This document shows, one piece after another, positions 1-63,761 of a stretch of DNA of 63,761 bases. Both the position numbers and the translations under genes were made by a program. The notes beneath the pieces were generated by a model, which ran no database searches, was not told where the DNA came from, and worked only from the letters and a program-made list of their open reading frames with translations. Each line of letters opens with the position of its first letter. Within the stretch, counting starts at the first letter, position 1. The stretch spans positions 35,632,869 through 35,696,629 of the forward strand of contig NC_057710.1 of the NCBI RefSeq assembly GCF_004010195.1, written 5' to 3'. The DNA comes from Chiloscyllium plagiosum. Lineage: Eukaryota.

Positions 1-292
1 TTTCCAGCATCTGCAGTCATTGTTTTTACCTCGTTGATTTTAACCCTACTGTGAATCCTCTTGCAAGGATGCCTGCCTTGAAGAAGTTTTCCTCCTCTCT
101 CTACAAGAATCTCAGGGAGTCTCTCTCTCATTGCAACTCCCAGGTCATACCCCCACCCTCCTCTAGCTTATCTCTCCATGCTTCAGGCTCTCTGCCTTTA
201 TTCCTGATGAAGGGCTTTTGCCCGAAAAGTCGATTTTGCCTGTCCTCGGATGCTGCCTGAATTGCTGTGCTCTTCCAGCACCACTAATCCAG
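1..292 (+). mobile_element. Penelope-like element fragment: pLTR end, start of ORF, second pLTR (partial tandem arrangement)
   Basis: Begins with the pLTR end ccagcatctgcagtc. 165-292 is nearly identical to the pLTR after the Penelope RT at 35089-35217 and contains the hammerhead core CTGATGA...GAAA. Confidence 0.8.
204..231 (+). ncRNA. Minimal hammerhead ribozyme motif in PLE pLTR (ACGT palindrome mutated)
   Basis: CTGATGA-A-GGGC-TTTT-GCCC-GAAA-AGTC. Confidence 0.6.
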
Positions 293-699
293 ACTTTGCC
301 CCCAATACCATGCGCCCTAATTTTACTCACTAACCTCCTATGTGGGACTGTTGTCTGTTGGCCATGCTTTTTCCTGTAGGTCTGGACAGATATTCTGATT
401 GATCGTGTTGACTGATGCTATTTCTGTACAATGCCACTGTTGGTGATATGGTTCTAAGGCCCAGGGTCTTCAAAAGTGGAATACTGAGGAAGATGGAAAG
501 TTGATGTCAAGATAAAATACCAGGCCATGGAGCATTTGTGGAGGAACAAATAGTGCAAACATTTCAGATTATCAGCTTTCATTAGAACTTGAGGGTCACA
601 TACCTGTTTTCTCTTTCACCTGCACTACATGCAACTTTAGCAGATAACCTTGACCCCCATTGTCCAGAAGGTTTTCTGGATAGGTGCCCAGATGTAAAG

Positions 700-967
700 G
701 TTCCAGAAAAAGCTTCAAGAAAGGGCAACTTTTTCGCGCAGAGGGCGGTGCGTGTATGAAATGAGCTGCCAGAGGATGTGATGGAGGCTGGTACAATTAC
801 AACATTTAGAAGGCGTCTGGATAGGTATATGAATATGAAGGGTTTAGAGGGATATGGACCAAGTGCTGGCAAATGGGAGTGGATTAGGTTAGGATATCTG
901 GTTGGCATGGACAAGTTGGACCGAAGGGTCTGTTTCCATGCTGTACATCTCTATGACTATGACTATA
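700..967 (+). mobile_element. CR1 LINE 3' end
   Basis: RT C-terminal peptide NELPEDVMEAGTITTFRRRLDRYMN, followed by 3' UTR gaccgaagggtctgtttccatgctgta and a (ctatga)n tail. Confidence 0.85.
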
Positions 968-1373
968 ACCAAGATGCAGTAAATCAGGGCAGTAAAGTTT
1001 AAACTATAAAAGCTATTGCATATTCTGCTTTTAATCTTACCAACAAACATAAAATGTTATAAAGCACCAACAAATGCCACCTTAATATGGTTATCAATAC
1101 CATGTGCCAATGATGATATCTGTTATTTATGTATTATTTTACTATTCAAAAGCACAATAAGTTATATCTGGATTCCCATTTAACCACATGCAGCTAGTGG
1201 CTGAAATATTGCATACATTGCACTAGGTGACAGCACTCCTGCAATCATCAGTCAACATCAATGGAAATAATATTGAGACACACAGAATAATTTCCAACTT
1301 AATTTATAACAGTGTTGTTCAAACAAGTACACATTTCCATTTTTAACCCAAGCTTTATTTGTTTCCATTTTAG

Positions 1374-1694
1374 GTTCCCAAATCCGAAGATTCATATCAT
1401 TGCGATTTGTTTCTGAGCCTTCGGACACTGTAACTGTGCGGAGCGGATCTTTTCTCCTGAACTGCTCAGCCACAGCAGACCAGGGCCCAGTGACTATTGG
1501 CTGGAGAAAAGACGGAGCCTTTTTAAACCTGGCCATGGATGAGAGAAGGCAGCTGATGCCTGATGGATCCTTAATGGTACAGAATGTGATCCACTCGAAA
1601 CACCACCGACCTGACGAAGGATTGTACCAATGTGAAGCCTCAGTAGAGGGGGCTGGGATGATAGTCAGCAGAACAGCTCGACTGACTGTGGCAG
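1374..1694 (+). CDS. DCC: DCC netrin-1 receptor, internal coding exon for the first Ig domain (equivalent to exon 2)
   Basis: Acceptor tttgtttccattttag at 1373 and donor GCAG|gtaagc at 1695; 321 bp, phase 1-1. Translates (G)SQIRRFISLRFVSEPSDTVTVRSGSFLLNCSATADQGPVTIGWRKDG...MDERRQ...HSKHHRPDEGLYQCEAS...SRTARLTVA(G), matching DCC Ig1 (LRF.SEPSD, MDER, HH.PDEGLYQCEAS). Neogenin is the closest paralog alternative. Confidence 0.93.
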
Positions 1695-3866
1695 GTAAGC
1701 AAGCAAGGCTAAGCCTGGCAATAAGACAGATTCTATTGAGACTAATTCCCTTGTTTTGTCCTTTTCTACACTGTTTTCTGCCAATATTATCATTTTAATT
1801 TATACCTAAGTCAGTGTAGCACAAATTTCTTGCCAGCACAACTCGCATAAGACAAAAAGCCCAACCTATTGACTTACTGTCAATGGAACTCTGAAGTAAT
1901 GAATATTGCAGTCCCATCCTCTCTGCTGCTGTTCTCTCCTGGGAGTGCTGACTCATGATAAACTAAGGTTCCATGAGCGTTGACAGTCGTCTGGTGCTTT
2001 GCCAAGCTGGGCCTTTGCTGAGTCTGTGAGCTGTGCGGGTGAAGTGTCAACGCATGTTATTTGACTGAAAGGCATATCAAAGCCAGACCTGATCCTGCCC
2101 TCATCTGATGCTCACAGTCCAGCAGAATCGCCACGCATCAATCAGGAAGCTCATTTTTTTTCCCTCCCGAGCCTGAGGACCCTGAACTGGAGCAATCCCA
2201 TCATGCTGCTCTGACTATGATTGACGACCACTTCGCACATACTAGATGAAACCATGAACTTGCACTGCACCTGGGAGAGAAAATACCTAATGCACTATTG
2301 CCTGGGTGGTTGTAATTGCTTCTCTGATGTAAGGCTCAGCAAATATTCCAAGTAATCTTTTATGACAAGCATTGATCAATAGATTATTTGCATAAGTAAA
2401 GATGCCAGCTCAGAGAAATATCTCATTTATGGCAATATAATATCCAGCACGAAAAGTAAAAATGACAAAAAGATGGACCATCATCCCAAAATAGAATAAT
2501 TCTCCAACATTTCTATAGTTTTCAGTGGCCTGGCAGATGTCATACTGTAGCAAGTAAACATCCAACAGTTTTTCATCTGCACAGAAGTGGACAATGGAAT
2601 CTAATAAACACTGAATAAAATCAGGTTAAGTAGGTCTTAGTCTATGGATAATGAGAGCACTTTGCACTAAATAAGAATGATTACATTGCATTTTCACATG
2701 GTCTCTTTTGATCTTATATTGTCATGTAAAAAGTGAGTTTTAAAAGCTTTGGTGTGCTCTTGTGTTGATGTTCTGGCATATTACCATTTTACTGCTGTCT
2801 TTTCTGAGATGGAGAGACAGTTAAACACTACTGCAATTAAAAAGAAAGAAGACCATATTGGAAAATAACAAGCTTTAGGAGGATCTGCTGGTAGGATTTG
2901 ATGAAGGGTCAGGCTGCTGTGGAGGATAGACATTGGTGGGGACCATTTGGGCTGAATAGTCTGTTTCCATGCTATAATTATGATGTAATTCCATGTAATG
3001 ATGGGCTGAGTTTTCATAGAACAAAGAACAGTACAGAACAGAACAGACCCTTCAGCCCACGATGTTGTGCCGACCATTGATCCTCATGTATGCACCCTCA
3101 AATTTCTGTGACCATATGCATGTTCAGCAGTCTCTTAAATGTCCCCAATGACCTTGCTTCCACAACTGCTACTGGCAATGCATTCCATGCTCTCTCAACT
3201 CTGTGTAAAGAACCCACCTCTGACATCCCCTCTGTACTTTCCTCCAACCAGCTTAAAACTATGACTCTTTCTGTTAGCCATTTCTGCCCTGGGAAATAGC
3301 CTCTGACTATCGACTCTATCTGTGCCTCACATTATCTTGTATACCTCAATTAGGTCCCCTCTGCTCCTCCTTTTCTCCAATGAAAAAAGTCCAAGCTCAG
3401 TGAACCTCTCTCTGTAAGATAAGCCCTCCAGTCCAGGCAGCATCCTGGTAAACCTCCTCTGAACCCTCTCCAAAGCATCCACATCTTTCCTATAATAGGG
3501 CGACCAGAACTGGACGCAGTATTCCAAGTGCGGTCTAACCAAAGTTTTATAGAGCTGCAACAAGATCTCACGACTCTTAAACTCAATCCCCCTGTTAATG
3601 AAAGCCAAAACACCATATGCTTTCTTAATAACCCTGTCCACTTGGGTGGCCACTTTAAGGGATCTATGTACCTGCACCCCAAGATCCCTCTGTTCCTCCA
3701 CACTGCCAAGAATCCTATCCTTAAGCCTGTACTCAGCTTCCAAATTCGACCTTCCAAAATGCATCACCTCGCATTTACCCAGGTTGAACTCCATCTGCCA
3801 CCTCACAGCCCATCTCTGCATCTTGTCAATGTCCCACTGCAGCCTACAACAGCCCTCTATACTCTC

Positions 3867-4475
3867 NNNNNNNNNNNNNNNNNNNNNNNNNNNNNNNNNN
3901 NNNNNNNNNNNNNNNNNNNNNNNNNNNNNNNNNNNNNNNNNNNNNNNNNNNNNNNNNNNNNNNNNNNNNNNNNNNNNNNNNNNNNNNNNNNNNNNNNNNN
4001 NNNNNNNNNNNNNNNNNNNNNNNNNNNNNNNNNNNNNNNNNNNNNNNNNNNNNNNNNNNNNNNNNNNNNNNNNNNNNNNNNNNNNNNNNNNNNNNNNNNN
4101 NNNNNNNNNNNNNNNNNNNNNNNNNNNNNNNNNNNNNNNNNNNNNNNNNNNNNNNNNNNNNNNNNNNNNNNNNNNNNNNNNNNNNNNNNNNNNNNNNNNN
4201 NNNNNNNNNNNNNNNNNNNNNNNNNNNNNNNNNNNNNNNNNNNNNNNNNNNNNNNNNNNNNNNNNNNNNNNNNNNNNNNNNNNNNNNNNNNNNNNNNNNN
4301 NNNNNNNNNNNNNNNNNNNNNNNNNNNNNNNNNNNNNNNNNNNNNNNNNNNNNNNNNNNNNNNNNNNNNNNNNNNNNNNNNNNNNNNNNNNNNNNNNNNN
4401 NNNNNNNNNNNNNNNNNNNNNNNNNNNNNNNNNNNNNNNNNNNNNNNNNNNNNNNNNNNNNNNNNNNNNNNNNNN
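3867..4475. other. Assembly gap (N run)
   Basis: Run of n. Confidence 1.
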
Positions 4476-4705
4476 CACAAGTGTAAAATGCCTTTGTGTT
4501 CTCCCTAATCCGTTCTGCCAAGCCTTTCTTGTGTCCCCTCCTGGCTCTCCTCAGACAATTTTTGAGCTCCTTCCTCGCTTGCCTGTAATCCTGTAGAGCT
4601 GAGCTTGACCCTAGCTTCCTCCACCTTACGTAAGCTACCTTCTTCCTTTTGACGAGAAGCTCCACCGCTCTCGTCATCCAAGGTTCCTTTATCTTACCAC
4701 TTCTT

Positions 4706-4905
4706 AAAAATGTGTTGCTGGAAAAGCGCAGCAGGTCAGGCAGCATCAAAGGAACAGGAGAATCGACATTTTGGGCATAAGCCCTTCTTCAGGAATCTGC
4801 CTGAAATGTCGATTCTCCTGCTCCTTTGATGCTGCCTGACCTGCTGTGCTTTTCCAGCAACACATTTTTAAGCTCTGATCTCCAGCATCTGCGGTCCTCA
4901 CTTCC
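4706..4905 (+). mobile_element. PLE-derived foldback insertion (two opposed pLTR halves) with 14-bp TSD
   Basis: Inverted arms aaaaatgtgttgctggaaaagcgcagcagg... and ...cctgctgtgcttttccagcaacacattttt; TSD tcttaccacttctt (4692-4705) / tcttaccccttctt (4906-4919). Confidence 0.88.
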
Positions 4906-7072
4906 TCTTACCCCTTCTTGTCTGTCTCAGAGGGACATATTTATTCATCACTCGCAACAACTGTTCCTTAAACAGTCTCCACATGTCTATAGTGCCTTTA
5001 CCATGGAACAATTGCTCCCAGTCCATGCTTCCTAACTCATGTCTAATCGCATCATAGTTTCCTCTTCCCCAATTAAATATCCTCCCATTTTGCCTAATCC
5101 TCTCCTTCTCCATAGCTATGTAGAATGATTGTTGTTTGGTCCCATTCTGGGGTGGAAAATGGTTGGGAACAATTCAGTGGCACCCAAAGCAGTATATTGC
5201 TGGTGGGGCCCAACTCCAGGAGCTGCTGGGACAATCCGCAGTTCAGCAGCCTCATGAGTATCGCTGAGATATATCATTGGTCATTGCTGAGGCTACAAAT
5301 CCAAGGCAGAGGCAGCTTCAATGATGGGGATTCCTGGAAGAGAGTTGAGGCTGGACAGTCATCTCTAGCAGCCACGTTCTGGTAAGAGGGCAAAGGTGGC
5401 GCATGCACTGTGGCTGTTATGATGGCCTTTGGCATTAGACCCCTCTTCTGTGCTCATTAAAAAGTTCACACCCCAGACCATGCTGGGCAATTTCCACGTT
5501 TCACCAGGTGGTCTCTGCATAAAGTGGCAGCTCTCGCCCTGCCCAGTTTTAGACAAATGAGCCCATGATGTGATGCTTGGCTCAGCCATTCACAGGCATC
5601 TGAACCATAAACATTCCTGTTGCTGGCAATCATGTTCCGATGGGAAGAGGCCAGTCTCCGTCCCTGACAGCTTTCTCCATTATTTCACCCGCTCTCTTGT
5701 TTTCCAATCTGACCCAAACAGTGGCAAAAATTCAACCCAGTGACTGAGAAATGCTACATCATGAAAGCGAGCAGATACTGATAATAATATTTTTGTTAAA
5801 TTGGGAAGAGTGGGGAAAAGGCATTCTGAGCAGTGGATTCACATTTACATATTGAATTACAGTCACTCCATGTCTTAGAATGATTCTTTTCACACTCTTG
5901 CACAATCTCTTCCAGAGGGACAACCCAAAGGCTGGTCCCCCTCCCTTTTCCTGCTCAGTATGTTTCTTCCTCTTGTGGCATTATTTACTGATAGCGCAGT
6001 CGGTTTACCCACATATCAGTGTACAGGTGGTTCTGCTTTTCATTAGTTTGGCCTCTTTTGAACCTAAATGATAGGGCAGGAAACAAGAGGACTTGAGTGG
6101 CACACTGGTTTTACACCTCAATTTCAAAGAGAGCTGAAATGAGCTGATGTGTAAAATCAGAGTTGCACTAATTCTGTCAGTTCCCCAAGCAGCGGAATAG
6201 GTTAAAACTATAATTTAAATGTCAGCTTACAATTCATGATTTTCATCAGAGAAACTAGCTGTTGATCCTTTTGGACTAGATGAGGAATGGTAATGGGCCA
6301 TCTCAGTCACCTTGTGTTATCTTGGCAGTTGTAGGATACAATAATGTTGGAATTAACTAATCAGGGTAATAAATCGTCTATTAACTAATCTACCCAGATA
6401 TGAAATGACGCAATTCCTGATGGTGAAACTTTGGAAATTTCCTCACATTAATGATAGAATTAACGCCTGCTGTGTCTCAAGCTACTCATTTACATTAACC
6501 CAAAATATTATTTTCTGCCTTGAAGCAGCTGTTTGTGGGAGTTTAGATAGAAAGGAAGTGTACTAGCAGCTAGGGCCAACAGGCCAACAGAAACTAAAAT
6601 GCCTGGAAATACACAGCAAGTCTGGAAAGATCGGTGACTAGAGGATCAGAAATAATGCTTCAGGTTGAGGGGCCAGAGGAAGCCTTTGGCTCTCTGATTT
6701 CTGTGTCACACATGCTGATCCTTCTCGCCTTTCTCCTATGTCACTATAACTGGAGATCTCTGAGGAAACTGCATTGCTTTCCTCTGTCCAGAGGTTGCAA
6801 AAATCCCATGAAGATCATCTAAATTGAAGTGACACACTTTGATACAAAAAAACAGAAAGGAAGGGAATTGTTAAAATTGTGTATTTGGAATTGTGGATGT
6901 GCATACCCAGACAATGACGAGTGCAGCAAACAAATTATGAAGGCAAATAGTATATTGTCCTTCGTTCTAAGAGGGTTTATGTTCAGAATTAGGGATGCCT
7001 TACTAGAGTTATACAGGACCTTGAGACCACATCTGTATGGAGTTTTGGTTTCCCCATCTAAGAAAGGCTACT

Positions 7073-8320
7073 GGGCGGCACGGTGGCACAGTGGTTAGCA
7101 CTGCTGCCTCACAGTGCCAGAGACCTGGGTTCAATTCTCACTTCAGGCAACTATCTGTGTGGAGTTTGCACATTCGCCCTGTGTCTGTGTGGCTTTCCTC
7201 TGGGTGCTCTGGTTTCCTCCCACAGTCCAAAGATAATAGATAATAGGTGCAGGAGTAGGCCATTCTGTCCTTCGAGCCTGCATCACCATTCATTATGATC
7301 ATGGCTGATCATCCTCAATCAGTATCCTGTTCCTGCCTTATCCCCATAACCCTTGATTCCACTATCCTTGAGAGCTCTATCCAACTCTTTCTTAAATGAA
7401 TCCAGAGACTGGGCCCCCACTGCTTCTGGGGCAGAGCATTCCACACACCCACTACTCTCTGCGTGAAGAGGTTTCTCCTCATCTCTGTCCTAAATGGCCT
7501 ACCCCTTATTTTTAAGCTGTGTCCTCTGGTTCGGGACTCACCCATCAGCGGAAACATGTTTCCTGCCTCCAGAGTGTCCAATCCTTTAATAATCTTATAC
7601 GTCTCAATCAGATCCCCTCTCAGTCTTCTAAACTCAAGGGTATACAAGCCCAGTCGCTCCAGTCTTTCAACATAAAATAGCCCTGCCATTCCAGGCATTG
7701 ACCTCGTGAACCTACGCTGCACTCCCTCAATAGCCAGAATGTCTTTTCTCAAATTTGGAGACCAGAACTACACACAATACTCCAGGTGCGGTCTCACCAG
7801 GGCCCTGTACAGCTGCAGAAGAACCTCTTTGCTTCTATACTCAATCCCTCTTGTTATGAAGGCCAGCATGCTATTAGCCTTCTTCACTACCTGCTGTACC
7901 TGCATGCTTGCCTTCATTGACTGGTGTACAAGAACACCCAGATCTCTCTGTACTGCCCCTTTACCTAAATTGATTCCATTTAGGTAGTAATCTGCCTTCC
8001 TGTTCTTGCCACCAAAGTGGATAACCATACATTTATCCACATTACACTGCATCTGCCATGCATCTGTCCACTCACCTAACCTGTCTAGGTCACCCTGTAA
8101 TCTCCTAACATCCTCCTCACATTTCACCCTGCCACCCAGCTTTGTGCAGGTCAGATGAATTGGCCATGCTAAATTACCCGTAGTGTTAGGTGATGGGGTA
8201 AATTGTAAGGGAATGAGTCTGGGTGGGTTGCTCTCGGAGGGTCGGTGTCGACTTGTTGGGCCGAAGGGCCTGATTCCATACTGTAAGTAATCTAATCTAA
8301 TCTAATCTAATCTAATCTAC
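7073..8320 (+). mobile_element. HE1-type tRNA-derived SINE, split by a CR1 (7073-7234 and 8144-8320)
   Basis: A box TGGCACAGTGG and B box GGTTCAATTC; body ...ccacagtccaaagat|gtgcaggtcag...; CR1-like tail ending in (aatct)n. Confidence 0.9.
7235..8143 (-). mobile_element. Young 5'-truncated CR1 LINE
   Basis: ORFs 7768-8127 and 7315-7752 (LQGDLDRLGEW...LVRPHLEYCV; GDLIETYKII...FTQRVVGVWNALP). Confidence 0.95.
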
Positions 8321-10071
8321 TAGCCATAGTGGGTGTGCAGTGGATGTTCACTGGGCTGCTATTGGGGTGGCAGGACTGTCATACAAGGCCAGATTGTTTC
8401 AACTGGGCCTGTATTCAGAAGAATGAAAGGGGATCTGAATGAAATATATGACATTCTAATGGGATAGAACAGACTAGATTCAGGTACAATGTTTTCCCTC
8501 GATGTGGAGTCTAAAACCAGGAATGTAGTCTCAGTATATGGAGTAGACCATTTAGGACTTAGATGAAGAAATATTTCTTCACTCAAAGGGTAGGGAACTC
8601 CCTGCCTCAGAATGATGTGGAGGCTAATTCACTGAATATGTTCAAGAAAGAGGTAGATAAAACTTGGAGATTTTAAAGGCATCCATGCATATGGAGAGAA
8701 AGCAAGAATATTGCACTGAGCTAGAGGATCAGCCCTGATCCTATTAAATGTGGAACAGTATCAAAGGGATGAATGGCCTCCCCTGCTCCAAGTTTCCATA
8801 TGACTATGTTTAATTGTGGTTTCAAATGCAGCACCCCAAAGCAATCCAGCTGACAAATCACTGTGGATCTAGCTAGTTCTATTTTAGTCTGTGTAGGATT
8901 CTTCTTCTTGTGAGCCAGCAGGAATAGGCTCCAACAACTCTTTGAATCGGCAGCTCTAATGTGGTGGCTGAGGAAAAAGGAATGGTATTTCAAGCCATGT
9001 CCTCTTACCACCACTTGCTCACGATTGGTAGGACAGGAGTGGGGTGTTGCGTTGTGTCCCAGGAGTGCGGGAGTAAATGATCCCAGCAAGTTTTCGGACA
9101 GAAGGACTCAGCATTTGACAACTCAGCACCATTTCCTGCTTGACCTTCCAGAGGAAAGTCCAGAGCAGCATTTTATTTTGATAAGTCTGACTTGAATCCA
9201 AAGGCGGAAGCTAGTAGTCTATAACCATCACTGGAGGTATGACTAGAAGAAGATTGCAATGTACAGTGGCATTCCTGAAATGTCATCTTCAAATCACCAT
9301 TTTATTGTAAGCTTCCAAAATTCCCATTTATTCTTACAAGCTTACCTTTGGTCCATTCATCTTTCAATGACTTACTGTATTATTTAACAATTCCTGGTCC
9401 ATGCATACATTCGCTTAGATTTCCCAACATATAACACATAGACAGATTGAACTTTCATATTCTGTAGCAATGGATTGAAATATGATAATCAGAGGCACAC
9501 AGGGATTCTCTAAATATTGAAACTTTTCAATTAGCACATCACCTCCTAACAATGCTGCCGCTTGTGGTATGGTGATAATTGTGATGTTTCTCAGTCCTAC
9601 GTATGGATCATTAAGGCATGATAGTTTTCAGTCAGACACTTCTCAAACTAATAGTACTGAATTACTTCATACCAAAAGTTTCATGGCTTTACCAGATTTT
9701 CTTAATAATTTTTTTCAGCAGCACTTCCCTCAATTTTAGGGGACATGGAAGATTTGTAATTGGAAAGGTAAGTTCTGCCCATGACAGATCTGCCAGCATC
9801 TTCATCCTTTCCCCTTGTGCTGTTCCTGTTAGTGATCTATGAGCGCAGAAGTGAGTCAATAATGCTCTCTTCAGGCAGAAAGATTTCAACATCCTAAAGT
9901 CTCCACTTCTCTAAATGCAAGCTGAAGCCCACTGAACTTTGAATAGTCGGCAGGTCTGGCAACATACATGGAGAGAAAGCAGAGTTAATACTTTGAGTCT
10001 AGTGACTGTTTTTCAGGACTGGTCAGTAGACGAAAGTTTAACTCTGTTTAGGTTTCTTTAAAGATTTTTTA

Positions 10072-10396
10072 ATAGAATCCTAGAGCGTGGAAACAGGCCA
10101 TCCAGCCCAACAAGTCCACACCTACCCAACCCCCTACTCTATCCGTGTAATCCTGCATATCCCCTCACTAGTGCACCTAATCTACACACCCCTGAACAAT
10201 ATGGGTAATTCAACATGGTCAATTTACCTAACCTGCACACCTTTGGACTGTGGGAGGAAACTGGAGCACCCAGCAGAAGTCCACACAGGCATAGGGAGAA
10301 CGTGCAAACTCCACACAGACAGTCCCCTGAGGCTGGAAGCGAACTCAGGACTCTGGTCCTGTGAGGCAGCAGTGCTTACCACTGAGCTACTGTGCT
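10072..10396 (-). mobile_element. HE1-type tRNA SINE
   Basis: Reverse complement of the 7073 SINE family (gtgaggcagcagtgcttaccactgagc head; gtggaaacaggcc tail). Confidence 0.88.
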
Positions 10397-10820
10397 AATG
10401 TACCCTTTTCTTGTGAGAGGGTACACGTAACTCTCCAGCACCGCATTGAACTATCTATTCTTCACATGAACTGAAACAGTGAGGGCCAATGGATGATTTG
10501 ATCGTGGTGTATATTCTCTACAGAGTCACACACTCACAGAAACACGTGTGCATGTACACACACATTCCCATTTGGACCCAAATATGGAGCAGGAATCCTG
10601 GTTAACTTCACTTGTATAGCTCAAAGACACAGAGACAGATTGCTGTGATCAGCTAATTCATCATTGATTGACAGTTGAATGTAGGAACAAGTGTCTACTT
10701 TGTGTGGTGTTAGAGAATTATACAATATTTTAACTATGGCTAACTTAAAGATCATTTGTAACACATTGAGTAATGGGATCAGTTTCTGAAGTTACTGAAT
10801 TCAATGTTGAGACCTTTTTT

Positions 10821-11132
10821 GGGGCAACATAGTGGCTCAGTGGTTAGCACTGCTGCCTCACAGCACCAGAGCCCTGCGTTCAATTCCACCCTTGAGCAAC
10901 TGTCTGTATGGATTTGTACATTCTCCCCGTGTCTGTTTGTGTTTACGCTGGGTGCTCCAGTTTCCTCCCACAGTCTAAAAATGTGCAGGTTAGGTGGGTT
11001 GGCCATGGGAAATGCAGGGTTCTGGGGATAAGGTAGGAGAGTGGGTGTAGATAGGACACTCTTCAGAGGGTTGGCGTGAACTCGATGGGCCAAACAGTCT
11101 GCTTCCACACTGTAGAGATTCTACGTTCTATG
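10821..11132 (+). mobile_element. HE1-type tRNA SINE
   Basis: gtggctcagtggttagcactgctgcctcacagc head and gcttccacactgtagagattcta tail. Confidence 0.88.
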
Positions 11133-11149
11133 ACCTCAAGGCTGTAAAG

Positions 11150-11605
11150 TGCTTAAGTGGAAATTGAGGTGTTGTTCTTCAAGCTTATGTTGTGCTCCAT
11201 TGGAACATTACAGCAGGCCCAAGACAGAAGTGTTAGCCTGACAGCAAAGTGGGCAAAGTAAGCTCAGGGGCATTCTAACAGATAAAGCAGAGGTATTCTT
11301 CCAAGTGGTCAGCCTGTGTTTGCTGTCCCCAGTGTAAAGGAGACCACATGGTGATTTGTTGACTTTGCTTTTAGCCAAGAGGACCTATTTTCAACCTTTC
11401 ATGCCCTAACTTACACAACTTTGCATCCCTATTTCTCTGTTACCACAATTAGCAACCCCTATGCATTTTGCATTGGGTCTCCATACCTTCTGTTTACTTG
11501 GTTCCTCCTTTGCCTCTGTCAATAGAAGTAGATCGGAATCAAAACATTAACTCTGTTACTCTACTCACAGATGATGCCAGAGCTGCTGAGGTTTTGCATT
11601 TTTGG
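11150..11605. mobile_element. Degraded Penelope fragment (GIY-YIG region on minus strand, pLTR on plus strand)
   Basis: gaggtgttgttcttcaagctta... resembles 19195-19260; aaaacattaactctgttactctactcacagatgatgccag resembles the pLTR at 13445-13490. Confidence 0.5.
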
Positions 11606-11627
11606 AACATGTTTGCCCATTACATCA

Positions 11628-12030
11628 AATGGCAACAGTAGCTCAACTGATAGCACTCTCACCTCTGAGAGAAGGTTGGAGATTCAAGTCCCACTCCACA
11701 GTCTAAACACAAAATTTAGGCGAATACTTGTATAATATTTGGAAATAATGGTAAACTAAAACCCTGTCTGCTTTAAAGTGAATGTAAAAGATCGTACAGT
11801 ATGTAGAGCAAGACATGTGTCTATAATATCCTGGTCAATATTTATCCCACAGCAATATCACAAGAACAGATTATGTGCTATTGCCATGAGTTGTTTGTGG
11901 GAGTTTGCTGTATTATTTGCTGCTGCATTTTATTACTATTCAAAATATAATAGAAACATAATTTGTTAACTCTTAAGCACGTGGGATTCCCGTTGTTTAC
12001 AAAGGTGTTGCGTTAATGCAACTCTTTCTA
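11628..12030 (+). mobile_element. Deu-domain SINE (SacSINE1/AmnSINE-like), degraded
   Basis: tRNA head tagcactctcacctctgag...ttcaagtcccactcca; body gtgaatgtaaaagatc...cctggtcaatatttatccc...tgtttgtgggagtttgctgt; L2-like tail. Confidence 0.7.
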
Positions 12031-13049
12031 TTGTGCATTTAACTAAGATACTAATACATTAAGCATAAAAGGCACAATATTGGTGAGTCAGTTCATATTT
12101 ACTGAGAATTCAATTTGTATTAGGTTGCAATTCTGGATTGTTTTTTTGGGACCTTGCCAGATTTGGTATAATTGAAATAACCCTCTCACTTGTATGTTGA
12201 GGAAGACGCACTAATAATAATTGGTCTGCAGGAATGATCCATCTCTCTTCAAAGGAAAGGAACATGTTGAGAGTACTACTGTCATACAGATAGTCTTTTA
12301 AACAAATCTAAACCAGATTTTAATACTCTGTGTTCTGTTATAAGGGTCCAGAAATCTCTCCTCATTCATCTACCTTTGCACCAAAGAGTATCACAAGTCA
12401 GCAGTACAGAAGACAATATGAGACCGTGTAAATTCTAAACAAGTTAGTAGTTTATTTAAGAGCAAAACATGCAATTCATAGTTTTGTGCGATATCAAATC
12501 ATAAAAATTACCAATTCTGGGAACAAATAGACATTACAATTTTACTTCCAGTAGCCAATGTTCAATTTCAAGGATTGTTACGTTATAAAGTAAATATCTA
12601 TCAATTATTAAAATTACATTTACTTTAATTTCCTGAGGGAACACTACAGAGTTCATAAGATGATTTATCCTAGTTAATGAGAGAAATATTATCCCCAGAC
12701 TCTAATTGTTATACCTTGATATTGAGAGACACTGAAACGAATTCAGTGAAATGAAAATACCAGTTTACGTTTTGAATATTTTTCGTGATTCTTGAGGATT
12801 TATAAATAAGTTCTTACATATTAGGGTGATATATTAATTATAATTAAATTTAGATTCTTTAAGCAACAAACAAAATTTACACCTTTATAAGTTCAAATAA
12901 GTATTGAGTTCGAAGTAAGAACATCCCCATTTGATTTTCAAGCAAATAAGGAGACAGGAGTACTCCTGTGAGTCTCAAAGTGGTCCCATTTCATTTATCA
13001 TCTGGCTGTGTTTTAAGATTATAATGCAGTTATTGGATTGGGATAACTT

Positions 13050-13770
13050 CATAAGAAAATCAGAGTCATGGAGTCAATTAACATGGTCCAATTCATCCAT
13101 GCTGACCAAGTTTCCTAACTGAACTAGTCACACTTATTTGCATTTGGTCTATATCCCTCAAAACCTTTCCTATTCTTGTCACTATCCAAATGTCACTTAA
13201 ATGTTGTAACTGTACCTACATCCACCACTTCCTCTGGCAGTTCATTCCACATGTGAATCACCCTCTGTGTGAAAAAGTTGCCCTCAAGGTGCCTCCTAAA
13301 TCTTAATAAAAACCAAAAGAACTGCAGATGCTGTAAATCAGAAACAAAAACAGAAATTGTGGGAAAAGCTCAGCATGTCTGACAGCATCTGTGAAGAGAA
13401 ATCAGAGTTAACGTTTTGGATCTGAAGAATGGTCACTGGGCCGGAAACATTAACTCTGATTTCTCTCCACAGATGCTGCCACACCTGTTGAGCTTTTCCA
13501 GCCATTTCTGTTTTTGCTCCCTTTTAAATCTTTCTCCTCTCACCTCAAAAATATGCTCCCTAGTTTTGAACTTTCCCACCCAAGGGAAAGACCTTGGCCT
13601 GACCTATGCCCCTTATGATTTTATAAATCTTTATAAGGTCACCCCTCAACTTCCTGTGCTCCAGTGAAAAAACTCCCAGCCTTTCCAACCTCTTCTTATA
13701 ACTCAAAGCCTCCAGTATCAGCAACATGTTGGTTAATCTTTTCTGAGCCCTCTTTAATTTAATAATATCC
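13050..13770 (-). mobile_element. CR1 LINE 3' end containing a PLE foldback insertion
   Basis: ccaccacttcctctggcagttcattccac...ccctctgtgtgaaaaagttgccc and ttataaatctttataaggtcacccctcaac (reverse of GDLIKIYKI). Confidence 0.85.
13305..13519 (-). mobile_element. PLE foldback insertion, second pLTR subfamily
   Basis: Arms aaaaacagaaattgtgggaaaagctcagc...cagagttaacgttt and aaacattaactctg...gagcttttccagccatttctgttttt; central CTGAAGA...GAAAC (13422-13448); TSD cctcctaaatctt / ccttttaaatctt. Confidence 0.82.
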
Positions 13771-15024
13771 TTTTTTTGTCATGCTTTGCTGTCTCCATCT
13801 TCTATCCAATTTTCTGACCTTGCAACATTCTTTGCAGAATTGTATGGTTTTCTTTCAGTATGGTATTACTGTGAACTTTCTTACTCCACCATAGATGGTG
13901 TATTCTTCTGAGATGGTGTATTTTTTCTCACTGGAATGTAATGCAAGCTGAATGTTATGAGACATTTCCTAAATGTCTGCCATTGCAACTCTAACATTTA
14001 GAACTATGAAAATAACATTAGTCAATTCAACACTATTATATTCTGGGACTTTGGGTGTCTCTTCTAAGGGTTTTGTTATGTAAGTAAAGAGAGGCAATTG
14101 CAAAAATCCATTGTCATTGACATGCAAACTGTATTTAACCTTTCAATATTTTAAAGTTTTTAAGTGCTCACACCTCTATTAACCTTATAACCTCTTATCA
14201 CGATTAATTTACACAAATCTTTTCTTATAAATGAAGGTGAGTCATGTCCTTACTGAATTAGATGTAATACAAGAATTATTACCCCAAATCTGAATGATTT
14301 GCAGGTGCCAGTGCTAGACTGGAGTAGACACAATTTTAATCCAAATCTCAAAATATCCGAAAGGATATTTTCTAGAAACATTATATGAATGGTGCAGTAT
14401 TTTAAGTATCTGGAACATACTATTAATGGATCTCATTTTACTTGATCTGTATGGCTATACTTTAGCTGTTCCATTAAGCTGCATTGTAGTCAAATATAGA
14501 GCATATGTTTAAGTTACACGACTCATAATCCTATATCATTTGTTTAAATCTGATCAAGACATCTGGGAAAATTAAGTTCATATTGATAAATTTGGAATTA
14601 AAGCTTAATATCAGAAATAGTGACTATAAAACCACTGCTTTGCTCTTAAACATCAAATGAGTTCAGAAATGCTCTTTCAGGAAGGAAATCTGCTCTCCTT
14701 ACCTGGTATGGCTTACATGTGCTCCCAGTCCCATGGTAGTTGTGATTGATATTTATTTGCCTTCTGAATTTGTTTAGCAAGACACATGATTGTTTCCAAA
14801 AATATGACTCAATGGACAATTAGCAATGGGTAACAAATGCTGACCTGGCCAAAACTACACAGATTTGTAAATGAACATTTTCAAAAATAAACTGCTCTTA
14901 TACCAAGCTGCAACCTTTTTCGATACTAAAAGGTGAATATATGAGGTCTTAGTTTCAGTGTTCCATTATATCTTTGTAAGATGCTTCCTAACTGCTACAG
15001 AATTTATTTAATCAACTTGTTCAG

Positions 15025-15110
15025 AGGTGTCATAACATGTATCTGAAGTAGGTGAGACTTGAACCTGGGCCTTCTGGCTTAGAGACAGGGACATTACTAA
15101 TGTGTCAGAA
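15025..15110 (-). mobile_element. Short tRNA-related repeat
   Basis: Minus strand gtccctgtctctaagccagaaggcccaggttcaagtctcacc with a B-box-like GGTTCAAGTC. Confidence 0.45.
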
Positions 15111-17240
15111 GACCCATTTCCTATCTACTGCGTATTTAGTTCTTTCTTGATTAGTGGCACGTAGGTTTGCTGTGAATATGCTGTGAACCTGGGTCATGAC
15201 ACTCCTGTAACTGTTGGGTCCTGAGAAATTCATTGCACAAATAGACAGCCTGCAGCAATGAGAAAGAAGACTGAAACAATAAAGTTTTCCCAATATTCAG
15301 AAGACTTTTTCAGTATTACCTAATGGGGCAAATGCTTTACATTGAAAGTTTAACCTGCCATGACACTTCCCTTCAAAGAACCAACCATTAACCTTTCCAT
15401 TAGGTAACACTTTGATGGCTAGATGCCTTACTAAAAGGGCATATATTACAAAGACTGAAAAACAGAAACACATAAAATCTGACTGAGAATGACAAGTAAT
15501 TATTTTGGTTGAGACTGTTTTTCAGAGGGGAGTTCACTCCAAAAGACAGGCCTTTATTTGCTACTCACTATATTTGTTGTTGTTTCTTCACATTTTATTT
15601 AACGTTTTTGGTGGAGTAAGTTTGTTTTCTAATAGCCTCGGCAGCTCTAGAAAGAAAAAAAGACATCTATGTGTTTCTTTCTCATTCCCAGTGTAAACGC
15701 CAGTGAATTAAAATTCTGCGCAGGCAAAGAGAAGAGAGAGTCAGACACCACGACACAATCTCATCTCAGATTGTATCATTTGCAGCCAATACGGCAATTC
15801 GCAGTAATCTGAACACTTCATTCAGCTCCTTGGGAAGGTATTATACATCAATATTACAGCTGCCTGTTACTGGCAAAAAAATGCCTGTACATTTGGATCT
15901 ATGAGCAGGGATTTTGTTGAAACGGTTATTACTCAATTTCACTCTGATGAACAACAGCAGTGGTTGCAATCCTTTGTTTTTATTAACTCCGAGGCATACT
16001 AACAAGGGGAACACTATTACACTAGATTCTCAGCCCGACACAGACCTGTGTGCCCCATTCTCAGTACACAGGCTGGTGGGCCTGCTTTATAGCATGTTGC
16101 ATTTTGTGGCAAAGAACATTCATCGGTTTTTGTAGGCTGTGATGATCATGACACCAGGCTCTGTATACCGACAAGAGCAGTATAAATTATGACTACATGC
16201 AGATGCAGCAGGTTCTCCGAGGGATAAGCCATTAAAAAAAAAGTAATACTGGGAAATGAATTTATTGGACACCAACTTGAAGTGAACAAGATGGGTTGGA
16301 CAAGTCCAGCGTGTCTTATTCTCCAGTTTTCCTGATTTTACCTTCTGAATTATTCATCAAACCCTTCTCTTGCTGCCAGCAGTTAAGAAGAGTCCTTCTC
16401 TTTAGTTTGAAGCTATGGCCTTCAAGGCTTCATGTCCTCTTCTAAATAACCTCTGGCTCACCAGCAATGCAAGACAGAAGTAGCACAGTGGACATATTTA
16501 AATTATATTATAAGAGGAGCTTGGATCATCTGGATGTCACAGTTTGCAAAGGCATTGCGCACTGCAACCCTCTCACTATGCAATTTGGGCATCAGTTATG
16601 CTGTCCCTGTTATGCAGGAGCTTTCAAATGTATGAAGTAATCCAGGCATGATCATGAAAGAAACAAGACAGTGTTTTCAATCAGTTTTGAAACCCACTAA
16701 AGAGCTTGGTTGGTGAAGAATAAATCTCCTAAAAGAGGGTGGAATGGTTATGCTTTAATAGCCTTCTTCTCTTCTTAAATTATGTTCTTAATGTGTCAGC
16801 TTTACAAGTTGGCACAGAGTTTGTACAACATCAATGTGTGTCAGGCAAGAAGGTCAGTGCACCCAATTCACAGTTTTACAATTTCTCAATCTCCAAATGT
16901 AGTGAACAAAGATTTGTGATGCAAATGCCAAATCATAAAAATATACACCCCACATTGATGTTATATTATTTTGATGACCACAATACAAAAACCCTTTGGA
17001 GGTGAAAGGAACAGTTGCATCTATGTAGCATCTACATAGCATAATGATCACTAATAACTCAATATGCTTTCCAGTTGTGGCTGTAATGTAGATACCTCCT
17101 TAAATTTCAAATGCATGCCACTATTTACATTTATTTCACCATCTCTTTTGCACGGAGATGTCAGCAGTCCTAAATGGAGGTGGTTGCTACAGAAGGTCCT
17201 CAAGGTAGAATTTTTTTGATTAACATGTTCAAATACGTTA

Positions 17241-17472
17241 TGGGTGACTGTCTGTGTGGAGTTTGCTCATTCTCCCCGTGTCTGCGTGGTTTTCCTCTGA
17301 GTGCTCCGGTTTCCTCCCACAATCCAAAGATGTGCAGATCATACTAAATTGCCCATAGTGTTAGGTGCATTAGTCAGAGGGAAAAGGGTCTGGGTGGGTT
17401 CCTTTTTGGAGGGTCGGTGCGCACTTGTTGGGCCAAATCACCTGTTTCCACACTGTAGGGAATCTAATCTAA
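17241..17472 (+). mobile_element. HE1-type SINE, 5'-truncated
   Basis: gactgtctgtgtggagtttgc...ctgtttccacactgtagggaatctaatcta. Confidence 0.85.
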
Positions 17473-17559
17473 TACCTGGGTCAGGTGGGTTTGAGCCTTT
17501 CTGGCACAGAGGTAGGGGCACACAATATCCTAAGTTCTTCTAAATAGTGTCCTAGGCTC

Positions 17560-18575
17560 AACCATCTTCAGCTGCTGCATCGTTAACCTTCCCTCCATCA
17601 TAAAGTAAAGAATGGAGATGGTAACTGATGATTGAATAATATTCAGCATCATTTGCAATTCCTTCGATACTGAAGAAGTCAATGTCCATCTGCATCAAGA
17701 CCTGGGCAAATTCCAGGCTTTTTTTAGTAAGTGGCAAATGACATTCATGCTGCACATTTGCCAAAGGAACTAACCATCTCTCCTAATAGTGGGATTACTG
17801 TCACTGAATTCTCCCCTCTCAATGTCCTGGGGTTACCATTGATCAGAAACTGAGCTGGACCACTCATAAAGATACAAGAGCAGGATAGAGACTAGGGAAT
17901 ACTCCAGTGAGTAACTCACCTCCTAACTCCCCAAAACCTGCTCACCATCTTCAGGGCAGGAGTCAGGAGTGTGATAGAATACTCCCCACTTGCCTGGAGG
18001 GTGCAGCTCCAACAACATTCAACAACCTTGGCACCATTGAGGACAAAGCACCCTACTTGATTAGCACTCTGTCAACATTCACTTCCTTCACCACCAAAGC
18101 ATAGTGGTAGCAGTGTGTACTATGTATAATATGCATTGTAGCAACTCATCAGGGCTCCTTCAGAGTTTTTACAGCATTGGAAGAGGTTATCCAGCCCATC
18201 ATATTCATACCAATCATCAAACATCCATCTCTTGGCATTTCATTTTCCAGCATTCAGCCAGAGCCTGTATACCTTGGTATTTCAAATGTCCATCTGAATA
18301 TTTATTAAATGTCTTGAGGTTTCCTGCTTCTGTCACCCTTTTAGGCAGTGAGTAACAGACACGTACAACTCACAGCTCTTGATTGTTCCATACGACCTTC
18401 AAATCCCACCACCCCTATCACCTAGAAGGTCAACGAAAGCAGATGCAAGGAAAAGCCAACACATAAAAGTTGCCCTCTAAGACATGAAACTATATCACTG
18501 CTCATTCACTGTTGATGGGTCAAAATCCTGAAGCTCCTTTCCTATTTGGACTGTGGGTGCCTCTACAACACATGG
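17560..18575 (+). mobile_element. Old CR1-group (L2B/Crack-like) LINE RT 3' fragment, interrupted by a CR1 tail at ~18165-18370
   Basis: Degenerate PTIFSCCIVNLPSII, ILGVTIDQKLSW and GAAPTTFNNLGTIEDKA; same family as 36815-37645. Confidence 0.75.
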
Positions 18576-18780
18576 GGCTATAACCAGGGCAGGGAGGGAA
18601 CAGACTGTTAAATCTTTAACTAAAAGGTTGGTCAGAAATAAACTAACCAAAACAATGTTCACTCTGTAATGACAGTACAGCATGTGAACAAGGTGATAGT
18701 GGGATTTCTGTGCTTCATTGTGAGGAATTCCTGTCCATCAGAGCTGCCAACTAATATGATTGGTAGCTCTTGCAGACCCA

Positions 18781-19395
18781 GAGAAAGATGCTGGAGATCA
18801 GAGTCGAAAAGCTTGGCACTGGGAAAGCACAGCAGATCAGGCAGCATCTGAAGAGCAGGAGAGTCAACGATTCAGGCGTAAGCCCTTCATCAGGTATGTG
18901 GAGAGTGGTGGGGAGGCGGAGGAAGGGGACTGAGAGATAAATAGGAGGGTGGGGTTGAGGCTGGGGGAAAGGTAGCTGGGAAGGCGATAGGGGTTTCTGG
19001 TGGGGGGTGTTGGTGATAGTTTGGAGTGGAGGGTATAGCAGATAGGTGGGAAGTAAGATGCACAGGTAGGACAGTTCAAGAGGGTGGTGCCGAGTTGGAA
19101 GGGTGGATCTGGGATGAGGTGGGGGGGAGGGGAGACTAGGAAACTAGTGAAATTTACATTGATGTTGTGTGGTTGGAAGGCCCCAAGGTGGAAGCTGAGG
19201 TGTTCTTCCTCCAGGCATCTGATGGCTAGAGTTTGGCGGTGGAGGAGGCCCAGGACTTGCATGTCCTTGGTGGAGTGGGAGGGGGAGTTGAAGTGGTCGG
19301 CCACAGGGCGGTGCGAGTGTCCCAGAGGTGTTGCCTGAAACGTTCCGTGAGTTGGCATCCTGTCTCCCCAATGTAGAGGAGAACACATCTTGCAG
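18781..19395 (-). mobile_element. Penelope 3' fragment: GIY-YIG C-terminal part plus pLTR with hammerhead motif
   Basis: RPVADHFNSPSHSTKDMQVLGLL...LEEEHLSFHLGAFQPHNINVNF; minus strand CTGATGAAGGGCTTACGCCTGAATCGTT at ~18865-18893. Confidence 0.9.
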
Positions 19396-19825
19396 AGATG
19401 GTAGTGCCAGAGCTGGGTAGTGATGGCAGTCATGGATCAAGGATGGAGGTAAGTCAGGGCTATTGAGGAGGTAGGTATTAGGCATCTTAGGGAGGGGAAT
19501 TGCAGGAGGTGTGGGCTTTGCAGTGCAAATGGGGAGGAAGGAGGGTGCTATTTTCTGGCTAGGTGTAGCCAATGTGTGAAGTCCACTCGTTGAAGACAGC
19601 AACCCCTTCCTTCTTGCAATTTTAATACCACTTCCAGAAAAACTGGCTCTCCATTTCTGCCTGGTGTGGTGTGGGTGAGATAATATTGGGGTAAATAAGC
19701 TTTTAATGATCTCTTAATTGTTTATTTACCTGAGGCCGGTCAGCTGATGATTTAGACTCTCACCCAAACTCCATGTCGTCAGGGAGAGTCAGTGGAAGGG
19801 TGGGAATGTGGCAGGTCAGTCAACT

Positions 19826-20135
19826 GGGCGGCACGGTGGCTCAGTAGTTAGCATTGCTGCCGCACGGGACCAAGGTTCGATTCCACCCTCAACTGACTAT
19901 CTGCATGGAGTTTGCACATTCACCCTGTGTCTGCATGGGTTTCCTCCAGTTGCTCCATTTCCCTCCCACAGTCCAAGGATGTGCAGGTGAGGTGGATTGG
20001 CCATGCCAAATTGCCCACAGTGTTCAGGGATGTACAGGTTAGGCAGATTAGCCATGGGAAATGCAGGGTTACAGGGATGCTGTTGGAGGGTTGATGGGCT
20101 GAATGGCCTGCTTCCCCACTGTTGGGATTCTCTGT
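19826..20135 (+). mobile_element. HE1-type tRNA SINE
   Basis: gggcggcacggtggctcagtagttagc...ggttcgattcc head. Confidence 0.88.
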
Positions 20136-20729
20136 AACAAATCAAACTTCAGCTCACAGCTACCTTCTTCATGTCAATTATGGATGGGAAACAAGCATTG
20201 CGCACTTCCCATGTAAGAATGAAAAAAGCAGACCACTCCATGAAATGCTTAATCTATCCCTTGATTAATGTCTGCAGGGATTTATAACAAAAAAAACTAC
20301 CAGTGTGAGAAACCCTGCGACACACAGGTTCAATCACTGAAAGACGTGAACACTGAATGTGGGGCAGGAATGAAACAAAACTTGATGTATGCAATTTTAA
20401 TACTTACTGGCAGGACTTGAAGTTAACTGACGTGTTAATAGAATTATCAGCAGATGTACAGTATGTAACATTAATTAAAAAGTGTCAGACATGTTGGACT
20501 GTTTTACAGAGAGTAGAGAAGCTGAGATCCCCAATTAAATGACATCCAACTTATTAATTTTAATCAAATTCTTAGTTATATCATTTGCTATAGTAAATGG
20601 TGTGCGACTTGAAAAAATGCTCTGGTTTGCCAGACTCAGAGGTGTTGTTCCCCACAGAGGTGTAGAATCACACATTGCTTAAATTCGTCAAAAATGTTTA
20701 GAACAAGATCCAAGCTGGCAGGGTTAAAA

Positions 20730-21090
20730 AGAAAAACAGCAAATGCTGGAAATCTGAAACAAAAGTAGAAAATTCAGAATAAACATAACAGGAAGTTTCT
20801 CAACTTCTGAAAGGACTAAAATATATTTTGAGCGATAGACACATCATCAGAACTTCGCTTTCAGTTTTGACAATGATTCTGCACCTAAAATATTACACCA
20901 AATCTGCTGCTGCTTTCCCTCCAATTCTACACTATTTCCCTTTTCTCAAATTTGTCATATTCCTGGGGACATACCCAGTACTCTTTTAAAAGTCACTACA
21001 GGGCTGAAAGGTTAACTCTGTTTTGCTCTCCACAGATGTTGCCAGACCTGCTGACTATTTGCAACACATTCTGGTTTTACTTCAGCTTTG
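20730..21090. mobile_element. Degraded opposed PLE pLTR pair
   Basis: aaacagcaaatgctggaaatctgaaacaaaagtagaaa (minus pLTR end) and gaaaggttaactctgttttgctctccacagatgttgccagacctgctg (plus pLTR). Confidence 0.55.
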
Positions 21091-22039
21091 GAGCATTCTT
21101 ACTATCATGCGTTTGTGAAAGTAAATTGCTACCTCGCACAGCAAGTGTACAGACAAGCAACCCCAGGGTGATTAACTCCCTGTGCCCACCAGGGATAAAA
21201 CTCACCTGATTGGTCCTTAAAATGCTCACAAGGCAAGATTCTTGTTCAATCCCCCAAGCCTCCCCTGATGGGGCACTGTGATGAAACTGTAATCAAATAG
21301 CCAGTGAAAACTTACAGAACTGTCAAGGAAACTTATCAAATTTACATCAAAATTATCATTACCAGATAATGTAGTCCATTGCCTATGGTCCCCACTGGTC
21401 CCTAAAGGCTTGTATTTTACTGGTAGAGATTGCAAGGTCCCTCATGTTGGACATCTGAGTGTGGATATAACCACAGAGGAGGGGCAGAGAGTCAAGAACT
21501 ACAATCCCTTCCCAGGACTTTTCTAGCCTGCAGAAATGAATGGTAATTGGGCCTTTGGTGAGTTAAGAGGCTATTAATTGACTGTTTAAGGGCCTGTTTG
21601 GTAGTGGGATGGGAGAGTCCGTCAGGACTGGAAATGGCTTGCTGAGTTAGTGAAAAGGGGACAAGTATCTCTCCAGGGCTACTTTGTTCAATTATCTGTT
21701 TTCTCATCACCTCCAGGGAGGAGAAAAGTACACCCCTGTGGGAACTGATGTTACACGAGTGACAAATAGGTCACTGGGGAAAAGTCATTAGGAGGAGAGT
21801 TGAGGGGATAAGTTGTGCAGCAAAAGGAGCATTTCTCTTTTCAACATTCTGCTGCTAAAGTCACCAAAGAATGTACAACGGCTTCTTCCTTGAAGGAAAA
21901 AAGATATGAAAGAAAAGTTGTGGGCTTGCTCGAGAATGACTGGTAGAGTTGCAACAGACTGTACAAAACGAGGTAACATGTGAACATCAATGTGACAGTC
22001 ACACAGAATAATGTCCCTGACCCAGTATTGTCAATGAAA

Positions 22040-22260
22040 AGTGGAGGTATAGTAAAAAGATGATATTTGACAAAGAAGAGGGCAATACAAGTTTGATAGC
22101 TCAAAGAGATGGATTTTGAGGAGGCTGTTGAAAGAGAACATAGAAGCGGAGAAGGAGAGGTTTGGAAGGGAATTCCAAGATGTGGTGCCTTTGTAAATGG
22201 TGCCAGGTGAGGGTTGGAGCAAATGGCGGAAACCTGTGTAGGGGTTAGAGCTGGTGAAAT
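22040..22260 (-). mobile_element. L2 LINE 3' fragment
   Basis: Minus strand GTTSWNSLPNLSFSASMFSFNSLLKIHLFE, typical of the L2 ORF2 end. Confidence 0.65.
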
Positions 22261-23139
22261 GGAAACTTTGGTGTTAGAGGTAAGGGAGCAGGGGAGTAGT
22301 GAAGGCGAGTTTGGAGTCTGTAGACGTGATGCTTGGGTGGAAGTAAGATACATTTGAATTATAGCAGAAAAATATTTTCCCATTAAACAACATTTTTCCT
22401 TAACGAATCAGAAATTTGATTTACTGGAGGCACTGGCCTTTAGTTAACAAATACAGCATGAGATCCATTTTAAACATGCAGATTATGTTTATGTCAAACA
22501 CTTGCTTTCCACCCAGCAACACTTATCCCCATTAGCTCCATAAAATAATTCCATCTAAAACTCGAATACTTGAAAAGTGAATGAGATTCATCTCTCAGGC
22601 TCTCACAGAAGTGTTAGATGGGCACTAGACATAGGTGAAGTGTATGGTAATATGGAAATATTCTTCTGTTTCAGAAGGTGAAAGTAGAAAACTCTCAAAA
22701 ATAAAAGGTGCCAGAGAAATTGAAGAAATAAAATTGAAATACAAAATAATAAAATGGTAGAACAACACAGAAGGAGACCATTTAGTCCTTTGAGCATATT
22801 TTGTAACATTATTCAGTCAAGACAATTCTAGCTTTTGCTTTACATTGTATCTTGGGAAGCATTGAGGATTTTCTAACAAAAAGTGTTGACAGTCAAGAAC
22901 ATCCTTTATATTTTGTTCAAAATGTTCACAAATCTCCAAGTAAAATTTTACTATTCAATTTTACAGCCGTAAGCTCATTATTTGAGCTGTTTTTGCAGTG
23001 AATTGGTCCTATTGTTAAAATTGTGAGAATAATTTTACCCTGATTAAACAATTAGTTAAATTAATTGTGTTAAAATATCTGCTTTGATAAAATGGAGATT
23101 TAAGATGAATAAGTTACATAGACCAGTTTACACCCTTTG

Positions 23140-24140
23140 ATAATACTGACCGAGCAAATTTGCAAGGCATTGTCAGTTTTCATAGAACAGTTGCTAAGCA
23201 GCACTGGTGTTACCCTCCAGGACTGTCTGTCAGCAAACATCCAACCTTTATTTAAAAGGTTAACTCAGGCAACTCCAGCTAACCCCATTAGCTTAACATC
23301 AATAATTTGTAAGATAATGGAATGTCTTTCAGAGGGGTAAACTGCAGGAATACATTATAGAAGTGACTTCCCAATGCACAAGGAATACAGAGCAGGAACA
23401 CAAGAATAGAAGGAAGATATTGGAAATTGCCAAAAATGTCTTTAAAAGATTTTGTTTATTTAGAGTATATTAAATTTTCTAAAGACCTGTGAGAAAGACA
23501 TCTGATAAAACATTGAAAATCCAATAAGGAATGTGGATTTGGATAAATACTGGTTTTAAAAAGTCAACAGGAGACAGTGTAAATGTGCAAGTTGAAATGT
23601 CAGACTTAAAAAAAATGATGGATCAGAGGTCTCCTAGAATCAACACTTGGATAGCTAGTGCTTATGACTATGTCAGTGATGTAAACAAAAACTGCTAAAT
23701 CTGACTGTAGGCCAGTCAAAATTTGTAACGGTAATCAAATTTGGCAGGCAGTTGAGATCGGACGTACAGCAAAGAATTTAGCAATGCAATTTGGCAGACA
23801 AATGGTAATTTAAATTGATCCATGATTCACTGCACTTGCATCAATAACTGGAACATTTATTATTGCAATCAATGCAGTTGAGCTAGGAGCAGAAGAGGCA
23901 AAAAGAAACTTGAAGTGAAGCTGAGGTAGGAAATAACTGATTTCACCAGCTCTTTGCCAGCTAATGTTGCTTGTGGGATTACCCAGTAGATTCAACAGTA
24001 ACTTTTGAAAGGGAGTTGGTAAATGCATTTCAGCACTGTAGGCAGAAACTGGAGAGTGGGACTAATTGCATAGGTATTTCAAAGATTTGATAGACACAGC
24101 AAGATGAAAGGCTTCCTAATCTGTTGTAAGATTTTATAAA
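23140..24140 (+). mobile_element. Highly degraded CR1 RT and tail
   Basis: NIQPLFK...PANPISLTSIICKIME; later agaggtctcctagaatcaacacttgg and ggcagacaaatggtaatttaaatt. Confidence 0.6.
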
Positions 24141-24364
24141 TGATGGTGGATAGCCACACAAACATGAGTGTACATATTCAAAGTCAGCAGTAATAACACA
24201 ATGCTGCCAGTTGTCTCACTTACTACCATTACCGTCAAAACAATATTAAATATGAGTGATGCCAACCTGTTGGTGAATCATTCATTGGTCTGCCTGACTG
24301 AGTGCACAAAAAAAACGTGATTTTTCGATATTGGCTTCAATCCAAGAAAGAACAGGGGCGGGTA

Positions 24365-24600
24365 GAGTCATAGAGTCACTTAGCCATATCCCTCCAAATA
24401 TTTCTTATTCATGTACTTATCCAAATATCTTTTAAAAGTTGTAACTGTACCCACATCCATCACTTGTTCCAGAAGTTTATTCCACATACGAATGCTCTGT
24501 GTAAAAAAATCACCCATCATGTCTTTTTAAAAGCTTTCTCCTCTTTCAACTCCCCAAGCCTAGGGGAAAAGGCCATTGTCATTTACTTTTTCAATGCCCA
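24365..24600 (-). mobile_element. CR1 3' tail fragment
   Basis: agagtcatagagtca tail repeat; gttgtaactgtacccacatccatcactt. Confidence 0.7.
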
Positions 24601-25178
24601 TCCAGTAAGTTATTTTAAACCTGGGGTTTTTCTTGCCCTTCCCTGCAATACGTGTCTCAAATGTTGCCTACAGAAACTTCTTAATACTAAAGCTACAGTC
24701 ATTTAGTGGAATTAAGAAATAAAGCTGTTTTATTAATGTAAGTGTCTTCAAAGGGTGGAATTTTCTAGTTTTTGAATCCTCCAAATGTGGTAGCAGATGC
24801 CAAAAGTCATAGGACACCCCTTGCCACCATAAACAGGACAGACTACCAGATCCAGCAGACAGTAAGTGGCCAACTGATGAGCCTTTGGGCAGTGGAACAA
24901 TGATACCATACCTGCCTTGGAGTTGTCAGAGGTTCTGAGGCTAGCAGCATTGGGATAGCAGCATCATCTCAGGGACTGAGGCTGCCAACTGCACAGCAAC
25001 TCCAAAGTCCAGGAGAGAGGCCAAGGTCGGTCACCTTTCAGTGAAGATCATAGGGTAATGATCACAGGAATACGGTGCTAAGGGAAGAATCACTGAATCA
25101 CAGAGGTGCTAGCTCAGAAGTAGGTCATTCAGCTCAATGTGCCCAGACTGGTTCATTATATGAACATCATTTTCAAGT

Positions 25179-25403
25179 AGAAAGTGAGGACTGCAGATGC
25201 TGGAGATCAGAGCTGAAAATGTGTTGCTGGAAAAGCGCAGCAGGTCAGGCAGCATCCAAGGAACAGGAGAATCGACATTTCGGGCATAAGCCCTTTTTCA
25301 GGACATAAGCCATTCCTGAAGAAGGGCTTATGCCCGAAACGTCGATTCTCCTGTTCCTTGGATGCTGCCTGACCTGCTGCGCTTTTCCAGCAACACATTT
25401 TCA
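25179..25403 (-). mobile_element. Young PLE foldback insertion with a near-perfect 90-bp inverted repeat
   Basis: Arms 25214-25303 and 25314-25403 differ at 2 positions; 10-nt loop; extra 35-nt pLTR terminus on the left; TSD catcattttcaagt (25165-25178) / catcattttgaagt (25402-25415). Confidence 0.92.
25316..25343 (+). ncRNA. Minimal hammerhead ribozyme motif (intact core)
   Basis: CTGAAGA-A-GGGC-TTAT-GCCC-GAAA-CGTC; all core nucleotides present, with a palindromic ACGT in place of helix III. Confidence 0.7.
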
Positions 25404-25689
25404 TCATTTTGAAGTGCAAATCTCCTGCCTTCTCCTGCATACATTTGCACAAATTATTTCTATCCAACTAATCATCCAAAGCGCTCTCAAATGACTTAAT
25501 TGAACTTTCCATCCACACACTTCCAGGCAGTGCATTCCATACCCTAACTGCTCGCTGAGTGAAAACCTTTAACCATACTTCTTTTGCAGGTCACTTCTGA
25601 CCCATGCTGGTGATGGGAGCAATGTTGAACAGTGACAGTACAGACAGGGCTAATCATTACAACTTGTTGTAAAAAAAACCCACAACCTT

Positions 25690-25895
25690 TCTGCCTCAAA
25701 AAGTGGGTGAGGCCTAAGCATTGAATGTTTTCCAGGAGACTTAGGTATGGTTCTTATGGCTAAAAGGATCAAAAGGTATGGGGTGAAAATGGGAATAAGC
25801 TATTAAGTTGGATGATCAGCCATGCCCACACTGAATGGTGGAGCAAGCTGGAAGATTTAAATGCCTGCTTGCATTCTGGTTTCTATGTCTCTGCA
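25690..25895 (+). mobile_element. CR1 3' tail fragment
   Basis: ctgcctcaaaaagtgggtgaggcc...ggatgatcagccatgcccacactgaatggtggagcaagct. Confidence 0.7.
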
Positions 25896-27002
25896 ATACT
25901 ATGTAATGCTTCAAACCATCCACAAGGTTTGAAATTTCAGATGTATGATTCAAATTGTTTGACAGCCAAAGATTCAGATCTAAATTGTTGATATTATAAG
26001 CAGAAGGAATTAGAGACAGTTAGCATGGCTGAAAACTCTCCTATTGCGGAGATGAGTCAGTCGAGAGATAATATGGCACATTTTGCAAGATTACAAGCCT
26101 TCCAATTTTGAAGAAATCTTTAAAAATTGCACATCTATTTGATCCAAATTGTAGGAGGTTTTGTCAGAAGAGACCAAGTCTCCAAGAAGTAAAGTAGAAT
26201 TGGGAGATTATATTTAAAAAGGTGTAAATGGTATATATAAGACAGCAAAATGAACTGAAGGACCTTAAAGTAGTGATTTGCAAACCTTTTTGGTTAAATT
26301 GCACATTTTAAATAGACTTGTAATTCCAGATGTCTTATGCATTTGCATCTCTGAATGTGAATTTTATCAGTGAATGATGTTTGTCAGGGCTGTCTGATAT
26401 ACTGAAAGTTGAGATGAAATGCAAACTTTTATCTTTCATTTAATTAAAAGATAACCTGACGAGTTCAGAATACTCCTGTTAATATTTTACCATGTGACAC
26501 CTCCCCACTTGAGCAGGTGTATGGTTAGGTCTCATGGCACCTATTGGGATCACCACCATGTTTCAGGCCATGCTGCATGTTGCTTACGGTTTTTATTCCT
26601 CCCATTTTGTTGTTTACCGGTTTGTTTAGAATATCACTGACATGCAGTTTGGTGTGCAATATTCCTGCCACTGGGATACTGCCAACATCTGAGATGGCCA
26701 TTGTAGTCCGGGTCAGCTTGATGATCATTTCAGGCCCCAGGACAAGGCTAGAATAGCATTGCCTTTCTGTCTTCTCCACAGCTCCAGCCCCTGGCACAGG
26801 TACAGCCCTTTGGATCCATTCCTGATGTTTACCATGCAACTCATGAGATTGACAGTCAGTGTTAAGAGTTTTTAATTTGACTACATGTCCATTTCCAGAG
26901 TCAAATTGACCCCAGATGTTGTCACATTCCCTTAACAGTATATCGCAGTGTTAGAACACCAGGCCCCCAGACCAGGCATGGAACTCGACATTGAAAAACT
27001 GC

Positions 27003-27515
27003 AAAAGTGAGGATTGCAGATGCTGGAAATCAGAGTCTAGTTTAGCGTGGTCCTGGAAAAGCACAGAGGGTCAGGCAGCATCCAAGGAGCAGGAAAATCG
27101 ATGTTTCGGGCAAAACCCTTTATCAAAAATGAAGGCAGGGAGCCTCCGGGGTGGAGAGATAAATGGGGGAGTGGGGCTGGGGAGAAGGTAGCCAACAGTA
27201 CAATAGATGGATGGAGGTGAGGATGAAGGTGATGGGTCGGAGAGGAGGGTGGAGCGGATAGGTGGAAAGGAAGATTGGCAGGTAGGACAGGTCATGAGGA
27301 TGGTGCTCCTGGAGATGTTCCCTAAAGCACTCTGCGAGAAGGCATCCAGTCTCCCCAATGTAGAGGAGACCGCATCGGGAGCAACGGATACAATAAATGA
27401 CATTGGTGGATGTGCAGGTGAAACTTTGATGGATGTGAAAGGCTCCTTTAGGGCCTTGGATAGAGGTGAGGGAGGAGGTGTGGGTGCAGATTTTGCAATT
27501 CCTGCGGTGGCAGGA
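27003..27515 (-). mobile_element. Penelope fragment: GIY-YIG endonuclease N-terminal part (internal deletion) plus pLTR
   Basis: CKICTHTS...FTCTSTNVIYCIRCSRCGLLYIGETG...FREHL (VIY...YIG motif); pLTR at 27003-27125. Confidence 0.92.
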
Positions 27516-27524
27516 GGAGGAAAA

Positions 27525-27960
27525 CTGCACAGTTGTGGGGACCTCATTGCAGAGAGTTCAGAAATGATTTCCAAGAATGGTTCCAGGGCTGAGAAACATC
27601 AGTTATGGGGATAGATTTAAGAAGTTGGGAGTATTCTCTTTCAAGAGAAGAAAGTTGAGTGTTTTGATGGAGGTTTTGGAAATTGTGAGCAGACTGGATA
27701 GAATAGATAGAGAAAGAAGAACAAGTGGACATAGATTGAAGATGATATACAAATAAAACAAGGGAATTGTAAGATGTACACAGCGGGTAGTTAGGATATA
27801 GAATGCCCTGCCTGGAAATATGGTGAGGTATTCAGGAGGGCATTGGATGATTATTTGAAAAAAAAAAGCAGTGTGCAAAAATATGGGGGAAAGGCAGGGA
27901 ATTGGCGCTAGGTAATGAAGATCATTGGGCTGAATGGCCTCCATCTATGGTTCTGTGAAT
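27525..27960 (+). mobile_element. CR1 3' fragment
   Basis: gagagttcagaaatgatttccaagaatggttccagg...gggctgaatggcctccatctatggttctgtga. Confidence 0.75.
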
Positions 27961-28472
27961 GGTGAGTAGATTCAAGCTGCTGCTGACTTTCATCAGCCTG
28001 TGCCAAGGTCGCAAAGCATGTGGGAAGGTATCAAAACATGTCTTGATGCCTGTATTTCTCACTGTGCTCCCAGTCCAGGCATAAAATCCCCATTTCCCTG
28101 GATTCGGGAAGATCCCTCCCTAATTTCAGTAAAAGCCACAGTGACTAGCAGATTGCTGTAAACATACCTGTCTTTCTGCTGGCCTCTAGGACAGGGCATG
28201 TGGCTTCTTTACCTCGTCCGGCCTCTATTGAGCTCCAAATCCACACTGTGATTGGATCTTAACTGCCCTCTTAAATGGTCCAGTAAGCCTGCAGAAGGTG
28301 ACTCCTCATCACCACCTTCCCAAGGGCAACTAGAGTTGGCCAATAAGCTTCCATCATGTGAATGTATAAATCAAAAGATGGATTTTCATGACATTGCATT
28401 CACTGTAAATTATAGGAGGTATATTTAACAAGCTGAAATTCCCGGCTCTTGTGGCTGCGTTTGAACTCAGAG

Positions 28473-28940
28473 GCTGAATTTTGCGGGCAGCTGATGGAGG
28501 CCAGAAGCCAAGAAGTCAGCTGCTCCATGAGGCAGGTATTCAATAGGGATGCCAATCAGCAGGAGATAGCAGCAGCCCAGGAGGTGGCAGATTAGGAGGT
28601 GGAGGAATCATAAGAGGCAAAGGTTTCCTAATGTACAGAAGGCCACATGTGGGAGGCACAACCCCTACAGTGCCTCTAGAGAGCTTTCCCTTACTCTCTG
28701 CAGGCTTTTCTCCCCTTGGCCATCTAATATTCTTTTGTTTGTATTTACTCCAGGTGTGGCTGCTGAGGCTTCAGAACTGATCAGGCTAACTGTTTGGAAA
28801 GCCGGCTTGCCATTCTTGATGCGATGGCAGACTCAGAGGTGGTCAATTAGGAGTCCTCCTCTGATAATAGCTTTAAGCTGTTCCAGCTGCCCCCATTTGG
28901 TGCCAATGTTGGGAACCTGAAATCCATGGGAAAATTCAGC
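28473..28940. mobile_element. Putative non-autonomous DNA transposon (MITE, Harbinger-like termini)
   Basis: 10-bp terminal inverted repeats GCTGAATTTT (28473-28482) / AAAATTCAGC (28931-28940); it interrupts a repeat that reads through on both sides. Confidence 0.5.
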
Positions 28941-30854
28941 TCTATATTTCCAGTGCTTGGTCTGGCCATCTGGATTACTTGACCAGGAACATAACCACTT
29001 TTGCTCCTGGACTTTTTTGCCATTACATTTGATAATCAGAAAGTTTTGAGGCCAGTATTCAAAACATGAAGTTCCAGATATCTGTTTCTAAGAAAAGAGT
29101 CACATTTCACGGTCGGCACAGGCATGTTGGGCAAAAAGGCTTGTACCTGTGCTTTCTTTGTTTAATTTTAGCTCTGAAGTGTCCACATAGTGAAAACTAA
29201 AGAAAGTCACTTTATTGAATGGCTATCCCTTACAGCAACGAAGAGGCGGAATGAGTAGCCTAACAGACATATCTGCAACGAGAAAGGGGAAGAAAATATT
29301 AAAGTATAGGAACGCACAGGAGGAGGAAATAGTCCAGAGCAGTGGCCAATGATCATAGAACAAAAAACATATTTTCTACAAAATTTACTGAATCCAATTC
29401 TGGTTGAAAATCATCAGCAAAAAATAAGTGCAGAGTGTACCACGTAGACCTCCAACTTTATTTGTGAGAGATAATGAAGTGAATGTGTTGCTGAAGAATT
29501 ACAAAGAAGATTGAAGAAAGTAGGGGTCCAAAGGTAAAATGAATCAAATTCTATAAACTTCTTTCAAAGATTAACAAGTTGAATTGAGGTGAATGCTCTC
29601 TGACAAGAGAGAATAAGTGAAACACACATCTCCCATGATAAATATGAGCTTAGACAAACTACTAGCTGGCCGTAATACATCCTCACAAATATCTAGATAC
29701 TCCTGGAGTGACAGCATTAAGCCCAATTAATTTTTATGGCATGATGCTCACCATGTTCCTCACTGTAATGCATGATCATACTGGCACTGACAATGACGGC
29801 TCAGAGGCAACTGCTGGGAAGCTGGGATAGTCAGGGAAGAGTAATTGCATGAGTAGTGGGGACCCCTGGAATAGGGGGGAACCAGGTGCTTGTTTTGGGA
29901 TAAGGAGGACCATTTCTGCTTATCCTGGTTCACAAGCAAACCACAAATCAATTTTTAGAAACGAACCTGACTAAGCCCCTGATACCCCTCCCAGTGCAGC
30001 TAATGACAGCAGTCGTTGCTCACAATTTCCGAAACCTCCATCAAAGAGTGCAAACTGTCTCTGGTGACTGTTCTTGGTGTTTTTAATATAAAATTGCAGT
30101 TAGCCAGAGTGGAGCAGTAAATTCCCACTCCCATCCCCCTTCTGTTTCCTGTCAGTGGGGATGCTAAATTCAAGCCTCTCATCTTAATAGGGTACACAGT
30201 GAGCTAAGACTGGGCAATCGATTCACAGAGAATGGATAATCCATTCTTTAAGCTTTCTTAAAAGGCCATCTCATCTAAAATATTTTGTTACCACAGGAAC
30301 TATTATTAGTTTGTTATTGATTAAGCTGAGCTGAGCGAGTAAAATATTTTAGTGCCTCTGTAAATTTCTATTTTATGCTGGTGCAAGGGATTTGACTTAA
30401 AAAAATGCTGAATCTGGGTTAATTCATACAAATAATAAAAAAGAGAAACAATGCAATAAGGTGAATTTTCAGACTGACTCAGCCATCCTTGGCATAGATT
30501 TAAGTGTGGATTCTCTAGGTCCAGCACTCTGGTACAGTGAGTATAAGTACTCGGAAATTGATTGGTGGACACACATGTTGTAGTGGATGCCTTCCAGCCT
30601 TCCTACATGTTACCATTCAAGATGTTTTTGTGAATTTTCCTCCCCATACAAGTTTTCTGCATTCCCAAGAAGACTTGGTGTGGTCTACAGACACCATGTC
30701 TTCAGGTGATGCATAATTATCAAAACAAAGCAATGGCCAGCATTTGTAAATGCAAAAACACTGACCATTGCTCAATCTGGAGCAAGCCGTCACTGACACA
30801 ACAAAAGGTTTGGCAGACAAAGAATGGGATTCTAACCAGCTTTTTAAAAAAAAA

Positions 30855-31449
30855 TCGAGGAAGTAAGAAAAATATGCAGAGGTTGTTTTTCATTTATTCC
30901 TGGAATCTATGCAGAAGAAATAGGGATGGATCTGCACTTTTATTTTACCACAGGATACCTAATGCATTGATAACTGAGGTAGAGTGCGGGTAATGAAAAC
31001 AAAAAAATGTTGGAAATCACAGTGGGTCAGGCAGTGACTTTGACCGACTTGGTTTCCTGAGCCTCAGGATAGCTGACAGTTCCATCCTGGGGAGGGTTTC
31101 CCAAATTCAGAGGGTGCAAGCTCTTATGCTTCCCTCTTCGATCTGGCTTATCTGTTTGAGCAACATGCATTGGGCTATTTCCCCAGACCATTCCTCGAGA
31201 CATTCGACTTGAGGTTGGATGGAAATCCTGCAAACTCGAAATGTGAGCTTGCTCTCTCTCCACAGATGCTGCCTGACCAGTGTGATTTCCAACATTTTTT
31301 TGTTTTCACTACAGGCACTCTACCTCAGTTATCTACGCATTAGGTATCTTGTGGTGAAATGGACAGAACACATCCATCTCGATTTCTTTTGCATATAATT
31401 CAGGGAATCAATGGAAAATAAATACTGCATATTTTTCTTACTTCCTCGA
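30855..31449. repeat. Long imperfect inverted repeat (~180-bp arms, ~235-bp spacer) incorporating PLE pLTR ends
   Basis: Arm 1 30855-31034 (tcgaggaagtaagaaaaatatgcag...gataactgaggtagagtgc...ggtcaggcag); arm 2 31269-31449 is its reverse complement. Confidence 0.9.
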
Positions 31450-32129
31450 ATAGTTTTTCCTATGTTCTGAAGCTAATTTGTATATCTGTACATGTGGTGA
31501 CATGCATCGGTGTTTCCCCACTCTGTAGGGAATTGCCTTATCCTTTGCCTTTTAATTTTACTTAGAGATCCTGGCTGGAAAGGACAAAACCATTGCCATT
31601 AGTTACCTTAATGGAATATATGTTTTCCTGTCACTTCATGACACAATGCACAACAAGCTTCCAAATCAAGATAAATTTAAAAGCAATGTTACTTTGCCGA
31701 AACTGAGTAAGATATACCAATAGCATTCATTCTCAATGCATTTTACTTTATTTGGTCAGTAGCATATCTGATAAACACAGAAATTCATTATCATCCTTAA
31801 TAGTCTCCAAACCTTGGAACTGAGGAAAATGTGTAGGTGGAGTGTATGTTATTTATTTCAATTGTTCTTCTCCAGAATGCATCAGCTATGCCCAGAAATT
31901 TGAAGTGGTAGTTGGTGATATACAGGATAAATGAATTTGCAATTCTGAGTAGGGGTATTACTTGTTTAATGGGATGAAACTAAAAGCCCTGCTAGCTTCT
32001 TGCTTTTTAAAAATTTTGCACATTAGTTGTTAGAATATTGGCACTCAGAGTGAGCTTGAGCTAAGTAAGAAGAGTCCCAGACCTCTCCAGTGAACCTGTC
32101 CATATCTCAGTAATTAAGAAGAGTTGGCG

Positions 32130-32410
32130 CATTTTCATCAGTAACTCATTGAACTACTAGAGTCGTGGTCAATTCATGATTGTGGACAATCGCAGAAGCG
32201 GAAAATGAAGTAGAGAGGCTTTGAGGTTTGAGCAGGGAATTCCAGGGCTAAGGACATAAGTAGCTGAAGACATGGCCATTATTGTTTGAACAATGAAAAT
32301 TAGGCTGCATAAGGGGGCACAATTGGAGGAATGTTGAGACTTCACAGGATGATAATTTTAAAATTGAGGCATTGCCAAGCCTACAGCCATAAAGCACAAC
32401 ATAAAAATTG
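32130..32410 (-). mobile_element. L2 LINE fragment
   Basis: gtagagaggctttgaggtttgagcagggaattccagggct...gataattttaaaattgaggcattgcc. Confidence 0.6.
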
Positions 32411-32918
32411 ATGAAAGGTGAATTAAAAATTAATTTAGGAGATGTGGACTTTATTGTCTGTGCCAGCATTTATATCCTATCCCTACCTGCCCTTGAGAAG
32501 GTGATGGTGAGCTACCTTCTTGAAATTTTGCAGTCCTTGTGCAGACCTACAATGCTGTTAGGGAGGGTGTTACAAGATATTGGTGCAACGACACTGAAGG
32601 AATAGTGAAATAGTTCCAACTCAGGATGGTGAATGGCTTGGAGGGGAACTTCCAGATGGTGGTGTTCCCATGTATTTGCTGCTCTTATCCATTTAGATAG
32701 TAAAGGTCGTGGGTTGGGAAGGTGCTATGCAAGGAACTTTTGTGATTTTCATCAGTGCAAATTGTAGTGAGTACATGCTGCTGCTACTGAGTATCAGTGG
32801 TGAAGGGAATGGATATTTGTGGATATGAACCAGATCAAATTTATCCTGAATGGTGTCAAACCACTTGAGTAATGTTGGAGTTGCACACATCCAGGGAAAT
32901 GGGGAATATTCCATCACA

Positions 32919-33137
32919 TGATAAAACGTGGAGCTGGAAAAAACACAGCAGGTCAAGCAACACCGGAGGGGCAAGAGAGTCAATGTTTCAGGTAGGACTC
33001 TTCATCAGGCTAAATGAATCCTGCCCAAACATTGACTCCCCTGCTCCTCTGATGCTGCTTAACCTGCTGTGTTGTTTCCAGCTCCACGTTTTATCGACTC
33101 TGACTTTCTAGCATCTGCAGTTCTCACTATCTCCAAG
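32919..33137 (+). mobile_element. PLE foldback insertion with 12-bp TSD
   Basis: Arms gataaaacgtggagctggaaa... and ...tttccagctccacgttttatc; TSD tattccatcaca (32907-32918 and 33138-33149); minus-strand CTGATGA...GAAAC at ~32980-33008. Confidence 0.9.
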
Positions 33138-34715
33138 TATTCCATCACACTCATGAACTTGTGTCTTGATAATAGACACTTTGTGGCGTCATAAGGTGAA
33201 TTTGTTTCTGACTTACTTTTGTAGCTACAGTATTTGTACAGCTAGTCCAGTTCACTTTCTGTTCAATAGTAACGCCTAGGAGTTGATAGTGGGGCATTCA
33301 GTTATGATAACACCATTGAATGTAAAGTGGCAGTGGTTAGAATTTCCTTTGTTTGAGATGATCATTAGGAACATGTGCAATGCAAACCTAGATATAATAC
33401 AGGTCTGATTGCATTTGAACATGGACTGTTTCAGCATTAGAACAGTTGTGAATGATGCTGAACATTGTGTATTAATCTGCAAACATTTCCACTTTTGATC
33501 TTTTGATAAAAGGATGGGTTGATGGAGCACCAGAAGATGCCCACCCACAGCTTCCAACCTCATAGTCCGGGAACCCCGCACTGCCCGGTTCTACCTCCTT
33601 CCCAAGATCCACAAGCCTGACCACCCTGGCTGACCCATTGTCTCAGCATGCTCCTGCCCCACTGAACTCATCTCTACCTACCTCGACACTGTCCTATCCC
33701 CCTAGTCCAGGAACTCCCCACATACCGTTCGAGACACCACCCACGCCCTCCACCTCCTCCAAGACTTCCGTTTCCCCGGCCCCCAACGCCTCATCTTCAC
33801 CATGGATATCCAATCCCTCTACACCTCCATCCACCATGACCAGGGCCTCCAAGCCCTCCGTTTTTACCTCTCCAGACGTCCCCAACAGTACCCTTCCACC
33901 GACACTCTCATTCGCTTGGCCGAACTGGTCCTCACCCTTAACAACTCCTTCGAATCCTCCCACTTCCTCCAGACCAAAGGGGTAGCCATGGGCACACATA
34001 TGGGCCCCAGCTATGCCTGTCTCTTGGTTGGCTACGTAGAGCAGTTGATCTTCCGTAATTACACCGGCACCACTCCCCACCTCTTCCTCCACTACATTGA
34101 TGACTGCATTGGCGCCACCTCGTGCTCCCGCGAGGAGGTTGAGCAATTCATCAACTTCACCAACACATTCCACCCCGACCTTAAATTTACCTGGACCATC
34201 TCCGACACCTGGCTCCCCTTCCTGGACCTCTCCATCTCCATCAGTGACGACAGACTTGACACTGACATTTTCTACAAACCCACCGACCCACAGCTACCTG
34301 GATTACACCTCTTCCCACCCGACCTCTTGCAAAAATGCCATCCCGTATTCCCAATCCCTCCGCCTCCGCCGTATCTGCTCCCAGGAGGAGCGGTTCCACC
34401 ATAGAACACACCAGATGGCCTCCTTCTTTACAGACCGCAATTTCCCTTCCCACGTGGTTAAAGATGCCCTCCAACGCATCTCATCCACACCCCGCACCTC
34501 CGCCCTCAGACCCAACCCCTCCAACCGCAACAAGGACAGAACGCCCCTGGTGCCCACCTTCCACCCTACCAACCTTCGCATAAACCAAATCATCCGCCGA
34601 CATTTCCACCACCTCCAAACAGACCCCACCACCAGGGATATATTTCCCTCCCCACACCTTTCCGTCTATCGCAAAGATCGTTCCCTCCGTGACTACCTGG
34701 TCAGGTCCACGACCC

Positions 34716-35088
34716 NNNNNNNNNNNNNNNNNNNNNNNNNNNNNNNNNNNNNNNNNNNNNNNNNNNNNNNNNNNNNNNNNNNNNNNNNNNNNNNNNNNNN
34801 NNNNNNNNNNNNNNNNNNNNNNNNNNNNNNNNNNNNNNNNNNNNNNNNNNNNNNNNNNNNNNNNNNNNNNNNNNNNNNNNNNNNNNNNNNNNNNNNNNNN
34901 NNNNNNNNNNNNNNNNNNNNNNNNNNNNNNNNNNNNNNNNNNNNNNNNNNNNNNNNNNNNNNNNNNNNNNNNNNNNNNNNNNNNNNNNNNNNNNNNNNNN
35001 NNNNNNNNNNNNNNNNNNNNNNNNNNNNNNNNNNNNNNNNNNNNNNNNNNNNNNNNNNNNNNNNNNNNNNNNNNNNNNNNNNNNNNNN
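34716..35088. other. Assembly gap (N run)
   Basis: Run of n. Confidence 1.
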
Positions 35089-35127
35089 AGCTTATCTCTC
35101 CACGCTTCAGGCTCTCTGCCTTTATTC

Positions 35128-35155
35128 CTGATGAAGGGCTTTTGCCCGAAACGTC
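35128..35155 (+). ncRNA. Minimal hammerhead ribozyme motif (intact core) in Penelope pLTR
   Basis: CTGATGA-A-GGGC-TTTT-GCCC-GAAA-CGTC. Confidence 0.72.
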
Positions 35156-36029
35156 GATTTTGCTGCTCGTCGGATGCTGCCTGAATTGCTGTGCTCTTCC
35201 AGCACCACTGATCCAGAATATGCTGTGGAAGTCATTCGGACATGATCCTGAGTTGAGATGACTGACTTCCAACAACCACAGCAATCTTCCTATGTGCTAT
35301 ATTTGACTAACCAATGGAGGGTTTTCCTCCTGATTGACTCCAGTTTTACTTGGGCTCCTTTTTGCCACTCATTCAAATGCAGCTACAATTCAAGGGCAAT
35401 TACTCTTGCCTCATGTCTAGAATTCAGCTCTTTTTTCTTTGCTTGAAATAAAGCTGTAATGAGTGGCCCTGGCAGAATGCAAACTGCCAGTGAGGACTTA
35501 ATGTGAGTAAGGATATACACTGGAGGGTTCTGACTCAGCTCACAGTACAACGAGATACTTTGACCAAGGACACAATGAAATAGTCACCTCTGAATGGAAC
35601 AAAAGTACAACTGAAGATTTCAGCTGTAGGTGAAATAAAATAATGGCAGAGATGTGCCATATTACAGATGTGGAAGTAGGCCATCTTAGTGGGGAAGAGA
35701 ATATGGGATTTGAAGGTCAGATCAAGGTCAAATAAGATCACCTTTAATGCCATCTTTTGAGAGCATGGTGTATTGAGAATTTCTTACAAATGTCAAGGTG
35801 AAGACAATTGTAAAATATCCGAGTACATTATCACTATTCCTGTTGATGGATGTACTGATACAAACTATACTGTAAGATAAAGTGGTTCGATCAGTTTGGT
35901 ATGTATCAATAGTAGCTGCTGCTTGCATCTCTACTATTTACCAAAGCTAGATACCAATTTATGGTTTGTTATTAACACTGAGTACCTGCTAATTTTTTGT
36001 TGCTATTACATGAAGACTATAATTATAGA

Positions 36030-36530
36030 ATCATAGCATGATAAAGCAGTTACAGCACAGGAGGAGGTAACTCTACATTTGTTTATCTTTTTTCCATGAT
36101 TATTAAATCTGTTTTTGAGAACCATGGTTGAATCTATCTCCACTACTGTCTCAAGCAGTGCATTCCAGATCCTAACCATAACTGCATAACAATTACTTGC
36201 TACATGTCACCCTTTTCTTTGTTTCTCAATCACCTTAAACCAACTCACTTTGGTGCTTTACTCTTTGGGGAATGGAAACAGTTTCCCACTATATACCCTT
36301 TCCAAACCACTCATGTTTTGAATGCATTCTGTCAAATCTCCCCTCACTCCTCATTTTTTGTAAATAAAAGAGCTTCTTCAATCAGCCATATAACTGAAAT
36401 CCTTCATTTCTGGAACTATTCTTGTGAATTTTTTCTGCATTCTGTTGTCACACCCTTTCTATTGTGTTGTGTACAGAATTGAGTGCAGTGCTGTTTAGAC
36501 TGAACCTGTGGTTTTCAAGCCTCACCTTCT
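36030..36530 (-). mobile_element. Degraded CR1 3' end
   Basis: ggcagtgcattccagatcctaacc-like segment; gtgttgtgtacagaattgagtgcagtgc (reverse of HCTQFCT). Confidence 0.65.
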
Positions 36531-36814
36531 TGATGTTGATCTCTAGGCCTTGATCATATTAACTCACATTGGAACAGGAGAAGACTGTCGGGTCTGTCGC
36601 ACCTACTCCATTATAAACATGACTTTGGCTGATCTTGGGCTTCAAAAATGCTTTCTCGCATTGTGCCTATTTCCCATGGTTCATTAAGACACCAAAATGA
36701 TGTCTACATCAGCTGCAAATGTATTCAGTGTTGGTGTGCTAGTCCAACTATCTTTGACTGCTTCAAAACTGGCCTTCCTTATTTCACAAGGTCAGAAGTG
36801 GGGATATAATCTGA

Positions 36815-37645
36815 TTGTTACATAATTTTTAGCACCATTCTTGACTTCTTAGAATCTGAAGCAGTCCATGCTCAAATGCAACAAGATCAAGCCAATATCC
36901 AGGCATGGGCAGACAGGTGGTAAGTAACTTTTATGCCATATAAATACTAGGTATGACCATCACCAATAAGACAATCTAACCATCACCCCTTGGCATTTAA
37001 CTGTGTTCCCATCACTGAATCCCTCTTTATCAACATTCTTGGGATCACCATTGACCAGAAACTCAACTGAACTCACCACATAAACACAGTGGCCACAAGA
37101 GCAGGTCAGAGGCGAGGCATACTGAGACAATTAACTCACAGCCTGACTCTCCAAGGCCTGTCCACTATCTACAAGGCTCAAGTCAGGATTGTAATGGAAA
37201 ACTCCCCACTTGCCTGGATGGATGCAGCTCCAACAACACTTGAACAGCTTTACGCCATCCAGGACAAAGAATCCCATTTCATTGGCACCACATTCACAAA
37301 CATCAGTATGTACTATCTACAAGATGCACTGCAGAAATTCACCAAGGTCCTGAGACAGCATCTTCCAAACCCATGACCACTTCCATTTGAAGGACAAGTG
37401 CAGCAGGTACAAGGGAACACCACCATGTGCAAAAACCCCTCCAAGCCACTCACCATCCTGACTTGGAAATATACCCCCATTCCTTCACTGACACTGGGTC
37501 AAAATCCTGGAATTTCCTCCCTAACTGCATTGTGGGTCAACCTATTGCACATGGACTGCACCAGTTCAAGAATGCAGCTCACTGTTACCTTCTTGAGGCA
37601 ACCTTTGAATGGACAATAAATGCTAGCTAGCCAGTGATACCCATT
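36815..37645 (+). mobile_element. CR1-group (L2B/Crack-like) LINE 3' end
   Basis: NILGITIDQKLN..HINTVATRAGQRRGILRQLTHSLTLQGLSTIYKAQVRIVMENSPLAWMDAAPTTL; tail ggacaataaatgctagctagccagtga. Confidence 0.85.
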
Positions 37646-38569
37646 AAGAGAAAGATCCACCTCATTGTGAGGTAGAGATTTTCAAAAAATCACATCCCTT
37701 TATGTTGTTATGAGTTTGCAATGGGAAGTGCGCACTGATAGTCCACAAACTCACTATTCCACAAGCTGTCACAATTATGCAAATGCCAAATTTAAGCCAT
37801 CAAGATATACATTTTGTCTGATGAACTGCTGTTGATTAATTAAAGCAATACATGCAAGTTTTCATCATTAACAGAAACTTACTGTATTTCTATTGATTGT
37901 AAACACACATTCTTTCACAATTGGCTGAGAGAAAAATTGCTAAGCTATTAATATGCAAAATAAACTCTACACCTTTAAAACCCCAAGTGCATACTCATTC
38001 ACAAATAAGCTAGGTAAAAGAGAGATGATATGGCACAGATATTAATGAGTGGAAAAATATGGACATGAAATAAAAGGTTCTGAAGACCAGAAGTCTAGTA
38101 CACAACTGGAGAGTTATTTTTCATAGTCCTTTTGGTTTTAAAAGTGAGGATATGTCATTATCTGGAGAGTGGTAGTTATTCTTCATTTCAACAGCTAATC
38201 AGGTCTCTTTTTGCATCAGAATTCTTTCTTTCCAGCCCCTGGGTGTTGCTATGTATTCATTCACTCAGAGAGAAGGAAGAGAGGTGTTCTCTATTTGTCA
38301 GCACTGGATGTTTCTAGCTGCTCATAATTCTGTGGCGCACTGCAGTCTGACCCGTCCGAGGGCTGGTCGTCATCTGGCAGTTTATATTAACCCTAAAATT
38401 TCTGGTTGTGCTCTATCTCAGTAGTAACAATCTTGCTGCTCCAAAGGTAACATAGTCTTGTACATGTATTTGAATTTCAAGTTGCAAAACTCCCCTTGTA
38501 TTTTAGCTGTCCAGTAGTATCTAATTTCCATTCCAGCTTATAGTCCAAAAAGGAAAATAAAGAGATGTG

Positions 38570-39200
38570 GTCCTCACAATATGAAGAAATTTCCCCTCAT
38601 CTCAGTCTTAAATGATCACCCCTGTATTCTAAAAATGCAACCCCTTGTATTAGATTCCCTACAACATCTCAGTAATTACACTGTCAATCCTCTTCATAAC
38701 CTTGAGTGTCTCAATGAGATTGCCTTTAAGTTTTCTAGACTCCTGAGAACATGGGTCCAATTTATTCAATCCCTGCTTACAGGGCACCCTCTCTCAAACT
38801 AGTGAAATGCATCCCTCATTCAACATTGCACAGAATATTCCAGGTATGGTCTCACTGAAGACTGCTGCAACTGGAGTGAAATTTCATTATTGATGTACTC
38901 CAATCTCTTGTAATAACAGCAAAATGCCACTTGCTTTCTTAACTGCCTGTTATACCTACATGCTGACTTATTGTGTTTCTTTTATGAGTAAAACCAATCA
39001 TCTCTGAACATTCACATTTACAAGCTTCAGACCTTTTTAAAAAAGGACCGTTTCTAAGAAGGATTAAAAGATTATGACCAATTCCTTCACAGTTCTTTTG
39101 CTTCCCTCAATAACCCCCAATGCAGCTCACCGGATCCTATTCACTTTCAAATTTAAGTACAAACCACTTTCCTAATTCCAATGCTTTATAAATTTTGAGT
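38570..39200 (-). mobile_element. Degraded CR1 RT fragment
   Basis: tgaagaaatttcccctcatctcagtcttaaatg; cagaatattccaggtatggtctcac (reverse of VRPYLEYS). Confidence 0.7.
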
Positions 39201-39599
39201 GTCTCAACCTTCCTCCTCCTGATGTCAATGCTCTATTTCGTATTCAGCACAATCCATCTCCCTGTCAAATGATTTCAGTCACAACAGTTGGATATCATTG
39301 CACTCTTACATATTCTTTCACTTCTAACAGCACCCTTCACAGCTCAGCATAAAGCACCATTGATATCCTACAGCAATTTTGCTGAGAAACACACAAATCA
39401 CAGGCTTTGCCAATGTTTTTTTAAAGAGGTGTTTCAGGGGTTTGGAAAGTTAGAGGAAGTTGTAGCTTTCTGAGTCATCTGCCAGAAGGATTCATGTGGA
39501 TGTTTGTCAGTCAAAGGCGACTGTTAACTGATTCTCACAAAAACTGAAGGTCAGGCTGACTGGAAATCATTATGACCAACTAATGGTCCCATTGGCTGA

Positions 39600-39990
39600 T
39601 GATTCCAACAGCTTTCATTTATGAAGCATCTTTCACAACCTCAGGATAATCCCAGGAAGTGTAGTCACTGTTGCAATGTTGAAAACACTGCAACTAATTG
39701 CACACAATCTTCCACAAACAGTAATATGGTAATGATTCATCTACTTCTGTAATGTTGATTGAGGGACACATATTGACCAGGGACATCACTCCTAGTTTCT
39801 TCAAATAGTGCAGTCAGATCTTTCATATTCACTTTAGAAAGCTCCAATTTAAAGTCTTATCCAAAAGGCAGCACTTACCAACAGTTTAGCACTCCTTCAG
39901 TTTGGTGCTCTCATGAGGTTCTTCATAGAGCAGTCCCTGGAGTGGGACTGTGTCTCAGAGACAACAAGTCTAGCATCTACACCTCAGCTG
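39600..39990 (-). mobile_element. Deu-domain SINE (SacSINE1-like)
   Basis: gtgtagtcactgttgcaatg...gttgattgagggacacatattgaccagg...ctggagtgggact. Confidence 0.7.
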
Positions 39991-40563
39991 ACACTAAATA
40001 GATTGTACTTTTTTTTGTTTTCAATGTTGGTCATATAATTCATCTCACCCTTATATTGTCTGTCTTTGTAGCAAAATCTCTGGAAATCCATCCATGTCCG
40101 AGACTAACCATCATTCCTTTCTAAAATAGTCAGTCAACAATATAAAAAAAATTAAAAACTACAGATGTTGTAAAGCTACCATAAAACTGAATAATGCTAA
40201 GCTACAGGTAGAACAGTCAATATCTGCAACATAAGATGAATTATGACATTGCAGATATAATTCATCAAATAGCAGAAGCATATAGACACTTGGAACCTTG
40301 CAACCTTGCTAGGATGAACTTCAGTTGAATGGAGTAGAGACACATAAAGGTTTGGAATGGATTCTCCAGATAAGTTACCATCTTATCTGTAGTCATCCAT
40401 TAGTATTTCCCAGTGTCTGCACGTTACAATGCAGACTTGCACCTGTATGGTGAACAAGATTCAAGTTTCAGAAGGGAAACAAAGAATCTGAGAAAGTAAA
40501 TGACAAAGCAATTTCTGTTGTGTTGAAAGTGCTGTGCAGTTAATGTATTCATCATTATATGTG

Positions 40564-40781
40564 TCAAAAATCATTAGCCATCTCTGTACTAGCAGATGAT
40601 GATTTTCTATATTTTGGATATGATCCCGGACTTTGTGGAGGAGTTCTGGAGACAGAAGAAGATATCACAGTCTGTTTCTTATTGGAGCAGCTGCTCTTGT
40701 CTAGGCTTTTTCTTGGCTTGGTTTTAGACTTTAAAGCAACTAATTGTGTAAACTGCCCAGTCAACCTAGTTGTATACCACT
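40564..40781 (-). CDS. Candidate terminal coding exon of an unidentified antisense nested gene
   Basis: Acceptor gttttgtctgtgttataattttttttaag|; phase-1 frame (E)WYTTRLTGQFTQLVALKSKTKPRKSLDK...STEMANDF-stop; non-repeat sequence. Confidence 0.5.
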
Positions 40782-40939
40782 CTTAAAAAAAAATTATAAC
40801 ACAGACAAAACATATTAATTTTCAATTTGCTGTTGCTTGTTCTGCAAAACACCAAGCTTAAGGTTCTACAAACATGCCAACCACACACATCCTGTTCCCA
40901 CCCCCATCTTCCAAACATCATCAAAGTGCACAATTCAGC

Positions 40940-42585
40940 ATTTATTTCAATGCAAGAGACCTAACAGGGAAGGCAGATGAACCCAGGGCATGGTTAGGAA
41001 CATGGGACTGGGCTATCATAGCAATTAAGACCATAAGACATAGTCCATTCCGCCATTCAATCATGGCTGATGGGCATTTCAACTCCACTTACCTGCATTC
41101 TCCCCGTAGCCCTTAATTCCTTGTGACATCAAGAATTTATCAATCTCTGCCTTGAGGACAGTTAGCGTCCCGGCCTCCACTGCACTCTGCGGCAATTACA
41201 GAAACATGGCTCAGGGATGGAAAGCACTGGCAGCTTAAATGTTCCAGGATACAAATTTTACAGGAATGATAGAAAGGGAGGCAAGAGAGGAGGGGGAGTG
41301 GCATTTTTGATAAGGATAGCATTACAGCTGTACTAAGGGATGATATTCCCAGAAATACATCCAGGGAGGTTATTTGGGTAGAATTGAGAAATAAGAAAGA
41401 GATGATCACCTTATTGGGATTGTATGATAGACCCCTAATAGTCAGAGGGAAATTGAGAAACAAACTTGTAAGGAGATCTCAGCTATTTGTAAGAATAATA
41501 GGATGGTTATGGTAGGTGGATTTTAACTTTCCAAACATAGACTGGGACTGCCATAGTGTTAAAGGTTTAGATGGAGAGGAACTTGTTAAGAGTGCACAAG
41601 AAAATTTACTGATTCAGTATGTGGATGTACCTACTAGAGAAGGTGCAAAACATGACCTACTCTTGGGAAATAAGGCAGGGCAAGTGACTGAGGTGTCAGT
41701 GGGGGAGTACTTTTGGGTCAGCAGCCATAATTCTGTTAGTTTTAAAATAGTGATGGAGAAATCGAGTGAATCCTTAGAAGAGTATACAGTCAGTAGGAGT
41801 ATACTTAAGAGGGAAATCAGGAGGGCAAAAAGGGGACATGAGACAGCTTTGGTAAACAGAATTAAGGAGAATCCAAAGGGTTTTTACAATTACATGAAGG
41901 ACAAAAAGTTAGCTAGGGAGCCAAAAAGGCCCCTCAAAGATTAGCAAGGCAGCCTTTGTGTGGAGCTGCAGGAGATGAGGGAGAAACTAAATGAATATTT
42001 TGCATCAGTGTTTACAGTGGAGAAGGATATGGAAGATATGGAGATTTAGGTAGTGACATCTTGAAAAATGTCCATATTACAGAGGAGGAAGTGCTGGATG
42101 TCTTGAAATGCATAAAGGTGGATAAATCTCCAGGATCTGATCAGGTATACCCTAGAACTCTGCGGGAAGCTAGAGAAGTGATTGCTGGGGCTCTTGCTGA
42201 GATATTTGTATCATCGATAGTCACAGGGGAGGTGCGGAAGACTGGAGGTTGGCTAACGTGGTGCCACTGTTTAAGAAGGGTGGTAAGGACAAGCCAGGGA
42301 TCTATAGACCAGTGAGCCTGTCATCAGTGGTGGCAGGTTGTTGGAGGGAATTCTGAGGGACAGAATGTACATGTATTTGGAAATGCAAGGACTGATTAGG
42401 ATAGTCAACATGGCTTTGTGCGTGGGAAATCATGTTTCACAAACTTGATTGAGTTTTTGAAAAAGTAACAAAGAGGATTGATGAGGGCAAAGCGGTTGAT
42501 GTGATATATATGGACTTCAGTAAGGCGTTCGACAAGGTTCCCCATGGGAGACTGGTTAGTAAGGTTAGATCTCATGGAATAAATT
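40940..42585 (+). mobile_element. CR1 ORF2 (APE endonuclease plus RT N-terminal half), disrupted
   Basis: IYFNARDL, AITETWL, DFNFPNIDW, DKSPGSDQVYPRTLRE, YMDFSKAFDKVPHGRL; internal deletion near 41760; CR1 tail inserted at 41028-41191 with TSD gcaatta. Confidence 0.93.
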
Positions 42586-43260
42586 CTCTTGTAATGATGA
42601 AGAATATACTAATTGCCTTCCGAATTGCTTTCATTGACTGGTGTACAAGGACACCCAAATTCCCTTGTACATCCGTATTTTGCAATATATTATCATTTAA
42701 ATAATACTCTGCCTTTCTGTTTCTCACAGTGAAATGTGTAACTTCATTTTGATTCACATTGTACACAATCTACCATGCGGGAGAAAGTGAGGACTGCAGA
42801 TGCTGGAGATCAGAGCCAAAAAGGGTGATGCTGGAAAAGCACAGCCAGTCAGGCAGCACCTGAGGAGCAGGAGAATCAATGTTTCCAGTATAGGCTCTTA
42901 GCTGGAATGGTCCCACATTCTGGATATATTGACTGTCCTGCTCCTCGGATGCTGCCTGACCGGCTGTGTTTTTCCAGCACCACATTTTTGGACTACTGTC
43001 TACCATGGTTTTGCCTACACGCTCAAGTTGTCTAGATTCTGTACCGGTATGTTATCTCCAATCCCATGTTCTTTTGTTTTGCCCACTCGCCTCTTACGTG
43101 GGATCTTATCAAAAGACTTCTTGAAATCCAAATGCACCATATCCACTGGTTTGTCCTTATCGTTTCTTTAGTTAAATCCTTGAGAACACTCCAGTAGATT
43201 AGCTGAATATCATTTCCCTTTCATAAACCCATGCTGGCTTAGCTGTCCTGAACTATTTAG
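42586..43260 (-). mobile_element. Older CR1 RT fragment hosting a PLE foldback
   Basis: RKAEYYLNDNILQNTDVQGNLGVLVHQSMK; SQHGFMKGK. Confidence 0.8.
42778..42998 (-). mobile_element. PLE foldback insertion with 9-bp TSD
   Basis: Opposed pLTR halves gctggaaaagcacagccagtcaggcagca / tgctgcctgaccggctgtgtttttccagc; TSD tctaccatg (42769-42777 and 42999-43007). Confidence 0.85.
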
Positions 43261-43271
43261 CAAGTTCTCAC

Positions 43272-43403
43272 CATGGTAATTCAAATCCTGCCGTACAACA
43301 GATGGGCTTGTCACAAAAAAAGACTTGTAAGCTACTTTCTTTGTCTTCCATTCCTTAATCCAAAGAATGACTGCTGATGGATCTTGGTCAGGGAAGTTGC
43401 TGT
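43272..43403 (-). CDS. Candidate internal coding exon of an unidentified antisense nested gene
   Basis: Acceptor acttactgcccattttccattttgtcactccatag| and donor CATG|gtgaga; 132 bp, phase 1-1. The only open frame is SNFPDQDPSAVILWIKEWKTKKVAYKSFFVTSPSVVRQDLNYH. Confidence 0.55.
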
Positions 43404-43989
43404 CTATGGAGTGACAAAATGGAAAATGGGCAGTAAGTGGGTGGAATATATCATTGTACAATGGTTTGTGAGGTGCAGCTTAGCTGGTTTTAGCCAACTT
43501 GTGGGTTTGTATCAGTTGGCAGGTATGTGTAGGTGTGATGTCTGTGTGGACCATTGAGGGGTATTGAGCAGAGTACTCAATGTATTTATGATGTATTTTG
43601 TTGAATTCAAATGAGTTTCATCACAAATAATATAAAATGTGGACTGATATGTATAATATTTATCCTTCAAACCTATTGTTTTTTTCTATTACATGAAACT
43701 TTCATGATCTTAAAGGATTTAAAATGGGGCAAAATCACTGGTTTAAAATGACCACAGACATCACCTCTTATATAGGTTAGCCAAGCTTTATGAAACCAGC
43801 ATGGATTAAAAAGAAGTCAGTTAAATATGAAATTAAAATGTTTCCTAAGGGCTATGGAACCAGCCAGTAAGCTCTCCTGAGAGGTATGAAAATGTTCTCA
43901 TCTCCACTTGGTTTTCACCAAAGTGGGAATCTTCACGTGTTGCAGATAGAGCCTTGTCTACAAATATGAAGCTTGAAAACATTAATTAC

Positions 43990-44040
43990 ACAGACACAGA
44001 ATGCACAGACACAGAATACGCAGGCACAGAATACACAGAC
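43990..44040 (+). repeat. 16-bp tandem repeat, about 3 copies
   Basis: cacagacacagaatg / cacagacacagaata / cgcaggcacagaata / cacagac. Confidence 0.75.
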
Positions 44041-44529
44041 AAGTTGCTTTCTCAAGGAGGCCCTTGCTAGCAAAGGAGAGGAGATAGATTTTTGGCTACA
44101 GGACTGAACAAGGCTGGAGAAGACTCTCTCTCTGCCTCTTATGAAGAAACATCCAGTAGCTATAAAGAACATCAGGAAGCTGCAGACTGAATTAACTGCA
44201 ATATTCACCACTACTGATAGTCAAGACAACGAAGCAACTGTGATTTCATGTTAAAACCCGTAAGCCTCAAGAATCCCCAGGAACTGTAAATAATTTTATC
44301 TTCTTTTTATAATGGACACTATCTCTTTTTAACTTTTTACATCTATGTATGCATGCATCTATCTCTTTGTGGGCCTAAGTTAAACTGTAAAAAGCTATAT
44401 GCTTAATATTGTCTTTATTAATTTTATTGAGATTTAAAGGTAATAAATCTGTTCTTTATTAATGTAACAAAACTTTGTAATTGGTTGCTTATTATTACAG
44501 TAAAAATTAGTTAACTATATTTTAATTTG

Positions 44530-44815
44530 ACATTACCTTCCAAATCCGTAACCACTCCCATCTAGAAGGTCTAGGGCAGCAGATGCTTAGGAACACCACC
44601 ACCTGTAAGTCGCCCTCAAAGCACTCAACATCCTGACTTGGAAATATATCATTGTCAAAATCTCAATCTCCCTCCTTACGGGCATTGGGGGGTATGCACT
44701 AGACACATGGACTACAGTGGTTCAAGAAAACAGCTCACCACCACCTTCTGAAGGATAACTAGTTGTATACAATAAATGTTTGCCCAGCCAGTGACACCCA
44801 AATGCTGTGAGTGAA
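44530..44815 (+). mobile_element. CR1-group (L2B/Crack-like) LINE 3' tail
   Basis: Matches 37360-37640 (gggaacaccaccacctg...catcctgacttggaaatata...cagctcaccaccaccttc). Confidence 0.75.
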
Positions 44816-45680
44816 TTAAGAAAGTTGAGGAGAGACAAAGCTATATGTTAAGAAGGAACTGAAATCTTTGCTGCAACCAACCAGGAGCTTTTAAAAGCAG
44901 GGAGTCAATTCACCCCTCCTTACCTGACTGTAACATTATTGACAATATTGTGTGTGTGTGTGCTGACCTTTGCATCACAGGTACATAGCACTTTGCCATG
45001 GAGTATGATAGAACAAATGCTGAGGTATGGACTGTTATTCTGGCAGCATCTCACATTGGATCCAGCAAGCTTGAATTTGATTAAAATATCCGGAATAAAA
45101 AATCTAAGGAATGATGGTAGCCATGAAACCATTGTCAAGTGTTGTAAAAACTTATCTGGTTCACTTACGTCTTTTCAGAAATGAAATTTGCCTTCCTTAC
45201 CTGGTCTAGCCTACATGTGACTCGAGACCCACAGGAATATGGTTGACTTTTATTAGATTAGATTAGATTAAATTAGGACAACAATGTTGGCCTCGCCAGT
45301 GATGTACACATCTTAAATATGAATTTAAGTAGGACAAGCTGGATGGAATGCTTAATTGATTCCCATAATCTTGAGGGATTTCTAACATGTGGTCGTATAC
45401 TGTTGGTCCACATACAGCCTCCTTACCTGTGATTCCCAAGGTCCTGTATTTGTGTCTACCTGTATAGGGCTGTGTCTACCCTCCCTTCTCTGAAGAGTAC
45501 TTATCACAGCTGCCCAGGTGACTGCCACCCATCCCTCTCCCTTGCTCCCTAATACTATCCCATCTCCTAGCACCATCCTATTCACTCTTCATACTGAGAT
45601 GTTTGTATCTACAATTGTATACCATGCATTTTTCAAGTGTTTGTAGAGATCCCACCTACCCCAGAATAAGCCCCCATTAA

Positions 45681-45960
45681 TCAAGTATCTGAATCCCTCC
45701 CTCCTTCATAGCCCTGTAGCCACGCGTTCAACTCCTTGCTCTCCCTGTTCCTTGCCTTGCTAGCATGTGGTACGGGTGACAAAGCAATGATAACAACTCT
45801 GTTTGTTCTAGCTCTAAGCTTCCACCCTAGCTCCCTGAATTTCTGCCTTACATCCCCATTACTTTTCCAATGTATGTCGTTGGTGCCTATGTAGACCACA
45901 ACTTGGGGCTGCTCCTCCTCTCCCTTAAGGATCCTGAAAACATGACCCGAGACATCACAG
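45681..45960 (-). mobile_element. CR1 ORF1 SGNH-esterase domain fragment
   Basis: VFRILKGEEEQPQVVVYIGTNDI...FRELGWKLRARTNRVVI...LNAWLQGY (GxND block of the CR1 ORF1 esterase). Confidence 0.85.
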
Positions 45961-46340
45961 ACCTTGATGTTCAAAAGAAGATGTTCAAAATCAAAAATGA
46001 CTACGTGAGGAGAAATATTTCCAATGTCAGTAAGGTTGTGTCGGGGCACAGGTTTAACCTGCCTAGCCCAGCACATATTTTATAGATGCTGGCTTATTTT
46101 AAACATTTATAACGCAGGAAGAATTTTTCTTTTGATTTCCTGCTGTCTACTCTTTAACGAGCAAGATTAAAGGTCAGAGGTTAGATGAGAACATTTTTTT
46201 ATGCAGTGAAGTATTATGATCTGAAAGACGAATGAGAGAAAATTCAATTGTACTGAAATCTTCAAAATGTTGAAGGACAAATTCTTGAGGGGGAGGACAT
46301 TGCAGGGAAAGTGCATGGGAAGGGGATTAATTGTAAAATA

Positions 46341-46612
46341 ATAGAATCCTTACAGTGTGAAAGTAGGCCATCAAGTCCATACCAACCCTTCAAACCCACC
46401 TTGCATGGTTAATCCACCTAGTCTGTAAACCCCAGACATTACAGGGCAATTTAGCATGGCTAATCCACCTAACCTGCACATCTTTAGGCTGTGGAAGGAC
46501 ACCCATACAGACACAGAGAGAATGTTCAAACTCTACACAGACAGTCACTCAAGGCTGGAATCAAACCCAGGTCCCTGGTGCTGTGAGCAGTGCTCACCAC
46601 CAGGTCACTCTA
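46341..46612 (-). mobile_element. HE1-type SINE inserted in a CR1 tail
   Basis: atagaatccttacagtgtgaaagtaggcc...ccctggtgctgtgagcagtgctcaccac. Confidence 0.8.
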
Positions 46613-46789
46613 CCAGCCTTATTGGATAACTCTTTCACAGATATGGACACAATGGACTGGACAATCCCTATGTGTGTTGTCAGGTTCTTTGATTCTCTGA
46701 AATCTAATAACGCTTTGTGAATGGATTCTTAAAGCTTTTCAAATGGAACTTACAATCACATTGTTAAATGGACTGTGACAGCAGTCGGC

Positions 46790-46990
46790 CGGGTGCAGCT
46801 ACACACTGAGCCAGCAGCTTGTGAGTCGAAGTCCGTGATAGACTAGGATGCAGTACAGTGCAATATTGTGTTGTAGCAGTTAAGATATTAAACTGTGGCT
46901 TTGTCTGCCTGTTCAGGTGGGATGTAAAAAAACCATGGATTTATTTGAAGAACAACATTAAACTGGGGCACTATATTCAAATGCATTCAT
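46790..46990 (+). mobile_element. Deu-domain SINE fragment
   Basis: taagatattaaactgtggctttgtctgcctgttcaggtgggatgtaaaa...ccatgg..ttatttgaagaa. Confidence 0.55.
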
Positions 46991-47909
46991 TCCTTGCAAG
47001 TCAGGAGTACATTGGGTGAGTGGCTTTCAGGAACTGCAATGGTTTCCAACCCTATTCAAGATCACCAGCTGCATCCAAGTGCTGACAACAGGTAACCTCA
47101 TGGTTCCACATCACTGCAGGTCCACCTACAGATTAAACAGGAAAGGTAGAAGTTCCTGTTTCCCAGGAATGGCAGAGGAGTCCTTCTCGTCAGGCTGAGT
47201 GACCTGGTCGGAGATCACAGTGAGGGCTAATGTTTGTCTGACTCACTCTAGAACCCTGGTACTGTGCAGGAGGAGGATGGGCTGCACTCCAGAAGGATAA
47301 GTGGTACAATGCAGTCCCTGGGAAGTGACATTCAGAATGGCAGCAGACAGTGCAAGCGTGTGAGTGCAGAGAGCTATCTGAAAGGAATTTGGGTTATTGG
47401 CTTCACTATCAGATGTAATGTGTATTCTGAATGTGTGGGAACTAATTTCTGCTGTGAAAGTTGTACAAGCTGGCGGAGTTTGGGAGGCAAGGTTAAAGGC
47501 CAGGGGTTAGATGAGAAAGCTTTATATTGAGCACTTCCTGGAGAAGGCTCAGGAGCTTCCAGTGGCAGGCCTGATCAGAATGGTCCTGAGCCCATTGGGA
47601 TGACACCTCAGCATTCTATCTAGTCTACTGAAGAAAACCATTCAATAGATGGGAACAGAACCAGCCTGGAAGTGAGGTCCTGGACATTGGAATGCTTAGC
47701 CGAAGAGGTGGCAGTGAACGAGTTATCTAGGACAGAGACAGAGCCTGTAGTAATGACCATCCTGCATTCACTCATCCATAGATGGTGTCTCCAATCTGCT
47801 GCTGGCAAATGAACTTATTGGAGTAACACCGGAAGCAAGACTGAGAAAATTGTGTACAACCATCAGCCAACTTTTCCTGTTCTCCACTGCTTGTTCTCGC
47901 AGCAAATTG

Positions 47910-48227
47910 CGGGCAGCATGGTGGCTCAGTGGTTAGCACTGCTGCCCCACAGCACCAGGGTCCCAGGTTCGATTCCAGCCTCAGATGACTGTGTGGAGTT
48001 TGCACAATCTCCCCGTGTCTGTGTGGGTTTCCTCCGGATGCTCTGGTTTCCTCCCACAGTCCAAAGATGTACAGATCAGGTGAATTGACCATGCTAAATT
48101 GCCCATAATGTTAGGTATGTTAATCAATGGGAAATGGGTCTGGGTGGGTTACTCTTCAGAGGGCCGATGTGGACTTGTTGGGCCGAAGGGCCAGTTTCCA
48201 CACTGTAGGGAATCTAATCTAATCTAA
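47910..48227 (+). mobile_element. HE1-type tRNA SINE
   Basis: ggtggctcagtggttagcactgctg...ggttcgattcc; tail (aatct)n. Confidence 0.9.
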
Positions 48228-48859
48228 TTCTAAACTCCAAAGCTGATGTCCGGTTCCACCTCTACCTCAGACACTACCTCTGAGGATGATGACTCCGAAC
48301 TCTCTGAGGATACAAGTTGATGTGTGCCCTTCCCCAGCTGAGAGACATTCACCTCGGTGGATTCACTTTCCAGAATGGGCTTGGAGTCACTGTCTGGTGA
48401 GCTGATTTGATTTATTGTTGTCACATGTACCTAGGTGAAGTGAAAAGTTTTGTTTTGCATGCAGTACAGGCAGATCACAGCATACAAGGACATATAGATC
48501 AGAGAGTGTATAGACAGAGCACGGCACACAAAGTTATGGCTGCACAGGAAGTGTACATTAATATTAACATACAGATCAACGTTAGATTTGAAATTTGAGA
48601 GCTCCATTCAGCAGTGTAACCACAGTGGGGAAGAAACTATTCTTGAAACTGTTAATACGTGTGTTCAGGCTTCTGTATCTTCTGCCTGATGGAGGAGGTT
48701 GGAAGAGATTATAACCAGGCTGGGAAGGGTCTTTGATGATATTGGCTGCTTCTCCATGGCAATGAGAAGAATAGTGATGGTCTGGGCTTTGTCCACAACT
48801 TTCTGTAGCAGTTGCCGTACCAAGCCGTCATCCACCCAGACAGAAAGCTTTCCGTGGTT

Positions 48860-49201
48860 CATAGAATCCCTACAGTGTGAAAGAAGGCTATTCTGCTCAT
48901 TGAGCTCACACAGACTCTCTGAAGAGCATCCGAACCAGACCCACCTCCCTACCCTATCCCTGTAACCCTGCATATCCCATGGCTAAATCACTTAACCTAC
49001 GCATCCGTGGACACTATGAGACAATTTAGCATGGCCAATCCACCTGACCTACATATCTTTGGACTGTGGGAGGAAACTGAAGCACCTGATGCAAACCCAC
49101 ACAGACATGGGGAGAAGGGGCAAACTCCTCACAGACAGTCACCTAAGGCTGGAATTGAACCCGGGTCCCAGGTGCTGTGAGGCAGCAGTGCTAACCACTG
49201 T
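48860..49201 (-). mobile_element. HE1-type tRNA SINE
   Basis: catagaatccctacagtgtg...gtgaggcagcagtgctaaccactg. Confidence 0.9.
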
Positions 49202-49260
49202 AAAAATTGTTGTGTCCTTATGAACATGCTGAATTTCTTTAGCCTCCTGATGAAGAAGAG

Positions 49261-49574
49261 ATTAGATTAGATTAGATTACAGTGTGGAAACAGGCCCTTC
49301 GGCCCAACAAGTCCACACCGACCCGCCGAAGCGCAACCCAGCCATACCCCTACATTTGCCTCTTACCTAACACCACGGGCAATTTAGCATGGCCAATTCA
49401 CCTGACCCACACATCTTTGGACTTTGGGAGGAAACCGGAGCACCCAGAGGAAACCCACACAGACACGGGGAGAATGTGCAAACGCCACACAGTCATTCGC
49501 CTGAGGCGGAATTGAACCCAGGTCTCTGGCGCGGTGAGGCAGCAGTGCTAACCACCATGCCACCGTGCCACCCC
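49261..49574 (-). mobile_element. HE1-type tRNA SINE (young)
   Basis: (attag)n tail, cagtgtggaaacaggcccttcggcccaacaag...taaccaccatgccaccgtgccaccc. Confidence 0.92.
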
Positions 49575-51119
49575 GAGGTGGTGTGCCTTCTTGACCATCA
49601 CATCTCGTGGGACGTCCAGGACAGATTGTTGGTTATTGTTACGCCTCAGAACTTGATGCTCTCGACCCTCTCCACCTCAGCTGCATTGATGAAGATAAAG
49701 GCATGCCCTCCTCCTTTGACCCTTCTCCCAGTTGAAGTTGAAGCTTCTCCCAGATCCATGCCCACAGTCGATGGAAGATTGGGCAGTCAAGGTCTCTGAC
49801 ACTCAGTGGACTCCTGGTATCCAGGCCCCTGCAGAGCCCCAGGCAGATGACAAGTGTCTGGAATCAGCCTTAAGAGGTCAATCAGAGGCAGAGAAGCAGC
49901 TGGAAAAGATACCAGAGACCATGCACAGAGTTAAGCAAATGTTCTGACTGCTGCCGTGATTCCAGCATGGAAGTGTTTGGCTGCCTCCATATACTCTGGC
50001 AGAACATGCAGCAGCTGCCAGATATGTACCTTGACCTACATTCCATCGCCCCCTAGTCATGAGTGTACTTTAGCAATAGCTCAGTGAGTGAGAGAGGGGA
50101 CAAGGCATCTCAATCTCCACCTGGCTGCTTCTTCTCATTGAGAAGTCTGGACATGCTTTTGCGCACCAATAGGGTGGAGGAGCAATAGTCAGTCTTGCCA
50201 TCCCTTCAATGGGTGGCTGCCTTGGCACGTGCCCTCTGCCAGTAACTCCATCATCTCCAGTAGGTCAGGCTGAGCACAGTCCACCTGTACTATTTCAAGG
50301 GACCCGGAATAGGCCAGCGGTCTCTAGGTCTCAGAGATCAGTGTATGGCTGCCACAGACATCCCAGCCGACAGGGCATAGCAGTCAGCAGCTTGCCTCCA
50401 CCTCAGTTGTGCATGTTAGAGTGCACCCAGGCAAAGTGCTGACAGTGAAAGATTAAGAAATTATAAATTCCTATGGTGATTTAGGTGTCTATTTTTGCAT
50501 CGATGAAACATATTATGTAAATCAATGGTTAGCCTCACTCTGTCCATTTATGTTGCAGTGTCATTATTCTGCTTGCTGCTGCAATAAGCACATGCATTCC
50601 AGGGCCTTGCATTTTGTTCCCAGTCAGTCTTAGATGGTGTGAGCATCCTGACACATGCAGGGTGTAAACTTTGGATGTTACTGGTATTGCTGGGGGCTTA
50701 GAACCCAGCTGGGAACCCAGCATCACGTAGTGTTCGCCCATTGTCATCCTCTGAGTTGCTATCTCAGCAACGTCTGCAGCACTTAAAGTATTGCTAGAGG
50801 TCTTTGTAATGCATTGTCCGCATTTGGAGCTTGTGTCAGTGAGACATGATTGACATGGTATGGGCTTACTCATTCCAAGGATCTGCAGCTTTCTGTCTTC
50901 CAGGAGCCCGAGCTTGTGGGAATGTGCTGTGTTATACACACAGGGTGTAGTGTCCTGGTTCTACTGGAAGAAATGCCATGATTTTTTTTCTGAGCTGTAC
51001 ATCCAGGACCATGAACATGTGTTTTTATTTCGGATTAGTGCACACACAGGATCACATTCTCAACAATGTTAAGGTGAAAGTGTCAGCTTTAATGCTGCGA
51101 CCAAGATGACAGTACAAGA

Positions 51120-51320
51120 ACTGTTGCGATAGTCCCAAAGGACCATAAGCCTGCTCTCTGGTTAGAAAGTAAAGATTGGTGATAGTTTAACCCAATGATC
51201 ACCAAGCCTGGGGTCGGGGAAGAGGCTAAGAGGAAGGGACTGCAGTTGGTACAAGAAATGACCCTCTGCTGTTGGCACCACTGTAAACTGCAAACAAGCT
51301 GTCCAGCCAACTGATCTAAT
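51120..51320 (-). mobile_element. tRNA-derived SINE of a different family
   Basis: Minus-strand head tagatcagttggctggacagcttgtttgcag...gccaacagcagagggtcatttcttgtacc. Confidence 0.55.
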
Positions 51321-51814
51321 TCAATAACTGTCCAATTTAGCGAAATGAGATGTTCGTGCTAACATGGGAATCCAAGGCCCCCAGTCAGCAGAGATTGATA
51401 AGCTGTGGTGATATTGCAGTGCTTCACCCTGGCTGGAATCTGGTGGCAATGAGGTTGGAGTGGGCCTGTCTGTTACTTTATACCATTGTCTTGGCATCTG
51501 CCATTCCAGCTACACTGTTCCCTATATCCCCATCAGCTCCGTCATTCCCATTTCTCTGCAAGAGAGATGACATGTGACTTCTCCCAGCACCCTTCCACAA
51601 ATCTCTCCTTCCTTTGCTGAGCAATGTTGTGCAGGGCATAAAACAATGGATGCCCTCTCTGGCAGGGACTGCAGAGCTCCAACAGTGTGGTCCAAGCAGA
51701 AGAACACACTACCATTCAAGATCGGAGATGGTTACAGAGACTAGTGAATTCGGCCCAGACAATCACAAAGGCCAACCTCCCATCTATAGAATCCACCTAC
51801 CAGACCCATTGTCA

Positions 51815-53670
51815 CCTCCTCCTACTGCCCCCTTGACCATGACCCCACCTCCCACCTCCAAACCATCATCTCCCAGACCATACATAACCTCATCACCTCA
51901 GGGGATTTCCCATCCACTGCCTCCAACCTCGTAGTCCCACAACCCTACACCGCCCATTTCTACCTCCTGCCCAAAATCCACAAACCTGACTGCCCCGGCC
52001 GATCCATTGTCTCAGCCTGCTCCTGCCCCACCAAACTCATCTCTGCATACCTCGACATGGTCCTGGCCCCCACTATTCCAAGAACTCCCCACCTACGTCC
52101 ATGATTTTCGCTTCCCCAGTCCCCAACGCCTTATCTTCACCATGGACATCCAGTCCCTGTACACCTCCATCCCCCATCACGAAGGACTCAAAGCCCTCCG
52201 CTTCTTCCTTTCCCGCCGTACCAACCAGTACCCTTTCACTGACACCCTCCTTCGACTGACTGAATTGGTCCTCACCCTGAACAACTTCTCTTTTCAATCC
52301 TCTCACTTCCTCCAAACCAAAGGAGTAGCCATGTGCACCCGCATGGGCCCCAGCAATGCCTGCCTCTTCGTAGGATATGTGGAACAATCCATCTTCTGCA
52401 GCTACACTGGTACCACCCCCCACCTTTTCCTCCGCTACATCGATGACTGTATCGGCGCTGCCTCGTGCTCCCCCAAGGAGGTTGAACAGTTCATCCACTT
52501 TACCAACACCTTCCACCCCGACCTCAAATTAACCTGGACTGTCTCAGACTCCTCCCTCCCCTTCCTAGACCTCTCCATTTCTATCTCGGGCGACAGAATC
52601 AACAGAGACATTTACTATAAACCGACCGACTCCCACAGCTACCTAGACTACACCTCCTCCCACCCTGCCCCCTGTAAAAACGCCATCCCATATTCCCAAT
52701 TCCTTCGTCTCCGCCGCATCTGCTCCCAGGAGGACCAGTTCCAATACCGTACAACCAAGATGGCCTCTTTCTTCAAAGACCGCAATTTCCCCCCAAACGT
52801 GATTGACGATGCTCTCCACCGCATCTCCACCACTTCCCGCTTCTCCGCCCTTGAGCCCCCCCCCTCCAATTGCCACCCGGACAGAACCTCACTGGTCCTC
52901 ACCTACCACCCCACCAACCTCCATATACATTGTATNNNNNNNNNNNNNNNNNNNNNNNNNNNNNNNNNNNNNNNNNNNNNNNNNNNNNNNNNNNNNNNNN
53001 NNNNNNNNNNNNNNNNNNNNNNNNNNNNNNNNNNNNNNNNNNNNNNNNNNNNNNNNNNNNNNNNNNNNNNNNNNNNNNNNNNNNNNNNNNNNNNNNNNNN
53101 NNNNNNNNNNNNNNNNNNNNNNNNNNNNNNNNNNNNNNNNNNNNNNNNNNNNNNNNNNNNNNNNNNNNNNNNNNNNNNNNNNNNNNNNNNNNNNNNNNNN
53201 NNNNNNNNNNNNNNNNNNNNNNNNNNNNNNNNNNNNNNNNNNNNNNNNNNNNNNNNNNNNNNNNNNNNNNNNNNNNNNNNNNNNNNNNNNNNNNNNNNNN
53301 NNNNNNNNNNNNNNNNNNNNNNNNNNNNNNNNNNNNNNNNNNNNNNNNNNNNNNNNNNNNNNNNNNNNNNNNNNNNNNNNNNNNNNNNNNNNNNNNNNNN
53401 NNNNNNNNNNNNNNNNNCCCCCACCCCTACTCCGGCCTATCACCCTCACCTTAACCTCCTTCCACCTATCGCATTTCCAACACCACTCCCCCAAGTCCCT
53501 CCTCCCTACCTTTTATCTTAGCCTGCTGGGCACACTTTCCTCATTCCTGAAGAAGGGCTCATGCCCGAAACACTGATTCTCCTGCTCCTTGGATGCTGCC
53601 TGACCTGCTGCGCTTTTCCAATAACACATTTTCAGCTCTGACCTCCAGCATCTGCAGTCCTCACTTTCTC
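51815..53670 (+). mobile_element. Penelope-like retroelement, 5'-truncated, with 10-bp TSD
   Basis: RT motifs LIFTMDIQSLYTSIPH, QTKGVAM, FLRYIDD, LPFLDL, YKPTDSHSYLDYTSSHP; pLTR with CTGAAGA...GAAAC at 53547; TSD cccattgtca (51805-51814 and 53671-53680). Confidence 0.96.
52936..53417. other. Assembly gap (N run)
   Basis: Run of n. Confidence 1.
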
Positions 53671-53985
53671 CCCATTGTCAAGGAAAGGTCACCAGCATTC
53701 TCAAAGATCCATCCCACCCTAGCAAGGCTTCTCTACAACTTCTACCATTGGGGAGAAGGTACAGAAGCCTGAACGCATGCACCAACTGGTTTCGAAACAG
53801 TTTCTTCCGTACTGTTGTTAGAATACTGAATAGACTCACAAACTGTTAGCCTTCACTTGTACCTGTGTTCTTGTTTTTGCCGCAGTTTATTTATTACTTA
53901 CTTCTCTATGCTATTTAACTATGTGATCTGCCTTTGTTGCTCACAAGACAACGCTTATCATTGTGCCTCAATCCACGTGACAATA

Positions 53986-54021
53986 AATTCAATTCAATTC
54001 AATTCAATTCAATTCAATTCA
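53986..54021 (+). repeat. (AATTC)n microsatellite forming the Rex1 tail
   Basis: aattc repeated about 7 times directly after aataaa. Confidence 0.95.
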
Positions 54022-54887
54022 ATAGCTTGTCCTCTTGCTGCCCTGGCTGAATCATGGCCAGCACTAGAGCTGTCCTCTCCTCCAGTTTGTGGATGACTCA
54101 TTGGGGTCAACAGCCATTGTCTTCCAAAGCTATCCCCTGACCCCAAGCGGCCACCTGTAGGTGATGAAGGGAGAGAAAACTAGTGTCACCTGCATGTACA
54201 TGAGGATGTGTGAATCATTGGAGCTTCCTGCGGTGCACACACCTAGCCGAAGGATTTATGTCTTTTGATCAGAGAGCAGCTGACATTCAGAGAGTGAATG
54301 TTCTTTTGTTAGTGAATGCTGCTGGCTGACCAAGGGAGCTCTCAGTGCCAGAGATGTGATGTCAATTGCCCTTAGGCAGCAGCGACAATCCTGCAATGAC
54401 AGCGAGTCCCACAGCTCTGGCAGCCTGGCTTGGGCTAGGTTCTATCGTGAATCTAATAAATTCATTCATTCTGTTAAACAGAGTATTGGTCACCTACCTC
54501 CCTGATACATTTTGTAAGTGGCTGACTATAGTATTCTGAACATGTCTGTGGAGCCCAGAAGGACCTGTCAGCGTGGTTTCCAAATCCATGTGACCCGGCA
54601 CATGTAAGCCACAACAGCCAATGGCCTGCTTGGCCACCTCCCATATTGCATCTCTGATATTTCAGGTAGCTACACCACCTCTGGTATATGTGATCATACT
54701 TCAGTGCTTGGCATCACACTAGCCCCTGGTTGCTAGCATCCTATGTTGCTTGACTCTCATTCCCTTTTGCTGTTCTGGACACTGCTCTGCCTGGCTCTGG
54801 GCCACTGCCTTACAATTACCTCTGAAGCAGCACCAGAGCTAACAGGAATACTAGGTTAGCCTGACACATTGTCATGTCTCATGAATA

Positions 54888-54968
54888 GAGTGGTGCTGAA
54901 AAAGAACAACAGGTCAGGCAGCATCTGAGGAGAAGGAAAATCGATGTTTCATGCAAAAGCCCTTCATT
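54888..54968 (-). mobile_element. Solo PLE pLTR fragment
   Basis: gagtggtgctgaaaaagaacaacaggtcaggcagcatctgaggagaaggaaaatcgatgtttcatgcaaaagcccttcat. Confidence 0.75.
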
Positions 54969-56944
54969 GTCATTTCTGCCTGAGGTGATTTGTGAACAAA
55001 TTGCAAGGAACAACCTAGTTACCATATTCACTTAGGCCGAGGTATTACTGCCAAATAGGACACCCAATAATTAACATTAGACATTCCTTGGTCCCCACCC
55101 ATCCCATTGTGATCATTCCCATCCCACACTAGAGCAGTGGACCATGGAAATAGAAATCAAGACTAAGCAGTTCCCTCAATCACTATTGAACTTCTAAAGC
55201 CATTACTCTAAAGCTTCATTTTATTATCCTTTTATTACCTTCAGCCAAATTCTGACCACCCCAATACAGCCATCAGCAGCTGTCAGTGACACTCAAGCTT
55301 CCCCCTGGCACAATGTTACATCATCCCCAACCTGCAATCCATCATCCTTGGCCATTGTCATGCTTTCTGCTGCTACTCTTGAGTCTTGGAACTTTGGAAA
55401 TAACCTTCCTAGCATGATGCTAACTGTCTGCACATTCATTCTAGACCTTTCATCTTCCAACATCATAGTTCCTGCATGATCCTACATCCTCCCTTTGTCT
55501 CATATGAGAGAACATAAAGCTGCCAACTCCCATCCTCCCTCAGTCAGCGGGAGCTGTCCTTTGGCACACTTACTCCTCTTTCTCCACATTGGTTTCATTC
55601 CACTGAGAATCCTTCTTTGCAGAGTGAATGAGACCCATGGGTCAGGTTGCTATGCTTCTGTGTTCAGAGATTGGACTCAGAGATGAAAACATACCTGAAT
55701 GTAGTTCCCACCATTTAATTTAGTTCTCATCATTTTATTAAGGTGTCTCTTTCATTAGCCAATTGTTAACTGCACTCACCAAAAGCAACCCTCCTTCCAC
55801 ATTGAAGGATTGTATGTAAGAGCAACTGAATTCACAGGAAGACATTGAAAGTATGTTGTATCTCACATTCAAGACCTGTCAACCATCTTCTATCCTCACC
55901 TAATGACCTACCAATTTTCCCCATCATCCTCGGTACACTGAACTATTTTTCTCCATTCTGTTATCCTTAAACCTCTTCCCATTGACTCTGTTGAATGTAA
56001 TGCCTTTTATCAGATCTGAGCCTACAACTGTTACTATGTCAATGTCTACTGTCACCCACTAATAAAAGCAAAATACCGAGGGTACTAGAAATCTGCAAAA
56101 AACTCAGAAAATTCTGGAAGCACACAGCAGCTCTGATAGCATCTTTGAAGTGAGAAACAAAATTAACGTCTTCTTCAGAAATACATATTGCAGAGCAGAG
56201 TCCAAGCACTGATCCCTGTGGTATCACTACTCACTGGCTGCCACTAGGAAAACACCCCATTTATTGCTACTCTTGTTTCCTGCCTGCCAACCATTTGGCT
56301 ATCCATGTCAGTACACTACCTCCCAAACCCTAGCAATGACATTTTAGTATAATTTTGATAAGTTTCTTTTGTAATATTCTGCTTACTGTTTCATTTTTTG
56401 TTACATTTGGGGGTATCTATACTATTATCATTGTCTATTTATTAAATCAGTGGAAAAAAAATGCCACAACATTTTCGTCGCCAGAACCTGACTTTAACCT
56501 TGCGCATTTTGTCCTTTAATTATTTCTGCTCCTCTCCTGAAATTGCGAACTTGAAATTGCTGCATTTGCCACCCTCTTGTGTCTTGCCTCTTGTACTCTC
56601 CACGAGTGAGCCTCCTCAGTAAGTACCTGAAGCTTATTCATTTGGGAGGAAGGCCAGGACTTTTCATGCCACATCCAATTGACAAACCGATAATTGAGAG
56701 GATTTTTCTCATCATAATCTTTTATAAGTTTGAATTCCTTTATGAAATCACCTCTTATTCTCAGGAAGAGTCAGAGCCTATCAAATTTCCTTGGCAATTG
56801 AAGAATATAAGGATATTTAAGAATACATGAAAATAAATATGTTTCCATGTATCACTCCAGTGAGGCAATGTGACACTTTTTCCCATTACTTGTTATACCC
56901 TTCTTGTAATGGGACCACTCACTGAGATACAATGCTACTCTGGT

Positions 56945-57590
56945 ATGGAGATAGTAAGGACTGCAGATGCTGGAAGTCACAGGCAACAAAATATAGAGCT
57001 CAAAAGGTCAGACAGCATTAGTGGCGCTGGAAAGTCAACATTTTGGGTCAGGACCCTTCATCAGGAAGAGGAGCTCAGCAATAATAGAGGGAGGGGGTGG
57101 GGCTGGGAGAAAGGTAGGTGGGATGGTGATAGGTGGATGCAGATAGGGGTTTTTTGTGGGAAGGGCAGAATGGATAGATGAGAAGCAAGATGGACAAGTA
57201 AGGTCAGGTCAAGGGATTGGGGATAAGAGGGAGGGCTAGATATGGGATGAGGTTGGAGGTGAGGAGATTTTGATGCTGGTGAACTCTGTGTTGAGGCTAT
57301 TAGGTCATAGGCTCCCAAGGTGTTGTTCCTCTACTTTGCATGTTAACAGTGGAGGAGGCCCAGGATGGACATGTTGCCAGGTTAGTGGGAGGGGGTGTTG
57401 AAATGGCTGGCAACTGGAAGGTGGTGTTGATTGGAGCATACAGAGCACAGACACCCCATGAACTGATCCCTGAATCTGCTCTTGGTCTCTCCGATGTAGA
57501 GGACACCACATTGGGAGAAGTGGATGGAAAAAAACCAGGTTAGAAGAAGTGCAGGTGAATCTCTGCTGAATTTGGAATGATTGTTTGGAA
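56945..57590 (-). mobile_element. Degraded Penelope 3' fragment (GIY-YIG plus pLTR)
   Basis: pLTR ggagatagtaaggactgcagatgctgg...gacccttcatcagg; minus strand NVVSSTSERP (frameshifted LYIGET) and similarity to 19140-19390. Confidence 0.8.
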
Positions 57591-58685
57591 TGATTACTCT
57601 GGTATGGACTCTATTGGATTGAAGGACATTTGAATGAAAGGAGAGGGATATTCAACTCAAAACTTTCTCCACTGAACATTTCCAGCACTTTCTGTTTTGT
57701 TTTGCTGAAAGACACACCACAGTGCAATATTACCATTGCAGCTTTCCACTCTGATTTTACCTTTGCCCTTTGTTCTCAATGTGTTCTGCTGTTCAGGTAT
57801 GCCTCGGTACATGTGGTATATCCCTCTTAATTCAACGTTTCATTATTAGTTAGATCTAAACTTATATTTTGATCAAAGTTTAAACAAGGTGTTCATAAAA
57901 TGTGTCAGATGTGAGCAGTAATGTGGCATAATTCATTTGAAATATCATTATTTGTAATAAAAATTGTAAATCTGGGAAACCAGCTAAGATTCACTTTGAG
58001 AACAATATCCTACTTATTTAGAGGACAGAATGGGGACTATAAGAGAAAGGTGTTCCATCCAATTATCTCATAACCTTTGCATAACTCCATTGCTTCTGGC
58101 ATTTTTCCCTCAATTTTTGATACACAAAGCATCACAATATTCTCTGTTGTATAATCTTGATTTGGCTTACTTTCTACTTCCATAATAGAGTGCGTAGGTG
58201 TATTTGAATATTAACCTTTGACTTTCTAATAATGGATTTCTACTGAGTATTCAAATGGATTTTGAGAAAGAATGTTGCAGCCCTGTGCTCTGCATCTGAG
58301 TGACTGTAAAATGTTAGAGGCACATGAAGAAGATTGAATGAAGAAGATTGAAAGCCCAGAAAGTCATGGTTTCCTGACCCCTTCCACAGTACAGGATCAA
58401 AGTATTTGCATGTGTTGGACAGATGGCTGCATAATTTTCGGTGAGACCATGGAATTGTCTCAGTGGAGGTGGAAGGGAAAAGTAAATCACTGTAGCACAT
58501 TCAGACTTGATGCTCTCCCTAGAATTGACTGACCAACAAACAGCCAATTAATTTCTAATGGATCCGAATTCTACCAGAATCAGGTCCTGAAACACAATTG
58601 TGGCTATAATGTAAAGGCCCACCTAACCTAGAGAGCAATTTTGTTGTTAGTCGATGTCAATATGCTGGTTTTAACTTGAACTATA

Positions 58686-59569
58686 CAGATGAACCTCGAT
58701 TATCCAAATATCAATTATCTGAATTTTGGATTATCCGAAGAAGATCTCAAGGTCCTGATAGAAACATTACGTCAAAGGCGTGTTACCAACACTGATCGCG
58801 TCTTTTATTTACAATGATTAGAAGTGAATTTGGCTCACTTGAAATGCTGCTGAGAACAGTCGTGGTCATAGATGGGAGCCCAGGCACTGTCTCCAAATGA
58901 CTGACCACCTGCCCTCCCTCTCTCTCTCCCCACACTTTCCCTGGAGTTCCACACAGGGGTGTACCCTAAACCCCCCCACTTCCCAAGATAATCTCTCCAA
59001 CATTGTCCTGTACAGGGCGAAGGTGGAACCTGACAAAAAGTCGCAAAAACTTGCAGTAAAATGGTGTGTGTGTGTGTTATTTTGAGACTCACCCCCCAAA
59101 AGGCAGAAGCAGTCTTGCTGTTGGTGTCCAGTCTCGCTGTCCTGGGGGAGGGGGTGTGGGTGGACGGGGTTGGGAGGGGTGGTGCGAATTGGGAGCAGAC
59201 AGTGGGGGGGGCGTGGGCAGACAGTGGGTGGGGACGGACATGGAGTGAAGCAGAGTAGGGGGCAGGGGCTCGCACGTGGTGTGCTGCTGCCTACTCTCCT
59301 GAACGGGGAGCAGACTTAGCAAGTGCTCACTGTGTCAATCCTATTGAACTGATTGGGAGTGGGGGGGAGCGGTTGGATTCAGGAGGTTTCAGCAATGCTG
59401 CAGGTCCCTTACACACAAGTCTCCCTGAGATAGAGAGAGGGAGCAAGGCAGGCAGAGCAGGGAAAAAGGAAACTTCAGAAAAGTCTGAGCCCCAGAAGAG
59501 AGGCATTGAATCCATTATCCGAATGAAATAGTGCCCATCCATCTTGTTTGGACAATCAAAGTTCCTCTG
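58686..59569. mobile_element. Non-autonomous Tc1/mariner (Tigger/pogo-like) DNA transposon
   Basis: TIRs CAGATGAACCTCGATTATCC / GGACAATCAAAGTTCCTCTG, flanked by TA on both sides (58684-85 and 59570-71). Confidence 0.82.
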
Positions 59570-59574
59570 TAGTT

Positions 59575-59945
59575 GATGAAGTATATAAGAGCATGAGGGG
59601 CATAGACAGGGGAGATAGAAAGTAACTGCTTCCTTCAGCTGAAGGGACAATGACAGTAGAACATAACTTTCTGCCTTTCACCTTAAAATTAAGAGCGTAA
59701 TTGAGGAAAATTATTTTCACCCAGAGAGTGGTCAGAATCTGGAATATACTGCCTAGGAGGGTAGCTGAGGTGTGTAATCTCACAACTTCTTAACGTGTTT
59801 GCCTGAACACTTGAAACATCATCACCTTCAAGGCTATGGGCCTGGTGCTGGAAGGTGGGGCTAGTGCTGATTGAGTTCAGGTTTGGTTGTACAGACTCAA
59901 TGGGCTGAAGGGCCTCCTCTGTACTGCATAAATCTATGGAACTCT
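59575..59945 (+). mobile_element. CR1 3' end
   Basis: gaggaaaattattttcacccagagagtggtcagaatctggaatatactgcct; tail gggctgaagggcctcctctgtactg. Confidence 0.85.
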
Positions 59946-60317
59946 GTACGTGGCATGGGAAGAGTTTTGAAAGCAATTACAACAACTTTGTCTTGCAAGG
60001 ATCTAGGAATTTAGGATTTATAACATTTATGAAATGTATGTTGTTCCGTAACACTTAGAAAAAAATCTTGTTTATCCTGATTAGTTATCACTTTGATTTA
60101 AAAAAGCAAAGACTAGCCCTTCCAATGTCATTTTGATTCAGCTCCCTCCCCCACCCACTCCGCTCCCCCTTAATGGGCTTTACATATAAATTAATCAACT
60201 GGAGAACATAAATGATTTACTTGTGGTGGTTAGTAGGTGAAAAAATACTCTGGGTAATTTGGATATGGGAAAAAAAAAGTTCACCTCTCTGTAAGAGCAC
60301 TTCAGGATATCGGAAAA

Positions 60318-60772
60318 GTGAGAAAGGACTTGCATTATATGGTGGCTGCTATGACCGCAGCACCTCCCAAAATGCTTTACAGCCAATGCAGTACATTTGA
60401 AGTGTACTCACTGTTATAAATGTAGGGATGGCACAGAAGTTAATTTATGTATAAGAAACTCTGACAAACAACAATGTGACAATTACCAGTTAATCTGTTT
60501 TAGATGTCAGCCAAGTGGTAATAATAGGCCAAGGCACTGCGGCTAACTCTGCTATTCTTCTTTGAAATTGTGCCATGGGATCTTGCACATCCATCTGAGA
60601 GAGCAGATGGAGCTCATTTTAACATCTCATCCAAACGATTACATCTCTGATACTATGGCACTCACACAAGCCTGAACCTGAATGTCAGCCTGGATTTTGA
60701 ACTTAAGCATTTGGAGCGTGAACTAACTTCACAACTTTCTGATTCAGTGGCAATGCTCTCTCTGGACCACTG
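60318..60772 (-). mobile_element. Deu-domain SINE (SacSINE1-like), near full length
   Basis: aaaggacttgcattatat...gctttacagccaatgcagtac...ctgctattcttctttgaaattgtgccatgggatctt...tttaacatctcatcc...aactttctgattcag. Confidence 0.78.
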
Positions 60773-62089
60773 TAACATGTCATTATTCCAAACCTCTGCT
60801 GACTCTCCAGTTCAACCCCGTGTTTGCTGTCCTGTGATCAATCTTGGTATGGTAATGTTTTGATTTTAAAATTTTCATTCTTGTTCTCAAATCCCTTTTT
60901 GACCTCACTTATTTCTATCTCAGTCACCTCTTCCAGTCCTATAAGATAATGAGTGCATAATTATTTATTTATTGGACAAGTAATTCAGAAGATTGGATTA
61001 TGGTCAGGTGAAATGAGTTCAAATCATACTAGAAAATACTGCTAACTGAATAAGGAATTAAAGTTTAGTCTCAATAGGGTTGACCATAAAAACACCAGAA
61101 TATCTTCAAAATCCATCTGCTTTACTAATTCACTTTAGCGAAGGAAATATGCTCCCCTTATGTGGTCTTTCCAAAGTCACTCAAGACTCACATCCATATG
61201 TTTGACTTTTAGGCTGGGATTTCCTGTTTCAGGATTAAGGAGAATAGTTTCCAGGAAGGAAACCTGGGCCTACTGAGGTACGAAAGCCCAATAGATCTCC
61301 AGGCAGCTGATTCGCCATTGGCAGGCTTTCTGCCAGGGTCAGTACCCCAGAGCAGGAAGTCCTGTTCCCTGGTGCGGCTGGACATACAGAGGCTGACAAC
61401 TCCAGAACTCAGCAATATCATAGCAGAGGTCATAGCTAGTGCCTGGAGGAAGGAGGATCATCACTGGGACTGATATGTGTCACTGGGGGTCCGTTTTTGG
61501 GGTTGGAGGTCATGGGGAGTGAAGGGGTGGGATGGGTAGAGAATTCAGAAGTTAGAGTAGTGGGGTGGTTCTAAAAAGTCAGCCTCTCTAGAATCAGTGC
61601 GCAAGCAGGCCATTCGGCCCATTGAGTACATACTGACACTCTGAGGAGTGTCCCTGCTCCAGATCCATTAAGTTATTCTTGCACAAATTCCTTAAGATTG
61701 AGAGCACCATCCCCAAGCTAACAATGTGCCTACATGGGATAACCAATTGTGTAGGCTCTTTCTCTTCCTGCCTGGAGCTGAAATTAGTGCAACCCAGGGT
61801 GACTGAGGTCCTGAAGGGGCCAATCATTGATCATTGATGGACTTCAGTTAGTGGCAGGTTTCAAAGGGTGAGAGAATTAAACTTGCCTCTTCTCACCAAA
61901 CCTTGACTCCTATTGTTGTGGGATGGTGTGGGAGTCTCCAGAAAACCAATGCAACAGATTATCTATCCCTTCTTCACTTTTCCTACTGTTTTTTTCAAGA
62001 TGGAAAGATTCTAACCTTAATTGCAATCTACAATCAACTAGCAAGTAACTGCAGCATCGCCACAAAAGGTGTGAATGAACAACCAACAA

Positions 62090-62437
62090 AATTAACCCTG
62101 TAAACTTGGTTAAGTGTTTTGAAGAAGTAACAGAGGATTGATGAGGGCAGAGCACTGAATGTGATGTGTATGGGTTTTAGTAAGACCTTCGACAAGGTTC
62201 TTCCTGGCAGACTGGTTAGCAAGGTTTGATCTCATGGAATACAGGGAGAACTAGCCATTTGGATACAGAACTGGCTCAAAGGTAGAAGACAGAGGGTGGT
62301 GGCAGACAGTTGCTTTTGAGACTGGAGGCCTGTGATCAGTGGTGTGCCATAAGGATCGGTGCTGGGTCCACTGCTTTTTGTCATTTATATTAATGATTTG
62401 GATGTGAACATAGGAGGTATAGTTAGTAAGTTTCCAG
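62090..62437 (+). mobile_element. CR1 RT fragment
   Basis: MGFSKTFDKVLPGRL...WIQNWLKGRRQRVV...SGVP.GSVLGPLLFVIYINDLD. Confidence 0.9.
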
Positions 62438-63114
62438 ATTGGAGGTCTGGAGCATTCCCAATTTTCATTATTCCACCATTTGACAGCCATATTTCCAGCT
62501 GTAAATAAAACCTATTTCTAAACTATTAGCCACCAAGCTTTTTTGTGGCTTAGCTAAGGTTTTGTTTCATAATTAGTCCTGTGAAGTGCCCATTACCAGT
62601 TATTAAAGGAAGAACAACTACCTTGTCACACCTGTGTGGTCTGCTTTAGGCTGACATTACATACCAAAGGATGAAGTTTAAATATAGTGACTAAACTACC
62701 CTCTTGTGTCACTGTAATCTGAGTAATAACCAAAACATTATCAGTCTCTAAATCCAAAGTTTAGCTAATAGCTATTTGCATTTATATTATGTGTTTTATG
62801 GTGTAGAAGAATGTTACAAGGCAATCTGCATTAGTATCAGCATCGAAAGATGGAGCATTTCAAAGGGCTAAAAGCTTGGCCAATGAGTTTGATTTTAAGG
62901 AATGAAGAGTAAAGGAACTAATTAGCAGAGAGTTTTAATGAGGGGTTTGCAGAATTCGGTTCTGTGCATGTGTATAAGTAGCCAGATGCAAAATTTGGAA
63001 GAAAGCAGAGGTGGGTTTTAGAGATGAAGCAAGTACAGAAGTAAGAAGAAATGAGACTTTGGATTTGAGCATGAGGCTACGAATGAATTTGTGTGTGAGG
63101 ATGAGAGGGTTAAA

Positions 63115-63761
63115 CATAGAAACATTAAACTGTGAAAAGTTACATCGGGAATAGGCCGTTCCATTCCTTGGATCTGCTCCTCTATTCAATAAGATCATGC
63201 TGGATTTTGATCATGGTCTCAACTCGGCATTCCTGCCTATTTCCTATAAGCTGTGACTCCCATAGTGATCAAACGTCTCCCTAACTCAGCCTTGAATGTA
63301 TATAGAACATAGAACATTACAACACAGTACAGGCCCTTCGGCCCTCGATGTTGCGCCGACTAGTCATACCAATCTGAAGCCCATCTAACCGACACTATTC
63401 CATGTACGTCCATATGCTTGTCCAATGATGACTTAAATGTACTTAAAGTTGGCGTTTCTACTACCATTGCAGGCAAAGCATTCCATACCCTTACTCCTCT
63501 CTGAGTAAAGAAACTACCTCTGACATCTGGCCTATATTTATCACCCCTCAATTTAATGCTATGCCCCCTCGTGCTCACCGTCACCAGACTTGGAAAAAGG
63601 CTCTCCCTGTCCACCCTATCTAGCCCTCTGATTATCTTATATGTCTCTATTAAGTCACCTCTCAACCTTCTTCTCTAACGAAAATAGCCTCAAGTCCCTC
63701 AGCCTTTCCTTGTAAGACCTTCCCTCCATACCAGGCAACATCCTAGTAAATCTCCTCTGCA
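63115..63761 (-). mobile_element. CR1 3' ends: older tail at 63115-63300 and a young copy from 63302 to the window end
   Basis: RGDLIETYKIIRGLDRV...FFTQRGVRVWNALP; tail (catagaa)n. Confidence 0.92.

Follow-up and report, generated by a model that had tools for sequence, protein, structure and literature searches.

Palindromic pLTR insertions of Penelope-like elements read as probable joined pairs of target-primed cDNAs

We examined short palindromes in a stretch of 63,761 nt from the bamboo shark Chiloscyllium plagiosum (the window; coordinates are counted from its first letter). We estimate a probability of about 0.6 that they consist of two coupled target-primed cDNAs, made on an uncleaved pLTR RNA that ends at the front edge of the hammerhead and end-joined head to head. 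Positions in the pLTR are numbered from the C of CUGA (+1), with the predicted cut after +28. The hammerhead numbering (core G8 and G12, cut +28/+29) follows common usage and PMC4209133.

Results

Setting of the palindromes

The window is most likely intronic sequence of the bamboo shark DCC gene, and one exon was recognized in it.

1370-1690 (approximate limits), + strand, host DCC exon, 100% identity with Chiloscyllium punctatum DCC

The palindromes lie downstream of this exon, presumably in the next intron. An inverted-repeat scan of the whole window gave 12 pairs, five of which are the palindromes named in a preliminary description made from the sequence. The density given there (5 in 64 kb) was borne out as 5 in 62.3 kb of non-N sequence, about 1 per 12 kb, and a likely sixth, disrupted palindrome was found in addition. 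Other inverted pairs at 47986-49137, 10214-11007 and 30846-31458 have arms of 61-116 nt that are 250-920 nt apart and belong to different repeats; both arms of the last pair include weak pLTR matches. LINE-type RT fragments, which by appearance we take to be CR1/L2-like, are located at 3327-4550 (-) and 7315-8301 (-), and the palindrome at 4706 sits inside one of them. Solo pLTR stubs of several families are present at 54885-54967 (-), 21000-21096, 31233-31303, 11539-11598 and 56083-56179. The stub at 54967 starts at about +4, has no tail and carries a short repeated stretch on its flanks.

Anatomy of the type example

The type example is composed of the following parts.

25165-25178, no strand, left TSD copy, 13/14 identical to 25402-25415
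25179-25213, - strand, tail, on this arm only, 35 nt (37 with 2 nt common to the right TSD)
25214-25303, - strand, tail-bearing pLTR arm, 5' start at -2
25274-25301, - strand, minimal hammerhead with G8 changed to A, predicted inactive (motif scan; the core reads CUGAAAA)
25304-25311, + strand, 8-nt templated junction insert, a copy of helix II (sequence read)
25312-25401, + strand, tail-less pLTR arm, 5' start at -4/-5
25316-25343, + strand, minimal hammerhead motif of type I, intact, with the cut predicted to follow 25343 (motif scan; fits the minimal hammerhead description in PMC4209133)
25402-25415, no strand, right TSD copy, 13/14 identical to 25165-25178

The inverted-repeat scan reproduced the arms reported earlier, 25214-25303 and 25314-25403, in coordinates, length (90 nt) and complementarity (98%), with a gap of 10 nt between them. 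The insertion body (25179-25401) is bounded by both TSD copies. The reported 14-bp TSD was recovered with 13 of 14 positions identical, and only 1 of 2899 random flank pairs matched its length. The tail ends where the long copy at 53669 ends, which is also the main loose end (53671) in the public reads. As had been noted, the loop contains an 8-nt copy of arm sequence, which belongs to helix II. We read this copy as an insertion templated at the junction; template switching as the cause of the inversion, of which it had been called a signature, is not demonstrated by it.

Four further palindromes share the design

The design had been reported to recur at 4706, 13305, 32919 and 42778, and the inverted-repeat scan returned all four (pairs 4703/4798, 13345/13445, 32920/33027 and 42814/42917).

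4706-4905, no strand, palindrome of the type-example subfamily; arm starts at -4 (tail-less) and +16/17 (with tail); TSD 4692-4705/4906-4919 (14 nt, 1 mismatch)
13305-13516, no strand, palindrome belonging to another PLE family; arm starts near -1 (tail-less) and near +18 (with tail); TSD of 8 nt, exact but weak by itself (null p 0.12)
32919-33137, no strand, older palindrome; arm starts near -1 (tail-less) and at +11/12 (with tail); TSD 32907-32918/33138-33149 (12 nt exact)
42778-42994, no strand, older palindrome; arm starts at -5 (with tail) and near +16 (tail-less); TSD 42769-42777/42999-43007 (9 nt exact, null p 0.03, moderate)
9947-10050, no strand, likely sixth palindrome, 13305 family; right arm interrupted by a later repeat (read by eye)

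TSDs of the five palindromes are strong in three cases, moderate in one and weak in one. Two uninterrupted host-repeat copies in the window carry the stretch duplicated around 32919 only once and continue into its right flank, which confirms insertion with target duplication. For 13305, a single related stretch is read through in one uninterrupted host-repeat copy. The asymmetry described before, one arm about 35 nt short of the other, was found throughout as a one-sided tail of 35-41 nt (5/5). The centres differ among the five elements. Computed folds of -99 to -186 kcal/mol agree with the suggestion, as a prediction, that each palindrome would form a long hairpin.

The arms are pLTRs of Penelope-like elements

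Longer PLE copies in the window connect the palindrome arms to coding remnants.

51814-53669, + strand, 5'-truncated PLE: RT remnant, N gap, pLTR and tail; pLTR 92% identical to the type example, hammerhead at 53547
33541-35225, + strand, 5'-truncated PLE: RT remnant, N gap and tail-less pLTR; hammerhead at 35128
27004-27551, - strand, PLE 3' end: linker/GIY-YIG remnant, then pLTR with tail (profile and homolog search)
18786-19424, - strand, PLE 3' end: endonuclease C-terminal remnant, then pLTR (profile and homolog search)

RT remnants at 33541-34711 and 51814-52930 run into the same pLTR that forms the palindrome arms, with 92% identity between a palindrome arm and the pLTR copy at 53545-53669; no RT remnant lies inside a palindrome. 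The best named relatives of the RT fragment are Chiloscyllium proteins (76-81%), and full-length relatives at 52-56% identity contain RVT_1, a Cys-rich linker and GIY-YIG. One RT fragment was missed by Pfam and was then placed via homolog search. GIY-YIG is present in the homologs P0012 (just under the cut-off) and P0038, whose C-terminal part matches 27551-27285, 19424-19146 and 57534-57355, each upstream of a pLTR. In the two longest PLE copies of the window the endonuclease part falls in the N gap.

A profile built from 11 window arms has 26 matches in the window, 10 of which are the arms of the five palindromes. In the arm-to-arm comparison, which took in four palindromes and excluded 13305, the partner arm was the best or tied-best match for 7/8 arms (8/8 allowing a rounding tie), at 99, 94, 84 and 83%. 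By the identity of their arms, the palindromes are pLTR-only, ORF-less insertions of EN+ Penelope-like elements, and the preliminary description was right to call them minimal products of PLE origin. A Cys-rich Zn-finger-like linker between RT and EN, along with RT phylogeny, is given as a criterion of the Neptune clade (PMC8557442). The linker, which also occurs in Nematis, tentatively suggests that the shark PLEs are of Neptune rather than Poseidon type.

Hammerhead motifs and starts of the arms

A hammerhead core on each strand had been described for the design. This holds for the type example, the only one of the five palindromes in which the motif scan finds two near-complete cores, one of them with G8A. 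It does not hold for the other four, which have a single core plus a 3' half; there one arm starts within helix II (+11 to +18) and lacks CUGANGA. The second core has decayed in 4706 (G12 lost) and in 42778, and a core that is plausible and lies on the strand of the pre-mRNA survives in 2 of the 10 arms at most. The MFE fold of the monomer is not a hammerhead; the core is intact at 25316-25343 and broken at 25301 (G8A). An Rfam search did not find the hammerhead and returned four sub-threshold miRNA-hairpin matches, which score 30-41 bits where 75-90 would be required. For monomers of minimal hammerheads, no in vitro cleavage is reported (PMC4209133), and the earlier suggestion that the hairpin sequesters the ribozyme is unsupported.

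The starts of the tail-less and tail arms are -5/-2 in 25179, -4/+16 in 4706, about -1/+18 in 13305, about -1/+11 in 32919 and about +16/-5 in 42778. The cut site of the ribozyme (+28/+29) is not the start of any of the 10 arms; all cross it into the core, which excludes cleaved RNA as the template of these arms. The inversion point does lie at or within the hammerhead in all five palindromes, as claimed, but never at the cut site. Likewise, the breakpoints are tied to the position of the ribozyme, yet the view that its structure sets them finds neither the cut site nor one structural stop. The shark 5' limit is at -4/-5 and begins with ATT; its sequence fits an initiator consensus. A cap-derived extra G, checked by eye at the 5' limit, was not consistent.

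The same design in metagenomes

A generic back-to-back hammerhead pattern found 117 loci in metagenome contigs (26 of 64 parts scanned). Merging of 19 as duplicates with identical centres left 98 loci in 51 sequence groups. The pattern demands one complete core and a second arm at most 36 nt off, and it is blind to starts 3' of +24 and to elements with both arms at the limit. Arms extend at least 25 nt past the pattern in 69/98 loci (28 sequence groups). Three large families comprise 45 loci under five assembly prefixes, probably from one host. Outside them, 23/29 of the loci with such extended arms show a TSD of 10-17 nt together with a one-sided offset of 22-60 nt (null 9/600). The pLTR palindrome design is therefore general, being found in other hosts and not specific to sharks. 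These hosts are AT-rich and presumably animals; the PLE identity of their loci is a putative one, assigned from motif, tail and TSD, with no RT seen beside the palindromes in flanks of 300-400 nt. In viral contigs the generic pattern had 0 matches, as did a shark-specific 28-mer in metagenomes. The 23 matches of a 17-mer scan of viral contigs were taken as chance.

Centres also differ between near-identical metagenome copies. This bears on the idea that the palindrome itself is mobile, as a MITE-like DNA element or a palindromic non-autonomous retroelement. A uniform length of about 200-225 bp, TSDs and high density would fit such an element. Against it, the centres differ in the window and in nearly all deduplicated loci (partly built in, since identical centres, 19/117, were merged), the two ends are unlike, RT-bearing elements have the same arm as their pLTR, and the form recurs in several families. 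We consider it hardly credible. A MITE was rejected on the offset of the ends by the tail and on centres that are not common to the copies. No link to Eulor/UCON repeats was found in the available text of PMC5753468, and this candidate was also dropped.

Exactly one tail and coupled start sites

Exactly one tail is present in 38 of the 45 loci of the three families, two tails in none, and no tail in seven (two of which are cut by the contig end). These counts are incompatible with start sites chosen independently (p 9e-7, 45 loci). Exactly one tail, never two, points to two priming events that are coupled, on one RNA or in one complex. The tail-less arm reaches further 5' in 32/38 loci of the three families (p 2e-5) and in 4/5 shark elements. 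Greater length of the tail-less arm was discarded as a universal rule, since the 14 callable loci outside the three families are split 7:7 (2 not callable).

The 5' limit

The 5' limit, to which the longer arm extends, is family-specific. In one subfamily it lies at -11 in 10/21 loci; with few loci each, other limits are at -12 (3/10), -12 (2/9) and -8 (2/5). Shared letters beyond -11 were part of the second arm in the cases read by eye. Shorter arms start at scattered positions from -4 to +23, with no peak at a helix edge (45 loci).

On the same two-cDNA route, the limit might be set by the folded or protein-bound ribozyme, through an RT stop on a longer RNA or 5' exonuclease trimming to helix I; this is the strongest form of the idea in the preliminary description. 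The limit is indeed family-dependent (-4, -8, -11, -12). Its distance from the 5' end of the predicted pairing with the post-cut sequence is 1-2 nt at most, in duplex predictions run with no control and, for the shark, by eye, and a structure-defined end would account for this position just as well. Further, the anole hammerhead is protein-assisted (PMC11167929), and 4/5 shark short arms begin in or beside helix II. However, the duplexes are weak (-2.6 to -5.0 kcal/mol), with 3/4 outside the catalytic register, the short-arm starts lack a helix-edge peak, and five longer window copies run straight through the hammerhead. An RT moving 3' to 5' would reach the 5' strand of helix I only once its partner strand had been copied, so the fold would already be unwound at the 5' edge of the ribozyme, and stalling there fits poorly. 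A template 5' end fits the end of the longer arm and the scattered starts of the short arm better than RT stalling. We regard a limit set by the ribozyme as unlikely, while the closeness of the limit to the 5' edge of helix I leaves room for a structural role.

Every 5' limit found, in shark and metagenomes, opens with ATT. The limit could thus be a DNA cut instead of an RNA end, if the nascent copy is cleaved by the GIY-YIG endonuclease at an ATT motif where the pLTR starts; the anole enzyme favours 5'-ATT-3' near the ORF-pLTR junction (PMC11167929). Yet the TSD ends of the five shark elements have no fixed ATT, and ATT is common in these AT-rich sequences. ATT is also compatible with the initiator consensus. 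This explanation seems to us very improbable.

Junctions between the arms

Among the 45 loci, the junctions comprise 26 with insertions (1-17 nt), 7 blunt and 12 with overlaps (1-5 nt). Overlaps of 1, 2 and 3 or more nt in the 19 insertion-free junctions number 5, 5 and 2, near the 5.6, 2.5 and 1.6 expected by chance. Variants common to both arms of one element number 10 against a mean of 3.4 for re-paired arms (0/2000 shuffles; 8 loci); in 17 loci, all from the youngest subfamily, there were no shared variants for this comparison. The metagenome palindromes L113, L037, L065 and L140 carry at the junction either a further piece of pLTR in tandem or a repeat of the 5'-limit stretch, which suggests repeated template jumps at the cDNA end.

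A single cDNA or antisense template could also have folded back and self-primed inside the hammerhead, with the endonuclease then removing one tail. Fold-back was put forward for inverted PLE junctions (PMC3846280), and it accounts for variants shared by the arms and for one arm starting inside the other. But it requires overlap at the junction, which reaches at least 2 nt in only 7/45 loci, about the chance level, and insertions are present in 26/45. Nor can fold-back from a target-primed sense template yield a tail on the shorter arm, as is seen in 32/38 loci of the three families and 4/5 window elements. We give this route a low probability. Junction insertions together with chance-level overlaps argue for end-joining and not fold-back.

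Public reads aligned to a related copy

The non-palindromic copy 53420-53760 served as reference for two DNA contig sets (two organisms) and one informative RNA run; the pile-up is family-wide. The alignments comprise about 84,000 and 71,000 pieces from the contig sets and 3,296 reads from the RNA run; a second RNA run of the same sample gave no aligned reads. A sharp element end at 53671 is shared by 1134 and 1210 contigs and by 672 RNA reads. Among the 15 joints listed of 66, nine change strand, five of these at -8 to +1, and three are tail-to-head restarts, two of these at -8 and +2. Inverted pLTR junctions therefore exist in independent data. RNA depth is about 4x higher across the 5' edge of the hammerhead, a difference confounded by upstream subfamily divergence, and 93% of RNA reads continue into unlike sequence, as expected of host transcripts. 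The RNA and DNA alignments to 53420-53760 list no point where many molecules begin. Loose ends at 53575/53576 and 53620 were considered as cut-site or start signals and rejected, as they are private mismatches of the reference and the reads continue in the element.

In the family-wide pile-up of the one RNA run, there are 34 A>G and 46 T>C places against 11-15 and 25-27 in the DNA sets, and transversions are up equally, so no specific A>G editing signal is seen on 53420-53760. The earlier suggestion that the hairpins are potential ADAR or Dicer substrates is unsupported. In 6 and 5 contigs of the two DNA sets the tail end is joined to about +37 to +40 (53583-53586), slightly 3' of where the hammerhead would cut, through six pyrimidines common to both sides. 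This joint could reflect a microhomology insertion into another pLTR, or retrozyme-like tandem units from cleaved RNA. At 53670, 189 RNA reads exit the tail into one sequence (agreement 0.84) that contains AATAAA, which suggests that an expressed host transcript has a pLTR copy close to its 3' end.

Discussion

Proposed formation of the palindromes

The anatomy of the insertions, their PLE identity, the one-tail rule, the 5' limits and the junction types can be read directly from the sequences. From them we infer the order of priming, the nature of the template 5' end and the pathway of joining. The PLE protein would cut both target strands, and the two cut ends would serve as primers for separate cDNAs copied from the pLTR RNA. 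Priming at the outer start site would give one cDNA its tail; the other would begin at the inner site, at a distance of 35-41 nt, in a coupled choice. The template would be uncleaved at this hammerhead with its 5' end at the front edge, for which a transcription start in an upstream pLTR copy would be the simplest source. Both cDNAs would then be 90-125 nt long, short because priming in the upstream pLTR of the transcript leaves only this length to copy. The free cDNA ends would be end-joined, one of them usually trimmed or stopped inside the core and often with a few bases inserted. Each palindrome would be built afresh at insertion as a dead product, neither a mobile MITE nor a selected hairpin.

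Several of these steps have precedents. Work in vitro with the anole PLE protein shows cutting and extension on both target strands; two RT start sites bound the tail, and the main template is uncleaved RNA (PMC11167929). In two studied PLEs, transcription starts inside the pLTRs (PMC8557442). As a counterpoint, anole and Drosophila elements have a pLTR that begins far upstream of the hammerhead (PMC11167929, PMC4209133, PMC8557442).

A bolder version is that, across animals, a dimeric PLE protein makes two tandem cDNAs on an RNA starting at the first base of the hammerhead. The inner RT would run off and the outer one would stop behind it, the tail would equal the spacing of the active sites, and the stubs would be a footprint of RNP geometry and the main PLE product in sharks. 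The one-tail rule (38/45) and the further 5' reach of the tail-less arm (32/38, and 4/5 in shark) speak for it, and the 7:7 split elsewhere speaks against it. We offer this version tentatively and consider it rather doubtful.

Significance

The origin of inverted pLTRs and the role of the hammerhead in PLEs are described as open questions (PMC8557442, PMC11167929). In the stubs, natural junctions are available by the thousand, with the ends of both cDNAs readable; they exclude cleaved RNA as template for these arms and show the coupled use of two start sites. They are also an annotation trap, as they resemble MITEs or miRNA hairpins to tools. An intronic load of perfect hairpins, at about one per 12 kb in this window, might conceivably be relevant to dsRNA handling in sharks.

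Comparison with known systems

In L1 twin priming, cDNAs primed by both target strands are joined head to head, which produces an inversion. The arms of L1 inversions copy different, adjacent parts of the RNA, whereas both shark arms copy the same 70-90 nt.

The minimal hammerheads of metazoan PLEs (PMC4209133) share CUGANGA, one extra base, a short helix II, GAAA and a palindromic ACGU replacing helix III with the motifs described here. Opposite-strand pairs of such hammerheads 100-700 bp apart are reported from Schistosoma (PMC4209133, which in the available text mentions no sharks); the shark motifs differ in being 15-40 nt apart, back to back and usually with one partial. Like the palindromes, animal non-LTR retrozymes are short, non-coding, hammerhead-bearing and pLTR-derived (bioRxiv 10.64898/2026.07.22.740005; see also PMC7229834). 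We rejected this assignment because retrozymes are head-to-tail tandem units, each bearing a type I hammerhead, whereas the shark arms lie head to head with a tail and TSD.

Poseidon PAc of Anolis resembles the shark elements in two tail-bounding RT starts about 110-125 nt from helix II, extension of both strands and an uncleaved template (PMC11167929). It differs in that no strand difference in start site is reported, and inverted products and cDNA 5' limits are not addressed in the available text of that paper.

The inverted pLTR, 30-40-nt tail and TSD of EN+ PLE insertions were already described (PMC3846280, PMC8557442, PMC8969392). In these sources, as available, solo pLTRs are described, but pLTR-only palindromes are not described as a class. 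Our literature search, with most subscription papers and the Repbase/Dfam notes outside its coverage, found no paper on pLTR-only palindromes, their 5' limit or sharks, which is weak evidence of novelty. The shark insertions share with EN+ PLEs a head-to-head inverted pLTR of unequal length, a tail at one end and a TSD of about 9-14 bp, and differ in having no ORF, no second direct pLTR and a total length of about 210 bp. They are thus the smallest clean case of the known PLE insertion architecture, whose PLE origin the preliminary description had correctly recognized. To this architecture our analysis adds cross-host generality, coupled start sites and a family-specific 5' limit.
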